NCBI GenBank assembly: GCA_002269645.1
Contig: NIVC01000021.1
Location: 1-64,000, forward strand
DNA: 64,000 nt
From: Macrostomum lignano
Lineage: Eukaryota
Direction of reading: 5' to 3'
Shown: positions 1 to 64,000 of the stretch, piece after piece
Position numbering within the stretch: the stretch's first letter is position 1
How the letters are laid out: every line of letters begins with the position of its first letter
Position numbers and translations under genes: made by a program
The notes under the pieces: generated by a model
The model's input: only the letters and a program-made list of their open reading frames with translations
Told to the model about the DNA's origin: nothing
The model's database searches: none

Positions 1-603
1 AACAAAAAAGTTACTTAAAAACAACCGACTTTTCATGCCTGCTCTGCAGGCCACAGCCGCAAACTAAGACTCGTTAGAAATGTTTTAACATATCAGCAGC
101 AAATTGAGCCGCAGACCATAGATATGAGACCATGACCTGCAGAGCAGGCCATCCGCAGTCTTGGGGTTTTAAATTTGAGTTAAAAACAGACAGACTGAAG
201 TAAGAGGGGCTCAAAGACCGAACGGTTATATTTACGAGCTGTCAGTGGGGGAGGGGGGAGGGTTGCAAGATAAGACGGAGCGCGCGACTAAGGAAAGAGC
301 CGAGATGGGGAGCCAATCAGAAGACAGCGAGGGGAGAAAGAAAAACAAGGTTGAATTGGGCAGAGAGGGGCGAAAACAAGAGTAAACAGAGACGAGTGCA
401 TATGAACTAAGAAATGACAGCCGTGCGTCAGAGCGTACTCCCAGCTGGCGTACAAATCCATGTACTTGCTTCTGGACTCTCAGTGGTTTCTAATTGTACT
501 AAACGCTATGACGACAGGCTTGTAAACTACAATTCCTGAGGTAGATAAGTTCATTGCACCGCTATCCGTCGACCGATGTCGAATTGATGTAGGGGCTTCT
601 TAC

Positions 604-2196
604 CTGGGCAGGGAGAGGCTGTACCGGGCCCACGTGTACATGGAGTGCAGCCCGCCAGGCTGGAACAGATTGTGCAGTCCGGACAGGTTCGTCCAGGCCT
701 GCGAGCCCATGTGGCCGGCCAGGCTGAGCCCGATTCCGTCCACGCGATCCGCTGACATGAGGTTCGGAGTTCGAGTCCCCGGCTTGGCCAGATTGTCCAG
801 AGACAGACGGAAATTGTAGAGAATCTCGGCGGACGCCAGCAGCTTGTCGGGTAGCGAGTCTGGGGCGGGCGGGTGAAGTTCTGCATGGCTGCCTTGGCGA
901 CTGTAGTATTGCACTGTAGCCAAATGCTTATCTACATGTACATGTAAGCTGTCAGGGAGTTGTAGCCTAGTGGTTAGGGCGTCGGACTCACGACTGCAAG
1001 GTCATGGGGTTCGATTCTCGACCCACTGGAACAATTTGTGTCCTTAAGCAACACACTTAACTCTACATTGCTTGAGTTGGGTTGCTTTCACAACCGCGAA
1101 ACTTCACATCCGCTAAAAAGACTGCCGTATATGAAAGTAAGTGCAAAAATTTTAGCGTTAGTGAAGTTTAGCGGTTGTGAAATTTTGCGTTTGTGAAACT
1201 CACCCCTTTATTTCACCCAGGATTAAAATTATTGTACCAGCATTAGCTGGGGTAATTTGAGGGTCTGTGTGGCGACCCCCAGTCCTTGGACTGAACAGCC
1301 GTATGCAGCCTTTAGATGCGCTGCGCAATAGATGTGGCAGAGCTGTCGGTTGTACATTATCATACGCTCGTAAATATTATTTTAGCTTTGCAGTCAAACT
1401 CAAATTCATGTGCATGTAGGCCTAGGGGAAGTGCCCCATGAAGTTAAACCCAAGCCACGGGACCACAGTTGGAGTGACCCTAAACTGGAGTGGCCCCAGT
1501 TAGAGCGATCCTAAATTGGAGTGACCCCAGTTAGAGCGATCCTAAACTGGAGTGACCCCAGTTAGTAATCGTAAATCCTAAACTGGAGTGACCCTAAACT
1601 ATAGTGACCCCAGTTGGAGTGATCCTAAACTGGAGTGACCCCAGTTGGAGTGATCCTAAACTGGAGTGACCCCAGTTGGAGTGATCTTAAACTGGAGTGA
1701 CCCCAGTTGGAGTGATCCTAAACTGGAGTGACCCCAGTTGGAGTGACCCTTAAACTGGAGTGACCCCAGTTGGAGTGACCCTTAAACTGGAGTGACCCCA
1801 GTTAGAGTGACCCTAAACTGGAGTGACCCCAGTTAGTGATCCTAAACCCACCAGTCCAGCTGACAGCAAAGGCGCGGCAGCCGGTCCGGAAGCGCCAGTC
1901 CAGCGAGAACTCGCGCCAGTTGCAGGCACCGCTGCCTTCCTCAGTCGAGTGCGCGGCCACGCAGGCGGGCCGCCGGCGGCAGCGCAGCACGCAGGCCGCC
2001 TGAGCGCCTACATCCGACACAGGCCCAGCTCCAAGGCTGATCAGCTCCGTCGGTTGTCGAATGCCCACCTGCGGGCATTCGAGCTGGGCCTGTCGGTGGC
2101 GTGGAACTTCCAGCTGCATCAGCCCGAGGACGCCTGCAGGCGGCTGCCGCTGAAGTTGAGCAGCAGCCACACGGTAAGTCTGGCAAGCAGCTTCAT
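604..2196 (-). CDS. Secreted protein with PAN/apple-like Cys motif followed by a LamG-like region; exons 2196-1852 and 913-604, continuing leftward; one apparent 1-nt deletion at 2123-2125
   Basis: Signal-peptide-like MKLLARLTVWLLLNFSGSRLQA from ATG 2196 joins the 1802..2170 frame if one G is added to GGG. PAN-like ACVLRCRRRPACVAAH...C. Donor G|GTGGGT at 1852 and acceptor TACAG| at 913 are both phase 1. Donor AG|GTAAGA at 604. Confidence 0.55.
955..1360 (+). mobile_element. tRNA-derived SINE in an intron
   Basis: A box TAGCCTAGTGG (963-973) and B box GGTTCGATTC (~1008-1017), followed by TGTGTCCTTAAGCAACACACTTAAC and CACCCAGG...GTACC, which resemble conserved SINE body sequence. No acceptor stem or T-run terminator. 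3' end approximate. Confidence 0.7.
1079..1205. mobile_element. Small inverted-repeat element (MITE-like) interrupting the SINE body
   Basis: TTCACAACCGCGAAACTTCAC versus the reverse complement of GTGAAGTTTAGCGGTTGTGAA (20/21). Outer ends GGGTTGCTTTCAC / GTGAAACTCACCC. Confidence 0.45.
1462..1846. repeat. 31-bp minisatellite (GATCCTAAACTGGAGTGACCCCAGTTGGAGT), a dimer of 15/16-mers
   Basis: Period read directly (1621 to 1652). Starts about 5 nt from the minus-strand donor at 1851. Confidence 0.95.
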
Positions 2197-2444
2197 CACT
2201 CCGGATTGCAGCAGCAGCAAGTGAGCGGCAACTCCCCGAGCTGATGCCATTAAATAGAGTGAGCTATTTCCTACTGCAGAGACGCATCGTGGATTCACAG
2301 CCAGCGGCCCTGCTCTCAAGCTTTCAGCCAATAAAGTGGATTGAGCTCAACTGAGTGACTCAGGCCAGCTACTCGAGTTTACTTAGCAACACCTTCCCCA
2401 GCTTTATCCAGTCTGTCAATAAACTCAGACTGGGAGCTGACTCA

Positions 2445-3400
2445 GCTGAGGGATCAGGACTGGGAGCTGAGGGATCGTGAGCCGAGGGATCGGAAGCTGA
2501 GGGATCAGGTATCAGGATCGGGACTTGAGAGATCAGAATCGGTAGCTAAGGGATTAGGATCGGGAGTTAAGGGATCAGGGATCAGGACCGGGAGCTGAGG
2601 GATCAGGATCGGGAGCTAAGGGATCAGGGATCAGGACCGGGAGCTGAGAGATCAGGATCGGGAGCTGAGGGATCAGGATCGGGAGCTGAGAGATCAGGAT
2701 CGGGAGCTGAGAGATCAGGGATCAGGACCGGGAGCTGAGAGATCAGGATCGGGAGCTGAGGGATCAGGATCGGGAGCTGAGGGATCAGGATCGGGAGCTG
2801 AGAGATCAGGATCGGGAGCTGAGAGATCAGGATCGGGAGCTGAGAGATCAGGATCGGGAGCTGAGAGATCAGGATCGATAGCTGGGGGATCAGGATCGGG
2901 AGCTGAGAGATCAGGATCGGGAGCTGAGAGATCAGGATCGGGAGCTGGGGGATCAGGATCGGGAGCTGAGAGATCAGGATCGGGAGCTGGGGGATCAGGA
3001 TCGGGAGGCTGGGGATCAGGATCGGGAGCTGGGGGATCAGGATCGGTAGCTGAGGGACCATGATCGGGAGTTGAGGGATCAGGACCGGGAGCTGAGGGAT
3101 CAGGATCGGGAGATGGGGGATCAGGATCGGGAGCTGGGGGATCAGGATCGGGAGCTGGGGGATCAGGATCAGGAGCTGAGGGATCAGGATCGGGAGATAG
3201 GGGATCAGGATCGGGAGCTGGGGGATCAGGATCGGGAGCTGGGGGATCAGGATCGGGAGCTGGGGGATCAGGATCGGGAGCTGGGGGATCAGGATCGGGA
3301 GCTGAGGGATCAGGATCAGGAGCTGAGGGATCAGGATCGGGAGATGGGGATCAGGATCGGGAGCTGGGGGATCAGGATCGGGAGCTGGGGGATCAGGATG
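2445..3400. repeat. 21-bp minisatellite GGGATCAGGATCGGGAGCTGA, about 45 copies
   Basis: Direct reading. Explains ORFs 2624..3487 and 3071..3424. Confidence 0.97.
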
Positions 3401-4696
3401 GTTAATCTGGAATCTGAAAAATAAGGAAGTCGCGTACAATGAAAGCGGGCAGCCGATTCCACAATAAAGTAAGACACAGCAGTGCATCTACGAGTAGGAT
3501 GTACCTATATGCTTGTATTTGTTTGTACAGGTGTGCCTCGCTGATTCGCTAAGTAAATTTGAACAATTTTGACGCCAAAAAAAACTGTCAAATTAACACT
3601 TAATTTTTAAAAGAAATTTCGCAAGCAGTTTTATAAACAGAGAGACAGAGAATAAAAATGAGGAAAAGATGGAGACTGGAGCGCGAAAGTCAGAAAAATG
3701 ACGGATCCGAGAGCACACGCAGAGATAAGTGAGTCATTATTCATAGATAAGCAAAGTCTAAATATTCAAGATAAAAAATGTTGCGTTCAGCCAGTCAATT
3801 TAAACGATGATGCACTACTGCTAGTACTAAATAAGCAAATATTTTCACATAAAACTACAAAAAACTGCTGGATGAATTACGCACTGGCAGGGCTGTGCCC
3901 GAACTCTGTAAACTAGTAAGCGGCTGTTAAAGTCAGCAAAACAAAGAGTAATATTAACAATAGTAATAATAATAATAGTATTAACACGGATAGCAGCAGG
4001 AGGGAATCAATTCATCAACAGAAACCCAGCATGATCTGTATTGGTGTAGCCGGGATGTCAGGGGGGGGGGTTCGTCAAACAGAGGACGCAAGTAGTTAAG
4101 AAGACAAGGCCGCAAGTAGTGTGAGAGGCGAATAGACAGCAATATTTGCAGAATATAAATAATCAATAATTAATAAACGGAGCCACGATCCGGAGAGAAT
4201 AGAAAATGAAAACAGTAAAAGACGGCAGAGATTAGCAATCAACAGGTGAAAAGCAGAAGCCTGGCAGATGGGGGGGGGGCATCAGACAGAGCTGTCGCGC
4301 CTCACCCCGGGTCAATTCGGGTCAATCATCAAAAACAAAAATTGGGCCATAGCACCTCGAAGGGATCGGGGAACACACCAAAGTTCTGAGAGAGAGAAAA
4401 ACTCACGATGTCGCTAAGCCGCTCAGGTGAATAAATGAATGACAATTGCCAACAGCATAAATAATAATTTATGTAAGCATTGATTGATAGACCGCACAGA
4501 TGGCTTAAACAGGTCAGCTCAGCTCAAGATTTAAATAGAAAAAAGTGACAAGCAAGTCAAACTTCCATATTCCCCTTGGAGGATAAAACCGAGCCTTCTT
4601 ACCTGATCAGAGAAGCAATTAAAAACGCAATTAAACCCCCCCCCAAAAAACAACAAAAGGCCATTTAGAATTTCTCTAGATAAAATATCAAAGCAA

Positions 4697-6347
4697 TCAA
4701 AACGGAGCGATGAGCTCTCTGATAATATCCTGCAGTTTGCCCAGCACCTCCTGCCTCACGTGGCTGATGGCCGGCAGAATCCGGTCGATCTGCTGCTGCA
4801 GCTCCGGCACGAAGGCCTGCGCCTGGCCCTGCGACCGGTACAGGCCCTGCACCGCCTGCACCCGGTCCCGCAGCTGTTGGTGCGCCTCCTCCGGTGAGCA
4901 GGTCTCGATGCTCATCGCCAGGGCCACTTGCTGCACGTTTGCGGCCAGCTCGGCAGCCGACTGGGCGAGGTTTGGCCGCGCCTGCTGTTGCTGTTGCTGC
5001 TGTTGCTGGAGCTGCTGGAGCTGCGGCAACTGCTGCTGCTGTAGCTGGCGCTGCTGATGCTGCTGCGCGAGCTCCTGCAGGCTTGACAGCGATATGGGCA
5101 CCGCGCCCTGCGGCGTCACAGCCAGCAGAGCGATGGTGCCGGGCGGCAGGCAGGGCAGCAGGCTGCCGGGACCGCCGCTGACAGCCGGGGCGGCGGCTCC
5201 GCCCATCATGGGCAGCACATCGGCTGCTGCTGCTGCAGCTGGTACTGCGCTGGCAGCTGCTGCAGCTGCATCGGCTGCAGAAATTGCTGCTGCTGCTGAT
5301 GTTGCGAAACAATCATCATTGGCTGTTGCTGATGCAGGAGCTGCTGAGGCTGCTGCTGCTGCTGCAGCACTTCTTCCTGCTTGGGCTGCTTCACAACGGC
5401 GGACGGGACCGCCGCCGCCGCGCCCAGATTAGCGGTCTTCTTCAACTGCTTTGCGGCAGTCGGGGCCGAGGTGGAGGGCCTGTCGGCCTGCTGCTGGGCG
5501 GCTTTTGCAGTCTGCGCTTTCAGCTTCTCCTAGAATTTATTTTTCAGAGAAAAAAAATTGCAAAGCAACCTAAGAATTTGGAAGACTCTCATCAAAAATG
5601 TTGTTTGAACAGAGCTAATTTTCGCTGCGGGTAAATAGCCAGAGTAACTTCTACGTAACTGCCTCGCCAGCTAAATAGCATTGCCCCTACCGTGCTACTA
5701 TCAGTAAACAGCTTGTAAAAGTGAGCCAGAGTATCGCATAAATACACTGAACCAACCTGAAATGCGCGATAGGAATCGGTTTGCTTGTAAGCCGCCAGAT
5801 CCTTCTCGTACTGCTCCATGGCTTTCTTGTACAGCTCCGAGTAGCGCTCCTTCTCCTCCGTTGACAGATCCCGCCACTGCTGGGCCACCACTTTGATCTG
5901 GTCCCGGCCTTTCAGCTTCAGATCCGGCGTGTCCCGGATGTGCACCCCCAGCTGCTCCATGCGCTCCTTCACGAAGATGGTGTAGGCGGAGCGCGGGTTC
6001 AGCGGCTCCTGCGGGTCCCGGCGTGCTCGGCGGGAGCGCCGGCCGAAGCCGATCGGCTTTCGCTGCTTCGGCGGCCGGGCTGCGGCTGCGGCGTCGGCGG
6101 CGTCGGCGGCCCCCAAGTCGGAGGCGGGGCCCCCTGCGTCATCCTCGCTGACGGGCGCGCCGGCGCCGTTGCCGACTGCGGCGCCGCCGCGACCCGTCAC
6201 GTCCTCGATGATGCGCGTTAGAGACACTTTGGCTGCCGTCTTGTCTTCTGCTTCTGCTGCTGCTGTGAGTGCAGAGCGGCGCGGGAGCGCATCAATATTT
6301 TTGAGATTCGCTTTGAGAATTCTGGCAGTGCTGATGGAGCTCAGCAA
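4697..6347 (-). CDS. HMG-box protein, HMG20A/B (BRAF35)-like, with Gln-rich linker and helical C-terminus; exons ~6347-5758 and 5529-4697; apparent 1-nt deletion near 5220; true start uncertain
   Basis: PLNPRSAYTIFVKER...QWRDLSTEEKERYSELYKKAMEQYEKDLAAYKQTDSYRAF resembles the HMG20 box and its YxxELxxYQxTEAY tail. Phase-0 intron 5530-5757 (CAG|GTTGGT ... TTCTAG|GAG). Confidence 0.78.
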
Positions 6348-6770
6348 TCCCTCCCGTGAGTACTGGACCAGCTCAGCAATCCCTCCCCTGAGTACTGGAC
6401 CAGCTCAGCAATCCCTCCCCTGAGTGCTGGACCAGCTCAGCAATCCCTCCCCTGAGTACTGGAACAGCTCAGCCATTCTTCACTCACTGCTGGACATGCT
6501 TGGGCGCAACCTAGGGATTCACCCGGCCGTTTCTATTGGCAACACACACATGTAAGTCGCTATTGGACGGAATAGTAGTCACGTGACTGTTCTCAGCCAA
6601 TAGCGACTTACATGTGTGTGTTGCCAATAGAAACAGCCGAGTGATTCCCAAGGTTGCGCATGTATGCTGCTGGACCAGCTCAAATGCTTCACCAAGTGCT
6701 GGACCAGCTCAGATATGCTTCACCAAGTGCTGGACCAGCTCAGGGATGCTTCACTCACTGCTGGACCACA
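6340..6770. repeat. ~32-bp minisatellite (CTGGACCAGCTCAG core) split in two by a hairpin element
   Basis: Period 32 at 6361/6393. Related units resume at ~6665-6770. Confidence 0.85.
6504..6659. mobile_element. 156-bp hairpin/MITE-like element with 63-bp arms
   Basis: 6504-6566 versus the reverse complement of 6597-6659: 4 mismatches. The spacer contains the palindrome GTCACGTGAC. Confidence 0.75.
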
Positions 6771-8012
6771 TCATTGATATAAGTACATGCGCATAGTGTC
6801 ATAGAGTCAATCTACTTATGCACTGTTTAATTAAGTCCAATTATGTTGGCTGAGGTATCAGATAAGGGAGATTTGTACTTTTTTGTACAATTTTGACTTT
6901 TTACTTTAAATTAAATTTTATAGTTTAAAAGACCAATAGGCTTTTTATTCATTAAAAATGTTAAACACTGTCAGCCATAGTTATCAGCTTCTTTTCAAGC
7001 CTTTTTAGTTATTTTTGGTTTGTTTCAGTGTGTTTTTAAAAATAAAAATGCATTAAAGCTACATGAATTAGGCCTAAAGTATATTAGTCACATTTTTACA
7101 ATATGCTTTTTATTAAGTCAAGCTGGAAAAACTACTAGAATCAAAGGTAAAAAATTCAATATTATTTAATTTATCTAATTAGATCAAAGATAACTTGTAG
7201 AAACTATTGCAACATGTTAATGTTACTATTATCCCTCATCCCTTCAGTTAGGCTATAAGCAACTCATAGACATGTTTTTACCATAATACTATTATCATCC
7301 ATTTGCACTAATATACATTCAACTAAAAATAATTTAAAAAAAAACTACATTAGTACCTATAGGCCTAGTCCATAGGATATATGGTCATTTTATATGCCAC
7401 TTTTTATCTTATAAAGAGATATAATGCAAAATCATTTTTATGTATATAATTTTGTTTATCACAACATTTTAGAGAAATATAACAACCTATTATATAAGAT
7501 TTAAACATACAATAAGAAAAATCAAATTTTAAATATACTTTAAACAATTTATTTTAACTTTAATTGAATAATACATTAGTTTAAATGGATGATTAAGTTA
7601 TTAATGTTTTGTTAACTATTGATTATTTATATTATAGATACTTGATAGATTAGTTATTAAAGATAAAACATTAAGATATAAGAAAATTATTAGATTCACT
7701 TATCTTTTAACATTAGTAGAACTATAATAATAGTTGTCAGTTGTTAATATCATTAAAATGTTTATCTTTCTGTTATATTAATTAAGTCATTATTATTGAT
7801 ATTGTAGTTAATACTTTATAATATTTAAAATAGCAATTAAATTTGTATTATAAGCCAGAATGGAATCTTTGCATAGCAATTTTGGTATAAAAAGTAGCAA
7901 ACTATTTTTTCATAAGTTTTTAAACCTTAAAATATGCAAATTTTAAAAGGTACTTGATTTTTATAAGCATATTTTTATAGGTTTTCTTTTTCAACAAGAT
8001 AGACGGGATACC

Positions 8013-8490
8013 ATAGAAGCTTGAGAGATCTTTTTGGAAATGGTACAACACTCCGATTAGGATTGTCTTTCGCACTGCCAAGGTGGGTCAATTTGTCAGC
8101 AATCTCAAGTCCCGTGTTCCTCGTGCTCTAGTTGCAGGTGTCATCTATAAATTTTGTTGTTCTGAAGATCAGAATATCTCTTACGTGGGAAAAACCAAAA
8201 GACACCTGCACACCAGAGTTAGGGAGCATTGGCTGAAAAAATCTGCTATCCAGGACCACCTTCTGGAATGCAAGGGCTGCTGTGACAGAGAACAGATTGA
8301 ATTGTTTAAAATTATCGACTGTGTTAACTCTGAATTCAAGCTTAGCATTCTTGAAGCGCTGCACATCAAAGCTCAAAATCCCAGTCTCAATGTGCAATTG
8401 CTACATAGTGGTGCGGGCCACCTTCTTAGGGTGTTTTGAGTTTGACTATTTTTTGTTGCGCGTACATTTTGTTTTTTTTACATCTGTTTG

Positions 8491-8555
<65 letters not shown>

Positions 8556-8760
8556 ATTATTCTCGCTTAACTCCAACCCCTAGTTTTTTTATGTTTTTTG
8601 TACATTGGTTACCCTCCCATTTTCAATTTGACACTTGAGATAGTACAATCGTTTGCTCATTTATATTGAGTGTTTCGTTCAGTGATAAAATATACCCTGA
8701 CGACGGCCCTAGTGGGTTGAAACGCGTTGGTTTTCGCCTTAAATGTTGATCTTAAGCTTT
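8013..8760 (+). mobile_element. Penelope-like element A, 5'-truncated: GIY-YIG endonuclease (ORF 8083-8439), (CT)n tract, hammerhead
   Basis: VIYKFCC...SYVGKTKRHLHTRVREH...HLLEC...ILEALHIKAQNPSLNVQ is the typical PLE GIY-YIG C-terminus. (CT)~30 at 8494-8554. Confidence 0.9.
8694..8731 (+). ncRNA. Minimal type-I hammerhead ribozyme motif (GUU cleavage triplet)
   Basis: ACC-CUGACGA-C-GGCCC-UAGU-GGGUU-GAAA-CGCG-UU-GGU: core boxes, stem II (with G-U pairs), palindromic stem III, 3-bp stem I. Confidence 0.75.
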
Positions 8761-8790
8761 ATTTATTTGCTATTAATCAAGCGAGCAACT

Positions 8791-9750
8791 CTACCACAAA
8801 TGTTCATGAATTGGAGAGTTTCGTTGCCTATGTTCCTTGGCTCTCGTGAGTAGGTGTTGCTTGGTTTTACCAATGTAGGTAATGCTCTGGTCAACAGAGC
8901 AACGAAAACGATAGATGACACCTGCCTTGAGAGCACATGGAACACGAGACTTTAAACTCCCAACAAATTGACTGACTTTATGAGTACGGAACACTACATG
9001 AATCTTAGTCTTAAAGAATTTTTGGCAAGTTTTGCGAATTTGCCTCTTAAACACAATCGAAGAGTTGCCCAAAAAAGGAAGAGTCAAGATTGGTTCTCCT
9101 GGTTCTCTATCTGGCCGCTTAGGTTTAAGCTTTTTTTCAATTTTTTCATCTAAGAAATTACCAATAACCTTCATGATGTAGTTGATAGGGTATCCATTGG
9201 CAGTGAGAATATTGATAATGTTGGTAAACTCGTTGTGCAGCAACGACCAAGAGCAACATACTGTATAGGCACGATGAAGCAGACAACGAATGACTCCCGT
9301 CTTCCATTCCCTGGGGCACAACGCCTGGAAATTAAGCATCAAGTTAGTGAATGTGGGCTTGCGATACACTTCGGTCTCAATAGCGCAGTCCTTCAGATGG
9401 ATCTCGATGTCAAGAAACGGTAGTTTCTTTCCACCATATTCCACAGTGAATTTAATGTTAGGATGGGTGGCGTTTATTGTGTTGAAAAATTGCAGAAAGT
9501 CTTCCTCGTTATCAAAAATAGCGCATGTGTCATTGACATACCGTTTGTAAAATTTCGGAGCACAGCTTTTTTCCATCCAGGTTTTCTCCCAATGTGACAT
9601 GCAAACGTTAGCAAGAGTGGGGGCAAGAGAGCTGCCCATAGTGCAGCCGTCAATTTGCTGGAAGTACTTATCGCCGAATTGGAATATCCCAGACGTGGCA
9701 ATAACCAACAATTTCTTAAACACTTTCTCCGGGATTGGTGGCGCTGGGTG
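8791..9750 (-). pseudogene. PLE reverse transcriptase fragment, catalytically dead
   Basis: QIDGCTMGSSLAPTLAN, RYVNDT (YVDD mutated to YVND), LPFLDI, VYRKPT, VIYRFRC...YIGKT. Confidence 0.9.
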
Positions 9751-9786
9751 CAAGCGACACCTACTCACGAGAGCCAAGGAACATAG

Positions 9787-10569
9787 GGCTCATTCCATAT
9801 AAGCATGGTCGTAACATGACAGGTTATTTTTACTTATAAAATGAAATCTAATAATAGAATATACTAAACCAATATTTTAAATGAAAGATTATTTTGTCTA
9901 GAATATATTTATAGAGTTTCATATAGATATCATCATTAGTATAGATGCTATTAAACCTTAAATGACACTTATGGTCGTAACGACAGGATTTTTGACATAT
10001 AGAACCAAAAGGTAAAAGTCATAACATTTTTCATTTTTGATATTTTGCAATACATTTTTAAAATTTGACTAAGAACATCTTTAGAAATCATACTCTTTTA
10101 TTAGAATATATAAACTCAAAAGGCAACAAAGATACAAAAGAAAAGGCAGCCTTATGGTTGTAACATTATGGTCGTAACATATTTTTTTCTGTCAATTCAG
10201 TAACTTTGAGGTACTAATACATTAAAAATATAATAGATTATTTGGTCACCAATGCTTTTATCTGATGATGCAAGTACTATACTTTTATCTATAGTTTGTT
10301 TCAACCTTCAAAAGCTTTCTATTTGTTTTTAAAAGGTACAAAATCTTAATGATGTCTTTTGCTTTGAAAAATGTCCAAATTTTTACAAAAATGACTTTTT
10401 GCCAATTGATAACATACTAATCCAATATTTTACCATTCCTTTATTCTTAGATTGTATATATTGCACAATATAAACATTTGGTAAAAAAATAGGCTAATTA
10501 GGCAATGGCAAGCAAAAATATTGACTTTTTTCTATTTTCCAAATATGTCCATCTTATATGAAATGAGCC
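9787..10569. mobile_element. 783-bp non-autonomous TIR DNA transposon inserted into the PLE-B GIY-YIG
   Basis: TIRs GGCTCATTCCATATAAG / CTTATATGAAATGAGCC (16/17). ATAG on both flanks plus an extra CCATAG on the right. Internal TATGGTCGTAAC direct repeats. Removing it rejoins EHR|QRN. Confidence 0.85.
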
Positions 10570-10986
10570 ATAGCCATAGGCAACGAAACTCTCCGATTCA
10601 TGAACATTTGCTGCAATGCCATGGTTGTTATGATGAGCCAGACATAACCTCTCATTTCAAGGTCATAGACAACAGCAAAAATGAGCATAAACTTAACATT
10701 CTTGAAGCTCTGCACATTAAGTTACACAAACCCACTCTCAATGTCCAACTATCTGGAGGAGGTGCGAGTGAACAGCTGTTGGTGTTCTAAGCTAGAGTAC
10801 ATTTGGGGCGCATACGCCTCATTCTCTCTCTCTCTCTCTTTTTTTTCTCTGTCCTGTCATTCCACAAAAAATATTATGAACATTGCTATACTGTACATTG
10901 ATCCTTTAGTCCTTTTATATCTTTTCAATACCTGATTTTGTCGTCTACACAGTATTTAATAGGTTGAAATAAATTCTGTTCGATAG

Positions 10987-11024
10987 TGCCTGAAGATGGC
11001 TAGTTTTAGCCGAAACGCGTCGCA
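10987..11024 (+). ncRNA. Minimal type-I hammerhead ribozyme (GUC cleavage site after 11021)
   Basis: UGC-CUGAAGA-U-GGCUA-GUUU-UAGCC-GAAA-CGCG-UC-GCA: perfect stem II, palindromic stem III, stem I UGC/GCA. Confidence 0.9.
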
Positions 11025-11726
11025 AATAATATTGAGTTTTGTCTTACTATTAAGCTAGATACATGCTTATATCATAGCATTGAAATAAAAATATGGTCTA
11101 GAGGCTAGACCACGCCACGACCAGGACTACACTAGGCCTAGCCGCCTAGGGACTACAACCTATTATACTATAGACTGCAAGCCTATAATCTTATAGGTCT
11201 ATGATTCTAGTATGTACAAAAATTATACTAAGGCCTATAAATTTCATAAGCCTAATCTTAGTCGATTTTTAGGCTAGGCATAGCTAGTTACAGTACAGTA
11301 AGTCGAATTATAAAAATTGCCAAATGGGGCCTACTTCTAATTAGCAGCGTTTATTTAAATAATGATTGACTGGAGAGAACTTGATTTTGTTTTGTTCCAT
11401 AAATTGCTTGTTTTTAGAGTTATTTTAGTTAAGCTAGCAACATTCTATACCATTATAGACAGTACGAGATTAGTATTGTAAAAGATCATCGATAAACAAA
11501 GTCGCAGAAAAATTCACATACGGCAGTAAGTTAAATTTTATTTCAAAAATTAACAAAACTAACACCTAATTGTATTGTTTATTTGTACAAGAATACAGAA
11601 GTTAATTCGAAAATATTTTTTTGCTTATTATCATTCAAGGGAATGACACTATTTTCTTTGCAAAGGAGTCAACGACGTCTAGCAAAGTCTAGACTCTTCT
11701 GACAACAGTAGTCCAAAGACTACTTT

Positions 11727-12450
11727 AAGTAGAAGGACGGGAAACCTCGTTTCTTAGAAAATTTTAGAAGGCAGTATTCCCGAAATAATACACTACGGAG
11801 ATAGGAAGTTTTCATTTTTTAGAACAAAAATTGTCATTGCTTTTGATAAGGAGGCAGATCCAATGTTCATCTTTTGATATGTTGTACCTTTCTTTTTGCT
11901 CTATCGATATTCATAAAGCTTTTTCTTCAGAAAATTAGGATTCTATGTTAATTTTTTATTCTACGTACATTTCCTGTACTTTTAAAAATCATAAAAATGC
12001 AATGACACAGCTCGAATCTTTGGTTTTATGAATCTATATTTTATCATCTCTGTTACAAATATTTATATGTTACACAGTCAGCTAAGAATGATAAAATAGA
12101 CTCATAAAACCAAAGAGCCGATCTGTGCCATTTCAATGGTTTTTAGGCACACAATACACGTGCAAATGTACGTAGAATAAACAATTCACATCCATATACT
12201 AAAAACAATGAAAATCTTGTATGTGCGCATAGAATCCTAATTTTCTGAACGAAAAGCTCTATGAATATCGATAGAACAATAAGAAAGGCAAAACATATTT
12301 AAAAGATGAACACTGGATCTGCCTCCTATCAAAAGCAATTACAATTTTTGTGCTGAAAAAAATGAAAACTTCCTATCTCGTAGTGTATTTTTTCGGGAAA
12401 ACCTGCCTTCTAAAACTTTCTAAGAAACGAGGTTTCCCGTCCTTCTACTT
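11727..12450. mobile_element. ~720-bp fold-back element (imperfect palindrome along its whole length)
   Basis: AAGTAGAAGGACGGGAAACCTCGTTTCTTAGAAA pairs with TTTCTAAGAAACGAGGTTTCCCGTCCTTCTACTT. Inner arms also pair (TTCAGAAAATTAGGATTCTATG / CATAGAATCCTAATTTTCTGAA). Centre near 12070. Confidence 0.85.
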
Positions 12451-13290
12451 GAGTCGTCCTTGCAGTAGTCACAGAAACAGAAACAGAGAAAAATTAGCAG
12501 AAAACCGCAGCTTTTCGAAGCAAAGAATCCGAGGGCTGCCAAAAGTAGCCAAATATCACGGAAGGATTATTTGCACGTAACGTGCATGTAATTTTTGGCA
12601 AGTCATTTTTGAAATTCATGTTGGCACTTTATACAGGGCACATACATGTATAGCCAGCTGAATTTTACTCGAAAGCTACGATTGCACAAACAATAGCCGC
12701 CAAGGCGTCTTCAGAGGATTTTACTGCTTCAGGACCGCGCCGAGTCATGTAGACATAACCAAGCAATAACTGCACCGGAAAAATCAACGTCGATTGTTTG
12801 AACCGAATTGATTCTCGTTGATGGTTGACCTAACATCGCATGCAATCTCAACAGCTGTAGCCATCACATGGTTATTGGCCACTTTACGTGTGTATAGGCG
12901 CTTACAGTAACATTATAATTATTTGTAACCAAGTCTGCACTGCCGTGAGTCCCGCTATGAAAGATTAAAATAGCTTCAAAAGTTTTTATGATTAATTTAT
13001 TGCCTCTGCTTACTGTTGCGCTCATGGAGAACTAAAGTAGAAGAACGCTACATTCGATTTTCCTAGAAATCAGCTGGAGGCCTGCAAGGAGCGAATATTT
13101 GTCGCATATCGCTAGTGCACTTTGTATGCTCTCCAGAAATTGCATTTTTCGAGCGTGGATTTTTTCGTCCAAATTTGTGTATGGCCCACAATGAGGACTA
13201 CTTAAAAAAAAATATATATATTACTTCAGTCGTCCTTGATGGCGCACTCGTCCATGATCACCGCTATCTAGTACTCTAGAGCATACTCGC

Positions 13291-13392
13291 GCCAGCACCA
13301 AAGGGCGCCAGCACCAAAGTGCGCCAGCACCAAAGTGCGCCAGCACCAAAGGGCGCCAGCACCAAAGGGCGCCAGCACCAAAGGGCGCCAGC
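13291..13392. repeat. 15-bp tandem GGCGCCAGCACCAAA, about 7 copies
   Basis: Direct reading. Same family as 48428-48806. Confidence 0.9.
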
Positions 13393-13801
13393 TCTTGTTT
13401 TTTTAATTTAGTTTGGGAAGCTGCTAAATTTGAGACCAGGGGGCGCCAAACCTGCCGCGAGGGCGCGCTCTAATTTTTACCAGTCTAGTGGGAGGGCAAG
13501 CAGCGGCCTCCCTTGTGCCCCCCTGACGACTCTGAAACAATTTAAACAAATAAAATCTAACAAAAGCAAATTGTTAAATTGATGAAGTGTTGCAAATTTA
13601 CTCTGCATCTGCCCCGATTATGTTATATTCTCATAAGCGAACTTTTCACTCTTCAATGTAAGCCGATCATGTCAAGTAAAAATGAGAGACACGAAACTGT
13701 ACATGAAATAAAAGTAAAGCCTCCCTCCGATTCCAAATGAAGAGTCAATTTCAAGTAGAAAAGTGCGAGCGTTTCGGTAGAAGCAATACATGTAGATGGA
13801 A

Positions 13802-16800
13802 TTACAGGAATACTCCGTCGCTCGGATCCTCATCAGCGCTGTCATGGGTTTGGACTGCATGTACGTGTACCGCGTCGGGAGAAGAAGCGTTGGCGCGGTG
13901 ATGCAGCTGAACTGGTTCGTCGAATTCAAACCCAAAATTTGTCTGCGTCTGGGCGCACGTCTGCGACTGGGAAGGCGACTGCCTGGGCTCGATCGTCAAG
14001 TCTTTCGTCGAGGACAGGCGACGTCGGTTTTCCAGATAGGCCGAAATTGTCTCGAGAGCCTGGCGCCGGTGCAGCTTCTCCTTGCTCTCCCGACAGAACA
14101 TCCGCAGGCGGGAGACCGTGTACAGGTAGGGGTTCAAGGCCGAGTTGATTGGCAGCGCGAATATCACCAGGCCGGTGGTGGTCGTGCGGGAGATTTTGTA
14201 GCCGGACGACACCAACAAGAACAGCACGATGGTTGGCAGCCAGCAGATGAGATCCGTCAGCACCAGCAGGAATAAACGGCGAGCCATCAAGTGGTCGATG
14301 TCCATCGCTTTGCGCTTTGCCTTTCGGCGCGTGTTCTTGAGGTACAGAAACACGCGCAGGTAGCAGCCGGTCATGAAGGCAAAAGCGGCGCAGTTGTACA
14401 CGATGGCAACGAACTGCGGGACCCGCTGGAGCATGGGGATCTGGCTGTCTAGATAGAAGGGCGAGCAGGCCGCGTTCAGGTTATAGGGCATGTTCCTGCG
14501 CACTGTCTCCGATAGAAACAGCAGCGAGAAACTGCAAGTTGCGAGCCAGGTGCTGCCAACTATGATGGCCACTCTCTGCAGGGTCCAGCCGTGCTGCTTG
14601 AAGCGCTGCACAGTCAGCTTGTAGCGGTCGTACGACAGGAAGGCTAAAATGGTGACGGAGACCTCGCTGCTGATGGTGGCCAGGATGGCGCAGACGGTGC
14701 ACAGGCTGGAGGCGCGCCACTGGTCGTCGTGAGCGATGTAAATGTGGCGGTAGGAGGTGTCGGTGCCAGCTATGATCAACAGGTACACACCCATCAGCAG
14801 GTCTGCCAGACTGAGGTTTAAGATCAGAAAGTCCGTAGTCTTCTTCAGCAGCTTCTTCACCACTCGCCACGCGATGACGAACAGGTTACCAAATAAAGCC
14901 AGGCAGCCGAAGATCCAAACCATGACCTGCTGCGCCAGATCGCCAAGTAGATCGTCGCACGAGCTGAAGCCGTCAGCTGGCGGTGTGCAGTTCACGGCGA
15001 TGCCATCAGCCAGACAGCAGAATTTGAAGGAGTCGGTGTACAGATTGTCCAGCCGGCTCAGCTTTGCAAATGTCCCGATGGGAATGTAGACGTCCTGGCC
15101 GGTGCCAGACAAGTCCAGGGTGTTGAGCTGATGCGGCCCGCCGGTGAAAGCCATCTCATCGATGCTTTTTAGTGGGTTCCGGCTCAGATTCAGGTGGCGC
15201 GTGCTGTTGCTATCGAAGAGAAAATAGTTCGGCAGGCTGGCTATGCTCATATTCGAGAGGTCGAGGTCCACTACGAGTGGCAGGTGAGCGAAGCCGAAGC
15301 TCTCAATGGTTACTATCGGGTTACCTCGAATCAGCAGCGTGTTCAGATGTACCAGACCGGCCCAGACATGGCCTGGTATGATGCTGATTTCGTTGTTACT
15401 CAAATCAAGGTAGCGCAGATTGACCAGGTAAAAGAACAGGCCAACAGCAATCTCTTTAAGGCCGATACTGCGCATCTCAAGCAGGCCAAGCAGGGACAGG
15501 TGGTCAAAGTCACCAGGCTTCGCAGAGACCTGCGTGTTCCCACTCAAGTACAGCGCCCTGGTCAACGGCGAGACAGTCTGATTGATGTTGAAGTTCAGTG
15601 GACGCAGGCACTCCGTGATGTAGCCACGACAGTTGCAGGGCTGCCGGCATTCCATGTCGCAGAAGGCCTCGTCCTCGCCGTCTCGACAGTGAGCGATCCC
15701 GTCGCAGGAATTCTCCGCCGGCACGCTGATGTTGAACGAGCCAAGTACGCCGTGAGGGCTGTGACAGCGTAGGTGACCAGTGAGCTGTGATGGGGGTGGA
15801 TGTCAATTATGAGCTGTGATGGGGGTGGATGTCAATTATGAGCTGTGATGGAGGTGGATGTCAATTATAAGCTGTGATGGGGGTGGATGTCAATTATAAG
15901 CTGTGATGGGGGTGGATGTCAATTATAAGCTGTGATGGGGGTGGATGTCAATTATAAACTGTGATGGGGGTGGATGTCAATTATAAGCTGTGATGGGGGT
16001 GGATGTCAATTATGAGCTGTGATGGAGGTGGATGTCAATTATAAACTATCAAATTATCAGACAGTTTGCAAAACAGCAAATGCTCAGCACGCACCAGAGG
16101 AGGCTCAGAGCAGTCGATCTCATCGGCCCCATCGCTGCAGTCCTGCACGCCGTCGCACAGCCTGTAGACCGGGATGCAGTAGCCAGAGGGGCACTGGAAG
16201 AGACGCCGACAGCCAAAGCCCGCACGGTCGCCCACACAGCTGCGCAGGTGCTCCATGTTCGGGCAGACCTGCTTGCCAAACTGCCGCCGATCGAAGACGC
16301 ACGCGTCGCGCCTGGGAAAACACTTCACGTGGTTTAACATGCAGCGCTCCCATTGGCTGTCGGGGCAGTCCGGGAACTTCTGCGAGCCCGGATCGATGAC
16401 GTCCTCGCCTCGGGTGCAGTTGTTGGCGCGTAGGCACGTCATGGCCTCGTCTTCTAGCAGGCTGCCCGGACAATCGACCTGCGTGTCGTTCACCAGGCCG
16501 TTCGGGATGCACGACCGCTGAGGCACTGGAAACCGTTGCAGGTTTCGCAGTTCTGCTCGTCGGTGAGGTCCTGGCACGAGCTGATGCCGTTGCAGCTGAA
16601 TTCATTTGAAATGGGGTTGGTTTCAGACATTTTACATCACAAAGTACCTCTGAGTGGCTGAATTAGCCATGCCCTGAGGTTTGCAACTATACATACTTGA
16701 AAGTAGAAATTCAGAATTTTGCTGATAAACTCAATGACCTGTTTTTTCGCACTTAATTTGAAGAAATATTATCTCGGTCGATAGACCATGATTACAGGTA

Positions 16801-19800
16801 AATATATATCGCTGTAAACTGCTAGGGAGACAAGACAGATGAATTATTCATTCCCTTCTTGGCCAAACACAAGAAAAAAATCCTGAGGTCCAAAATAAGG
16901 TTTTAGTATTTACCGCTGCTCATTGGGAATGCACTCCTTGGTTCTCTCGCATTGGAATTCGTTCGCTTTGCACGGGCTGAACTGGCAGTCGGCCTCGTCC
17001 AAGCCTGTGCTGCAGTCGACCTTGTGGTCGCACAGCCGAGACCAGCTGATCCGCTGCAAATGAGTGCCGCCGCTGTTGCACTCGAAGAATCGATCGACAA
17101 CTTCCGAGCTGCAGTCCATTTCGTCCTCGCCACCTTCGAAAGAAACGAATTTGTAAGAGAGAATTTTTGAAGCCGGCTCAACCAAAGCAGGCATCTTCAG
17201 ACTCTACTTCTCTCACTTTTCTTTAAGTATGCTTACAGTGCAACAGTAAAGAAGGCGTGCTATTGCCATAAAGTTCAGAGATCCACCTTTCACTGCGATG
17301 ATTAGTGAAAATCTACTACAAGGGACGAACCAACAAACTCACAAACTATTGATAATTTAACTGATGTCCGCTATGCTAAAAATGATTCGTCTGCTGCTAA
17401 AGAAGCACTGAATGCTCTGGTTTTCATGTCTTTTCGTTTTTTGACGCTTCATGCACTCACTGGGACAGTCCTTCTTTCCATCACACTGTCCGTCGCTGCT
17501 GATGCAGGTCCCATCGAGACAGGCGAATTGGTTGCTACGACAACCGACCTGCTCGGCCACCGGGCTACGCTCGCAGAGCACGGACCGAGTTGGCAGCCTT
17601 CCGATCTCACCGCCAGTGCGTCTGTTTTCATGAAATGTGGGCGCTTCGACATCATCATGAATCCAGCTGAACCCCACCGGATTGAAAGCGTTCGCTAGAT
17701 CATCGTCGCTGCCAGCTCTGCTGTAATCGGAAAAGGGATTCCTGTCCGATGAGAACACGAATATGCGGCCTCTCTGCACCGAGTAGCGCCAGACTCGCAG
17801 CATTTGATTGAAAGGCTTCTGCTTGCTGACCTCCTTCGGCATTGTGGCAATCTGGCTGCCCAGCCTCTCGCACATGAGCCTGGCCGCATCCAAGGTCAGG
17901 TTCGGTTCCACGGCACTACTGTTGAGAGTCAACAGCATGTAGCACTGGCGCTTGTGCTCGATCCAGTTGTCTGCGCAGGTGGGAGCCTCCGCCCGGATCT
18001 TCTCCAGCTGCTGGTTGAAATGGCGCTCCAATTCTACCTTGTGATTTTCGTCTCGAGACCGTTCGCAGATGTGGCTCTGGCCTTTGATCTCGATGTTGCA
18101 GGGCACCTTGATCCAGTTGGAGTGGTGCCGCGGGTTGTGCAGCATCATGCCCACGCACGGGTAATTGGGATCGTTGCTCGGCTGTGGGAATTCCTCATTG
18201 ATGAAGGCTTGAACGTTGGGCGAAGAGCGCGAGTAGACCGTCTCATAGTGCGAGGGGAACCACTCGTGAAAGACGAAGGGCTCGCCGTTGCTCCACTCAA
18301 AGTTCTGGAAATTTGTACATGTAGCTCGTAAATAAGGTGTAGTTTTAAGCAGAATTTAGCAGAAAAGGTCCGTGTAGCACCTAAGTCAGGGGCTACTTAA
18401 ATTTAACTATTGAATTAGAAACTAATTTTAAGTATTATTGAAGAACAGCTGACTGGCTGATGCTTCGATTATTGTAACGTCTTCCTCGCAATTATAAACA
18501 TTTTGCAAGGCAGCAAAGCATTGCAGTATCGCATTAACAGGGTCCAACAGCTATAGAGCCTACAGAAACTTTCAAGTCTTATAGAGCAACCACTTACATT
18601 GCTGAGGTAGAAATAGTCCATGTTGAAGCTCTCGTCCTCTTGAGGAATTCGAACTGTCGGTCGGAACTCCGTTCGCACCTCCGGCCGAGCCCGCAGCCCG
18701 ATGTAGATGAACACGTCCGGGTGGGCGAACGCCTCCGAGTGCCATTCGTAGAGCAGCATCTGTTTGATGGCGTTCATCTCATCCTGGCTCTGGATGCTGA
18801 CCAGGTGCCCGCCAAGCCTTGAGCACTCCATTGAGGCTTCATCCCAGGAGACCGGAGCGCTTGGACGCTTGTACGCGTAGCAGGAGTTGTTGAAGCTAAT
18901 CCATCCTGGCTCGGAGCAGGGCTCGAACTTCATGCGACTGGCGTCCTGCTTCAGCTTGAAAGATATGGAGAAGCCCTGGTAGGAGCTGGACGTTTGGGAT
19001 ATCTTACTGGCCTGGAAATGCGGGAGGTGAATGAATGATCTTACCACTTGTACTTTAATCTCCAAAGACCAACCTCTCAATAGTTCGGCTAAATGCAATA
19101 GGCCTTTGCCCTATCTGGAAACAAAAACTATGTGCAAATACTTTACCTGTAAACTTACCAGAAACATCAACAGCAGTCTTCGACTTGATATAGTGGAGAA
19201 CTTCTCCCCTTTCTTGTAGCCACAGAGAGTTGTCTCCTTGCTGAATGAGCCGTTGATGGACTCGGACATGAGGAGCTTGCTGTTCAGGCACACGTCGAGG
19301 GTGAACACGTCCAGCGAAAACTCGTAGTAGTGGCTGAGGCTTTCCGACTCGTTCCGACTTCGCAGCGGGTCGAAGATCCATACCAGGGGCTCCTCGTAGT
19401 TCTGGTACGCGAAAGGGTAATTCGGGGTCTCCAAGAAACCGCATTCATTTTGAACAATCTGCTCGCTATCTGAATTGACATTTTTAATTTCGTTGTGCGG
19501 CACGCGAGTTCGACACTTTTGCTCCAGGTGGATAGACCAGTGATCAGGCGAGAACGGACAGGTGGAGGTGTAGCTGACAGTCACCAAGTAGGATCCATTT
19601 ATCTGCTGACGAACGAAATTTAAGGTCGAGGAGCAGTTGGTCTTGTCGAACATCGATAAGGGACCTGGAAGGCTCTGGGTTTCGTTGAGCAACATGAGCG
19701 CCGTCAAGAATCGGTTTGTGAATAACGAAAATACGAGATACGGCTCGGGTGTAACGAAGGTCACAGAGTGATTGGACACACTTTCAATGCACTTTTTCAC

Positions 19801-22217
19801 GGGCGATTGCAGCATGACGCAGTCGGCGTTAATAATTTCCTGTTTCTGGTTCCAGAAGTTCACGTGGTCGCATTTGTACCGGTTTATATTAAAGCTGAGG
19901 ACGACACCGTCAGGGACCACCTGCTCCTGCCCTCTCAGGTCCTCAAAATAATAAATCCACGTTTCCATCGACTTGTTCCGAGCCATAACCACTATTGGGG
20001 GGCTGGGCGCGCAGTAGGGGCCTTCTGTCTCTTCATTACCGTCTGCGTCCGTCAGGATGATGATGAAGCCGCTCATGCGACAGCTCGGATCAGGCGGGTC
20101 GGTGTACAAACCGAATCGAGTAAAGTTAAAGTACACATCGGACTTCCATTCAGCGGATTTGATGTAGAGCGGCACGGTTAGCTGCACAGATCTCTGTCTG
20201 GGTTGAATTGCGTGCATTTTTTCCTGTAAAGATTTGAACGAGTAGAAGAAGCTGAAGTTTTTATAGGTAGCGATTTGTGAGTCGGCAATCATTGGACTGT
20301 CGCCAACTTCGCTGGAATCGTTGCCCATGCGGTCTCGCATTCTGCTGGCCTGGACAGTCAAAACTAGCGGGTCCAGCACTCGAGAGTAGAGCGAGAATAC
20401 AAACACCATCATCTGAGGCGACAGCCTGTCAAATTCTACCGGGTCAAGGCAGGTCAAGCCGGTCGTGTTCGGCTCGTTCATGAAGTTGTGCTCCAGAAGG
20501 TCCCTTGGTGTAGGAGACGCCATCAGCCGGTCCGAGTAGGCCAAGATCAGGTTTCTGTAGCACTCGGATTGGTTGCGCGAGGTTGCGTTGACGAAAGACA
20601 GCGTAGCGTTGATTTTTCTGGCGTAGGCGGTCTCGAACTTGAAGATGTAGGTGCTGTGGTTGTAAAAGGCGCTGTCAATCTCCGTGACGTAGTTCGGCGC
20701 CACTTGGCTGAGATCGATAGTCACGGGCTTGTCATCTTCCAGAGTGAACTCGTCAATGCGCTTGCGGTACTCCCACTCTTCCCTCTTCAAGTCGGTGTAC
20801 CGGATTCTGAACCGGCTGGTGGACTTGCTGTCAGTTCTGAAGGCGATTGAGGCCGAATCGGAGTTAATGTGGTAGTAGAACGGCGTTCGATAGCCGCAGC
20901 CATAATCGTTGAAAGTTTCGTTGCCAATGGCATGAATGATCTCTAGCCGGTCGTACACACAGCTTGCGCCTGAGTAGTCCAACCGGAACGATTCGAAGTC
21001 AAGCAGCAACATCCTTCGTGGCGAGCTCGAAGTTATGTTTACATAGCATAGGCTCACGCGGTCCGCATTGGGCCTGTCGATTGAGACGATGCTATCCGTT
21101 GTGGCCTCGAGGTTCTGCTCTCCGCTGATGCAGTGCACGGGCAGGTACTGCGACAAAGTCACCTTGAAGCCCGTTTTCTCAATTTGACTGTCCGATCGAA
21201 AGATTAACCGGATGTCCGAGCCAAGGTTCTTCCAGACGGTGTCTTGTCGGCCGTCGCTCAGGGTGCAGACGCTGCCGCAGCATTCGACGCTGGAGTTGAA
21301 AGCGGCCTCTTCAAACACCAGACTGTCCCGAACGCAAGACTGGTCGTCCGGCTTTTCAATGTGCAGGTGGCTGAACTTGATTTGGAACAGGGCGCCGGGC
21401 TCAGTGGCGCGGATGAGCACGGAGCAGTTGACATTCGGTGGATAGAGATTGCTATCGTTGCTTATCCTCGGTGAGTATATTGTGATGAGAGAGCTCTGTA
21501 CCACAGGTACGTCGTTATGAAGATCGCAGATGCCGTACCTATGGTGGGGTATTTTTAATCCTATTGTCTAGTTAAATGTGATGGAGAGTTGAGAGTCACT
21601 GTGTTGGAGAGTTGGGAGTCACTGTCTTGGAGAGTCTGGAGTCACTGTCTTGGAGAGTCTGGAGTCACTGTCTTGAAGAGTTGGCAGTCACTGTCTTGGA
21701 GAGTTGGGAGTCACTGTCTTGGAGAGTCTGGAGTCACTGTCTTGGAGAGTCTGGAGTCACTGTCTTGGAGAGTTGGCAGACACTGTCTTGGAGAGTTGGG
21801 AGTCACTGTCTTGGAGAGTTGGGAGTCACTGTCTTGGAGAGTTGGGAGTCACTGTCTTGGAGAGTTGGGAGTCACTGTCTTGGAGAGGTGGGAGTCACTG
21901 TCTTGGAGAGGTGGGAGTCACTGTCTTGGAGAGTTGGGAGTCACTGTCTTGGAGAGGTGGGAGTCACTGTCTTGGAGAGGTGGGAGTCACTGTCTTGGAG
22001 AGTTGGCAGTCACTGTCTTGGAGAGGTGGGAACCACAATCGGTAGCCAAGCTCCAATTTTAGGAGCTAGGGTGGGAAACTCACCCTGATTCAGTAAATTT
22101 CGGATTGTACGCCGATTCCAGCAGCTGATTTGGCTCAAGACCATCGTGACCGTGGCTGTGCGGCTGCGGCAGCTGCACGCACACCAAGGCGAATAGCAGC
22201 AGTCCGACTCGCTCCAT
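13802..22217 (-). CDS. Giant GRL101-like leucine-rich-repeat GPCR (~2,130 aa): signal peptide, CUB x3-5, C-type lectin x2, LDLa x~6, LRRs, 7TM. Exons 22217-22084, 21538-19159, 19011-18679, 18304-17461, 17133-16914, 16595-16095, 15784-13802; apparent 1-nt deletion near 16513
   Basis: All six introns are GT-AG with matching phases (2,0,0,1,2,0). CUB motifs YPPNVNC/FRSD..GF; CTL WISFNNSCY...FEWSNG; LDLa CLDGTCISSDGQCDGKKDC; LRR LRYLDLSNNEI; RXFP/LGR-type 7TM (CLALFGNLFVI, LSLADLLMGVYL, DRY, CWLP, PINSALNPYLY). Confidence 0.9.
15782..16045. repeat. 29-bp minisatellite (GAGCTGTGATGGGGGTGGATGTCAATTAT), about 9 copies, filling GPCR intron 6
   Basis: Period 15782/15811. On the minus strand each unit contains CATCCACCCCCATCACAG, the acceptor sequence. 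Confidence 0.95.
21583..22030. repeat. 23-bp minisatellite GAGTCACTGTCTTGGAGAGTTGG filling GPCR intron 1
   Basis: Period 21781/21804. Confidence 0.95.
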
Positions 22218-22710
22218 GAATTGCCTTCGCATCGGGCCGTTGGCGTCGGCAGACCGCTGGGCTGGCAATCAAGTTTAGTGCTGTCGACTGTTTCGGCTGG
22301 GCAACTGAGTAAAAATACGCCAAAACTGTAGTGAGGAATTGCAGCTCCCTGGCCTGCTTGGAGAGTCCCTGCAGTTTCTACTGGAAAGAGAGACAGCGGC
22401 AGGGAGACGGGGGAAGGGAGACGCAGAGGTGGGACGGCAGCTCGCGAGAAGCAGCTGGCGGCCTCCCAGAGCTTATCGCAGCCACCAGCAGTGCGAATCG
22501 AATGCGCAGTCCGATGAATTTAATGACTCGGTGGCCCCGCTTATCGCACTGCAGTGCGGCTACGGGTTTCGAGTCCGCCTGCCGAGTTTACTGGTTGCGA
22601 GGCCCAGGGGCCCCCTGGATCTAAACTGTGGCTTTGTTGTTAATTTAATGGCTTTTCACCTCTCCATTCTGTCCATGACGCACAGGCGTCTACGACAACT
22701 GACTGTCGCC

Positions 22711-22962
22711 AACCCCAACCCTAGCCTAAACCCTAACCTAAACCCTAGCCTAAACCCTAACCTAAACCCTAACCTACACCCTAGCCTAAACCCTAACCTA
22801 AACCTTAACCTACACCCTAACCTAAGCACAAGCCTAAACCCTAACCTAAACACTAACCTAAACCCTAAACAAAAACCCTAACCGAAACCATAAACTAAAC
22901 CTAAACTAAACTCTAAACTAAGCCTAAACTAAACCCTAAACTAAGTCCCAACCTAAATCCAA
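22711..22962. repeat. Degenerate telomere-like (CCTAAA/CCCTAA)n tract
   Basis: A 12-bp CCTAAACCCTAA period that decays rightward. Confidence 0.8.
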
Positions 22963-23266
22963 ACCTTTGAATTGTCGGGCGTCAAATAGCTAGCAATCAA
23001 TTCGCTGACAGTTTTTGACGACATTCAAACGTCCTAAATGTTACAAAAATGTAATTTTATGTACAAATCATACTACTGCGATAACAGTAGTATAAATCAG
23101 CAAGAGATCAGATAGTGAGCAAAAATAGGATTTTACATGCTTTTGAAGAAATCGGTCTTATTATTTACCATATTTTTATTTCTATTAAAGTCCAACAACG
23201 TTTTGACAGCAATTTCGATTCAAAATAGAAAAAGAAGAACAAGTCGGTCGAGTGCCAGAATAAGCA

Positions 23267-25494
<2,228 letters not shown>

Positions 25495-25910
25495 CAAACT
25501 GGATGTCGGTGGCGGCACGTGGGACATACAGCCGAATTTCTCAGTCAAACAAAAATAAGAGGAACAATGAAATTGAGCTGCACAAAGTTGCCTCTGTGAT
25601 TTCCCGTGTAAATTCTTTCACTGACTGAACTCTGCAGAGTTGGGGAAAGCTGAGACACAATAAGAACGGAGTGGAAGATCGGTGGAAATATCCCCTCAGA
25701 TCCCCACTGGGATTGTACGCGCCTGGGCAGGGTTGCTCAGAGTTTGCCCCACGTGTCTGAGGGGAAGGCAGGCGGGCAACAGATGGCGCAGGGCTCAGGG
25801 TCCGGCAGGGCAGCGTGGGCTTCGTGACGTGGCAGAGAGCGTTGGTCAGCTCGCTTGATCCGGGCTGTCCGTCTGGCGCTGCGCTTAACCACCGTTCAGT
25901 GTGTGAGGAT

Positions 25911-26469
25911 ACAGCAGGAACACAGCAGGAATACAGCAGGAATACAGCAGGAACACAGCAGGAATACAGCAGGAATACAGCAGGAATACAGCGGGAACAC
26001 AGCAGGAATACAGCAGGATTACAGCGGGAACACAGCAGGAATACAGCAGGAATACAGCAGGAATACAGCAGGAATACAGCAGGAATACAGCAGGAATACA
26101 GCAGGAATACAGCAGGAAAACAGCAGGAATACAGCAGGAATACAGCAGGAACACAGCAGGAATACAGCAGGAATACAGCAGGAATACAGCAGGAGTACAG
26201 CAGGAATACAGCAGGAATACAGCAGGAATACAGCAGGATTACAGCAGGAATACAGCAGGAACACAGCAGGAATACAGCAGGAATACAGCAGGAATACAGC
26301 AGGAGTACAGCAGGAATACAGCAGGAATACAGCAGGAATACAGCAGGATTACAGCAGGAATACAGCAGGAACACAGCAGAAATACAGCAGGAATACAGCA
26401 GGAATACAGCAGGAGTACAGCAGGAATACAGCAGGAATACAGCAGGAATACAGCAGGATTACAGCAGGA
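25911..26469. repeat. 11-bp tandem CAGCAGGAATA, about 50 copies
   Basis: Direct reading. Confidence 0.97.
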
Positions 26470-26636
26470 ATGAAGTCAGCTCTAGTCGGGAGCAATCACC
26501 AGCCACTTGGTTGATGTATTTTGTTTCTCGTTTTATATATTTATAAATTGGAATTACAAAAGCATTGGGTACAAAGATTCGCGCAGAAATTTAAGTACAA
26601 AGACGCAGGTAAAATAGTGATTAGTCAGTCCTCTGC

Positions 26637-29113
26637 TCACACAGTCTTCTTGGTGCTGTCCGGCTCTTCAGCGACTTCACCGACAAGATCTCCGCTCTGC
26701 ATCTTCTTGATGTACACGGCTTTGAGGATCTCCAATGACTGGCACTGCAGGTGCGACATGATCAGGCAGAACAGCATTGCCAGCAGCGAGGATGACGACA
26801 TAGCGTACAGCATGGCCCTGCGAGTCAGTTCGGTCAGTGGCTGAGCTGTCAGGAGCAGCTTGACTTGGCTATTGCACACGCTCCCGCAGGGTGTACAACG
26901 GCTCTGACTTCCTCATCGTTAGGTAGCGCACAGGCTCTGAGTCCGTGCATTGGAAGGTTTGGCCAGCCTCCCAGATCCTCCGTTGCTAAGCCAGCCTCCC
27001 AGATCCTCAGATGCTGGGCCAGCCTCCCGGATCCTCAGTTGCTGGGCCAGCCTCCCAGATCCTCAGTTGCTGAACCAGCCTCCCAGATCCTCAGTTGCTA
27101 GACAAGCCTCCCAGATCCTCAGTTGCTGAACCAGCCTCCCAGATCCTCAGTTGCTAAGCCAGCCTCCCAGATCCTCAGTTGCTGGACCAGCCTCCCAGAT
27201 CCTCAGTTGCTAGACCAGCCTCCCAGATCCTCAGTTGCTGAACCAGCCTCCCAGATCCTCAGTTGCTAGACCAGCCTCCCAGATCCTCAGTTGCTAAGCC
27301 AGCCTCCCAGATCCTCAGTTGCTAAGCCAGCCTCCCAGATCCTCAGTTGCTAAGCCAGCCTCCCAGATCCTCAGTTGCTAAGCCAGCCTCCCAGATCCTC
27401 CGTTGCTAAGCCAGCCTCTCAGATCCTCAGTTGCTGGGCCAACCTCCTGGATCCTCAGTTGCTGGGCTGCCAGCCTCCCAGATCCTCAGTTTCTGGGCCA
27501 GCCTCCCGGATCCTCAGTTGCTAAGCCAGCCTCCCAGATCCTCCGTTGCTAAGCCAGCCTCTCAGATCCTCAGTTGCTAGACCAGCCTCCCAGATCCTCA
27601 GTTGCTGGGCCAGCCTCCCAGATCCTCAGTTGCTGAACCAGCCACCCAGATCCTCAGTTGCTAAGCCAGCCTCCCAGATCCTCAGTTGCTAGACCAGCCT
27701 CCCAGATCCTCAGTTGCTGAACCAGCCTCCCAGATCCTCAGTTGCTAGACCAGCCTCCCAGATCCTCAGTTGCTGGACCAGCCACCCAGATCCTCAGTTG
27801 CTAAGCCAGCCTCCCAGATCCTCAGTTGCTAAGCCAGCCTCCCAGATCCTCAGTTGCTAAGCCAGCCTCCCAGATCCTCCGTTGCTAAGCCAGCCTCTCA
27901 GATCCTCAGTTGCTAGACCAGCCTCCCAGATCCTCAGTTGCTGGGCCAGCCTCCCAGATCCTCAGTTGCTAAGCCAGCCTCCCAGATCCTCCGTTGTTAA
28001 GCCAGCCTCTCAGATCCTCAGTTGCTAAGCCAGCCTCCCAGATCCTCCGTTGCTAAGCCAGCCTCCCAGATCCTCAGTTGCTGGGCCAGCATCCCGGATC
28101 CTCAGTTGCTAGACCAGCCTCCCAGATCCTCAGTTGCTGGGCCAGCCTCCCAGATCCTCAGTTGCTAAGCCAGCCTCCCAGATCCTCCGTTGCTAAGCCA
28201 GCCTCTCAGATCCTCAGTTGCTTGGCCAACCTCCCGGATCCTCAGTTGCTGGACCAGCCTCCAAGATTCTCCGTTGCTGGGCCAGTCTCCCAGATCCTCA
28301 GTTGCTGGACCAGCCTCCCAGATCCTCAGTTGCTGGACCAGCCTCCCAGATCCTCAGTTGCTGGGCCAGCCTCCCAGATTCTCCGTTGCTGGGCCAGTCT
28401 CGCAGATCCTCAGTTGCTGGACCAGCCTCCCAGATCCTCAGTTGCTGGACCAGCCTCCCAGATCCTCAGTTGCTGGGCCAGCCTCCTAGATTCTCCGTTG
28501 CTGGGCCAGTCTCGCAGATCCTCAGTTGCTGGACCAGCCTCCCAGATCCTCAGTTGCTGGACCAGCCTCCCAGATCCTCAGTTGCTGGGCCAGCCTCCTA
28601 GATTCTCCGTTGCTGGGCCAGTCTCCCAGATCCTCAGTTGGTAGACCAGCCTCCCAGATCCTCAGTTGCTGGACCAGCCTCCCAGATCCTCAGTTGCTAA
28701 GCCAGCCTCCCAGATCCTCAGTTGCTAAGCCAGCCTCCCAGATCCTCAGTTGCTAAGCCAGCCTCCCAGATCCTCAGTTGGTAGACCAGCCTCCCAGATC
28801 CTCAGTTGCTGGGCCAGCCTCCCAGATCCCCAGTTGCTGGGCCAGCCTCCCAGATCCTCTACCACCCTTATTCCTAAAGACAGCACAAAAAGTGACTCAC
28901 TTGAACTGCTTGCTCTCAGGATCCAGGATTCGCCTCTGCTGGTAGGCCATCGTGAACAGAGCCAAAGAGCCCGTGAAGGTGATGGCGAACAGAGCTGAGA
29001 ACAGGATGTACCAGCCGCGGTACCGCCTAAGCAGCTTCCGAACTTGAACAACTTCATCGTCTGAGAGAATTCTCGTGTTGCCATCCACCCAGTTGTGGTA
29101 CATGGACCGCATG
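26637..29113 (-). CDS. Membrane protein of unknown family (two hydrophobic segments flanking a Cys-containing loop); exons 29113-28901 and 26936-26637; apparent 1-nt deletion at 26883-26885; upstream exons possible
   Basis: WYILFSALFAITFTGSLALFTMAY and AMLYAMSSSSLLAMLFCLIMS. Donor AA|GTGAGT (phase 2) joins acceptor ACTCAG|A. Adding one G to GGG gives ...HPAGSVCNSQVKLLL. Confidence 0.55.
26963..28860. repeat. 28-bp minisatellite CCAGCCTCCCAGATCCTCAGTTGCTRRG, about 67 copies, intronic
   Basis: Period 27301/27329. Confidence 0.98.
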
Positions 29114-29917
29114 CTGGCCAAATCAAGCAGAAATTTCAATTTAAAAAAACAGCCTTGAATTTCTAAAAATATTGAAATGCGAGCACTTGAGCATTTTAAA
29201 AGAGTTCTCGGGCAATCGATGTAGCTCAAAGTGGTAAAAGAATTTGAACCATAGATACAATAGTTCAGTGAATGTTCGATGTTTAATGTCGTCAGCCATA
29301 AATGGTAAATATTCCCCATTTATACCATTTGCGAAGCCTCGGTCATTAAACTCGGTCAGTTAAGCATTTATTGCCATAGACAATTGTATAAATTGGGAAT
29401 ATATGAAATTTACACCGAGACCATAGATGTTCGCCCGGGGCAGGTGGGGGATACATCATGTATTATGCTGCATAGAAAACTTGATTAAGGCTCAATGTAC
29501 TCGTGAAGGTGAGCAGTGAGCACCGCACAGCAGCAAAAGGCAGATTTACAGGTGAGACACCTCACAGCATGAATAATAGGCGGCAATTCAATGGTGCACT
29601 CAGAGCTGTACCCTCTTCGCCCAGAGCCGTATGAGTTTCTCAGTTTGCACAGAGCACACAGCCAAGAGTGGGTTTGATGCAGATGGGCAGGTGAAACTGT
29701 GCCAAAGGAGGGCAGAGAGATGCGGAGCGAACCAGATAGAATAGAAAGAGGAGAGCAGAGAAAGGCGGCTGGCGGAGCGAGTTTCATCTTTAAACACAGG
29801 CAGGCAAAAGCGCAGCAGGCAAAGCTGGCAGGGCACACGCCAGCAAAGGAGCTGCAGCAAAAGACACCCGGGCAGAGCCAAGGCCAAGAGCAGCAGGGCA
29901 GATCAGCTGATTGACAG

Positions 29918-32900
29918 ATGCGGCTGGTTAGGGTTAAGCGCCGCTCCACAGCACATTATCAGCGGCACCAACCCCAGGATGTGGACTGGTAAGTGGGAGT
30001 GAGATCAGAGACAGGGAGATCAGAGACAGGGAGATCAGAGACAGGGAGATCAGAGACACGGAGATCAGAGACAGGGAGATCAGAGACAGGGAGATCAGAG
30101 ACAGGGAGATCAGAGACAGGGAGATCAGAGACAGGGAGATCAGAGACAGGGAGATCAGAGACAGGGAGATCAGAGACAGGGAGATCAGAGACAGGGAGAT
30201 CAGAGACAGGGAGATCAGAGACAGGGAGATCAGAGACAGGGAGATCAGAGACAGGGAGATCAGAGACAGGGAGATCAGAGACAGGGAGATCAGAGACAGG
30301 GAGATCAGAGACAGGGAGATCAGAGACAGGGAGATCAGAGACAGGGAGATCAGAGACAGGGAGATCAGAGACAGGGAGATCAGAGACACGGAGATCAGAG
30401 ACAGGGAGATCAGAGACAGGGAGATCAGAGACAGGGAGATCAGAGACAGGGAGATCAGAGACAGGGAGATCAGAGACAGGGAGATCAGAGACAGGGAGAT
30501 CAGAGACAGGGAGATCAGAGACAGGGAGATGAAAGACAGGGAGATCAGAGACAGGGAGATCAGAGACAGGGAGATCAGAGACAGGGAGATCAGAGACAGG
30601 GAGATCAGAGACAGGGAGATCAGAGACAGGGAGATCAGAGACAGGGAGATCAGAGACAGGGAGATCAGAGACAGGGAGATCAGAGACACGGAGATCAGAG
30701 ACAGGGAGATCAGAGACAGGGAGATCAGAGACACGGAGATCAGAGACAGGGAGATCAGAGACAGGGAGATCAGAGACAGGGAGATCAGAGACAGGGAGAT
30801 CAGAGACAGGGAGATCAGAGACAGGGAGATCAGAGACAGGGAGATCAGAGACAGGGAGATCAGAGACAGGGAGATCAGAGACAGGGAGATCAGAGACAGG
30901 GAGATCAGAGACAGGGAGATCAGAGACAGGGAGATCAGAGACAGGGAGATCAGAGACACGGAGATCAGAGACAGGGAGATCAGAGACAGGGAGATCAGAG
31001 ACAGGGAGATCAGAGACAGGGAGATCAGAGACAGGGAGATCAGAGACAGGGAGATCAGAGACAGGGAGATCAGAGACAGGGAGATCAGAGACAGGGAGAT
31101 GAAAGACAGGGAGATCAGAGACAGGGAGATCAGAGACAGGGAGATCAGAGACAGGGAGATCAGAGACAGGGAGATGAAAGACAGGGAGATCAGAGACAGG
31201 GAGATCAGAGACAGGGAGATCAGAGACAGGGAGATGAAAGACAGGGAGATCAGAGACAGGGAGATCAGAGACAGGGAGATCAGAGACAGGGAGATGAAAG
31301 ACAGGGAGATCAGAGACAGGGAGATCAGAGACAGGGAGATGAAAGACAGGGAGATCAGAGACAGGGAGATCAGAGACAGGGAGATCAGAGACAGGGAGAT
31401 CAGAGACAAGGAGATCAGAGACAGGGAGATCAGAGACAGGGAGATCAGAGACAGGGAGATCAGAGACAGGGAGATCAGAGACAGGGAGATCAGAGACAGG
31501 GAGATCAGAGACAGGGAGATCAGAGACAGGGAGATCAGAGACACGGAGATCAGAGACAGGGAGATCAGAGACAGGGAGATCAGAGACACGGAGATCAGAG
31601 ACAGGGAGATCAGAGACAGGGAGATCAGAGACAGGGAGATCAGAGACAGGGAGATCAGAGACAGGGAGATCAGAGACAGGGAGATCAGAGACAGGGAGAT
31701 CAGAGACAGGGAGATCAGAGACAGGGAGATCAGAGACAGGGAGATCAGAGACAGGGAGATCAGAGACAGGGAGATCAGAGACAGGGAGATCAGAGACAGG
31801 GAGATCAGAGACACGGAGATCAGAGACAGGGAGATCAGAGACAGGGAGATCAGAGACAGGGAGATCAGAGACAGGGAGATCAGAGACAGGGAGATCAGAG
31901 ACAGGGAGATCAGAGACAGGGAGATCAGAGACAGGGAGATCAGAGACAGGGAGATCAGAGACAGGGAGATCAGAGACAGGGAGATCAGAGACACGGAGAT
32001 CAGAGACAGGGAGATCAGAGACAGGGAGATCAGAGACAGGGAGATCAGAGACACGGAGATCAGAGACAGGGAGATCAGAGACAGGGAGATCAGAGACAGG
32101 GAGATCAGAGACAGGGAGATCAGAGACAGGGAGATCAGAGACAGGGAGATCAGAGACAGGGAGATCAGAGACAGGGAGATCAGAGACACGGAGATCAGAG
32201 ACAGGGAGATCAGAGACAGGGAGATCAGAGACAGGGAGATCAGAGACAGGGAGACCGCACTATCCAGTGTGGCATATTTTCACAGAAAACACAAATTTTG
32301 TTTCACAATTATTCAATAAAAGCTCACTAACAATAAAAAATTCAATCTGCTAATGCGTCTTCACTGCGATTGAGCAGCTTCACTTTCCAATTCAATAATT
32401 GGCCTTGCTGGGTCTATAGCGGCTCCGGCAATCTGACCAATCGCATTCAGTTCTCCACTGAGGCATAACTTAAACAGCTGCTAACAAAAATCCAGTTTGA
32501 TGGATTAGAAAAGCATTTCTAAACAATATCTACACCTGAAACAGGATAAATGAACTATAAGGCGCGTTTTCAAGGTAAAATCCGGTAAGTTCGATTCCAC
32601 GAACGAGCCACATTCAACACTGTGCTCATGCCTGCCGACCGATGAGAAAGTCAGGGTCGCTGTACACCCAGTGTGAGCGTGTGCCTGCTCAGGTGCTCAG
32701 GTGCTCAGGTGCTCAGGTGCTCAGGTGCTCAGGTGCTCAGGTGCTCAGGTGCTCAGGTGCTCAGGTGCTCAGGTGCTCAGGTGCTCAGGTGCTCAGGTGC
32801 TCAGGTGCTCAGGTGCTCAGGTGCTCAGGTGCTCAGATGCTCAGGTACTCAGGTACTCAGGTGCTCAGGTTCTCAGGTTCTCAGGTTCTCAGGTACTCAG

Positions 32901-35259
32901 GTACTCAGGTGCTCAGGTACTCAGGTGCTCAGGTACTCAGGTACTCAGGTGCTCAGGTGCTCAGGTGCTCAAGTGCTCAGGTACTCAGGTGCTCAGGTGC
33001 TCAGGTGCTCAGGTGCTCAGGTTCGCATGTGCTCAGGTGCTCAGGTGCTCAGGTTCGCAGGTGCTCAGGTGCTCAGGTTCTCAGGTGCTTGGCTCCTCGA
33101 TCACAGCCCGAGAAACCTATCTAAAAACCTGTCTCCATAGTAACAGTCGATGGCAATCAGTTAATAAAGTACATTCTGAATAAGCGAATTTTGATGCAGC
33201 GGGTCCCCTTCAGCACTGGCCTCGATCCATTGTGGGCAGATGGAGAGCTTATTATTTACCGCTGACAAAAGACCGGATGTTGACGGCTGGGCCCTTGAGC
33301 TGCCGCGTTCTCAAGTGACTGCCCAGCGACTTGTTGGAGTTTGCTGTGCTTTCAAAAGCAATTTTTAAGTGGCCTTGGCTTTGCAATAAACCTTAATTTA
33401 GTTTCCTTGTGTGCGTTTTTTACGTCAAAAAATGTCTGATGGCGCCAAAATTGTGTCCTTTAACGCCAAAACCCAAAGCGCCAAAACTCTAGGCGCCAAA
33501 ATCCAAGGCGCCAAAACCCAAGGCATCAAAACCCAAGGCGCCAAAACCCAAGGCGCCAAAACCCAAGGCGCCAAAACCCAAGGCGCCAAAACCCAAGGCG
33601 TCAAAACCCAAGGCGCCAAAACCCAAGGCGCCAAAACCCAAGGCGTCAAAACCCAAGGCGCCAAGACCCAAACCCAAGCTCAAATCCAAAACGCATTCAA
33701 AACACCTTCAAACTCCACCGCTCAACGCCAGGTCCGGCCCCAGCCCGCTGAAGAAGCTGGGAGCGGCTGGCGCCTCAGTCGGCTCCGGACTGTCGGTGGC
33801 GCGCCAGTTCAGCCGGGTGTCCCGACTGGAGGCCGAGCACGAGGAGTGGCTGCGCCGCACCCTGCAGCGGGTGGCGCTGGCGGCGAGCGGCTCGACAGAC
33901 GGCAGTCGAGAGGAGGGAGTTGACAGCGAGAAGGCGTCGCATCCATCAGGTGCAGCGGTCAGCAGCCACCAGCTGCGGCAGCAGCAGCGGGACAGGCTGA
34001 TTCAGGAGCGGCGGGAACGCGGCCGGAGTCTCCTCAGCTGGCAGCAGCAGCAGCAACACGAGGCAGCAGCTGCAGACACCACTGAAACCGGCACCAGCCT
34101 GACGGTCAAATCCCTGATCGGCTCCAGAAGCGACGCCGCGAATGCCCGAGATCGAGGATCGGAGAAAGCGACAAGTTTGTCGAAGCAGCTGAAGGCGCCG
34201 CCGCCGCTGCTGACGCTCTCGCCGACGCCGTTCATTCAGCAGGCGGCTCCGGCAGTGAAGAGCGAGCGCCAGCAGTTGCAACCTGTCGCAAAGGTGACCA
34301 GTTCGGTTATTGTGTGTTGGAGCTGACCTGGGAGGCTGGCAGCCCAGGAAATGATGATCTTGGAGGCTGGCAAACTAGCAACTGAGGATCCGGGAGGCTG
34401 GCCCAGCAACTGAGGATCTGGGAGGCTGGCCCAGCAACTGAGGATCTGGGAGGCTGGCCCAGCAACTGAGGATCTGGGAGGCTGGCCCAGCAACTGAGGA
34501 TCTGGGAGGCTGGCCTAACAACTGAGGATCTGGGAGGCTGGCACAGCAACTGAGGATCTGGGAGGCTGGCCTAACAACTGAGGAGCTGGGAGGCTGGCCC
34601 AGCAACTGAGGATCCGGGAGGCTGGCCCAGCAACTGAGGATCTGGGAGGCTGGCCCAGCAACTGAGGATCTGGGAGGCTGGCCCAGCAACTGAGGATCTG
34701 GGAGGCTGGCCCAGCAACTGAGGATCTGGGAGGCTGGCCCAGCAACTGAGGATCTGGGAGGCTGGCCTAACAACTGAGGATCTGGGAGGCTGGCCTAACA
34801 ACCGAGGATCTGGGAGGGTGGTAGCTCAGCAACTGAGGGTCTGGGAGGCTGGCCCAGCAACTAAGTATTGAGCCGATCACATTTACATCGATCCTAGAAA
34901 CCATACATGTTAAGTGCTCAAAGCGGACTCAAAACGGACCCTGTGTCGCACACACCACCCGGACACAGCAGCCTCATCAGACGCAGCTTCACCGACCGAG
35001 ACTGAGAGGACCAGCGGTCCGCAGCCGTCAGCTGGAACACTCGAGCCCGGAGCAGCGCAGGCAGGAGCCGCAGCTGATGAGCGTCGGTCAGGCGCCCGGC
35101 ATCCAGCAGGATCAGCGGGCAGCTCAAGCTCAAGCCGCTGAGCAGTCCATGGAGCTGGCCAACTATGTGCGCAGGCGGCAACCCGCAATGCGGCTCAGGG
35201 AGCCGACCCTGGTTCAGCCGAGGAACCCCGTGAACTCGCCAGAACTGCTAGCTCCGTGA
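29918..35259 (+). CDS. Low-complexity Gln/Ala/Ser-rich protein of unknown function; exons 29918-29988, 33732-34293, 34924-35259
   Basis: TG|GTAAGT (phase 2) plus CCAG|G gives W; AAG|GTGACC plus CAAAG|CGG is phase 0. The joined frame is open through ...SPELLAP*. Additional exons cannot be excluded. Confidence 0.55.
30001..32252. repeat. Highly homogeneous 15-bp satellite GAGATCAGAGACAGG, about 150 copies
   Basis: Direct reading. Rare variants are ...GACACG, GAGATGAAAG... and ...GACAAG. Starts about 12 nt after the donor at 29989. Confidence 0.99.
32688..33088. repeat. 8-bp tandem CAGGTGCT, about 50 copies
   Basis: Direct reading. Confidence 0.97.
33440..33665. repeat. 15-bp tandem GGCGCCAAAACCCAA
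   Basis: Direct reading. Confidence 0.93.
34328..34862. repeat. 28-bp minisatellite, reverse complement of the 26963-28860 array
   Basis: Unit GGAGGCTGGCCCAGCAACTGAGGATCTG. Confidence 0.97.
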
Positions 35260-35571
35260 TGCTGATGGTCGCGACTTCAGTGACAAATTCTTGTGCAAAA
35301 ACATTGTCCTCGTGCGTGCAGATGTACAAATGAAAAATATACAAGTATTTGCTGTGTCCAAATAAAGCAATGAGCGAAATCCCACAACATTCGAGCACAG
35401 AATCAACTAAAGCAGAAGTTTGATTTTCTTAGAAACAGTCCGGAGGTTGATAAGAAACGTGTATTTGTCTTATTGCTAGTGCATGAACACTTTTCATTTT
35501 ACTTAAGAGTTCCAGCAGTCATGGTAAGATACCGCCGATCATATAGATTTTTGCAAGGCATTTGATACGTC

Positions 35572-35765
35572 AAGCTATACAACGCCGAGGAGTGGACGCT
35601 GACGGCTACGCTGGAGCGGCAGTTGGACTCGGCGCACTCAGGGCTGCTCCGTGCTGCCTTTCAAGCTGACGAGAGCGTCGGGACCGAGGCCCTGTACCGA
35701 AGCCGGAGGCGACTTCAACTGACGGGCCACGTGATCCGGGCCGAAGGCTACTGCCCCCAAACCTT
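35572..35765 (+). mobile_element. Degenerate non-LTR retrotransposon (RTE-like) ORF2 C-terminal fragment
   Basis: LYNAEEWTLTATLERQLDSAHSGLLRAAF...RRRLQLTGHVIR resembles the LYGxExWTL...RRLRxAGHxxR motif downstream of LINE RT. Confidence 0.7.
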
Positions 35766-36949
35766 TTCAGGAATAAAATCCACTTCGGTAACAAAGCAGA
35801 TTTACGACTACCGACGCTATATTTCCATGGTAATTAATTTTAGCAACTATTAATTTAATAAAGAAAAATTAATCCAAAAGCCACTAAACCATATACTGCC
35901 AAGTATGGTTTAATTTTATGGTTAAACTAAATTATAATTTGTTTTAAATTGTTCATTAACATTGTAAAAAATTAAATGAGGCACAGAAAATTACGCATCG
36001 GTTGAAAATTGAAATTTCGAAGTAATTTTAAATGAAGAAAAAAGTAGATTCCAGTAAATGAAGTCGCTAACTCAGAGATTCTAATGTTCACAATATTTGG
36101 TCAACGGGATGTCTCAGCAATTGTACTCAGCAATTAAAATAAAATTACAAGTAGATTAAAATACGCAATAGCTTTCACCATCAATCCCATATCTCGAAGT
36201 TTGCTAAAATGTATCTCAATTAGTTTTCGTCCTTCTCTCTTTAAAGTTCGTTTGCAAAATCTTTTTAGAGCATATCAATCTATGCATACTGTATTTATTT
36301 CCACTAACTGTTACCGAAGTGGCTGTTACCGAATTGGACTGTTACCCCTTTTCAGGATGTTCTGCTGCCCTCTGAAAGATGACAAACTGTGTTGAAGCAA
36401 ACCTGGACGACACTTTTCGTGTAGCCCATGTTTCTTTAGATACGACTATGAAGTTGGTCACCATGGGGGATGGCAAAGGTGCTCGCCTATGGGCTTATGG
36501 TGTGCTGGGTGTGACCACGCCCCGCAGCTTATTAAACGCCATCGTATGGCCGCTAGGGCACAACTTTGCCCTGCGTGCATGGCGTTGCGGTTCTCTTTGA
36601 ATTGGACAGGCAGATTCAATTGAAGGGATTGAAGGGATTGATCCGTGACCCAAAGGCTGTTCGTGCGTTTCATTTCAAAGCGTCTTTACGAGCTATAGCG
36701 AAACCGTGACTTGTTCTTGGCGGCTGTCTGGTCTGAATTCAATGCTCTCCCCATGCACGGCTTTAGGCCATAGACAATCGTGGCAGCAGGAGTTGAATAT
36801 GGTTGGCCGGGGTCTTGAACAAGGACTGCACAGATCCACAAAACAAATGGGTCGAGTTTTGCAATTTTTATGATTTTTGGGCAGAGTGAATGTGTGATTG
36901 TACGTTGGATATAAAATTAACATTCTAAGTCCCAATGCAATTTTATCAA

Positions 36950-37110
36950 CGAGAAGCTTTATTCATATCAATAGAGCTATAAGAAAAGCAAGATTTATCA
37001 AAAGATGAACATTGGGTCTGCTGCTATCAAATTCAATGACAAATTTTGTGCTGAAAAAACCTGTATCTCGTAGTTTATTTTTTTTCAATAAAATCTGCCT
37101 TCTAAAATTT
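36950..37110. mobile_element. Partial diverged copy of the right arm of the 11727-12450 fold-back element
   Basis: AAAAGATGAACATTGGGTCTGCTGCTATCAAA...TTTTGTGCTGAAAAAA...CTGCCTTCTAAAA matches ~12300-12415. Confidence 0.7.
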
Positions 37111-39159
37111 TCCAGGAGAAGTGGTTGGGCTTTCTAAATAAACAGGTACAAACTATAACAAACAAAAGCACGTCCTTTAAAAAAGAAATCCCAAATGAGA
37201 GAGAAATGGGGAGGATAGAAATGAATGAAGAATTCACGAAGACAGAGATAAGAAAGGGATTAAGGAAAGGTGCTAAAAACAATGTCGCATTGCACATGCG
37301 GTGTACAATAATAGGTTCGTGCAAAAGAAGTGAAAAATCATATAAATAGAAAAAATAAATAAACAAACGATCGCCGAGCGAGAAAGCATAATTCAGCAAA
37401 ATGCGTCGCTCATTCTCCCCTCCCGCCTGTGAAGTCCCCGTGTCGGGGGTTGCTGACCTCGATTGGCGGCTGCTGGCGAATGGCGACCCTCGGAGGATTA
37501 AGGAACCCTCGGATCATCTCGCGTCTGAGTGGTTGAGACGCTGTTGGGGGAAAGATAGCTTCACCCACCTCGAGTTCCAGGAGAACAAAGTCGACTGACG
37601 GCAGTCTACCATTCTCGCGCTCTCGCTGAATCGCCGATCTGTCGTTCACCAGCCAGCACCTCGCCACTCGCGGCTGAAATCGGAATGATGTCAATAATGT
37701 GCTTTGAATATCACATGAGTGACCGTATATTTGACGGCCAAAACTGGAGGGTCACGTTGATGGTCACTCATGAACCACTGTTTATTTACGAACTACTGTC
37801 ACATCTGTCACATTGACGGTCACATGAGTGACTGTGCATTTGACTGTCACACTGGAGGGTCATACGTAATTCCGTTGTTTGTGAGGGTTAAAAAACAGTC
37901 ACAGTCAAAATGTGACCATCCCACTTTTTACGGGCCACTTTCGAATGAACTTGTAATGTAATGCACTACAAACTCAGCAGTGTATAATGTGTTTTTATAT
38001 AGGTCAGAGAATGTTTAGCATTATGAAAAAATTCTACTTGGTTAGGGACAAATTTGTTAAGCAAAAAATGAATAATTTATTTTTTACGATTTCTCTAAAG
38101 CTGTGCAATATGTCCTAATTTAATTCAGGTGGCCAAGCACAAGACAATGCAATACGTTGGTGCGCCGAATGTAAACGTACATGAGTGTTGCAGCCTGCTC
38201 CAATGTCTGCTTCAAAGATGCGATAGTCAAAGCCCAACTGCCGAGGAAGCTGCGAGTCCATTCATCAAGTTAAAGTATGGCAGCTTCGAAGGGATATTCC
38301 TTAAATTTTAATTTTTCCTTAAGCAATTCTTTTGTGTGCTGTTACTTCCTATGACTGCGATTTTTATGTTGTATATTTAGTTATAAAAATTGTTTACACT
38401 AACAAAGAATGTCATTAATCGTTATTATCCCTATAGTGTCAGAAATGATAAATTTTCATTGTTTAATAACTTATTAACATTAATCTATCATTTAGTCAGG
38501 CTCTCTTGGCTGGCGCTGATAAACAGTTGGTGGCTGACGTCCGTATCACACTCCAAAAGTGGCACCTGATGCATACCAAGTGAATACGGACCGCTACCGA
38601 AGGGCGGACAGCGACGGACAGCGACGGGCGGACGTGCTTATGAGGGCAATTGAAGCGTGGACTAGCTAGGTAATGAGTTAAAAAAAAATAAACAATTTTT
38701 TCACTAGCTTTAACGAAATTCAATTAATATTATTAGATTGATCATATCCAGTAAATAAAAAGTATGTTGTGTTTGCGATTGCGTTCCATTTCCAACTGGA
38801 TGCGTAATTAATTTTTCTCAACTTTTGCTGCATTTTTATCCATCTTTTCATGCTAATTGTAAAAAAATTTGCTTTGAATGTTTCTGATGTAATTTTTTGA
38901 TGCTGTGCTACTGTTTGTTATTATATTGTACTTTATATTTGTTTTAGTTTACTATTCGTAAGTAGTAGTTAAGTAGTACAAATTCTTCAATGCTTCTAAA
39001 ATTTAAATTTGTAAAATGCTGTGAATAATGGTGTATAGATTGTGGTGTATCAAAACAAAAATATAGTCGTAAAATTGTTTAACAAAAATTTAATTAATTT
39101 ATAATTTGTTTTTTAGTTTCCATTTTTACCTTATACTGGTATACCTACACCATTTTCGG

Positions 39160-40920
39160 GTCATTTGTCCTGTTCGTGTTATTCCTTATCTGCATAGTGT
39201 CATTTGTCCTGTTCGTGTTATTCCTTATCTGCATAGTGTCATTTGTCCAAGCAGAGGGTCATTTGTCCTGTTCGTGTTATTCCTTATCTGCATAGTGTCA
39301 TGTCCAAGCAGAGGGTCATTTGTCCTGTTCGTGTTATTCCTTATCTGCATAGTGTCATTTGTCCAAGCAGAGGGTCATTTGTCCTGTTCGTGTTATTCCT
39401 TATCTGCATAATGTCATTTGTCCAAGCAGAGGGTCATTTGTCCAGTTCGTGTTATTCCTTATCTGCATAGTGTCATTTGTCCAAGCAGAGGGTCATTTGT
39501 CCTGTTCGTGTTATTCCTTATCTGCATAGTGTCATTTGTCCAAGCAGAGGGTCATTTGTCCTGTTCGTGTTATTCCTTATCTGCATAGTGTCATTTGTCC
39601 AAGCAGAGGGTCATCTGTCCAGTTCGTGTTATTCCTTATCTGCATAGTGTCATTTGTCCAAGCAGAGGGTCATTTGTCCTGTTCGTGTTATTCCTTATCT
39701 GCATAGTGTCATGTCCAAGCAGAGGGTCATTTGTCCTGTTCGTGTTATTCCTTATCTGCAGTGTCATTTGTCCAAGCAGAGGGTCATTTGTCCAGTTCGT
39801 GTTATTCCTTATCTGCATAGTGTCATGTCCAAGCAGAGGGTCATTTGTCCAGTTCGTGTTATTCCTTATCTGCATAGTGTCATGTCCAAGCAGAGGGTCA
39901 TTTGTCCTGTTCGTGTTATTCCTTATCTGCAGTGTCATTTGTCCAAGCAGAGGGTCATTTGTCCTGTTCGTGTTATTCCTTATCTGCATAGTGTCATGTC
40001 CAAGCAGAGGGTCATTTGTCCTGTTCGTGTTATTCCTTATCTGCATAGTGTCATGTCCAAGCAGAGGGTCATTTGTCCTGTTCGTGTTATTCCTTATCTG
40101 CATAGTGTCATGTCCAAGCAGAGGGTCATTTGTCCTGTTCGTGTTATTCCTTATCTGCATAGTGTCATGTCCAAGCAGAGGGTCATTTGTCCTGTTCGTG
40201 TTATTCCTTATCTGCATAGTGTCATTTGTCCAAGCAGAGGGTCATTTGTCCTGTTCGTGTTATTCCTTATCTGCATAGTGTCATTTGTCCAAGCAGAGGG
40301 TCATTTGTCCTGTTCGTGTTATTCCTTATCTGCATAGTGTCATTTGTCCAAGCAGAGGGTCATTTGTCCTGTTCGTGTTATTCCTTATCTGCATAGTGTC
40401 ATTTGTCTAGTTCGTGTTATTCCTTATCTGCATAGTGTCATGTCCAAGCAGAGGGTCATTTGTCCTGTTCGTGTTATTCCTTATCTGCATAGTGTCATGT
40501 CCAAGCAGAGGGTCATTTGTCCTGTTCGTGTTATTCCTTATCTGCAAAGTGTCATGTCCAAGCAGAGGGTCATTTGTCCTGTTCGTGTTATTCCTTATCT
40601 GCATAGTGTCATGTCCAAGCAGAGGGTCATTTGTCCTGTTCGTGTTATTCCTTATCTGCATAGTGTCATGTCCAAGCAGAGGGTCATTTGTCCTGTTCGT
40701 GTTATTCCTTATCTGCATAGTGTCATTTGTCCAAGCAGAGTGTCATTTGTCCTGTTCGTGTTATTCCTTATCTGCATAGTGTCATTTGTCCAAGCAGAGG
40801 GTCATTTGTCCTGTTCGTGTTATTCCTTATCTGCATAGTGTCATTTGTCCAAGCAGAGGGTCATTTGTCCTGTTCGTGTTATTCCTTATCTGCATAATGT
40901 CATCTGTCCAAGCAGAGGAT
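39160..40920. repeat. 57/59-bp satellite (20+39-bp subunits), about 30 copies
   Basis: GTCCAAGCAGAGGGTCATTTGTCCTGTTCGTGTTATTCCTTATCTGCATAGTGTCAT(TT). GTCATTTGTCC occurs twice per unit. Confidence 0.98.
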
Positions 40921-41727
40921 CATCTGTCTGTTCCTGTCATTGCCTGATCCATAGGCAGCCCACCCCGCATTAAATCACCCAAACCGGGGTCACATGACCT
41001 ACTAGGCTCGGCCCACCATAAGAGCAAGGCCCACAGGTTTAACACCCAACCAAGCCACAAAACTTTGCATTTGAAATTGACCAGCCTTTGTTTGTGAAGC
41101 AGACCAGACCATGAACAGCTGTCTACCCATCAATTATGATAACTGCAAATCAAATTCGAGCTACTCGCTTAGGAATTAAAAACTGCAGATTTTTATATTT
41201 TGACAATCAATAATTTTCATCAGCGTTTAGGATTTAAAAGTACATTAAGAAATTGTAGCATATGTAATCTTGAACTGGATAAAAATATATTTAGCTTACT
41301 ACGATATAAGCATACGGTAAAAATACAGTAATAATTATAATTTAATATTGCCAAGGAATAACAGAAAGTACACTATAGATCTGTATGCTGGGAAATCAAG
41401 ACATGAAAAGTCAAAACTGGAAACAATATTAACTGTATTTACAGCGATCAAACTTGGTGGATAGAAAATCGTTAAAATGTTCTTCATTAGCTACTAACAG
41501 TATGCTTTGCTGTCGCAGAGTATTAAGAAGCAAAAACTAACAATTTCAGAGCAAAAATGGAAGCAGGCGGTTCTAGACAGATAAAAGTGACAGTTCCGGG
41601 GTCTGCGAAATGGCAGAATTTATTGAGTCTTTTAATTAACTATGAGATCTGTGACTGATCCAGTTGATAGGCTGGCGCTACCGATGCCTGGTGCTTCAGT
41701 GATCACTACTCTCCCCTCCCCCAGCCT

Positions 41728-42395
41728 CATCAGTGACCCCCACTCTCCCCCAGACCCATCAGTGACCCCCACTCTCCCCCAGACCCATCAGTGACCCCCA
41801 CTCTCCCCAAGACCCATCAGTGACCCCCACTCTCCCCAGACCCATCAGTGACCCCCTCTCTCCCCAAGACCCACCAGTGACCCCCACTCTCCCCCAGACC
41901 CACCAGTGACCCCCACTCTCCCCCAGACCCACCAGTGACCCCACTCTCCCCCAGACCCACCAGTGACCCCCACTCTCCCCCTGACCCATCAGTGACCCCC
42001 ACTCTCCCAAGACCCATCAGTGACCCCCACTCTCCCCAAGACCCACCAGTGACCCACTCACCCCAAACCCATCAGTGACCCCCACTCTCCCCCAGACCCA
42101 TCAGTGACCCCCACTCTCCCCAAGACCCATCAGTGACCCCCACTCTCCCCAAGACCCACCAGTGACCCACTCACCCCAAACCCATCAGTGACCCCATCTC
42201 CCCCAGACCCATCAGTGACTCCCACTCTCCCCCTGACCCACCAGTGACCCCCACTCTCCCCAAGACCCATCAGTGACCCCCACTCTCCCCAAGACCCACC
42301 AGTGACCCCCACTCGCCCCAAACCCATTAGTGACCCCCACTCTCCCCCAGACCCATCAGTGACCCCCACTCTCCCCCAGACCCATCAGTGACCCA
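41728..42395. repeat. 29/30-bp C-rich minisatellite CCCATCAGTGACCCCCACTCTCCCCCAGA
   Basis: Direct reading. Confidence 0.95.
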
Positions 42396-42407
42396 ACTCT
42401 GACCCAG

Positions 42408-42499
42408 GTACCTCCATGGACCCGAACCCCCGCTCGTCCTGGATGAGACTGCAGACCCTGGATGAGGAACTGTCAGCAACAAGAAAGCAGTCAGTATGA
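42408..42499 (+). CDS. Possible terminal exon of an unresolved plus-strand gene, tail-to-tail with ATG3
   Basis: CCCAG| acceptor directly after the array; open frame TSMDPNPRSSWMRLQTLDEELSATRKQSV*. Upstream exons not established. Confidence 0.3.
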
Positions 42500-42664
42500 G
42501 AATATATGATGCGATTTCATCACGGAAAGTAATGGTGTGGATTATGACAGAAAACAATAAATACAAGATTAATTAATCCCACCAAATGGAGTCAATGAGT
42601 CAATGACAGGAAGTGAAAAAATCACCAAGCAGAGAGACTGACCAACAAACTTTTAAGCCAGGAC

Positions 42665-43458
42665 TCACAGCTCAAAATTACGGGTATAGTCGTACTCAAT
42701 AGTGGGAATCACGGCCTGCATGAACTTGAGGAAGATCAGCAGGTACTGGTGCACGCCCAGCTCCCGCCCGCCCTCCGACACCGTCACCATCAGCCGCTTC
42801 ATCACCTCGGCGTGACGGCACGGGTGCACGCTGGCCATGGGGGGCCCGGTCAGGTGCGGTTGCGTCTCCATGGTGACGGTCTTCTTGGCGTGGTCCTGGC
42901 TGAAGTCTGCGTACATCTGGTCCACGCTCAGCGGCGCTCCCTGCTCGCTGTAGCCAACCAGCCACATGCGCGGCGTCTGGTAGTACTTGTCGTACGTGAT
43001 GTGCAGGTCGTAGGTTCGAGTCTGCACAATGCTTTGATCTCCGCAGGCGCCGCTGTCGCTACCGGCGCCAGCTGCCCCGCTGCCGGCCTCGGCGCCGCCG
43101 GCTGTCATGACAACCGCGTCGTCCTCCAGCATGCCGGAGTTGGCGAAGGCCTCCATGTCCACCGCCTCCTCGTTGTCGTCATCTTCATCGTCGCCGCCTG
43201 CGTCCTCCGCCCGGCCGGCAGCACCAGCGGGCGCCGCCGCCGCCTCGTCCATCGACATGTCCTGCACCCGGTCGGCCAGGCCGCCGACGCCCGAGGCGCC
43301 ACCGCCGCTGCTACCGCCAGCGGCGCCGCCCTCCTGGGCGAAATGATGCGTGTCCACCCAGCCTCCGTCCGGGTCCGCCTCATCAATCACCTGTAAGCGG
43401 GCGGGTGAGCACTGCTCAGTATTTCACATTTATATCTATCTATCCATCTATCTATCTG

Positions 43459-43504
<46 letters not shown>

Positions 43505-43534
43505 CATCTATCCATCTATCTATCTATCTATCTG

Positions 43535-43577
<43 letters not shown>

Positions 43578-43578
43578 G

Positions 43579-43644
<66 letters not shown>

Positions 43645-43681
43645 CATCCATCTATCTATCTATCTATCTGTCTATCTATCC

Positions 43682-43761
<80 letters not shown>

Positions 43762-43762
43762 G

Positions 43763-43837
<75 letters not shown>

Positions 43838-44316
43838 GTCTATCTATCCATCTATCTATCTGTCTATCTATCCACCTATCTATCTGTTTATCCATCTAAC
43901 TATCTATATGTCTTATCTATCTACCTACCTACCTATCTATCTATCTATCTATCTAACTACCTATCTATCTACCTACCTAACCTACCTATCTGATCTGATA
44001 ACCCAATTCGCCCACCAACGCCAACCTTCTCCAAGCTGCGGTCGTGGCAGTCCATCTGGGCCACCCGCCGGTAGCAGGGCACATTCCGGGTGATAAGGAA
44101 CTGCTTCTCCGGCGGCAGGTGTGGCTTGGTGCGGGAGGCGTCCCCGGCCGACCACTGCCAGGTGGGACAGTGGTGCACCAGGAAGTCGCCGGCGGCAACG
44201 AACTCCTCGGGGGTGAGCACGCCAGTCTCTTTGAATTTGGACTCGCGCAGCACGGGAGTCATGTACTCGGCCACCTCCAAGCCTTTGCTCTTGACGGCAT
44301 TGATTAGCGACTGCAT
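42665..44316 (-). CDS. ATG3: Autophagy E2-like conjugating enzyme ATG3; exons 44316-44026 and 43390-42665
   Basis: [40 protein letters not shown]; [21 protein letters not shown]; catalytic HPC ([12 protein letters not shown]); [17 protein letters not shown]. Phase-0 intron. Confidence 0.98.
43432..43995. repeat. (TATC)n microsatellite filling the ATG3 intron
   Basis: Direct reading. Confidence 0.98.
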
Positions 44317-45119
44317 ACTGGCTGGAGATTGGATAGCAACGGGTGCTTCAGTTATTGAAAATCAACAACGGCCCTTTCAAGGGCGCACAAAATATTCTTT
44401 GTTGCTTGAGTCTTTAACCTAAAAGACTTGAAAGTTCCCCTTGCAATGAAAGTGAAATAAGTTTTTTTAACTTTAACCTACACTATACAAACCATAATGT
44501 CAATGTGCATCTGGTGTCAAACATCATTGTATCATAAGTTACCAACCCCAAGGTAGTCTAAAAGCTTATCTCACAAAAATAAAATCTAGATATAATAATA
44601 TGTTAGAGAACTTAGAACTAGATAAGCCACCTATGAGAAATATATATTCCTATAACTATATCCATATCCATATGTTCTATCTAAAATGTCTAAATATCTA
44701 TAAATTCCCTTAAGCATATCTATAGCTATAGTGGAATTCTAATTTTAATTACTTTCTTTAATGGTTAATGCCTATTGCCTAGTAACATTTATGAGTATTA
44801 ACATATTTGGTGAGATCTTTTTCTAGGTGACACATAACTACAATGTCTGAGTATTCCAAATTAGTTTAATAAACTCTTTGTTTAACAAACTTTTCATTTA
44901 TTAAAATTTGTTAAAATTAAAAAAAATAATAAAATATACAAAATGAATAAAGGATTGCATAGCATTGCTATTAGATAGATATGCCAAATAGGAAGTCTAT
45001 TTAATTTATTCATTAACTTCTTTAGTCACATGATAAAGTACAGGTGGATTATATGGTATCCAGTTGTCTAAGCTAACAATAACCCATATTGTGGAAGGTG
45101 TAGTATACACCAGAAAATT

Positions 45120-46320
45120 CCGGCATACAAACACTTTGCCTGGCATACATCTAGTGTAAATGGAAGAAATACAACTACCATGCATAATCATTTGCTTACA
45201 ATTCTTAGCTATACTTGTTCAAGCTTTTGGCATAGCATACAAAAGCAATGAAGTATATGAAATCATTGTGTAAATTACACAAAACAATTCTTTGGTACAA
45301 GCAAATTAATTTGCAAAATTATGACAATAAATTGAATTAAAACAATATTCTAAATTTTCTATAAGGAACTATGCCTTAATTAGTAATAGATGCAATTCTT
45401 TTGTTTTATTATAATATTAATTATTCTTGTTTTTTTAAATGATATACATTTTTAATTTTATTTTTTATGATAATTTTATTTTTGCCACACTAAGCATCGC
45501 TTATTACATAGCATAGTTTTTGTGCTTATTAATCACACATTTTTATTGGCATACAATTTATTAGAGGGCTTAATTGGCATATTTTATTGGTGTATACTTT
45601 ACTAGATAGCCAGATACTTTCCGGCGTATATATAACATGATCTACAATATAGACATTAACAAACCAACCAAACTGATTTAAATCAATGCAATGTAATGTA
45701 AAGGGTTATTCCCCATACTCCAGAAGGTGACTGGTACGCCGGAGATTTCCGGCGTACCAAATGAGTTTTCCAAAAAATTGGCGTACCACCATTGGCGTAC
45801 CACCAATTCGAAAAAGCATTTGGCATACTACCTTTGGCATACCACCAAGCTAAAGTTGAATTGGCATACCACTTTTAGTGTACCATTGGCACTACCAGGC
45901 AAAAAATCGTTGCCAAAGTAAAAACTTTTTGTAATTTTGCATAAATTACAACATACAAGATACGACTACATCACACGACAATGTATTTTATGTAAAAAAT
46001 TGCATATATTTTTTCCTGCATTGTATAACTTGATTAATCATTTTATAAATATATTAATAAAATAATTTAGCCTAGTATTATTGGTAAATAAATTTCTGAG
46101 CACTGATTATATCTGTTATTTTTTAATAATTGTTAAAGTTTGTCCGCCATATTTTTATCATTTTCAAAGTCGAAATGTTTATTATTTCTTTCGTATTAAC
46201 TAACAGATTTTTAGTGCCGCAACGTTATACACTGAGGGACCCCCACGTCTTTCTTTTGGCGTACCACTGGCGTACCACTTGGGAATCCTCCTTTTTCCTT
46301 CCGGCGTACCACATTACACC
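45120..46320. other. AT-rich stretch with clustered TGGCRTAC motifs and a perfect 12-bp hairpin (45732-45759); probable DNA-transposon subterminal region
   Basis: TGGTACGCCGGA-GATT-TCCGGCGTACCA. More than 10 GGCGTAC/GGCATAC copies in 45120-45900 and 46255-46310. Confidence 0.45.
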
Positions 46321-47824
46321 ATCCGGACTAATATAATATAACATAACTGCAGTATTTGCAATTAGGCCTAGGCTTATCAAAATTAAGTTTCCTAGATTGA
46401 GTAGAATGAAAAAAAGTTTATTAGAACATTTCAAATGTTACAAAGGTCACTAAATTTTACCCTGCATTTAGGCCTAGATCTAGCCAGTATATTTTTTATT
46501 ATAGGCCTAATTTTTATCATACTTATCATACATATCTATGTCTTCCAAATGCCCCAAGTGCATACATGCGCAACAGTCGGCCGAGTCGGCCGATCCGGCC
46601 GACCGATTTGGCGGCCAATCAAGGAAGTCGCAAAAATGCCCACCCAAAAAATAACCTGAAGAGTAGTACTAAGTAGCTGACGAGGCATTTTAGCTTAATA
46701 AAACAGTCATAGTTACTCCTGCCGTTTACCCAAAGTTGCGTTAATTTTGCTTTCGGGTTTTTTTATATGTAAGTCGCATTTTTGGCCAAAAACTACGTCG
46801 CATTTTTGTTAAAACTAAGTCGCACGGCTGACCGAATTTTGGAGGTTGCACATGTATGCCCAAGTGTAACAAGATAGTTGGCAGAAGGTAGGCAGCAAGG
46901 TAGCATATTATCTTTTGTGACTCTTGCAAATAATGTAATGGTACTATTGGGGCTATGATACAGCATACAGCCCAGGTAATGTTGGAAGTTGGCACAATGG
47001 ACCACACTATAAATAAATGAATAAATGCAGCTTTTAAGTTATGGCGTATACACCACATCTCACTGATGAATAGCCTATAAAATTACTTCTCTATTACATA
47101 TTGATCATTATCTTGCTTTCCAGTTGCTTCACATCTCTGTTAGTTAGGCCTAGATGAAATGGCATTAGACAAAAAGTCATTAGCCTAGACGAAACTATCT
47201 GGAATCGATTATACCCCACTCTATACTGTAGCTAATAACAATTTACCTCTTATCAACTTACTGTATTTTTAATTAGGAATTGTAACCATGGCCTATATGA
47301 TAAAATTAGGCCTATAGTATTATCCTCAAGACTTAGATAGCAAAGTTTTCAATAGCTGTGAAAAGGCCTAGATAGATGGTTGTGAGAACAATAGGGCCTA
47401 CTGCCGTTAAAGTTTAAAGAATGAAGATTTTTGTTGAAAGACAATAACTCTAGTAAGAATTTCACAAGAATGATCCATGATCATGATAAATAAACTAGAC
47501 TAGTCCTATATATTAAGCCAAGCGCGAACGATACGTTTTTGTTTTTCCTCGAAAATCCATCTTAAACTATTTTTATAAAAAAGAAACAAAAAATAAATCT
47601 TTTGACGACGATTTTGACGACTAGAATAATTTTTATTCTAGAATCACAATCGTTATATAAATAAATAAATAAATCTAGGAATACTTTAGGCGCTCAGCCA
47701 GGATTGCAGGTCGGGGCTGGTGCCGTCTTGGCAGTGCCACCCGGGACAATTTGGACTCAGTCTGACTAGGAACAATTTGACTGCCGAAAATTTGGCTTTT
47801 AGCAAAATAACCATGAACGAAATG

Positions 47825-47915
47825 AAATGACTGTGAACAAAATGACTGTGAACAAAATGACTGTGAACAAAATGACTGTGAACAAAATGACTGTGAACAA
47901 AATGACTGTGGACAA
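47825..47915. repeat. 15-bp tandem AAAATGACTGTGAAC, about 6 copies
   Basis: Direct reading. Confidence 0.9.
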
Positions 47916-48427
47916 AATCAAACTGGTAACTGAATGCCATTGTGGTCAGTATGATAGTCATCATCGTCAAGTAGAAGTAGAACGAAGACTTGCAACATTT
48001 CATGTATGAATACAAAGCGAGATTGAGAGAGCTTAAATCATCTAACAAATTCCACCGATATTTCCTAAGTTTTTCTTATATTGAGGATCTTTCTTTCTCC
48101 CCTATATGATCAACATCTGCTGAATTCTATGCATTCATTGAACACAGCTACAATGGTTACACGTAAAAATTATCCATTTCAACATTCATCATATAGCAGA
48201 TGCACGTTACATGCATTTCTTGTGTAAACTGAAGAGCGTTATTATGATCTTTATGATGAATACGAGCGCATGCAGAGTATGAGTCCCTTTCTGACGCAGT
48301 CAATTTTTGGCATGCAGTCATTTTGTCCACAGTCAAATTGTGGCATGGCAATCAAATTGCCACTATTGTCAATTGTCGTGGCACTATGGTAGCAGAGTAG
48401 CCACCTCGGGAGTGCCACCGTAAGGCG

Positions 48428-48806
48428 CCAGAGGCGCCAGCACCAGAGGCGCCAGCACCAGAGGCGCCAGCACCAGAGGCGCCAGCACCAGAGGCGCCAG
48501 CACCAGAGGCGCCAGCACCAGAGGCGCCAGCACCAGAGGCGCCAGCACCAGAGGCGCCAGCACCAGAGGCGCCAGCACCAGAGGCGCCAGCACCAGAGGC
48601 GCCAGCACCAGAGGCGCCAGCACCAGAGGCGCCAGCACCAGAGGCGCCAGCACCAGAGGCGCCAGCACCAGAGGCGCCAGCACCAGAGGCGCCAGCACCA
48701 GAGGCGCCAGCACCAGAGGCGCCAGCACCAGAGGCGCCAGCACCAGAGGCGCCAGCACCAGAGGCGCCAGCACCAGAGGCGCCAGCACCAGAGGCGCCAG
48801 CACCAG
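48428..48806. repeat. 15-bp tandem GGCGCCAGCACCAGA, about 25 identical copies
   Basis: Direct reading. Confidence 0.98.
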
Positions 48807-49754
48807 GCGAGAAAAACTGCCGTGCAGTGGCGTTTGAGTCAGCTGGCAAGGGAAATTGCCCCTGACTAACATCCTAAAATTTTCTTTAAAATATCTTCTG
48901 CCATATCCCTATTTAAAAATATAGTGGAAAGATTTGCTCAAAGAGTATAATAAAAAATGTTAAACATAATTTTGTTGCAGCTTGCACCAGGAAACAGTTC
49001 TGTAATCACAATTCTAAAAGTGGAACAGCCAACCGAAAATTCTTCCGAACCGATTCTATTTCTAGAACCGGAAATATAGGAAGAGCTATACAACAATGGT
49101 CTTATTAAAACAAAATTCTGATCTTTTTGTATTTCCGAACGGGATTTGAGCTACAATTCCAATATACGAGCGTAAAGTAGTCAAAATGTTTGTCGAAAAA
49201 TGAAACGTTCCAATGAATCTGCAGCTTACATGCAGAAAGAAACGAAGTTCTCCCGTCCTTCAACTTCAGGTCGTTCTTATGTGCATTTGCGCTTCCATTC
49301 TCCGGCCATGTTGACCAAGTTGGCTTCTATCAATCAAGTCTGAGATAACGAGATGTAGCTAATTAGCAAACAGCAAGTGAACAGAGAATGGCTCATGCCC
49401 TCCGCAGCAACCACTGGTGAGAGCACAATCAGCAGATTTGGAGCTGCCGTTCAACTTCAAGGACTTCACTCGAAACAAAAGCGGCCCACTAGCAGATGTC
49501 TCTTTTCCGAACTTCCCAAAAGCCTTTCGACTCAAAGCAGAAATCCACGGCATTCATTCTTCTATAGCAAATGTCTGCAATCCCAAGCCCTATGTAAATT
49601 ACCAAACCTGGGGAGGTAAGTATCGGTTGCCATGGTACCGGGAGATTTTGAACAAATAAATCATGGCAAAAAAGGGAACGGAGCAGTTCTGCCCGCTTCT
49701 AAAATTTTTCCTCGCCTCGAGACTTGATTTCACTCCTTGCTACAGTGTACCTGC

Positions 49755-50847
49755 ATGGAAACCTGCATCAGTGAGTTAACATTGATTTTTAAAATCGTTT
49801 CTTGGTGCAAAAAGAAAAACGCAAGTCCTACATGCTATCATTTTTTCAGGCCATCTGCTGGTTGCGCTGCTTTGGTCCGCCCGGCTGACCGACTGCGAGA
49901 GTTTGTCAAGTGACTGGATGAGGTTGGGACTGCCGCAGTGCCTGCCCGAGGCCCAGGCCGTGAGGGTGGCCGAAACTCCATCCGGCATCTCCGACTGCGT
50001 CCTGCTCGCCATGGCTACAAAGGACTCGAGCGGCCAGCTGGTGGCCCAGTTCGACTCGGACACTCGCCAGTGCTCGCTCTTCCAATACACCGCAGTGTGC
50101 CACCTCATCGATGGACTCGCTGCTGCAGAGAGCTCGCAGTCCCGCCGCTGTGCCGCATTCGCCAATGACAGAGCCGCCAAGTTCCTCACCTTGAGCAGAA
50201 ACCTGGGCGCCAAGCTGAAAGCCGTCTGGGTGATGAGCGACGATGCGGACGCCAGCAGGAGCAACTTGGTGTGCGGCCAGACGCAGCAGTGGATGTCGGA
50301 GAATGTGGAGTGGAGCAGCGAGGGAGCCAAGCTCGACGGAGTGTCGTCCAAGATGTGGCTGGAGAACGTGGAGCTCGCGAACCTGCAGCAGGGACTCACG
50401 TGGCTGCTCAGGCTCAAGCGGGATGCCAAGATCGCTCCGCTGTTGCAGACTTACAACTGCGACTCCAAGTCTCTGGGAGCTGCTCTCTGGGACGGCTCAC
50501 CGACAGCTTGGGGCTTGTACTTTTTCAGGGTGGCTCCATCGTATTCAGTGTTCAAAACAACTCTGGAAACAAACTTTTTTGAACGGAACAAATTCGCCGA
50601 AGTTGCCGTAACTTCGGCATCTCCCTTTGACGTCGAATTCTTTTCCAAGGTTGGGCGTGTGTCAAAACCGAATGTAGTGCAGATGGAAAACTATACTATT
50701 GCTGCGGTCCCAAAAATCAACTGCATTGGTTTGGGGTTTCGACCTGGAAGGTCTCAAATGTTGAAGGGCACGGTGCAGGCGGTGGCCATCATGAACGACA
50801 CGATGACGGAGGCTGAGATCAGCAGCTTCTTCGAATTGGTGCGCTGA
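49755..50847 (+). CDS. Secreted PAN-like plus LamG/ConA-like protein, copy 1; exons 49755-49770 and 49850-50847
   Basis: ATG GAA ACC TGC ATC A|GTGAGT ... TTTCAG|GC gives METCISHLLVALLWSARLTDC. PAN-like DC...VAQFDSDTRQCSL. LamG-like end LKGTVQAVAIMNDTMTEAEI (cf. F-x-G-x-I-x-x-V-x-I-x-x-x-x-L-S-x-x-E-I). Confidence 0.75.
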
Positions 50848-51149
50848 CGCCCCGGCGGTCCAGAAAATGATTTTTCTGACAAGTAACAAAAAGTTCTCTG
50901 CTTTTTTGTGATGGCCGGTTTTTATTTTCTGAAAAATATAATTAAAGCAATCAAACATGCATTTAAGCGTCTTCAATCATTTTTCTTTTTATTTCGACGT
51001 AGTGCTGAGAGACTGAAAAGTTGGATCTGCAGCGTCTAAAAGTTTGTCACTCTTACTGCTAAATGGATGATAAGCAAGTTCTAACAAACGGAAACTTCAC
51101 ATCGTAAAGGACACAAATAAAAACAGTCAATCAAGCGACGGAGGCAGGG

Positions 51150-51496
51150 GGTGTCTGCACCCTGGGACACTTTAAGCGACATTGTCACACAACCCGTGAG
51201 AGGCATTGTTGCCCATTCCGCTGACTCCCTTGAGCAGACACACAAGCGCGCGGATACGTACACAGGCATACGCAAAGGCACACAGGAGTGTACAGCAGCC
51301 CTAACTTTATCTACAGTTATGCATGTACAATGTACACTTCACTGTGCCTTGGGGTTGGCCATCAAAGGCGTTAATTGCAAGTGCAGATCCAAGCCTAGAT
51401 TCCAATTTAGCTCCAAAATTAATGTGACTGCAGTTGGAATCGAGCATTGGCCACTGGCACATCAGAGCGCCGCGGTAATCCACTGGGCTGCGGCCC
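51150..51496 (-). mobile_element. Second SINE-like family, copy 1
   Basis: Head GGGCCGCAGCCCAGTGG...TGCTCGATTCC (A/B-box-like). Aligns in inverted orientation with 55896-56210. Confidence 0.55.
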
Positions 51497-52045
51497 TCAA
51501 TACATCAGCCAATACAAAAACTAAAGTATTCTTAAAGCGCTAGATTGCATGCATTTCACAGAGTCACCTGCAAGGGACTGGTTGTGGCAATAAAATTCGA
51601 AAATTCGGAAAGCAAATTGTTTTCATCACAGTTCAGCTCCTCAACTTTCCCTAACTACGTTTCCCGTATTGCCGTACGTGCCGTGACTATCTGAGTCTCC
51701 AAATAAATCCACACTAATTATGAGTTAACATCTCGATCGAGCACTACAAAGCCTAACCCGCGAACTTCACAGTTCCATGTTTCAAACACTCGAAGCTTTT
51801 GCAGCCTGTGTCGGTGCCCGTGTCAGTTTTTCTGTCTTTTGATGGCGTCTGTTCCTACAGTAGGCCACCCAGTCTCCGAATTTAACTGGCTCCCTAAATC
51901 GCTTGCCAATCAGAAGTCAGCGTCTCACAGGAAAATTACGCTATCAGATGCCGTGTAACTGAGGAATCGAGAGGACTTATAACGGCAAAGAGAAGCGCGA
52001 AAATTTTCGTTCAAACTACAGAATATTTCTGCATTCCAAGACATC

Positions 52046-53166
52046 ATGGCACTTTTTCTGACCTGTGCGCCAGCTTATGTGGGTGAGTTTGAGTGGGTTT
52101 TCTCGAATACCGAACTGCAAACTCAATCGCTCCGGACATTCTTTTTAAATATCTACCAGGTCACCTTCTGGTTGCGCTGCTTTGGTCCGCCCAGCTGACC
52201 GACTGTGAGAGTTTGTCAAGTGACTGGATCAGGCTTGGACTGCCGCAGTGCCTGCCCGACGCTCAGGCGGTAAGAGTGGCCAAAACTCCATCCGGCATTG
52301 GCTGCATCATGATCGCTATGGCTACAAAGGACTCGAGCGGCCTGCAGGTGGCCCAGTTCGACTCGGACACTCGCCAGTGCTCGCTCTTCCAATACACCGC
52401 AGTGTGCCACCTCATCGATGGACTCGCTGCTGCAGAGAGCTCGCAGTCCCGCCGCTGTGCCGCATTCGCCAATGACAGAGCCGCCAAGTTCCTCACCTTG
52501 AGCAGGAAGCTCATGCTGGGTGTGGGCTCGAAGCTGAGGGCCGCCTGGGTGATGAGCGACGATGCGGACGCCAGCAGGAGCAACTTGGTGTGCGGCCAGA
52601 CGCAGCAGTGGATGTCGGAGAATGTGGAGTGGAGCAGCGAGGGAGCCAAGCTCGACGGAGTGTCGTCCAAGATGTGGCTGGAGAACGTGGAGCTCGCGAG
52701 CGTGCAGCAGGGACTCACGTGGCTGGTCAGGCTCAAGCGGACTGTCCGAGTGGAGGCAACGCTGCTCGAATCCTTTAGCTGCGACTTCATGGCTCTTTGT
52801 GCGGGTTTTTGGGACGGCTGGACTGGTGGATGGGGCCTGTACTTCTTCAGGGTGGCTTCATATTACTTTGAGTACTTCACACCTTCTGCCACGAACTCGT
52901 TTGACCCGAATGGATTCGTAGAGGTCGGCGTTACTTCGGCGTCTCCGTCAAGCCGCGACTTCTTCTCTAACTCCGGGTTCGTGCCGCGGTCTGCTGTGAA
53001 CACTGGTTCTCAGCGTAACGGCGCCGTGTCGACATGCAACTGCATCCGCTTGGGATTTCGACCTGGCGACCTGCGAATGCTGAAGGGCACGGTGCAGGCG
53101 GTGGCCATCATGAACGACACGATGACGGAGGCTGAGATCAACCACTTCTTTTTTCTGGTGCGCTGA
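52046..53166 (+). CDS. Secreted PAN-like plus LamG/ConA-like protein, copy 2; exons 52046-52082 and 52160-53166
   Basis: MALFLTCAPAYVG|GTGAGT ... ACCAG|GT HLLVALLWSAQLTDC. Same intron position and phase as copy 1. Confidence 0.75.
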
Positions 53167-55039
53167 CCAGTCGACTGATAAATACATTTACAGTAGCTTA
53201 AAACGTTTGAGTGATTGCGGAACAAAACATTTTGCTGGGTTTTCACTGATAACGAGAGGTTTTTGTTCCCGAGATTGTCTGAAATATCGCAGTAAAGTTT
53301 GATGCTGTTTTATGAAATAAAACGAATTAGAATAAGAACAATAGTCAAAGCAGGTAATTAATATTTCACTGCAATATTATACGTTTTTATTCGTTAATTC
53401 CTCATTTTCTTATCAATGCCATGCTTGAGTTTGGAATGTTGAAACATTTGAAACACACTGAAACAAGAGTTCATTGGATTTTTTCCAAAGCCAAGAGAAC
53501 TGCCACCAGAGAAAGTCGAAAGTAAGCTGTCTCAAACTCTAAAAGCAAAACCATATTACATCTACCAGAGACGGTGTTTAAAACGCGCTTGTCAATTATT
53601 TCAATAACTGTCCAGTAACGCAGACATTGCTTGCTTTATATGCCTATTGGACGACCAAAAGGCAGTGTCACGTGCACGGCATTGTAGACACCACACTTGG
53701 ATTGGAAATATGGAGGGATCAATGGAGGGATTCATTTCAATGAAAGACATTTATTACATGAAAAGGTTCCTGCAACTCTTCCTTGACACAGCTGCAGGGG
53801 CTCCGGGCATTCAGATACAGCGGGGAGGCGTCGACGCCCATTTCGCTGACCCCTGGCGACCACGGGCAGCTGGTACTGCGGTGTCGCACAGGGAGATCCG
53901 GTGGTGCCGGTGTCCGCAGCGCGGTCCCCCTCCGAAGAGGCCAAGAGGAGGATTGTCCCTCGCCCGTGGTAGCCCTTAGGTAGCGGACGAGCTGGCACAG
54001 ATTCTCGGGCCTGAAAACGTCGGAGAGGTGAGCTTGTCCTGAGTAAAAGCGAGGAATTCACCCACGCAGTTGTCCGCATTCTCAACTCCGGAAAAGCAGA
54101 ATGAGTATTCATCACTGCAGATTTTCCCAGGAGGTGGCGATGCCTAGCAAAACAGCTATCCCTGATGTCCCTGTGGTTGAGTTCAAGCAGTGCCATGTGG
54201 AAGGCGAGAGAAGGACATGGAACAGCCGCAGGGGATTTCTGGAAGTCGGGGGCGTTAATAGTTCTGTCCAAAAATGCCACCTTTGAATCGGAGTGCTCTT
54301 ATAACTCTACTTATAGTAGCATAGATAAAATAATTCCAAGACAAAAAAGTTCCTTAAAAATGGAAAGCGTATCTAACTGGTACGAAGTAGGAGTTATTTG
54401 AAGTTTCTAGGAACATCCAGTATAAAGTATTGTCTCAGTCTGGAGCATGTGCATGATTTTAATGAGTCTAAGGAAAATCTATTTTAGCATTTGGCCATAT
54501 CGCAAGTATTGTATTAAAGCATGCTGCACAGCAAGTTCGTTAGTTTTGCGTATTTCAGAAAATTTCAGCGCTCGCAAAAACTTCTCCGTAGCAAACAAAG
54601 TCAGATTTTGCTGACTGAAAGCAAAGCCGAATTTCCACAGGTCTTAAACTGACTTGCTGCAACAGCGAAACTTGCGACGCCATGAATAGTGGCAAAGTGT
54701 GGCTTTTCAGCTAATGTGTCTTCGGCTTCAAAGCCCAATTTCGCAACTTGTAGCTAAATGGTATGAAGTCGGCGGTATAAGCTGAGCGAGAAAGCGTTTG
54801 AGCGAAACTGGCCAAGTTAGCGATTTATACCTAAGGTACATTTGAGCTGCTAGAAGTGAATGCTCCGACGTGTCAACGACGCGCATGAATTATCGATCGC
54901 GTGCAACCCCAGATGTACATTTAGAAAAGAATAAAGCTCACTAATTTAAAGCAAACTAACAACGTTATTGCTTCGTCCAGCTGATCAACGGTATTCACGG
55001 TATTTTCAAACCACTTGTACAGGCCGTGACTCTTACTGT

Positions 55040-55160
55040 GCCAGCAGGAGCAAATTGGTGTGTGGCCAGTGGATGTCGGAGAATGTGGAGTGGAGCAGCG
55101 AGAGAGCCAAGCTCGACGGAATCTCGTCCAAGATGTGGCTGGAGAACGTGGAGTTCGAGA
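55040..55160 (+). pseudogene. Relic fragment of the PAN/LamG family
   Basis: ASRSKLVCGQ-WMSENVEWSSERAKLDGISSKMWLENVE; flanks are non-homologous. Confidence 0.8.
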
Positions 55161-55624
55161 AGTCGAAGCATGCAGGAACTCAAAGAATTATTCACTCGAG
55201 CTCTTTGCACTAAGTTGTTTTAAAAACAGGTCAAACAGGTGCATGTTTCTAGCAGGCTCGACTCACCTTTAAGCTGAGACTTGTACCTCTTTTTGTAGAG
55301 TCTCATCCTTCTCGAAGTTGTGAATGTCTCGGCCATGTTCGCGTTTGATCCTAACGAGTCCTAACGAGCAATGAACGATTCACCTTTCACCTTGTCCGCG
55401 AGTGTTACGAAGAAACCATAACAATACCTTTAGCATCCAATGAGTTCATGCTCTGGGTTGGTTCGTTAAAGAAACTGTTCGTAAAATCCACCCGTCGCTC
55501 CTACTAAAAATTACGATATGCAAGTCCCAAACAAAAGCGGAGAGCACAATGGCTAGTAACATGACTTTTCTGGCCACTAAAATGCATTAAACTAATAAGA
55601 GCAGGGCGGTCAACCTACGGAATA

Positions 55625-55750
55625 ACGTGGTCCAACTTGGTGTTCGACCAGACGCAGCAATGGATATCAGTGTCATCCAAGACGTGGTGGGAAAATGTTG
55701 AGTAAATAATGCTTCAGTGACTCACGTGGCTGGTGAGGCTCGAACTATTA
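55625..55750 (+). pseudogene. More decayed relic of the same block
   Basis: CAACTTGGTGTTCGACCAGACGCAGCAATGGAT...TCCAAGACGTGG...GACTCACGTGGCTGGTGAGGCTC, with a deletion and stops. Confidence 0.65.
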
Positions 55751-55895
55751 TTGTGTGGAGCGACTGTCAACTTCATCAAACAGGTGTAGATTTCTGGGAG
55801 CATTGGCTCACCATTTTGGCAGAACTCTACCGAAATGCTGTTATTTGACTCTACCATGCTGTTTTTCGCAGACTTTGTAGCATCGTTTTTTGTCA

Positions 55896-56210
55896 AGGCC
55901 TAGTGGTCTTGCGCAGCGCTCTGAAGTGCCAGCGGCCCAGGCTCGATGCTATTTTAAGTCAAATTAATTTGGGACTAAATTGGAATCTTGGCATGGGCCT
56001 GCTCGTGCAATTAATGCCATTGAGACTCAGCATCATCAGCATCATCGTGTATCAGATCTATCCTTTGTAAGTGTGTGCCTGTGCGTACGACTGCGTACGT
56101 ATCCGCGCGCTTGTGTGCCTGCTCAGCAGAGTCGGCGGAATGGGCAGTAATGCCTCTCGGGACAATGTCGCTTAAAGTGCGCCAGGGTGCGCACAGCCTT
56201 CCTGCTTCGA
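55896..56210 (+). mobile_element. Second SINE-like family, copy 2
   Basis: GGCCTAGTGG...GGCTCGATG head. The body CGTATCCGCGCGCTTGTGTG...ACAATGTCGCTTAAAGTG is the reverse complement of ~51160-51265. Confidence 0.55.
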
Positions 56211-56922
56211 ATAAAAATTGCTCTTTTTGCGACAAAAGCCCGCTGTTGCGATCGATCTGCTGACTCTATTTCGATATTCCACTCCATCCTTTTGTGACTT
56301 CCACTCAATGATGCTTTTAGGAGCAGAAATGTAATCAAATTTGCGTATTAACGACATTAAAAGTCTTCTTTGCAACTTTAGGGAATACAAGGGTAAGTTA
56401 TGGGGTTCGTTCTGGTTTGAGGACGTTTTTTAGGCAGAAAAAAAACCAGCCCCTAAAGTTCCAGTGTGAGCACAGCTCTCCAAGTTTTAATCATTCGAAT
56501 TCGAATATTTTTGATGAAGAGTAGCTGGGCTGACGATAGTCATTGCAGTGGTAGTTTGGTGTAGTTCGAACTACCCAGCTGGCTCACTGAGCTGAGGTTG
56601 CTCGATGTTGTCTTGAATGTAATAAAACAAACTCAAGCAAGTCCAAACTCACTCAAATGTTAAATTAGCAAAGAGAAATTATATTTATGCAAAACAACAA
56701 AGGGCTATTAGCTGCAGGATTTTACATGTGAATTCGGAATCGGAATTGGTATTGCATAGATACAGCGTCGGGACACACGCAAGCAGAGAAAACTCGGGCA
56801 ATCCACAATCCACGCAAATTACAAAGTTGAGTAATAATTTTTTACATGCACAACTTAGAAACATGAGAACAGCAGTGTTAAAGGGTTATTTTACTCAAGT
56901 TCACCGATTCTGCTGCTTGGCC

Positions 56923-57193
56923 AGTAGTATATAAAAAGACGCTTCTAGACCCAGAGCACTTTTTTAATGACCGTTTTAAGGGTCTAGAGGGGGGACACGG
57001 GGGGTAAATAAAAAAACACATCTAAACACCATTAATACATCTAATCACCCATAATCACCCCTAACAATAAAAATCACTTCCAAACACTTCCAAACACTCC
57101 CCAACACCCCCCTCGCGTCCCCCCTCTTAAGACCTTACAAACGGCCATTAAAATAAGGTCTGATCTAGAAGCGTCTTTTTATATACTACTACT
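56923..57193. repeat. Self-inverted terminal unit: 27-bp perfect plus ~60-bp imperfect inverted arms, both beginning AGTAGT
   Basis: AGTAGTATATAAAAAGACGCTTCTAGA (56923-56949) versus TCTAGAAGCGTCTTTTTATATACTACT (57164-57190), plus an extra ACT. Confidence 0.95.
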
Positions 57194-57275
57194 CTATAAC
57201 CCCTAGCCCGCGCCGCAGGCGCGAAGGGTCGGAAAGAATAGAAGCTATTTATAGTCAGCTCACCTACCCACCCAA

Positions 57276-57373
57276 CATTCCATTTAGACCAGATTTTAGA
57301 CCAAATTTTTGAAAACGAAAACCAAAACGATAGTCTAGTTTTGTTTGGTCTAAAATCTGGTCTAAATGGAATG
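57276..57373. repeat. Perfect 30-bp inverted repeat upstream of the first viral ORF
   Basis: CATTCCATTTAGACCAGATTTTAGACCAAA (57276-57305) / TTTGGTCTAAAATCTGGTCTAAATGGAATG (57344-57373). Confidence 0.95.
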
Positions 57374-57411
57374 CAGACAATCTTTTTCTGTTACTAAAAA
57401 TAGAACAAAAA

Positions 57412-57810
57412 ATGACACACGTTACACATGTGCAAAATATAAATGAGTATCAGGTAGGAGATCCAATTGAATACCGAGGTGAGGGACTTTTTGATTTGGT
57501 TGGAACAGCAGCAAATTTTGTTAAAGACAATATGGGGCTTATAGGGCAAGCTGGCTCTGCAGCAGGCTCTATAACAAATGCTGTAAAAGGAGGAATTGAA
57601 GCAGCTAGAGCGGCAGAAGAACTAAAGAAATTGAGAGATTTTAACGACACCCTCTCACAAATAAATGCAATAAAAGATTTAAAGCTGGCACAAGCCGCAC
57701 AACCAACAGAAACCCCCACGAAAAGCGCACCAATAAGTAATAAAGATATTCAGGATTTTAATAAAATGTTAAATACTATTAAAGGTGGAAAAGGATTAAA
57801 GAAATTTTAA
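57412..57810 (+). CDS. Polinton putative virion core/membrane-active protein (132 aa)
   Basis: RGEG-LFDLVGTAANFVKDNMGLIGQAGS is an amphipathic segment after a GxG motif; C-terminal GGKG-LKKF. Confidence 0.6.
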   Translation: MTHVTHVQNINEYQVGDPIEYRGEGLFDLVGTAANFVKDNMGLIGQAGSAAGSITNAVKGGIEAARAAEELKKLRDFNDTLSQINAIKDLKLAQAAQPTETPTKSAPISNKDIQDFNKMLNTIKGGKGLKKF

Positions 57811-57820
57811 CAATATAAAA

Positions 57821-58813
57821 ATGGACTCAGTTAATGATGAAAACCGGTTATATTTTATAGGAGAAATTGTAGATACCTTAAATCTTGATGATAATAAACA
57901 TAGCCACACAATGTTAAAAAGATTGGATCGATTAGGTAAAAAGTTTGACTACGACATCGATACATTTAAACTCGCAGCAAAATATGCACAAGAAGGAAGG
58001 CCAATATCCTTTAAGAATCGCGGCAGAAATTATAGGTTGACAGACTCCGATGTGAAATTTTTAATGGAGACTCACACTAAAAAGGACGGCGGATTACTAC
58101 CCATTCTACCGCTTCTTTTAGGACTTGGTGCAGCTGGAGCAGTCGGTTTAGCCGGAAAAAGAATTCATGATAATGTAAAACAGCTAGGAGAGTTAAGAGC
58201 GAAACAGGGGGGAATCTTACCCCTTGCAGCTTTGCTCCCAATAATTTTTGCAGGAATTGGAGCAGCTGGAGGAGTTGCTGGCGGAGCAGCTGGAATTGCA
58301 AAAGCAGTAAATGACAAAAAAGCTGCGGACGAAAAAGCCAAACGAGATGCAGAATTTCAAAGACAGCAAATAACGCAGGACGCACAATTCAAACAGAAAC
58401 TTATTGATACCATTAATAGTAGTTCAGCAACAGCAGAGCAAAAAAGAAATGCAGAAGCTAGGTTAGCAGCCGGAAAAGGTTTACTCTTGCAAGGAACAAA
58501 TCACGGGAATGGTTTGGTACTAAAAGGAACAACCCAAGGAAGTGGAGTTGTAGCAGATAAACTACATGAATTTGGTCAAACTTTAGAAAAAACGGGTGAG
58601 AAAGCTAAAGGATTTTTTGACAATATTGGATCCAATTTTAGGCCAGCAGTTCAGAAGATTTTTACTAAGTTAGGAAAAGATTTTAATATCATTGAAAAAC
58701 ACGACGGAAGCGGATTATATCTCGAAATGAGACCAAAAGCAGGTTCAGGAATTTTCTTAAATTCAAACGTTATGGGCAATGGATTGCTATTACCAAAAGC
58801 AGATCTCGAATAG
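57821..58813 (+). CDS. Polinton core-protein precursor with adenovirus pX-like segments (330 aa)
   Basis: GG-LLPILPLLLGLGAAG and GG-ILPLAALLPIIFAGIGAAGGVAGGAAGIAKAVN resemble adenoviral pX GG-FLPALIPIIAAAIGA; six further GxG-hydrophobic motifs. Confidence 0.7.
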   Translation: MDSVNDENRLYFIGEIVDTLNLDDNKHSHTMLKRLDRLGKKFDYDIDTFKLAAKYAQEGRPISFKNRGRNYRLTDSDVKFLMETHTKKDGGLLPILPLLLGLGAAGAVGLAGKRIHDNVKQLGELRAKQGGILPLAALLPIIFAGIGAAGGVAGGAAGIAKAVNDKKAADEKAKRDAEFQRQQITQDAQFKQKLIDTINSSSATAEQKRNAEARLAAGKGLLLQGTNHGNGLVLKGTTQGSGVVADKLHEFGQTLEKTGEKAKGFFDNIGSNFRPAVQKIFTKLGKDFNIIEKHDGSGLYLEMRPKAGSGIFLNSNVMGNGLLLPKADLE

Positions 58814-58896
58814 GCTCCTGGGGGAGGGTCTGGACACCAAAAACACAAAATTAAAAAATCAATAATTCAAACATTATATAAATTTTATTCTATAAA

Positions 58897-61800
58897 ATGG
58901 AAGCAATTTTAGCTCAAATCGACAACCCTGAACTTAGAGCACAATTAATAGCTCAAATCGATGCACAACGAATTGCCGATAGGGCTGAAATAGAAGCAAG
59001 AATTAGGGCAGAAAATGAGATACGTTTAGAAAGACAATTAAATGATATTAATAACCCCCAACCACAAGTACAAAATGGAGCTGAAGTAATATATATAGAT
59101 ATAGATATAAATACAAATTATAAAGAATATTTTAAACAAATGAAAGATAAATTAAAGACTATATTAAACAATTATACTATAAGGCCAAATAACAAACGAC
59201 AGCCAATTAAGTATAAAATAGAAGTTGAAACAGAATTTAAAAAACCAAATATTCTTAATGCAAATTCAGAAATTGAAGTAATAAATAACTTTTCACAAGA
59301 ATCATATAAAACATTATTATCAATGGGAAATTACAACAATCAATTCGATCAAATAGAAGCTGAGTTTGATGAATGGATAGATAAGATGACAGAAAACGGA
59401 TCTGGGTTTATATTTGTATCCTGTAATTCAGCAATAGTAAAGATTGCACCTATAGAAATTCTTAAAGGACGATCACATATGAAGCTCAAATTTAAATCAC
59501 CTATGATTATAAATCCAGACAATAAAGATAATAAATGTTTATTATGGTGTTTATTAATTCATAAATATCACAATCAAGTAGAATCACACATTAATAAAAT
59601 ATATAATTATAGACAATATGAGGATGAAATAATAATGAAAAACATATCATACCCAGTAGCAATAGATGATATATATAAGATTGAAAAAATGAATGGTTTA
59701 AATATTAATGTTTTTACAATTGAAGAACCAAAAGATCTAGAAGAAATTCAGCAGGTCGATCCAGAATGGTATAAGAAAAACTGTTATCTTGTTAAGCCAG
59801 CAACTGATATAACAGCACCAGATCAAATCGATCTTTTGTACATGCAGCGCGAAAATGAAACACATTATATATACATAAAAGATATTAGTTCTTTTTTAAG
59901 AGAAAATAGAAATAGATATCCACTATGTAGAAATTGTTTTACATTTAAAAAGGATGAAACAGCTCTTAAAAACCACCAACGATTTTGTTTAGATCACAAA
60001 TTTACTAATGCTATAATGCCAGCATCTGAAGATGCAACCCTAAAGTTCCAACAACATTATATGGCAGTTAAAAAACCAATAGTAATATATGCTGATTTTG
60101 AAGCAACAAATGTTCCCTTAAAAGAATCACAGACGGTATCTGATGACGGTGAATGCACAAAAAAATTGGCACAACAGTTTCCGAATAGTTATTGTATATA
60201 TGTACACTCTGTAGCTGATCATATATTTAAATCAAGGATGATTACTTACCACGGTAATTATGCAGCTAAGCACATGGCAGAATCATTAGTAAATGTATTT
60301 GAATATATTCAAAATCAATATGATAAATTATCAAAAAATATTAATATGACAAATAAGGATAGAGACAATTATAAAAATGCAACAAATTGTTTTATGTGCA
60401 AAAGACATTTAAGTAAGAATAATAAGATACGAGAACATTGTCATCTAACAGGAAATTATCGAGGGGCAGCATGTAGATCATGTAATGCAAAAGAAGGAAA
60501 AGGATGTAAGGAAATACCAGTATTTTTTCATAATGGTTCCGGATATGATTTTCATTTCTTAGTTCGAGAATTGCTTCATTTAGGAAAGGATGAATATGAA
60601 ATAAATATATTACCTAAAACATCAGAAAATTACATATCAATAACATATGGTAAGAAATACTCCCATCTAGTTTTTCTAGATTCCTTGAGATTCTTATCAA
60701 CATCTTTAGCAAATGTTGTTTCATCATTAGTTCCAAAACCATGGGATTTAGAAATAGTAAAGAAAAACTTTCCAATCTTATTGAATCGTTTCAAAAAAGA
60801 AAAACTATCCGAGGAAGAACTAATGCTATTAACTCGTAAGGGCATCTACCCATATGAATATGTAACATCTGAAGACGTATTTTTTCATACCGAATTACCC
60901 CAATTGAAAAGTTTTATTCAACATTATCACAAACAAACATAAGTGAATCGGATTATGAACACGCTCAAAAAGTATGGAAATACTTTAATTGTAAAACATT
61001 TAAAGATTATCATAATCTATATCTTAAAGCAGATGTTCTCCTATTAGCTGATGCATTTGAAAACTTTAGGAATCATACATATGAGAATTTTAAAATTGAT
61101 CCCGCATATTGTTTCAGTGCACCGGGATTAACATGGGCTTGTGGTTTGAAACATACAGATGTTAAGATTGATTTACTAACTGATCATGATATGTTGTTAA
61201 TGATTGAGAGAGGAATTCGCGGTGGATTCTCGGGTGTACTAGGAGATAGATATACTAAAGTAAATAATAAATATCTACCAAATTATAATAAAAAAGAAAA
61301 ATCATCATATGTATTATATCTAGATGCAAACAATTTATACGGTGGTTGTATGAAACAAAAATTACCAATAGCTGATTTCCAATGGGAAGATGACCCCGAT
61401 TATTACAAAAATATTCCCGAAGGAAGGGGCTGTATCGTAGAAGTGGATTTGCAATATACTCGGGAAGCAAAAGCAAAAACATATAAATATCCTTTAGCTC
61501 CAGAGCATTGTTCAGTTAATGAAGATGATTTATCACAAACACAAAAAGATTATCTTAAAGTAGATAATACAAAACATCTAGCAACAAAAAAATTAATATT
61601 AAATTTACATGATAAGAAAAACTATGTAGTGCATTATAAGCTTCTACAATTTTATGAAAAGCAGGGATTAAAAGTGTCTAAAGTACATCGAACAATATCG
61701 TTTATTGAGGAAGATTGGTTAGCTAAATATATTGACTTTAATTCAAATCAGAGACAGATGTCAAAAACAAATTTTGAGAAAGATTATTGGAAATTAATGA

Positions 61801-62863
61801 ATAATGCTTTTTATGGAAAAACGGTTGAAAATATTAGAGATAGAACCCAATTCCATTTAGAAAAGGATATTGATAAAGCAAAGAAATATTTCTCAAAACC
61901 TAACTTTAAAGACTTTATAAAATTTGATGATAACTTTATGGGTATTCATATGAGAAATAAAACAACAAAATTTCTTAAACCAATATTTATTGGAATGGTT
62001 GTTTTAGATTTGCAAAGCTAGTAATGTATGAATACTATTATGATGTTATAAATAAAACATGGCCAGATAACTATCCAATATATGCAGACACCGACAGTTT
62101 GGTATTTAAGGTTGAAACAGATGACCGGACGGAGTCCGCGAACCAAAGGTTCGATGTCTATAAAGATATGGAAAAAATTAAGGATACATTGGATACCTCC
62201 GACTATCCGGATAACCATCCTTTAAAATCAGATCAAAATAAAAAAGTTGTACTTAAAATGAAAGATGAATTAAATAGCAAAATCATAACCGAGTTTATAG
62301 CAATAAGATCAAAATGCTATGCATTTAAGGTTTTAGGACAGGAGGGAGAGGTAAAAAAAATAAAAGGGGTATCAAGAGCAGCAGTAAAAAAGATAACATT
62401 TGATGATTATAAAAACGTACTTTTAGATTACCTTAATACAATTGAAAATTATCATGCTCCACAATATCGATTAAATTCAGATAAGCATCAGATGTTTGTC
62501 ATCGAGACAGATAAAAAAACATTAAGTCCATTTGATGATAAAAGATATTTAGATGATAAAATTAAAACATATCCATATGGTTTAAAAGAAGAGATAAAAA
62601 ATATGATAAAAGATAAAAAACAAAAAGAAGATATAATAAGTAAATATAATGAATACAAAGCGGCAATAAATAATTATTATTACGATTGTGATTGTGAATC
62701 CGAATGTGATTGTGAATATAATACATTTCTAGAATATGAAAAAGATATAGATAATTATTATTCAACATTTCCAAAAGAACTTAAAAAATTAAATAAGGAA
62801 AAAGTCTTGAATAACTGGAAGAGATTAACAGAAAAATTACTTATCGGGTCTGTAAAAAACTAA
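58897..62863 (+). CDS. polB: Protein-primed family B DNA polymerase with endonuclease-VII-like insert; split by two apparent 1-nt deletions (60898-60901, ~62013)
   Basis: Exo I IYADFE; CFMC...IREHCHLTGNYRGAACRSCN; Exo II FHNGSGYDFHF; KGIYPYEY; motifs A YLDANNLYG, B KLMNNAFYGK, C YADTDSL. The bridging frame 60902-61145 reads PIEKFYSTLS...HAQKVW...YLKADVLLLADAFENFR. Confidence 0.95.
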
Positions 62864-62907
62864 AGCATGTAATTGTTTGAGCAAATCATTAACTTCAATT
62901 TCATATA

Positions 62908-63195
62908 TTATTGAGCACCAATTATCCTCACAGTCGCAGGGTAACTTAAACAATCCTTTATTTTTTTCCTAAGTTTTTTTATTTTTCTAACCAATCTATC
63001 TATTTCAATTTCAATTACTATTTCAGCATAAACAATATCTTGTCTTAAAAAACGTTTTCTTTTATCTATCTCATATCGGATGGGAAACATATCGTCCCCA
63101 TACTCATGATATTTCTGAGATATAATTATATTTATTTTTTTATTAATATCATTAAGTTCACGCTCTTTAGTGATAAGGATTTTTATCGTATCCAT
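62908..63195 (-). CDS. Polinton hypothetical basic protein (95 aa)
   Basis: AAAATG start; abuts the next ORF; convergent with polB. Confidence 0.55.
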   Translation of the reverse strand: MDTIKILITKERELNDINKKINIIISQKYHEYGDDMFPIRYEIDKRKRFLRQDIVYAEIVIEIEIDRLVRKIKKLRKKIKDCLSYPATVRIIGAQ

Positions 63196-63210
63196 TTTCT
63201 TATAAAAAAT

Positions 63211-63543
63211 TTAGTCTTCGTCGTCATCCTCCCAAACAGCCGCCAATTTTACAGTCCTATCACTCTTTTTATTATTTGTTTGTTTTAGTTTAAATTGCAA
63301 TCCACCCTCGTTGCAGTATTTCATAACAAACGCTTTAGGTTTATTAATAACTAAAACAGGAAAATTTTTAACATCATCTCCGCTTAGACATAAAATTTTT
63401 TGCCCATCTAATTGTAAAAATATTGATTGAAGCCCAATAAATTTAACCTGTCTCAAACATATAATATTATATTCTTTATTCTCCAACATATTGGGTGTGA
63501 GATAATTAATCACATTAGAATCGGTTTTGAACCAGCTCTCCAT
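63211..63543 (-). CDS. Polinton hypothetical protein (110 aa, acidic tail)
   Basis: AAAAATG start; 15-nt spacing to the next ORF. Confidence 0.6.
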   Translation of the reverse strand: MESWFKTDSNVINYLTPNMLENKEYNIICLRQVKFIGLQSIFLQLDGQKILCLSGDDVKNFPVLVINKPKAFVMKYCNEGGLQFKLKQTNNKKSDRTVKLAAVWEDDDED

Positions 63544-63569
63544 TTTTAATCTAAAAAAATAACAAAAAA

Positions 63570-64000
63570 ATGAAAGACATTTATGTTTGTAATAAATGTA
63601 ATGTGACTATGCACAGAGGGCAAACAGCAAACGGAGATATATATCATATGTGTTATTCATGTTCTAAAATATATCAATTTGAAAAAACAAAAAAGATTGA
63701 AAACTCATATTACTATTTTAAAAACACAATTTTAAGAAATCTTACAAGAGACATTTCTGATCCAATTTTAATTCCCGGAAATAATGTTTATTTATATAAT
63801 AACTTTTTCCATTTAAATAAAGGAAAGGGATTAAGTTCGAAAGACTCTGAAAGGATTTTAATTTTAGTTGGATATTATTTCAATTTTCTTATTCGAGAGA
63901 ATACAAAGTTTATAAGGATAGGTAACATACCTAACGAAATGTTATTGAAAAAGTCATTGGAATTTTTATGTATTGATAAAAAATTTAAACCTAGGATCAG
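63570..64000 (+). CDS. Polinton hypothetical protein with CxxC...CxxC zinc-ribbon-like N-terminus; runs off the window and is absent from the ORF track
   Basis: Hand translation from AAAAATG at 63570: MKDIYVCNKCNVTMHRGQTANGDIYHMCYSCSKIYQFEK..., open to 64000; divergent from the ORF starting at 63543. Confidence 0.65.
   Translation, partial: MKDIYVCNKCNVTMHRGQTANGDIYHMCYSCSKIYQFEKTKKIENSYYYFKNTILRNLTRDISDPILIPGNNVYLYNNFFHLNKGKGLSSKDSERILILVGYYFNFLIRENTKFIRIGNIPNEMLLKKSLEFLCIDKKFKPRI

What the first reader, a model, noticed from the sequence alone, without database searches (positions are those of the whole stretch)
49755..55750. Mosaic paralogs: identical blocks alternate with a hypervariable LamG-like region, followed by relic cassettes
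Seen: copies 1 and 2 match 186/188 nt (50011-50198 vs 52318-52505), 155/155 (50226-50380 vs 52545-52699) and 60/60 (50762-50821 vs 53081-53140), including synonymous sites. The ~110 aa between the last two blocks are only roughly 40% identical by eye, and first exons and introns are unrelated. Two downstream relics preserve the 155-nt block specifically. Inference: ongoing patchwise gene conversion homogenises the framework while the putative ligand-binding face diversifies, a pattern typical of invertebrate immune or recognition lectin families. This may be an undescribed variable-receptor family.
Basis: partly seen in the sequence, partly recalled or inferred. Interest (0 to 1): 0.7.

Follow-up and report, generated by a model that had tools for sequence, protein, structure and literature searches.

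The report
Flatworm lectin-fold paralogs patched by gene conversion
Two neighbouring genes of a secreted, lectin-shaped protein family found so far only in Macrostomum flatworms keep some stretches letter-for-letter identical by copying them from one another, while the middle of the gene has drifted far apart: a real but familiar way for gene families to evolve.

Summary
Homology between the copies is confined to exon 2; exon 1, the intron and the flanks are unrelated.

Silent sites show several ages inside one 1-kb exon. dS is 0-0.02 in the three blocks, 0.30 in the N-terminal part and 1.0-1.5 in the ~113-codon middle. No 4-fold site differs in the blocks (0/59) against 13/33 in the middle, and a block-free runs test gives P<1e-5. 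Segments also group paralogs differently, and GC3 is 0.9 in blocks B and C against 0.5-0.6 in the middle. Short-tract gene conversion between old tandem duplicates fits best.

The genes encode a signal peptide, a six-cysteine N-domain and a ConA/LamG-like beta-sandwich (AlphaFold pLDDT 82; Foldseek E 1e-7). Every strong hit whose source I looked up is M. lignano or an unnamed metagenome contig.

Diversifying selection is not shown: omega is 0.3-0.5, and core strands vary as well as loops. There is no membrane anchor by eye and no evidence for an immune role.

Both relics hold block B only, which remains unexplained. An R-x-K-R motif sits exactly at the constant-to-variable switch.

Verdict: a new, lineage-restricted family showing a known evolutionary process.

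The parts
49755..49770 (+). Copy 1 exon 1 (METCI + first base of the next codon; start of the signal peptide)
   Evidence: ATG followed by a GTGAGT donor. Splicing to 49850 gives one open frame to the stop. No transcript evidence.
49771..49849 (+). Copy 1 intron (79 nt, GTGAGT...TTTTTTCAG)
   Evidence: It is unrelated to the copy 2 intron. The acceptor position is shared with copy 2, L001 and the organism-2 contigs.
49850..50847 (+). Copy 1 exon 2: rest of the signal peptide, six-Cys N-domain, ConA/LamG-like domain, stop codon 50845-50847
   Evidence: ORF. Family HMM E 1.8e-112. AlphaFold model pLDDT 82.3.
50011..50198 (+). Block A, copy 1 (second half of the N-domain); partner is 52318-52505
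   Evidence: 186/188 nt. dS 0.023. About 89-90% identical to paralog L001.
50226..50421 (+). Block B plus extension, copy 1 (first six strands of the lectin fold, ending in RLKR); partner is 52545-52740
   Evidence: 155/155 nt to 50380. There is no silent change up to 50421. 152/155 nt identical to L001. GC3 0.92. No RNA structure signal, z = +0.56.
50422..50761 (+). Old, unconverted middle of the lectin domain, copy 1 (eight strands plus loops); partner is 52741-53080
   Evidence: 46% aa identity. dS 1.3, dN 0.43, omega 0.32. GC3 0.52 in copy 1 and 0.64 in copy 2.
50762..50821 (+). Block C, copy 1 (last strand plus start of the C-terminal helix); partner is 53081-53140
   Evidence: 60/60 nt. 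dS 0 between the copies but 0.39 to L001.
52046..52082 (+). Copy 2 exon 1 (MALFLTCAPAYV + first base of the next codon)
   Evidence: ATG, GTGAGT donor, in-frame splice to 52160. Unrelated to copy 1 exon 1.
52160..53166 (+). Copy 2 exon 2 (same layout as copy 1; stop codon 53164-53166)
   Evidence: Family HMM E 5.5e-111. Weak Laminin_G_3 hit, E 0.012, at residues 240-340.
55040..55182 (+). Relic 1: block-B-only fragment with a 9-nt in-frame deletion, lying in an 87-codon open frame (54950-55210)
   Evidence: nhmmer E 8e-41, profile positions 414-561 only. 25/27 and 95/104 nt to copy 1. tblastn hits.
55633..55743 (+). Relic 2: block B plus extension fragment, 42-nt deletion, stop codons
   Evidence: nhmmer E 6.3e-15, profile positions 425-580 only. 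tblastn hits.
51141..51488 (.). Context: one arm of a ~330-nt inverted repeat; the partner is 55898-56208. The pair brackets copy 2 and both relics.
   Evidence: About 70% identity over 350 nt. Sub-arms are 87% and 82% complementary. Absent from L001.

Best explanation
The locus is a head-to-tail array of genes from a small, lineage-restricted family of secreted proteins. Each protein has a signal peptide, a six-cysteine N-domain and a ConA/LamG-like beta-sandwich. Two members are intact and two are block-B-only fragments.

The two intact genes are old duplicates: their unconverted middle has dS above 1 and their non-coding parts share nothing. They still exchange short tracts (about 60 to 400 nt) by non-allelic gene conversion. 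This happens where protein constraint has kept enough similarity: the second half of the N-domain, the first third of the lectin fold, and its last strand.

Conversion resets those tracts to identity and appears to have pushed their third-codon positions towards G/C. The middle of the lectin fold has escaped conversion. It evolves under relaxed purifying selection, so each paralog carries its own version of most of the sandwich and presumably a different binding specificity.

Shown here: the mosaic of silent-site ages, segment incongruence, the GC3 contrast, the fold, the family's narrow distribution, and the same layout in other subfamilies.

Inferred: conversion as the process, its direction, secretion, and any ligand or biological role.
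For: Silent-site ages: blocks A, B and C have dS 0-0.02 and 0/59 4-fold differences. The N-terminal part has dS 0.30. The middle has dS 1.0-1.5 in all three pairs among c1, c2 and L001.

Silent-site runs tests that ignore block definitions give P<=4.5e-4 and <1e-5 for c1-c2, and 0/50,000 shuffles for each pair with L001.

At least five switches of divergence level fall within 1 kb. That is too many for unequal crossing-over.

Homology stops at the exon 2 borders, so this is not a recent whole-gene duplication.

Incongruence between segments:
- The N-terminal part groups c1 with c2 (88%) against L001 (57%).
- The linker groups c2 with L001 (21/22).
- The tail groups c1 with L001 (23/26).
- P0004 is L001-like at its N-terminus and copy-2-like afterwards.

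GC3 is 0.92 in B, 0.89-0.93 in C and 0.52-0.64 in the middle, and L001 shows the same contrast.

Silent sites in block B are free to change over long times: 14/44 identical-residue codons differ between the window and organism 2.

Fold: AlphaFold pLDDT 82.3, pTM 0.79. Foldseek hits are ConA-like lectin domains at E 1e-7. Laminin_G_3 matches 8/20 members, best E 1.2e-5.

Distribution: 45 hits among 1.84 billion representatives. Of the 31 at E<=1e-10 I looked up 16; all are M. lignano or unnamed metagenome contigs.
Against: - No reads were available, so short-read polishing could have erased a few true differences inside blocks that were already similar.
- The species of the window is not pinned down. 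If L001 belongs to another species, its 152/155 match in block B would point to nucleotide-level constraint there, not inter-locus conversion.
- High GC3 in the blocks could reflect codon preference at conserved residues rather than biased conversion.
- The block-B-only relics are not predicted by simple conversion between intact genes.
- There is no transcript evidence for the gene models.
Confidence: 0.75

Rival explanations
1. One reading: a variable recognition or immune lectin family. Conversion keeps a framework constant while positive, diversifying selection drives the ligand-binding surface apart.
For: The constant-to-variable switch falls at the same structural point (just after the ...RLKR strand) in three M. 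lignano subfamilies and in organism 2. In organism 2, mean pairwise identity is 66% in block B against 28% in the middle. The fold is lectin-like. The proteins look secreted and the family is lineage-specific.
Against: Omega is 0.3-0.5 in all three pairs, not above 1. dS is saturated, so site-wise selection cannot be judged. Variation covers core strands (54% identity) as well as loops (40%). There are no expression, induction or binding data and no membrane anchor.
Confidence: 0.2
2. The direction is reversed: the framework is shared through relatively recent common ancestry, and the middle segments were imported from other, divergent paralogs. Conversion would then act as a diversifier (cassette shuffling).
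For: P0004 combines an L001-type N-terminus with a copy-2-type remainder. Inside the middle region, L001 resembles c1 in one patch (TxLETNFF) and c2 in another (SSRxFFSNxGFVP). Organism-2 contigs share segments in a patchwork.
Against: Exon 1, intron and flanks are unrelated, and the N-terminal part has dS 0.30, so the gene pair as a whole is not young. P0004 and the metagenome contigs come from short-read or early assemblies that can be chimeric. No donor for either middle segment is in hand.
Confidence: 0.25
3. The blocks are held identical by selection on the nucleotide sequence itself (an RNA structure, a regulatory element or a small-RNA target), not by conversion.
For: Block B is 152/155 identical even in L001, on another contig. 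Both relics consist of just this block.
Against: Block B shows no RNA fold signal, z = +0.56. Silent codon differences occur at 14/44 identical-residue codons between the window and organism 2. Blocks A and C are 10-13% different in L001. Relic 1 has already drifted about 8%.
Confidence: 0.07
4. It is an assembly or polishing artefact: reads from one copy were used to correct the other, or the assembly is chimeric.
For: No reads could be examined. Identity is perfect over lengths similar to a short read.
Against: The window carries multi-kb near-perfect tandem arrays, for example 30001-32254 and 26961-28859. By my reasoning these are unlikely to assemble from short reads alone, so the assembly is probably long-read based, and such reads would span two copies 2.3 kb apart. 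The blocks are flanked on both sides by unique sequence. The same pattern appears in the separate M. lignano contig L001 and in metagenome contigs from four samples.
Confidence: 0.07

Closest known systems
Laminin_G_3 / concanavalin A-like lectin-glucanase superfamily (Pfam PF13385)
   Same: The beta-sandwich fold matches: Foldseek probability 1.0, E 1e-7 to 1e-5 against the lectin-like domains of trypanosome trans-sialidases, a GH43 arabinanase domain 4 and ERGIC-53. It has the start typical of Laminin_G_3 (W at strand 1, 'DG.SS') and the typical end ('GTV..V.I.N..MTE.EI') by eye (own knowledge).
   Different: The window copies are below Pfam's cut-off: 16.1 versus 27.6 bits for copy 2 and no hit for copy 1. 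The six-Cys N-domain has no Pfam match. Sugar- or metal-binding residues were not examined.
Fibrinogen-related proteins (FREPs) of the snail Biomphalaria (own knowledge, not tested here)
   Same: A secreted, lectin-type multigene family in an invertebrate, in which gene conversion between clustered paralogs produces mosaic sequences.
   Different: FREPs are built from IgSF plus fibrinogen domains, and none are present here. Somatic diversification and parasite binding are documented for FREPs; nothing comparable is known here.
Sea urchin SpTransformer (Sp185/333) genes (own knowledge, not tested here)
   Same: Small two-exon genes in tight tandem clusters. Exon 1 encodes the leader. Exon 2 is a mosaic of blocks shared between paralogs.
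   Different: Those proteins are disordered and repeat-rich, and the mosaic arises from presence or absence of elements. Here the protein is a folded lectin-like domain with fixed architecture, and the blocks differ in age, not in presence.
Conotoxin and amphibian skin-peptide precursors (own knowledge, not tested here)
   Same: The N-terminal part is conserved down to silent sites between paralogs. A basic processing motif sits at the junction (here R-x-K-R in 15/20 members). A highly divergent C-terminal part follows.
   Different: Here the divergent part is the interior of one beta-sandwich whose first and last strands lie in the conserved parts. The C-terminal block is also conserved. Cleavage is untested and structurally doubtful.
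Segmental gene conversion in MHC and immunoglobulin V gene families (own knowledge)
   Same: The process matches: short-tract, non-allelic conversion between clustered paralogs gives patchwork identity and discordant segment trees.
   Different: In those families conversion is best known for spreading variation in the binding region. Here the converted parts are the conserved ones.

Membership tests
Gene-conversion mosaic between paralogs (a process, not a protein family) | Silent-site differences are significantly clustered, with long difference-free runs | tested here: met
   Runs of 59 and 58 eligible codons. P = 4.5e-4 for the longest and <1e-5 for the second. 0/50,000 shuffles for each pair with L001.
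Gene-conversion mosaic between paralogs (a process, not a protein family) | Different segments support different relationships among three or more paralogs | tested here: met
   The N-terminal part, linker, middle and tail each group c1, c2, L001 and P0004 differently. Caveat: P0004 is a protein from an early assembly.
Gene-conversion mosaic between paralogs (a process, not a protein family) | GC enrichment at silent sites within tracts (GC-biased conversion) | tested here: inconclusive
   GC3 is 0.92 and 0.89-0.93 in blocks B and C against 0.52-0.64 in the middle. Codon preference at conserved residues could give the same contrast.
Pfam Laminin_G_3 (PF13385) | Score at or above the curated gathering cut-off (27.6 bits) | tested here: not met
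   Copy 2 scores 16.1 bits (E 0.012) and copy 1 has no hit. 8/20 family members match at E<=0.1, best 1.2e-5.
ConA-like lectin/glucanase fold | A two-sheet jelly-roll sandwich recognised by structure comparison | tested here: met
   AlphaFold pLDDT 82.3, pTM 0.79. 182 PDB matches at E<=0.001. All 50 listed hits are chains whose matched region I take, from own knowledge, to be a ConA-like lectin or lectin-like domain.
PAN/Apple domain (for the N-domain) | A Pfam PAN model match and the conserved Cys core | tested here: not met
   No PAN family appears at E<=1 or in 20 members. Six Cys are present, but that alone is not diagnostic. The N-domain fold was not searched separately.
Family under diversifying (positive) selection | dN/dS above 1 in the variable region | tested here: not met
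   Omega is 0.32, 0.36 and 0.48 for the three pairs, with dS saturated at 1.0-1.5. Site-wise tests are not possible with these data.
FREP / SpTransformer-type immune diversity families | Homology or shared domain composition; immune induction; somatic variation | tested here: not met
   No IgSF or fibrinogen domains are present and there is no sequence similarity. Induction and somatic variation are not testable with these tools.
Prepro-peptide precursors with a hypervariable mature part | A basic convertase motif at the conserved/variable junction, and release of the variable part | tested here: inconclusive
   R-x-[KR]-R is present in 15/20 members exactly at the switch. It lies in a predicted strand (182-190) of a single domain. 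Cleavage is not testable here.

The most novel reading that the evidence does not exclude
Macrostomid flatworms may carry a genuine germline-encoded diversity system. Dozens of secreted lectin-fold genes would be built to one plan. Conserved nucleotide blocks, above all block B ending at an invariant R-x-K-R, would serve as homology anchors for recombination. This would keep shuffling and preserving highly divergent binding modules, with block-B-only fragments as by-products. The proteins would act in self/non-self, microbe or mate recognition, possibly after convertase cleavage at the junction.
Probability: 0.15. Interest if true: 0.75.

Novelty: new member of a known kind. Interest (0 to 1): 0.42.

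Why it matters
It defines a protein family that no database names, found so far only in Macrostomum and an unidentified relative. The family has a clear domain plan and an unusually clean case of several evolutionary ages inside one exon.

For people working on Macrostomum lignano, which I know as a regeneration and sexual-selection model that takes RNAi, it offers a tractable candidate for a fast-evolving secreted recognition or reproductive protein family.

For genome annotators it is a warning. The public gene models I saw for this family are fused (P0004) or truncated (P0001), and the L001 copy carries two frame shifts.

The process itself, conversion keeping conserved parts identical while divergent parts escape, is well known.

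Tried and rejected
- AlphaFold with only 5 sequences gave pLDDT 37 and was unusable. It was repeated with 20 sequences.
- An exact-protein look-up of copy 1 from its first internal Met found nothing. No independent assembly of this locus was obtained.
- The word-indexed protein search found only 3 and 5 relatives. The full HMMER scan was needed.
- The metagenome contig scan returned only the contig already known, after a first alignment was too diverse to use.
- To identify the species, the neighbouring GPCR was searched. Its best hit was only 34% identical, so the species is not settled. P0004's fused SPATA6 part is not in the window.
- No tRNA or Rfam family lies under the inverted repeat or the blocks.
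- Block B shows no RNA structure.
- There are no further family copies in the window or in L001. A weak tblastn hit at 12.6 kb was not confirmed.
- Literature searches for Macrostomum plus gene conversion, LamG or PAN, and for the gene id, found nothing relevant.
- Mapping variable residues onto a surface could not be done because model coordinates are not exposed. Only secondary-structure classes were compared.
Full report
**What is there**

The window is eukaryotic. It has short GT-AG introns, GC-rich exons in AT-richer DNA, and many long tandem arrays.

The finding covers two head-to-tail genes, 2.3 kb apart on the + strand.
- Copy 1: exon 1 49755-49770, a 79-nt intron, exon 2 49850-50847, 337 aa.
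- Copy 2: exon 1 52046-52082, a 77-nt intron, exon 2 52160-53166, 347 aa.

Both introns have GTGAGT donors and CAG acceptors. The acceptor position is shared with a paralog on another contig and with metagenome relatives. There is no transcript evidence.

**Checking the observation**

A sensitive blastn of the two loci finds homology only from 3 nt before the exon 2 acceptor to 1 nt after the stop (49847-50848 versus 52157-53167). Exon 1, intron, 5' flank and 3' UTR share nothing.

The codon alignment shows alternating levels of divergence. Nei-Gojobori estimates are:

| Segment (copy 1 coordinates) | dS, c1 versus c2 | Other |
|---|---|---|
| N-terminal part of exon 2 (49852-50010) | 0.30 | omega 0.3 |
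| Block A (50011-50198) | 0.023 | |
| Block B (50226-50380) | 0 | no silent change up to 50421 |
| Middle (50422-50761) | 1.32 | dN 0.43 |
| Block C (50762-50821) | 0 | |

No 4-fold site differs in the blocks (0/59), against 13/33 in the middle and 5/26 in the N-terminal part.

The blocks were chosen by eye, so I also ran a test that ignores them. Among 233 codons with identical, degenerate amino acids, 36 carry a silent change. The two longest change-free runs are 59 and 58 codons. P = 4.5e-4 for the longest, and none of 100,000 shuffles matched the second.

The middle region is 46% identical in protein.

**A third paralog**

The only named close relative is a Macrostomum lignano protein, P0001. 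Its locus L001 carries a full-length copy with two frame disruptions in the N-domain.

Identity of L001 to c1 and c2, by segment:

| Segment | Identity to c1/c2 |
|---|---|
| N-terminal part | 57-58% |
| Block A | 89-90% |
| Linker | 21/22 to c2, 16/22 to c1 |
| Block B | 152/155 |
| Middle | 60-62% |
| Block C | 52/60 |
| Tail | 23/26 to c1, 20/26 to c2 |

The middle has dS 1.0-1.5 and omega 0.32-0.48 in all three pairs. Silent-site runs are again significant for both pairs with L001.

P0004, another M. lignano protein, is L001-like in its N-terminal part. From block A onward it is identical or close to copy 2.

So different segments tell different histories, which is the signature of recombination between paralogs. 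At least five switches within 1 kb favour short-tract conversion over unequal crossing-over.

Third-position GC is 0.92 in block B, 0.89-0.93 in block C and 0.76-0.78 in block A. In the middle it is 0.52 (copy 1) and 0.64 (copy 2). L001 shows the same contrast. This fits GC-biased conversion but does not prove it.

**Is it constraint on the DNA itself?**

Block B has no RNA fold signal (z = +0.56). Compared with the metagenome relative L003, 14 of 44 identical-residue codons in block B differ silently. Silent sites there are therefore free to change over long times.

One caveat remains. I could not establish that the window is M. lignano. A neighbouring GPCR has no match better than 34% in the protein collection. 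If L001 belongs to a different species, its near-identity in block B would need another explanation.

**What the genes encode**

Pfam gives only a sub-threshold Laminin_G_3 hit for copy 2 (16.1 versus 27.6 bits). Eight of 20 family members match it, best E 1.2e-5.

With a 20-sequence alignment AlphaFold gives pLDDT 82.3 and pTM 0.79. The model has an alpha/beta N-domain (residues ~20-118, six Cys) and a beta-sandwich.

Foldseek against the PDB finds 182 matches at E<=0.001. They are led by trypanosome trans-sialidases. Other listed hits are clostridial neurotoxins and their NTNH partners, a GH43 arabinanase domain 4 and the L-type lectin ERGIC-53. From my own knowledge, what these share is a ConA-like, lectin-type sandwich domain. 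This is resemblance of fold only.

By eye the N-terminus is a signal peptide, and there is no membrane anchor.

Mapped on the model:
- Block B is the first six strands.
- The middle is eight strands with their loops.
- Block C is the last strand plus the C-terminal helix.

Within the middle, strands are 54% and loops 40% identical between the copies. Variation is therefore not confined to loops.

**How wide the family is**

A full HMMER scan of 1.84 billion representative proteins finds 45 hits, 31 of them at E<=1e-10. I looked up the source of 16 of those 31. All are M. lignano predicted proteins, often fused models, or unnamed metagenome contigs. The weak tail includes prokaryotic LamG proteins.

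Two further M. lignano subfamilies show the same layout: near-identical protein up to the '...[LM]KR' strand and divergence right after it.

Contigs of the second organism, from four samples, share nucleotide-identical segments in a patchwork. Their mean pairwise protein identity is 66% in block B and 28% in the middle. Those contigs are short-read assemblies, so their particular segment combinations may be chimeric.

**The relics**

A DNA profile of the three genes finds only 55040-55182 and 55633-55743 downstream. Both match block B (profile positions 414-561 and 425-580) and nothing else. A protein HMM agrees.

Relic 1 is 25/27 and 95/104 identical to copy 1, with a 9-nt in-frame deletion. 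Relic 2 is more decayed.

Uniform decay of a whole gene cannot leave one block about 92% identical and the rest undetectable. Either only block B was copied there, or old pseudogenes were deleted down to this block, or the block keeps being refreshed by conversion. I cannot decide between these.

**Interpretation**

The best explanation, with confidence about 0.75, has three parts:
- The genes are old tandem duplicates of a secreted lectin-fold gene.
- Short-tract gene conversion continues wherever similarity is still high, keeping those parts identical.
- The middle of the fold has escaped conversion and evolves under relaxed constraint.

These are diversifying selection on a binding face, an immune or recognition role, and a receptor.

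One detail is worth following. The constant-to-variable switch falls exactly after an R-x-[KR]-R motif that 15 of 20 members keep. It looks like a convertase site, but it lies in a predicted strand of the fold.

**Verdict**

The feature is real, and the family is new and restricted to one lineage. The process behind it is a known one.

Noticed in passing
window 57412-62863 (+): An AT-rich stretch (GC 0.27-0.33) holds five back-to-back ORFs on one strand. The 681-aa ORF (58897-60942) has an Endonuclease VII-type zinc finger (Pfam 8.7e-7; PHROG 9e-6). By eye it also has the Exo I/II motifs of a protein-primed family-B DNA polymerase (YADFEAT, HNGSGYDFHF). This looks like a Maverick/Polinton-like or virus-derived insert. 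No phage match was found. It may run on towards the window end.
   Followed up: partly
window 50407-50421 (copy 1) and 52726-52740 (copy 2): The motif LRLKR (R-x-K-R, a convertase-type site) ends exactly where identity between the copies stops. R-x-[KR]-R is kept in 15 of 20 family members at this point. It lies in a predicted beta-strand.
   Followed up: partly
window 51141-51488 and 55898-56208: Two copies of a ~330-nt element lie in opposite orientation (about 70% identical, sub-arms 82-87% complementary). They bracket copy 2 and both relics. No tRNA or Rfam match; absent from L001. This could be two insertions of one repeat family or the ends of a larger element.
   Followed up: partly
window 53780-54240 (-) and L001 4084-4605: A second, weakly similar segment (about 68% nt, 30-57% aa) lies close to the family gene in both loci, but in a different relative orientation. 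It has an ORF of 182 aa with no Pfam match.
   Followed up: partly
L001 9650-10000: The M. lignano paralog has two frame disruptions in its N-domain (a 1-nt insertion and an 8-nt deletion relative to the window copies). The public model, P0001, starts at an internal Met. It is either a pseudogene or an assembly indel.
   Followed up: partly
window 13802-15724 (-): A single 640-aa ORF encodes a leucine-rich-repeat GPCR (LRR_8 plus 7tm_1, GRL101-like). Its best match in 5.8 billion proteins is only 34% identical.
   Followed up: partly
window 8791-9777 (-): An ORF has reverse transcriptase and GIY-YIG nuclease hits, both below Pfam's cut-offs. The combination suggests a Penelope-like retroelement fragment.
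   Followed up: no
window 19111-21504 (-) and 5592-6347 (-): Long ORFs with CUB domains (E 1.4e-17) and an HMG box (E 1.4e-9). These are probably exons of neighbouring genes.
   Followed up: no
window 21500-34900 and 39100-44000: Very dense satellite-like arrays, for example 150 copies of a 15-mer at 30001-32254, 68 copies of a 28-mer at 26961-28859 with an inverted partner array at 34328-34862, and (GACA)n and (TATC)n runs. An interstitial telomere-like (AACCCTAACCTA)n lies at 22717-22966.
   Followed up: no
L002, L003, L005, L006, L007: Metagenome contigs of the second organism begin or end inside the conserved blocks. L002 ends in a short self-repeat. This is what short-read assemblers do at sequences shared by many paralogs. 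L007 leaves the family sequence right after VWVMSDD.
   Followed up: partly
window 57271-57379 (+): A hairpin-like stretch gives far sub-threshold hits to three plant miRNA precursor families (E 0.001-0.003). It is probably a small inverted repeat, not a miRNA.
   Followed up: no

What the first reader, a model, noticed from the sequence alone, without database searches (positions are those of the whole stretch)
56923..57400. Polinton left end is a self-contained double-terminus unit followed by two more hairpins
Seen: the AGTAGT-initiated 27-bp terminus recurs perfectly, inverted, only 240 bp inside the element, with ~60 bp more of imperfect arm and a C/A-rich spacer. Then come a GC hairpin (CGCGCC-GCA-GGCGCG, ~57208-57222) and a perfect 30-bp inverted repeat. 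Flanks TTGGCC and CTATAA are not a 6-bp TSD. Established: Polinton TIRs begin with short AG/AGT repeats used in protein-primed slide-back initiation and normally pair with the far end of the element. Inference: either (a) a 270-bp minimal satellite or defective mini-Polinton with two origins, replicated and integrated by the helper's PolB and integrase, or (b) a novel TIR that can fold on itself and offers an inward- and an outward-facing origin. Perfect conservation of exactly the terminal 27 bp with diverged inner arms argues for function rather than a sequencing fold-back artefact.
Basis: partly seen in the sequence, partly recalled or inferred. Interest (0 to 1): 0.85.

Follow-up and report, generated by a model that had tools for sequence, protein, structure and literature searches.

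The report
Polinton ends that fold on themselves
Both ends of this virus-like jumping element carry an inverted copy of their own tip about 240 bases inside, and changes shared by the two copies suggest each end likely folds into a stem-loop while single-stranded, which would give a lead on how Polintons copy and repair their ends.

Summary
Real, but not a left-end oddity or a satellite. It is the outer 268 bp of the 308-bp terminal inverted repeat (TIR) of a ~17.7-kb multi-copy Polinton. Both ends carry it. The window's right end lies on contig C2840, followed by TTGGCC, and an independent sample holds the empty site. No solo units were found among 89 inner arms. The arms co-vary across sister subfamilies: 642 of 675 cells pair, against 561±9 permuted. 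Two copies have the inner arm overwritten by the outer arm over 54-55 nt, and one has a 19-nt templated extension ending at the GCA hairpin, so ends likely fold back in vivo. A sister type keeps the stem but has no inner AGTAGT, so the fold is conserved, not a second origin. The terminal unit was never seen inverted, while the left-only 30-bp repeat's spacer flips between copies. Best reading: a local panhandle that likely rebuilds a duplex origin and repair template on displaced strands. Related families in the genome lack it, so a self-maintained by-product remains possible. Terminal palindromes were recently reported in protist virophages and PLVs; this long-loop form in a pPolB Polinton was not found in ten searches.

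The parts
56917..56922 (+). 6-bp target-site duplication TTGGCC, left copy
   Evidence: One right end in the genome is followed by TTGGCC (C2840); its TIR matches at 306 of 308 bases; a contig of another study runs from this flank straight into the C2840 flank (run X16)
56923..57230 (+). Left TIR of the Polinton, 308 bp
   Evidence: Query positions 1-308 match the right ends of 6 full elements; divergence begins after position 308
56923..57005 (+). Outer arm of the fold-back: (AGT)2 terminus, 27-bp tight stem, then about 55 bp of imperfect stem
57006..57105 (+). 100-nt G-free A/C-rich loop
   Evidence: loops of 91-142 nt with 0-5 G in the 11 ends folded
57106..57193 (-). Inner arm: inverted copy of the terminus (57164-57190) followed by one further ACT
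   Evidence: followed by AC in 73 of 73 type-A ends (66 ACT, 7 ACA)
57209..57223 (+). GC hairpin with a GCA triloop, shared by both terminal types
   Evidence: 235 exact genome matches; of the 100 listed, 97 have GCA, 2 GTA, 1 the inverted TGC; its fold alone is only z -1.7
57231..57382 (+). Left-only optional insert of 152 bp
   Evidence: Absent from right ends (joint 57230-57383) and from 8 of 20 further left ends
57276..57373 (.). 30-bp perfect inverted repeat whose 38-nt spacer occurs in both orientations among copies
   Evidence: 9 as in the window, 19 inverted, of 28 left ends with distinct flanks; both states also in the sister terminal type
57383..57414 (+). Motif shared by both ends, just before the first ATG; likely a promoter or leader (inferred)
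   Evidence: 21-bp match to right ends; precedes the terminal ORF at both ends
57412..58813 (+). Two ORFs of unknown function (132 and 330 aa)
   Evidence: no Pfam match over cut-off
58897..62863 (+). Protein-primed family B polymerase, in three frames in this assembly, with an endonuclease VII-like domain
   Evidence: (PF02945, E 8.7e-07); sister copies match PF03175 over cut-off

Best explanation
The feature is the outer part of a Polinton terminal inverted repeat, present at both ends, that likely folds back into a long stem-loop when the element's own polymerase displaces a single strand, and would then give each end a local duplex origin and a repair template without having to find the far end. 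Shown: the architecture at both ends, the target-site duplication, co-variation of the arms, and scars of copying between the arms of one end. Inferred from adenovirus, PRD1 and phi29 replication: the element replicates by protein priming and strand displacement, and a displaced strand needs a duplex end to restart. Inferred: the fold supplies that end about 240 nt away instead of 17.7 kb away; polymerase switching onto the folded arm keeps the arms matched; the GCA hairpin halts self-primed extension. The flipping spacer of the left-only 30-bp repeat is read as a by-product of the same single-stranded phase.
For: Both ends carry it: 58 of 60 fetched ends could be parsed, and all 58 have the inner copy at 258-269 nt. 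Co-variation: 25 distinct outer/inner 27-mer pairs from 73 ends pair in 642 of 675 cells, permuted 561±9, maximum 595 in 5,000; 14 columns show double changes. Positions 28-84 score 341 against 243±21, 0 of 5,000 shuffles as high; the sister type pairs in 234 of 250 cells against 223±3. Copying within one end: C1307 and C3750 have the inner arm overwritten by the outer over 55 and 54 nt, and in C1307 a private change is on both arms. C2245 has the outer end extended by 19 nt complementary to the inner flank, stopping one base into the GC hairpin. Position 10, outer/inner: T/T 6, T/G 23, G/G 26, G/T 0 among 55 distinct ends, Fisher p 0.024. Unrelated sequence, same design: the sister type with a stem starting 8-14 nt inside the end, a 99-nt fold-back at both ends of C944 (integrase 62% identical) and a 75-nt one on an insert in C1051. 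The panhandle model and the need for a correctly placed displaced strand are from PMC11886824 (passages) and PMC4150772 (abstract).
Against: No folded molecule or free linear form was observed. Copying between arms explains co-variation without any benefit. Copies share ancestry, so the permutation tests overstate significance, and in only 6 of 14 ends did the outer arm fit its own inner arm best. Other Polinton families in this genome have no inner terminus copy: C114, C759, C754, C393 and C781, C1095, which share C944's integrase type. Left and right TIRs of one element stay nearly identical (300-366 matches in 300-372 columns in nine pairs), so long-range pairing likely still happens. The extension scar is one case. 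In phi29, origins with plain single-stranded overhangs work poorly, which the offset type must avoid. Folding energies do not say which strand is selected.
Confidence: 0.5

Rival explanations
1. Self-maintained by-product: a template switch once copied the tip inward, and recurrent switching keeps the arms matched without any benefit to the element.
For: Conversion scars show the upkeep mechanism exists. Several families lack the structure. 23 of 58 ends tolerate a mismatch at position 10. The 30-bp spacer and once the 3-nt loop also invert with no sign of cost.
Against: Four unrelated sequence solutions at the same place. Loops of 91-142 nt stay nearly G-free while their sequence turns over. 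The terminal unit was not found inverted by two searches that would catch it, unlike the inner spacer.
Confidence: 0.25
2. Hairpin self-priming as in parvoviruses: the folded 3' end primes the second strand directly. This model was proposed for terminal palindromes of protist virophages and PLVs.
For: In type A the 3' end pairs to the last base and points inward; the 19-nt extension in C2245 is such a product. Proposed in bioRxiv 10.64898/2026.07.28.741278 (passages).
Against: Hairpin transfer should invert the terminal unit, and no inverted unit was found. The 12 type-B ends leave 8-14 terminal bases unpaired and could not prime. The one extension stops at the GC hairpin. The ends keep the (AGT)2 motif.
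Confidence: 0.1
3. Cruciform in the integrated duplex, cut by the endonuclease VII-like domain of the polymerase to release the element precisely.
For: In type A the branch point would lie exactly at the host junction. The domain aligns with T4 endonuclease VII, weakly (E 0.085; Pfam E 8.7e-07).
Against: The same motif is in polymerases of families with no fold-back (C114, C759, C754, C393, C781). A 100-nt loop and an imperfect stem disfavour extrusion (general knowledge). Type B would be cut 8-14 nt inside the end. No solo footprints were found.
Confidence: 0.08
4. A 270-bp satellite or MITE sits at the element's end.
For: The unit has two termini and looks self-contained in the window.
Against: It is within the TIR at both ends and the target duplication flanks the whole element. 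No solo units among 89 inner arms.
Confidence: 0.02

Closest known systems
Polintons/Mavericks with 5'-(AGT)2//(ACT)2-3' ends (PMC8097293, section 7 and passages read)
   Same: Size 17.6-18.3 kb in five copies, TIRs of about 300 bp, 6-bp duplication, (AGT)2 ends, pPolB, rve integrase, A32-like ATPase
   Different: Each TIR holds an inverted copy of its own tip. The word 'hairpin' occurs 0 times in that paper's main text, and 'hairpin' and 'palindrom' occur 0 times in the nematode Polinton preprint
Terminal palindromes of Halocafeteria seosinensis virophages and PLVs (bioRxiv 10.64898/2026.07.28.741278, passages read)
   Same: Palindromes inside TIRs, next to the target duplication, in integrating relatives of Polintons
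   Different: Theirs are compact (52 nt shown; searched with gaps up to 10 nt) and go mainly with non-pPolB replication genes. Here the element is a pPolB Polinton with an ~83-bp stem and a ~100-nt loop, with co-variation, conversion scars and no inversion of the unit
Streptomyces terminal-protein telomeres (PMC5449611, abstract and passages read)
   Same: Terminal palindrome pairing with an inner partner, GNA-loop hairpins, fold-back repair of shortened 3' ends before protein priming. Closest in how it may work
   Different: Bacterial end-patching by Tap and Tpg after replication from an internal origin, no family B polymerase, structure on the 3' overhang. Here the GNA loop is on the 5'-end strand. 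No homology is claimed
Adenovirus, PRD1 and phi29 panhandle model (PMC11886824 passages, PMC4150772 abstract)
   Same: Protein-primed strand displacement; a displaced strand regains a duplex origin by intramolecular pairing
   Different: Pairing there is between the two genome ends; here a partner lies about 240 nt from each end
Parvovirus/AAV terminal hairpins with flip and flop forms (recalled, not read here)
   Same: Self-complementary ends; two orientations of a spacer between inverted repeats
   Different: Here the terminal unit does not flip, the flipping spacer is internal and optional, its T-shaped fold is not better than shuffles (z -0.98), and no Rep gene was recognised among the ORFs scanned

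Membership tests
Polinton/Maverick | Protein-primed family B polymerase | tested here: met
   Sister copies match PF03175 over cut-off; polymerase motifs in window ORFs; the window's split ORFs alone had no PolB Pfam hit
Polinton/Maverick | Retroviral-type integrase | tested here: met
   PF00665 rve, E 4e-08, over cut-off, in copy C1530
Polinton/Maverick | TIRs of 100-1500 bp with (AGT)2 ends | tested here: met
   308-bp TIR at both ends
Polinton/Maverick | 6-bp target-site duplication | tested here: met
   4 of 6 full copies (the two misses are likely assembly mis-joins, inferred), 8 of 9 sister elements, C581, and the window with its empty site
Polinton/Maverick | Capsid module (major and minor capsid, ATPase, protease) | tested here: inconclusive
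   ATPase gives a weak Pox_A32 hit (E 0.006, below cut-off). The 490-, 170- and 148-aa ORFs are assigned by size, position and recall only; no Pfam capsid or protease hit; no fold was run
Non-autonomous MITE or satellite | Free-standing short units with their own target duplication | tested here: not met
   0 solo units among 89 inner arms
Rolling-hairpin (parvovirus-type) terminus | Terminal hairpin present in flip and flop forms | tested here: not met
   No inverted terminal unit
Rolling-hairpin (parvovirus-type) terminus | 3' end paired and able to prime | tested here: inconclusive
   True in sequence for type A, not for the 12 type-B ends; one natural extension
Terminal-protein-capped fold-back end (Streptomyces-like function) | 5'-linked protein and in vivo fold-back repair | not testable with these tools
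   Needs free DNA and biochemistry

The most novel reading that the evidence does not exclude
These Polintons replicate through self-contained telomere-like ends. Each displaced strand rebuilds its own origin by local fold-back, and the inner copy also stores the two bases (AC, found after the inner copy in 73 of 73 type-A ends and in C944, but not in the C1051 insert) that integrase would trim. A copy leaving the chromosome could then restore its full end from itself.
Probability: 0.25. Interest if true: 0.85.

Novelty: new variant of a known kind. Interest (0 to 1): 0.6.

Why it matters
How Polintons replicate and leave the chromosome rests largely on analogy; even for adenovirus and PRD1, direct evidence of the panhandle is said to be lacking. 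This family holds sequence scars of fold-back at its ends: compensatory changes, arm-to-arm copying, a templated extension and small inversions. It also has natural controls in the same genome, with a flush stem, an offset stem, short stems and no stem. That turns a general model into oligonucleotide-level tests, and suggests that terminal modules are swapped between Polinton lineages independently of the integrase.

Tried and rejected
No relatives with DNA context were found outside this genome: viral contigs with the capsid-sized protein, its 4-sequence alignment and the GC-hairpin pattern gave none; metagenome contigs gave none; the protein search gave 3 relatives at 41-49% without context. 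How far the trait extends beyond this species is therefore untested. An AAV-like T-shape for the 38-nt spacer was dropped (z -0.98 and -0.03). A free MITE origin of the 30-bp repeat was not supported: 90 arm matches genome-wide, and all 12 extra places fetched were Polinton left-end inserts. A link between fold-back ends and the endonuclease VII-like domain was rejected. Rfam gave only generic hairpin matches below gathering scores. No RNA holder was listed among sequencing runs. Earlier scan notes: three look-ups, nothing. The original Polinton paper could not be read under the id tried, so its model is known here only through other papers and recall. Repbase, Dfam and all supplements were not seen and may describe such TIRs. 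One row of the alignment was a wrong 10-base stretch, so its conservation line was not used. Two of 60 ends (L028, L063) were not parsed, and three ends with duplicated flanks were dropped before the position-10 count.

Full report
Observation. Perfect 27-bp arms lie at 56923-56949 and 57164-57190, and perfect 30-bp arms at 57276-57305 and 57344-57373. The 27-mer has two window matches against 0.00 expected. The first 271 nt fold into one stem-loop, z -14.9, with a 100-nt loop that has no G. Contigs of four separate studies cover the region in overlapping pieces; one runs from the loop through the inner copy to the GC hairpin, and none spans everything. It is not an artefact of this assembly.

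What it belongs to. The window ends inside a Polinton. A genome search scored 40 of 279 candidates and gave 39 near-full matches at 90-100%; all 30 fetched continue into the same first genes. Six full copies carry positions 1-308 (1-287 in one) inverted at the far end, so the double terminus is part of a 308-bp TIR at both ends. Four of these six have a 6-bp duplication; the two misses are likely mis-joins (inferred from flanks shared with other contigs). Five copies measure 17.6-18.3 kb and encode an rve integrase and a family B polymerase. One right end in the genome is followed by TTGGCC, and its TIR matches the window's at 306 of 308 bases. A contig from another study joins the window's flank directly to that contig's flank, which is the empty site.

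No satellite. The terminus pattern has 239 exact matches. The inner arm in its common form has 89. Only one is followed by a base other than A, and it is an internal point variant. Solo units with random flanks would have shown in about three cases of four.

The fold is what is kept. Sister subfamilies found through the integrase keep the design with changed letters. Among 73 type-A ends there are 25 distinct outer/inner pairs. They pair in 642 of 675 cells against 561±9 after permutation, with double changes in 14 of 27 columns. The imperfect part co-varies too: 341 against 243±21, although the own arm ranked first in only 6 of 14 ends. These tests ignore shared ancestry. Twelve type-B ends have an unrelated stem that starts 8-14 nt inside the end and has no inner AGTAGT; they also co-vary, and both full type-B elements compared have near-identical TIRs, one of them with a matching duplication, as does C581. 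A second family (integrase 62%) has a 99-nt fold-back of other sequence at both ends of C944, and an insert in C1051 ends in a 75-nt one (that element was not characterised). Against universality, C781 and C1095 of the second family and four more distant elements have no inner copy.

Scars of folding. A search for outer-type arms preceded by the inner flank found three places. In C1307 and C3750 the inner arm has been overwritten by the outer arm over 55 and 54 nt, with the loop in its normal orientation; in C1307 a private change sits on both arms. This is what a strand folding on itself and copying its own 5' arm would leave (inference). In C2245 the outer end runs on for 19 nt complementary to the inner flank and stops one base into the GC hairpin, as a folded 3' end extended by a polymerase would; it is one case. 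At position 10 the outer/inner states are T/T 6, T/G 23, G/G 26, G/T 0 (p 0.024), which fits copying from outer to inner but is a modest signal, since recombination among copies also shuffles these states.

The other hairpins. The GC hairpin is common to both types: 235 matches, and of 100 listed 97 have GCA, 2 GTA and 1 the inverted TGC. GNA loops are the compact hairpins of Streptomyces telomeres. It is lost or broken in C1530 and C734. The 30-bp repeat lies in a 152-bp insert found only at left ends and missing from 8 of 20 further left ends. Its spacer is as in the window in 9 and inverted in 19 of 28 ends; a tree of the adjacent 1.4 kb needs 6 changes (at least 3 forced), not clustered. 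Both states also occur in type B. Recurrent inversion is likely, recombination is not excluded, and the T-shape is not significant. The terminal unit itself was not found inverted.

Mechanism. Protein-primed polymerases displace one strand, which is thought to regain a duplex origin by pairing its two ends; phi29 origins need a correctly placed partner strand and work best with a few unpaired terminal bases. I infer that here each end folds locally, giving the displaced 3' end a duplex or forked origin and a template for repair, as fold-back repair does in Streptomyces. Long-range pairing likely persists, since left and right TIRs stay nearly identical. Confidence that the ends fold in vivo is about 0.85; that the fold serves initiation or repair, about 0.5. 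Rivals are a by-product kept by template switching (0.25), hairpin self-priming (0.1; no flips, type B cannot prime) and cruciform excision (0.08; the nuclease motif is also in families without the fold).

Novelty. Ten literature searches were run. The nearest report is a 2026 preprint on compact terminal palindromes in virophages and PLVs of a protist, mostly without pPolB, which proposes hairpin priming and calls for a wider survey (passages). Some casposon TIRs hold palindromes (passages); bidnavirus ends do not form hairpins (passages). HNH insertions in Polinton polymerases are known (passages). PMC11296320 and PMC8363768 were read as passages and hold nothing on this point. No description of a long-loop fold-back in a pPolB Polinton was found, but Repbase, Dfam, supplements and the original Polinton paper were not seen. 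Verdict: a real, family-wide new variant of Polinton ends with sequence evidence of folding, function inferred; interest 0.6.

Noticed in passing
G000 C173:199634-208632, C491:285031-295129, C558:479036-488550, C1158:30380-40909, C566:83278-92763 (loci L153-L175): 9-10.5 kb elements with a PolB match, TIRs of about 0.9-2.6 kb, 6-bp duplications and reversed ends (5'-ACTACT...AGTAGT-3'; ACTACG in C566). None of six proteins of the window's family matched them. Four carry 3-7 GCCGCAGGC words in the first 600 nt, all on the 5'-end strand, including the same GCA hairpin.
   Followed up: partly
L196, L198, L203 (left ends on C77, C283, C870): Other, unrelated inserts occupy the same spot right after the TIR where the window has its 152-bp insert; the site looks like an insertion hotspot.
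   Followed up: no
L179 (C1040, about 22350-25400): A type-B element of about 3 kb with both TIRs, a likely internal-deletion derivative.
   Followed up: partly
G000 C110:524403-535074: 5.3-kb tandem duplication at 99.9% inside one copy, real or assembly error.
   Followed up: no
L177 (C904, about 20940-21500) and L178 (C349:312303 on): C904 has a degenerate tandem duplication of loop, inner arm and GC hairpin; C349 lacks the inner tip and GC hairpin and joins the inner arm to the leader motif.
   Followed up: partly
window 49918-50847 and 52309-53166: Two related ORFs (309 and 285 aa) in a local duplication upstream of the element; the first has no Pfam match.
   Followed up: no
element ORFs: Most genes start after an A-rich TAAAAATG-like context, a shared leader motif that resembles promoters of cytoplasmic DNA viruses (resemblance recalled, not tested).
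   Followed up: no
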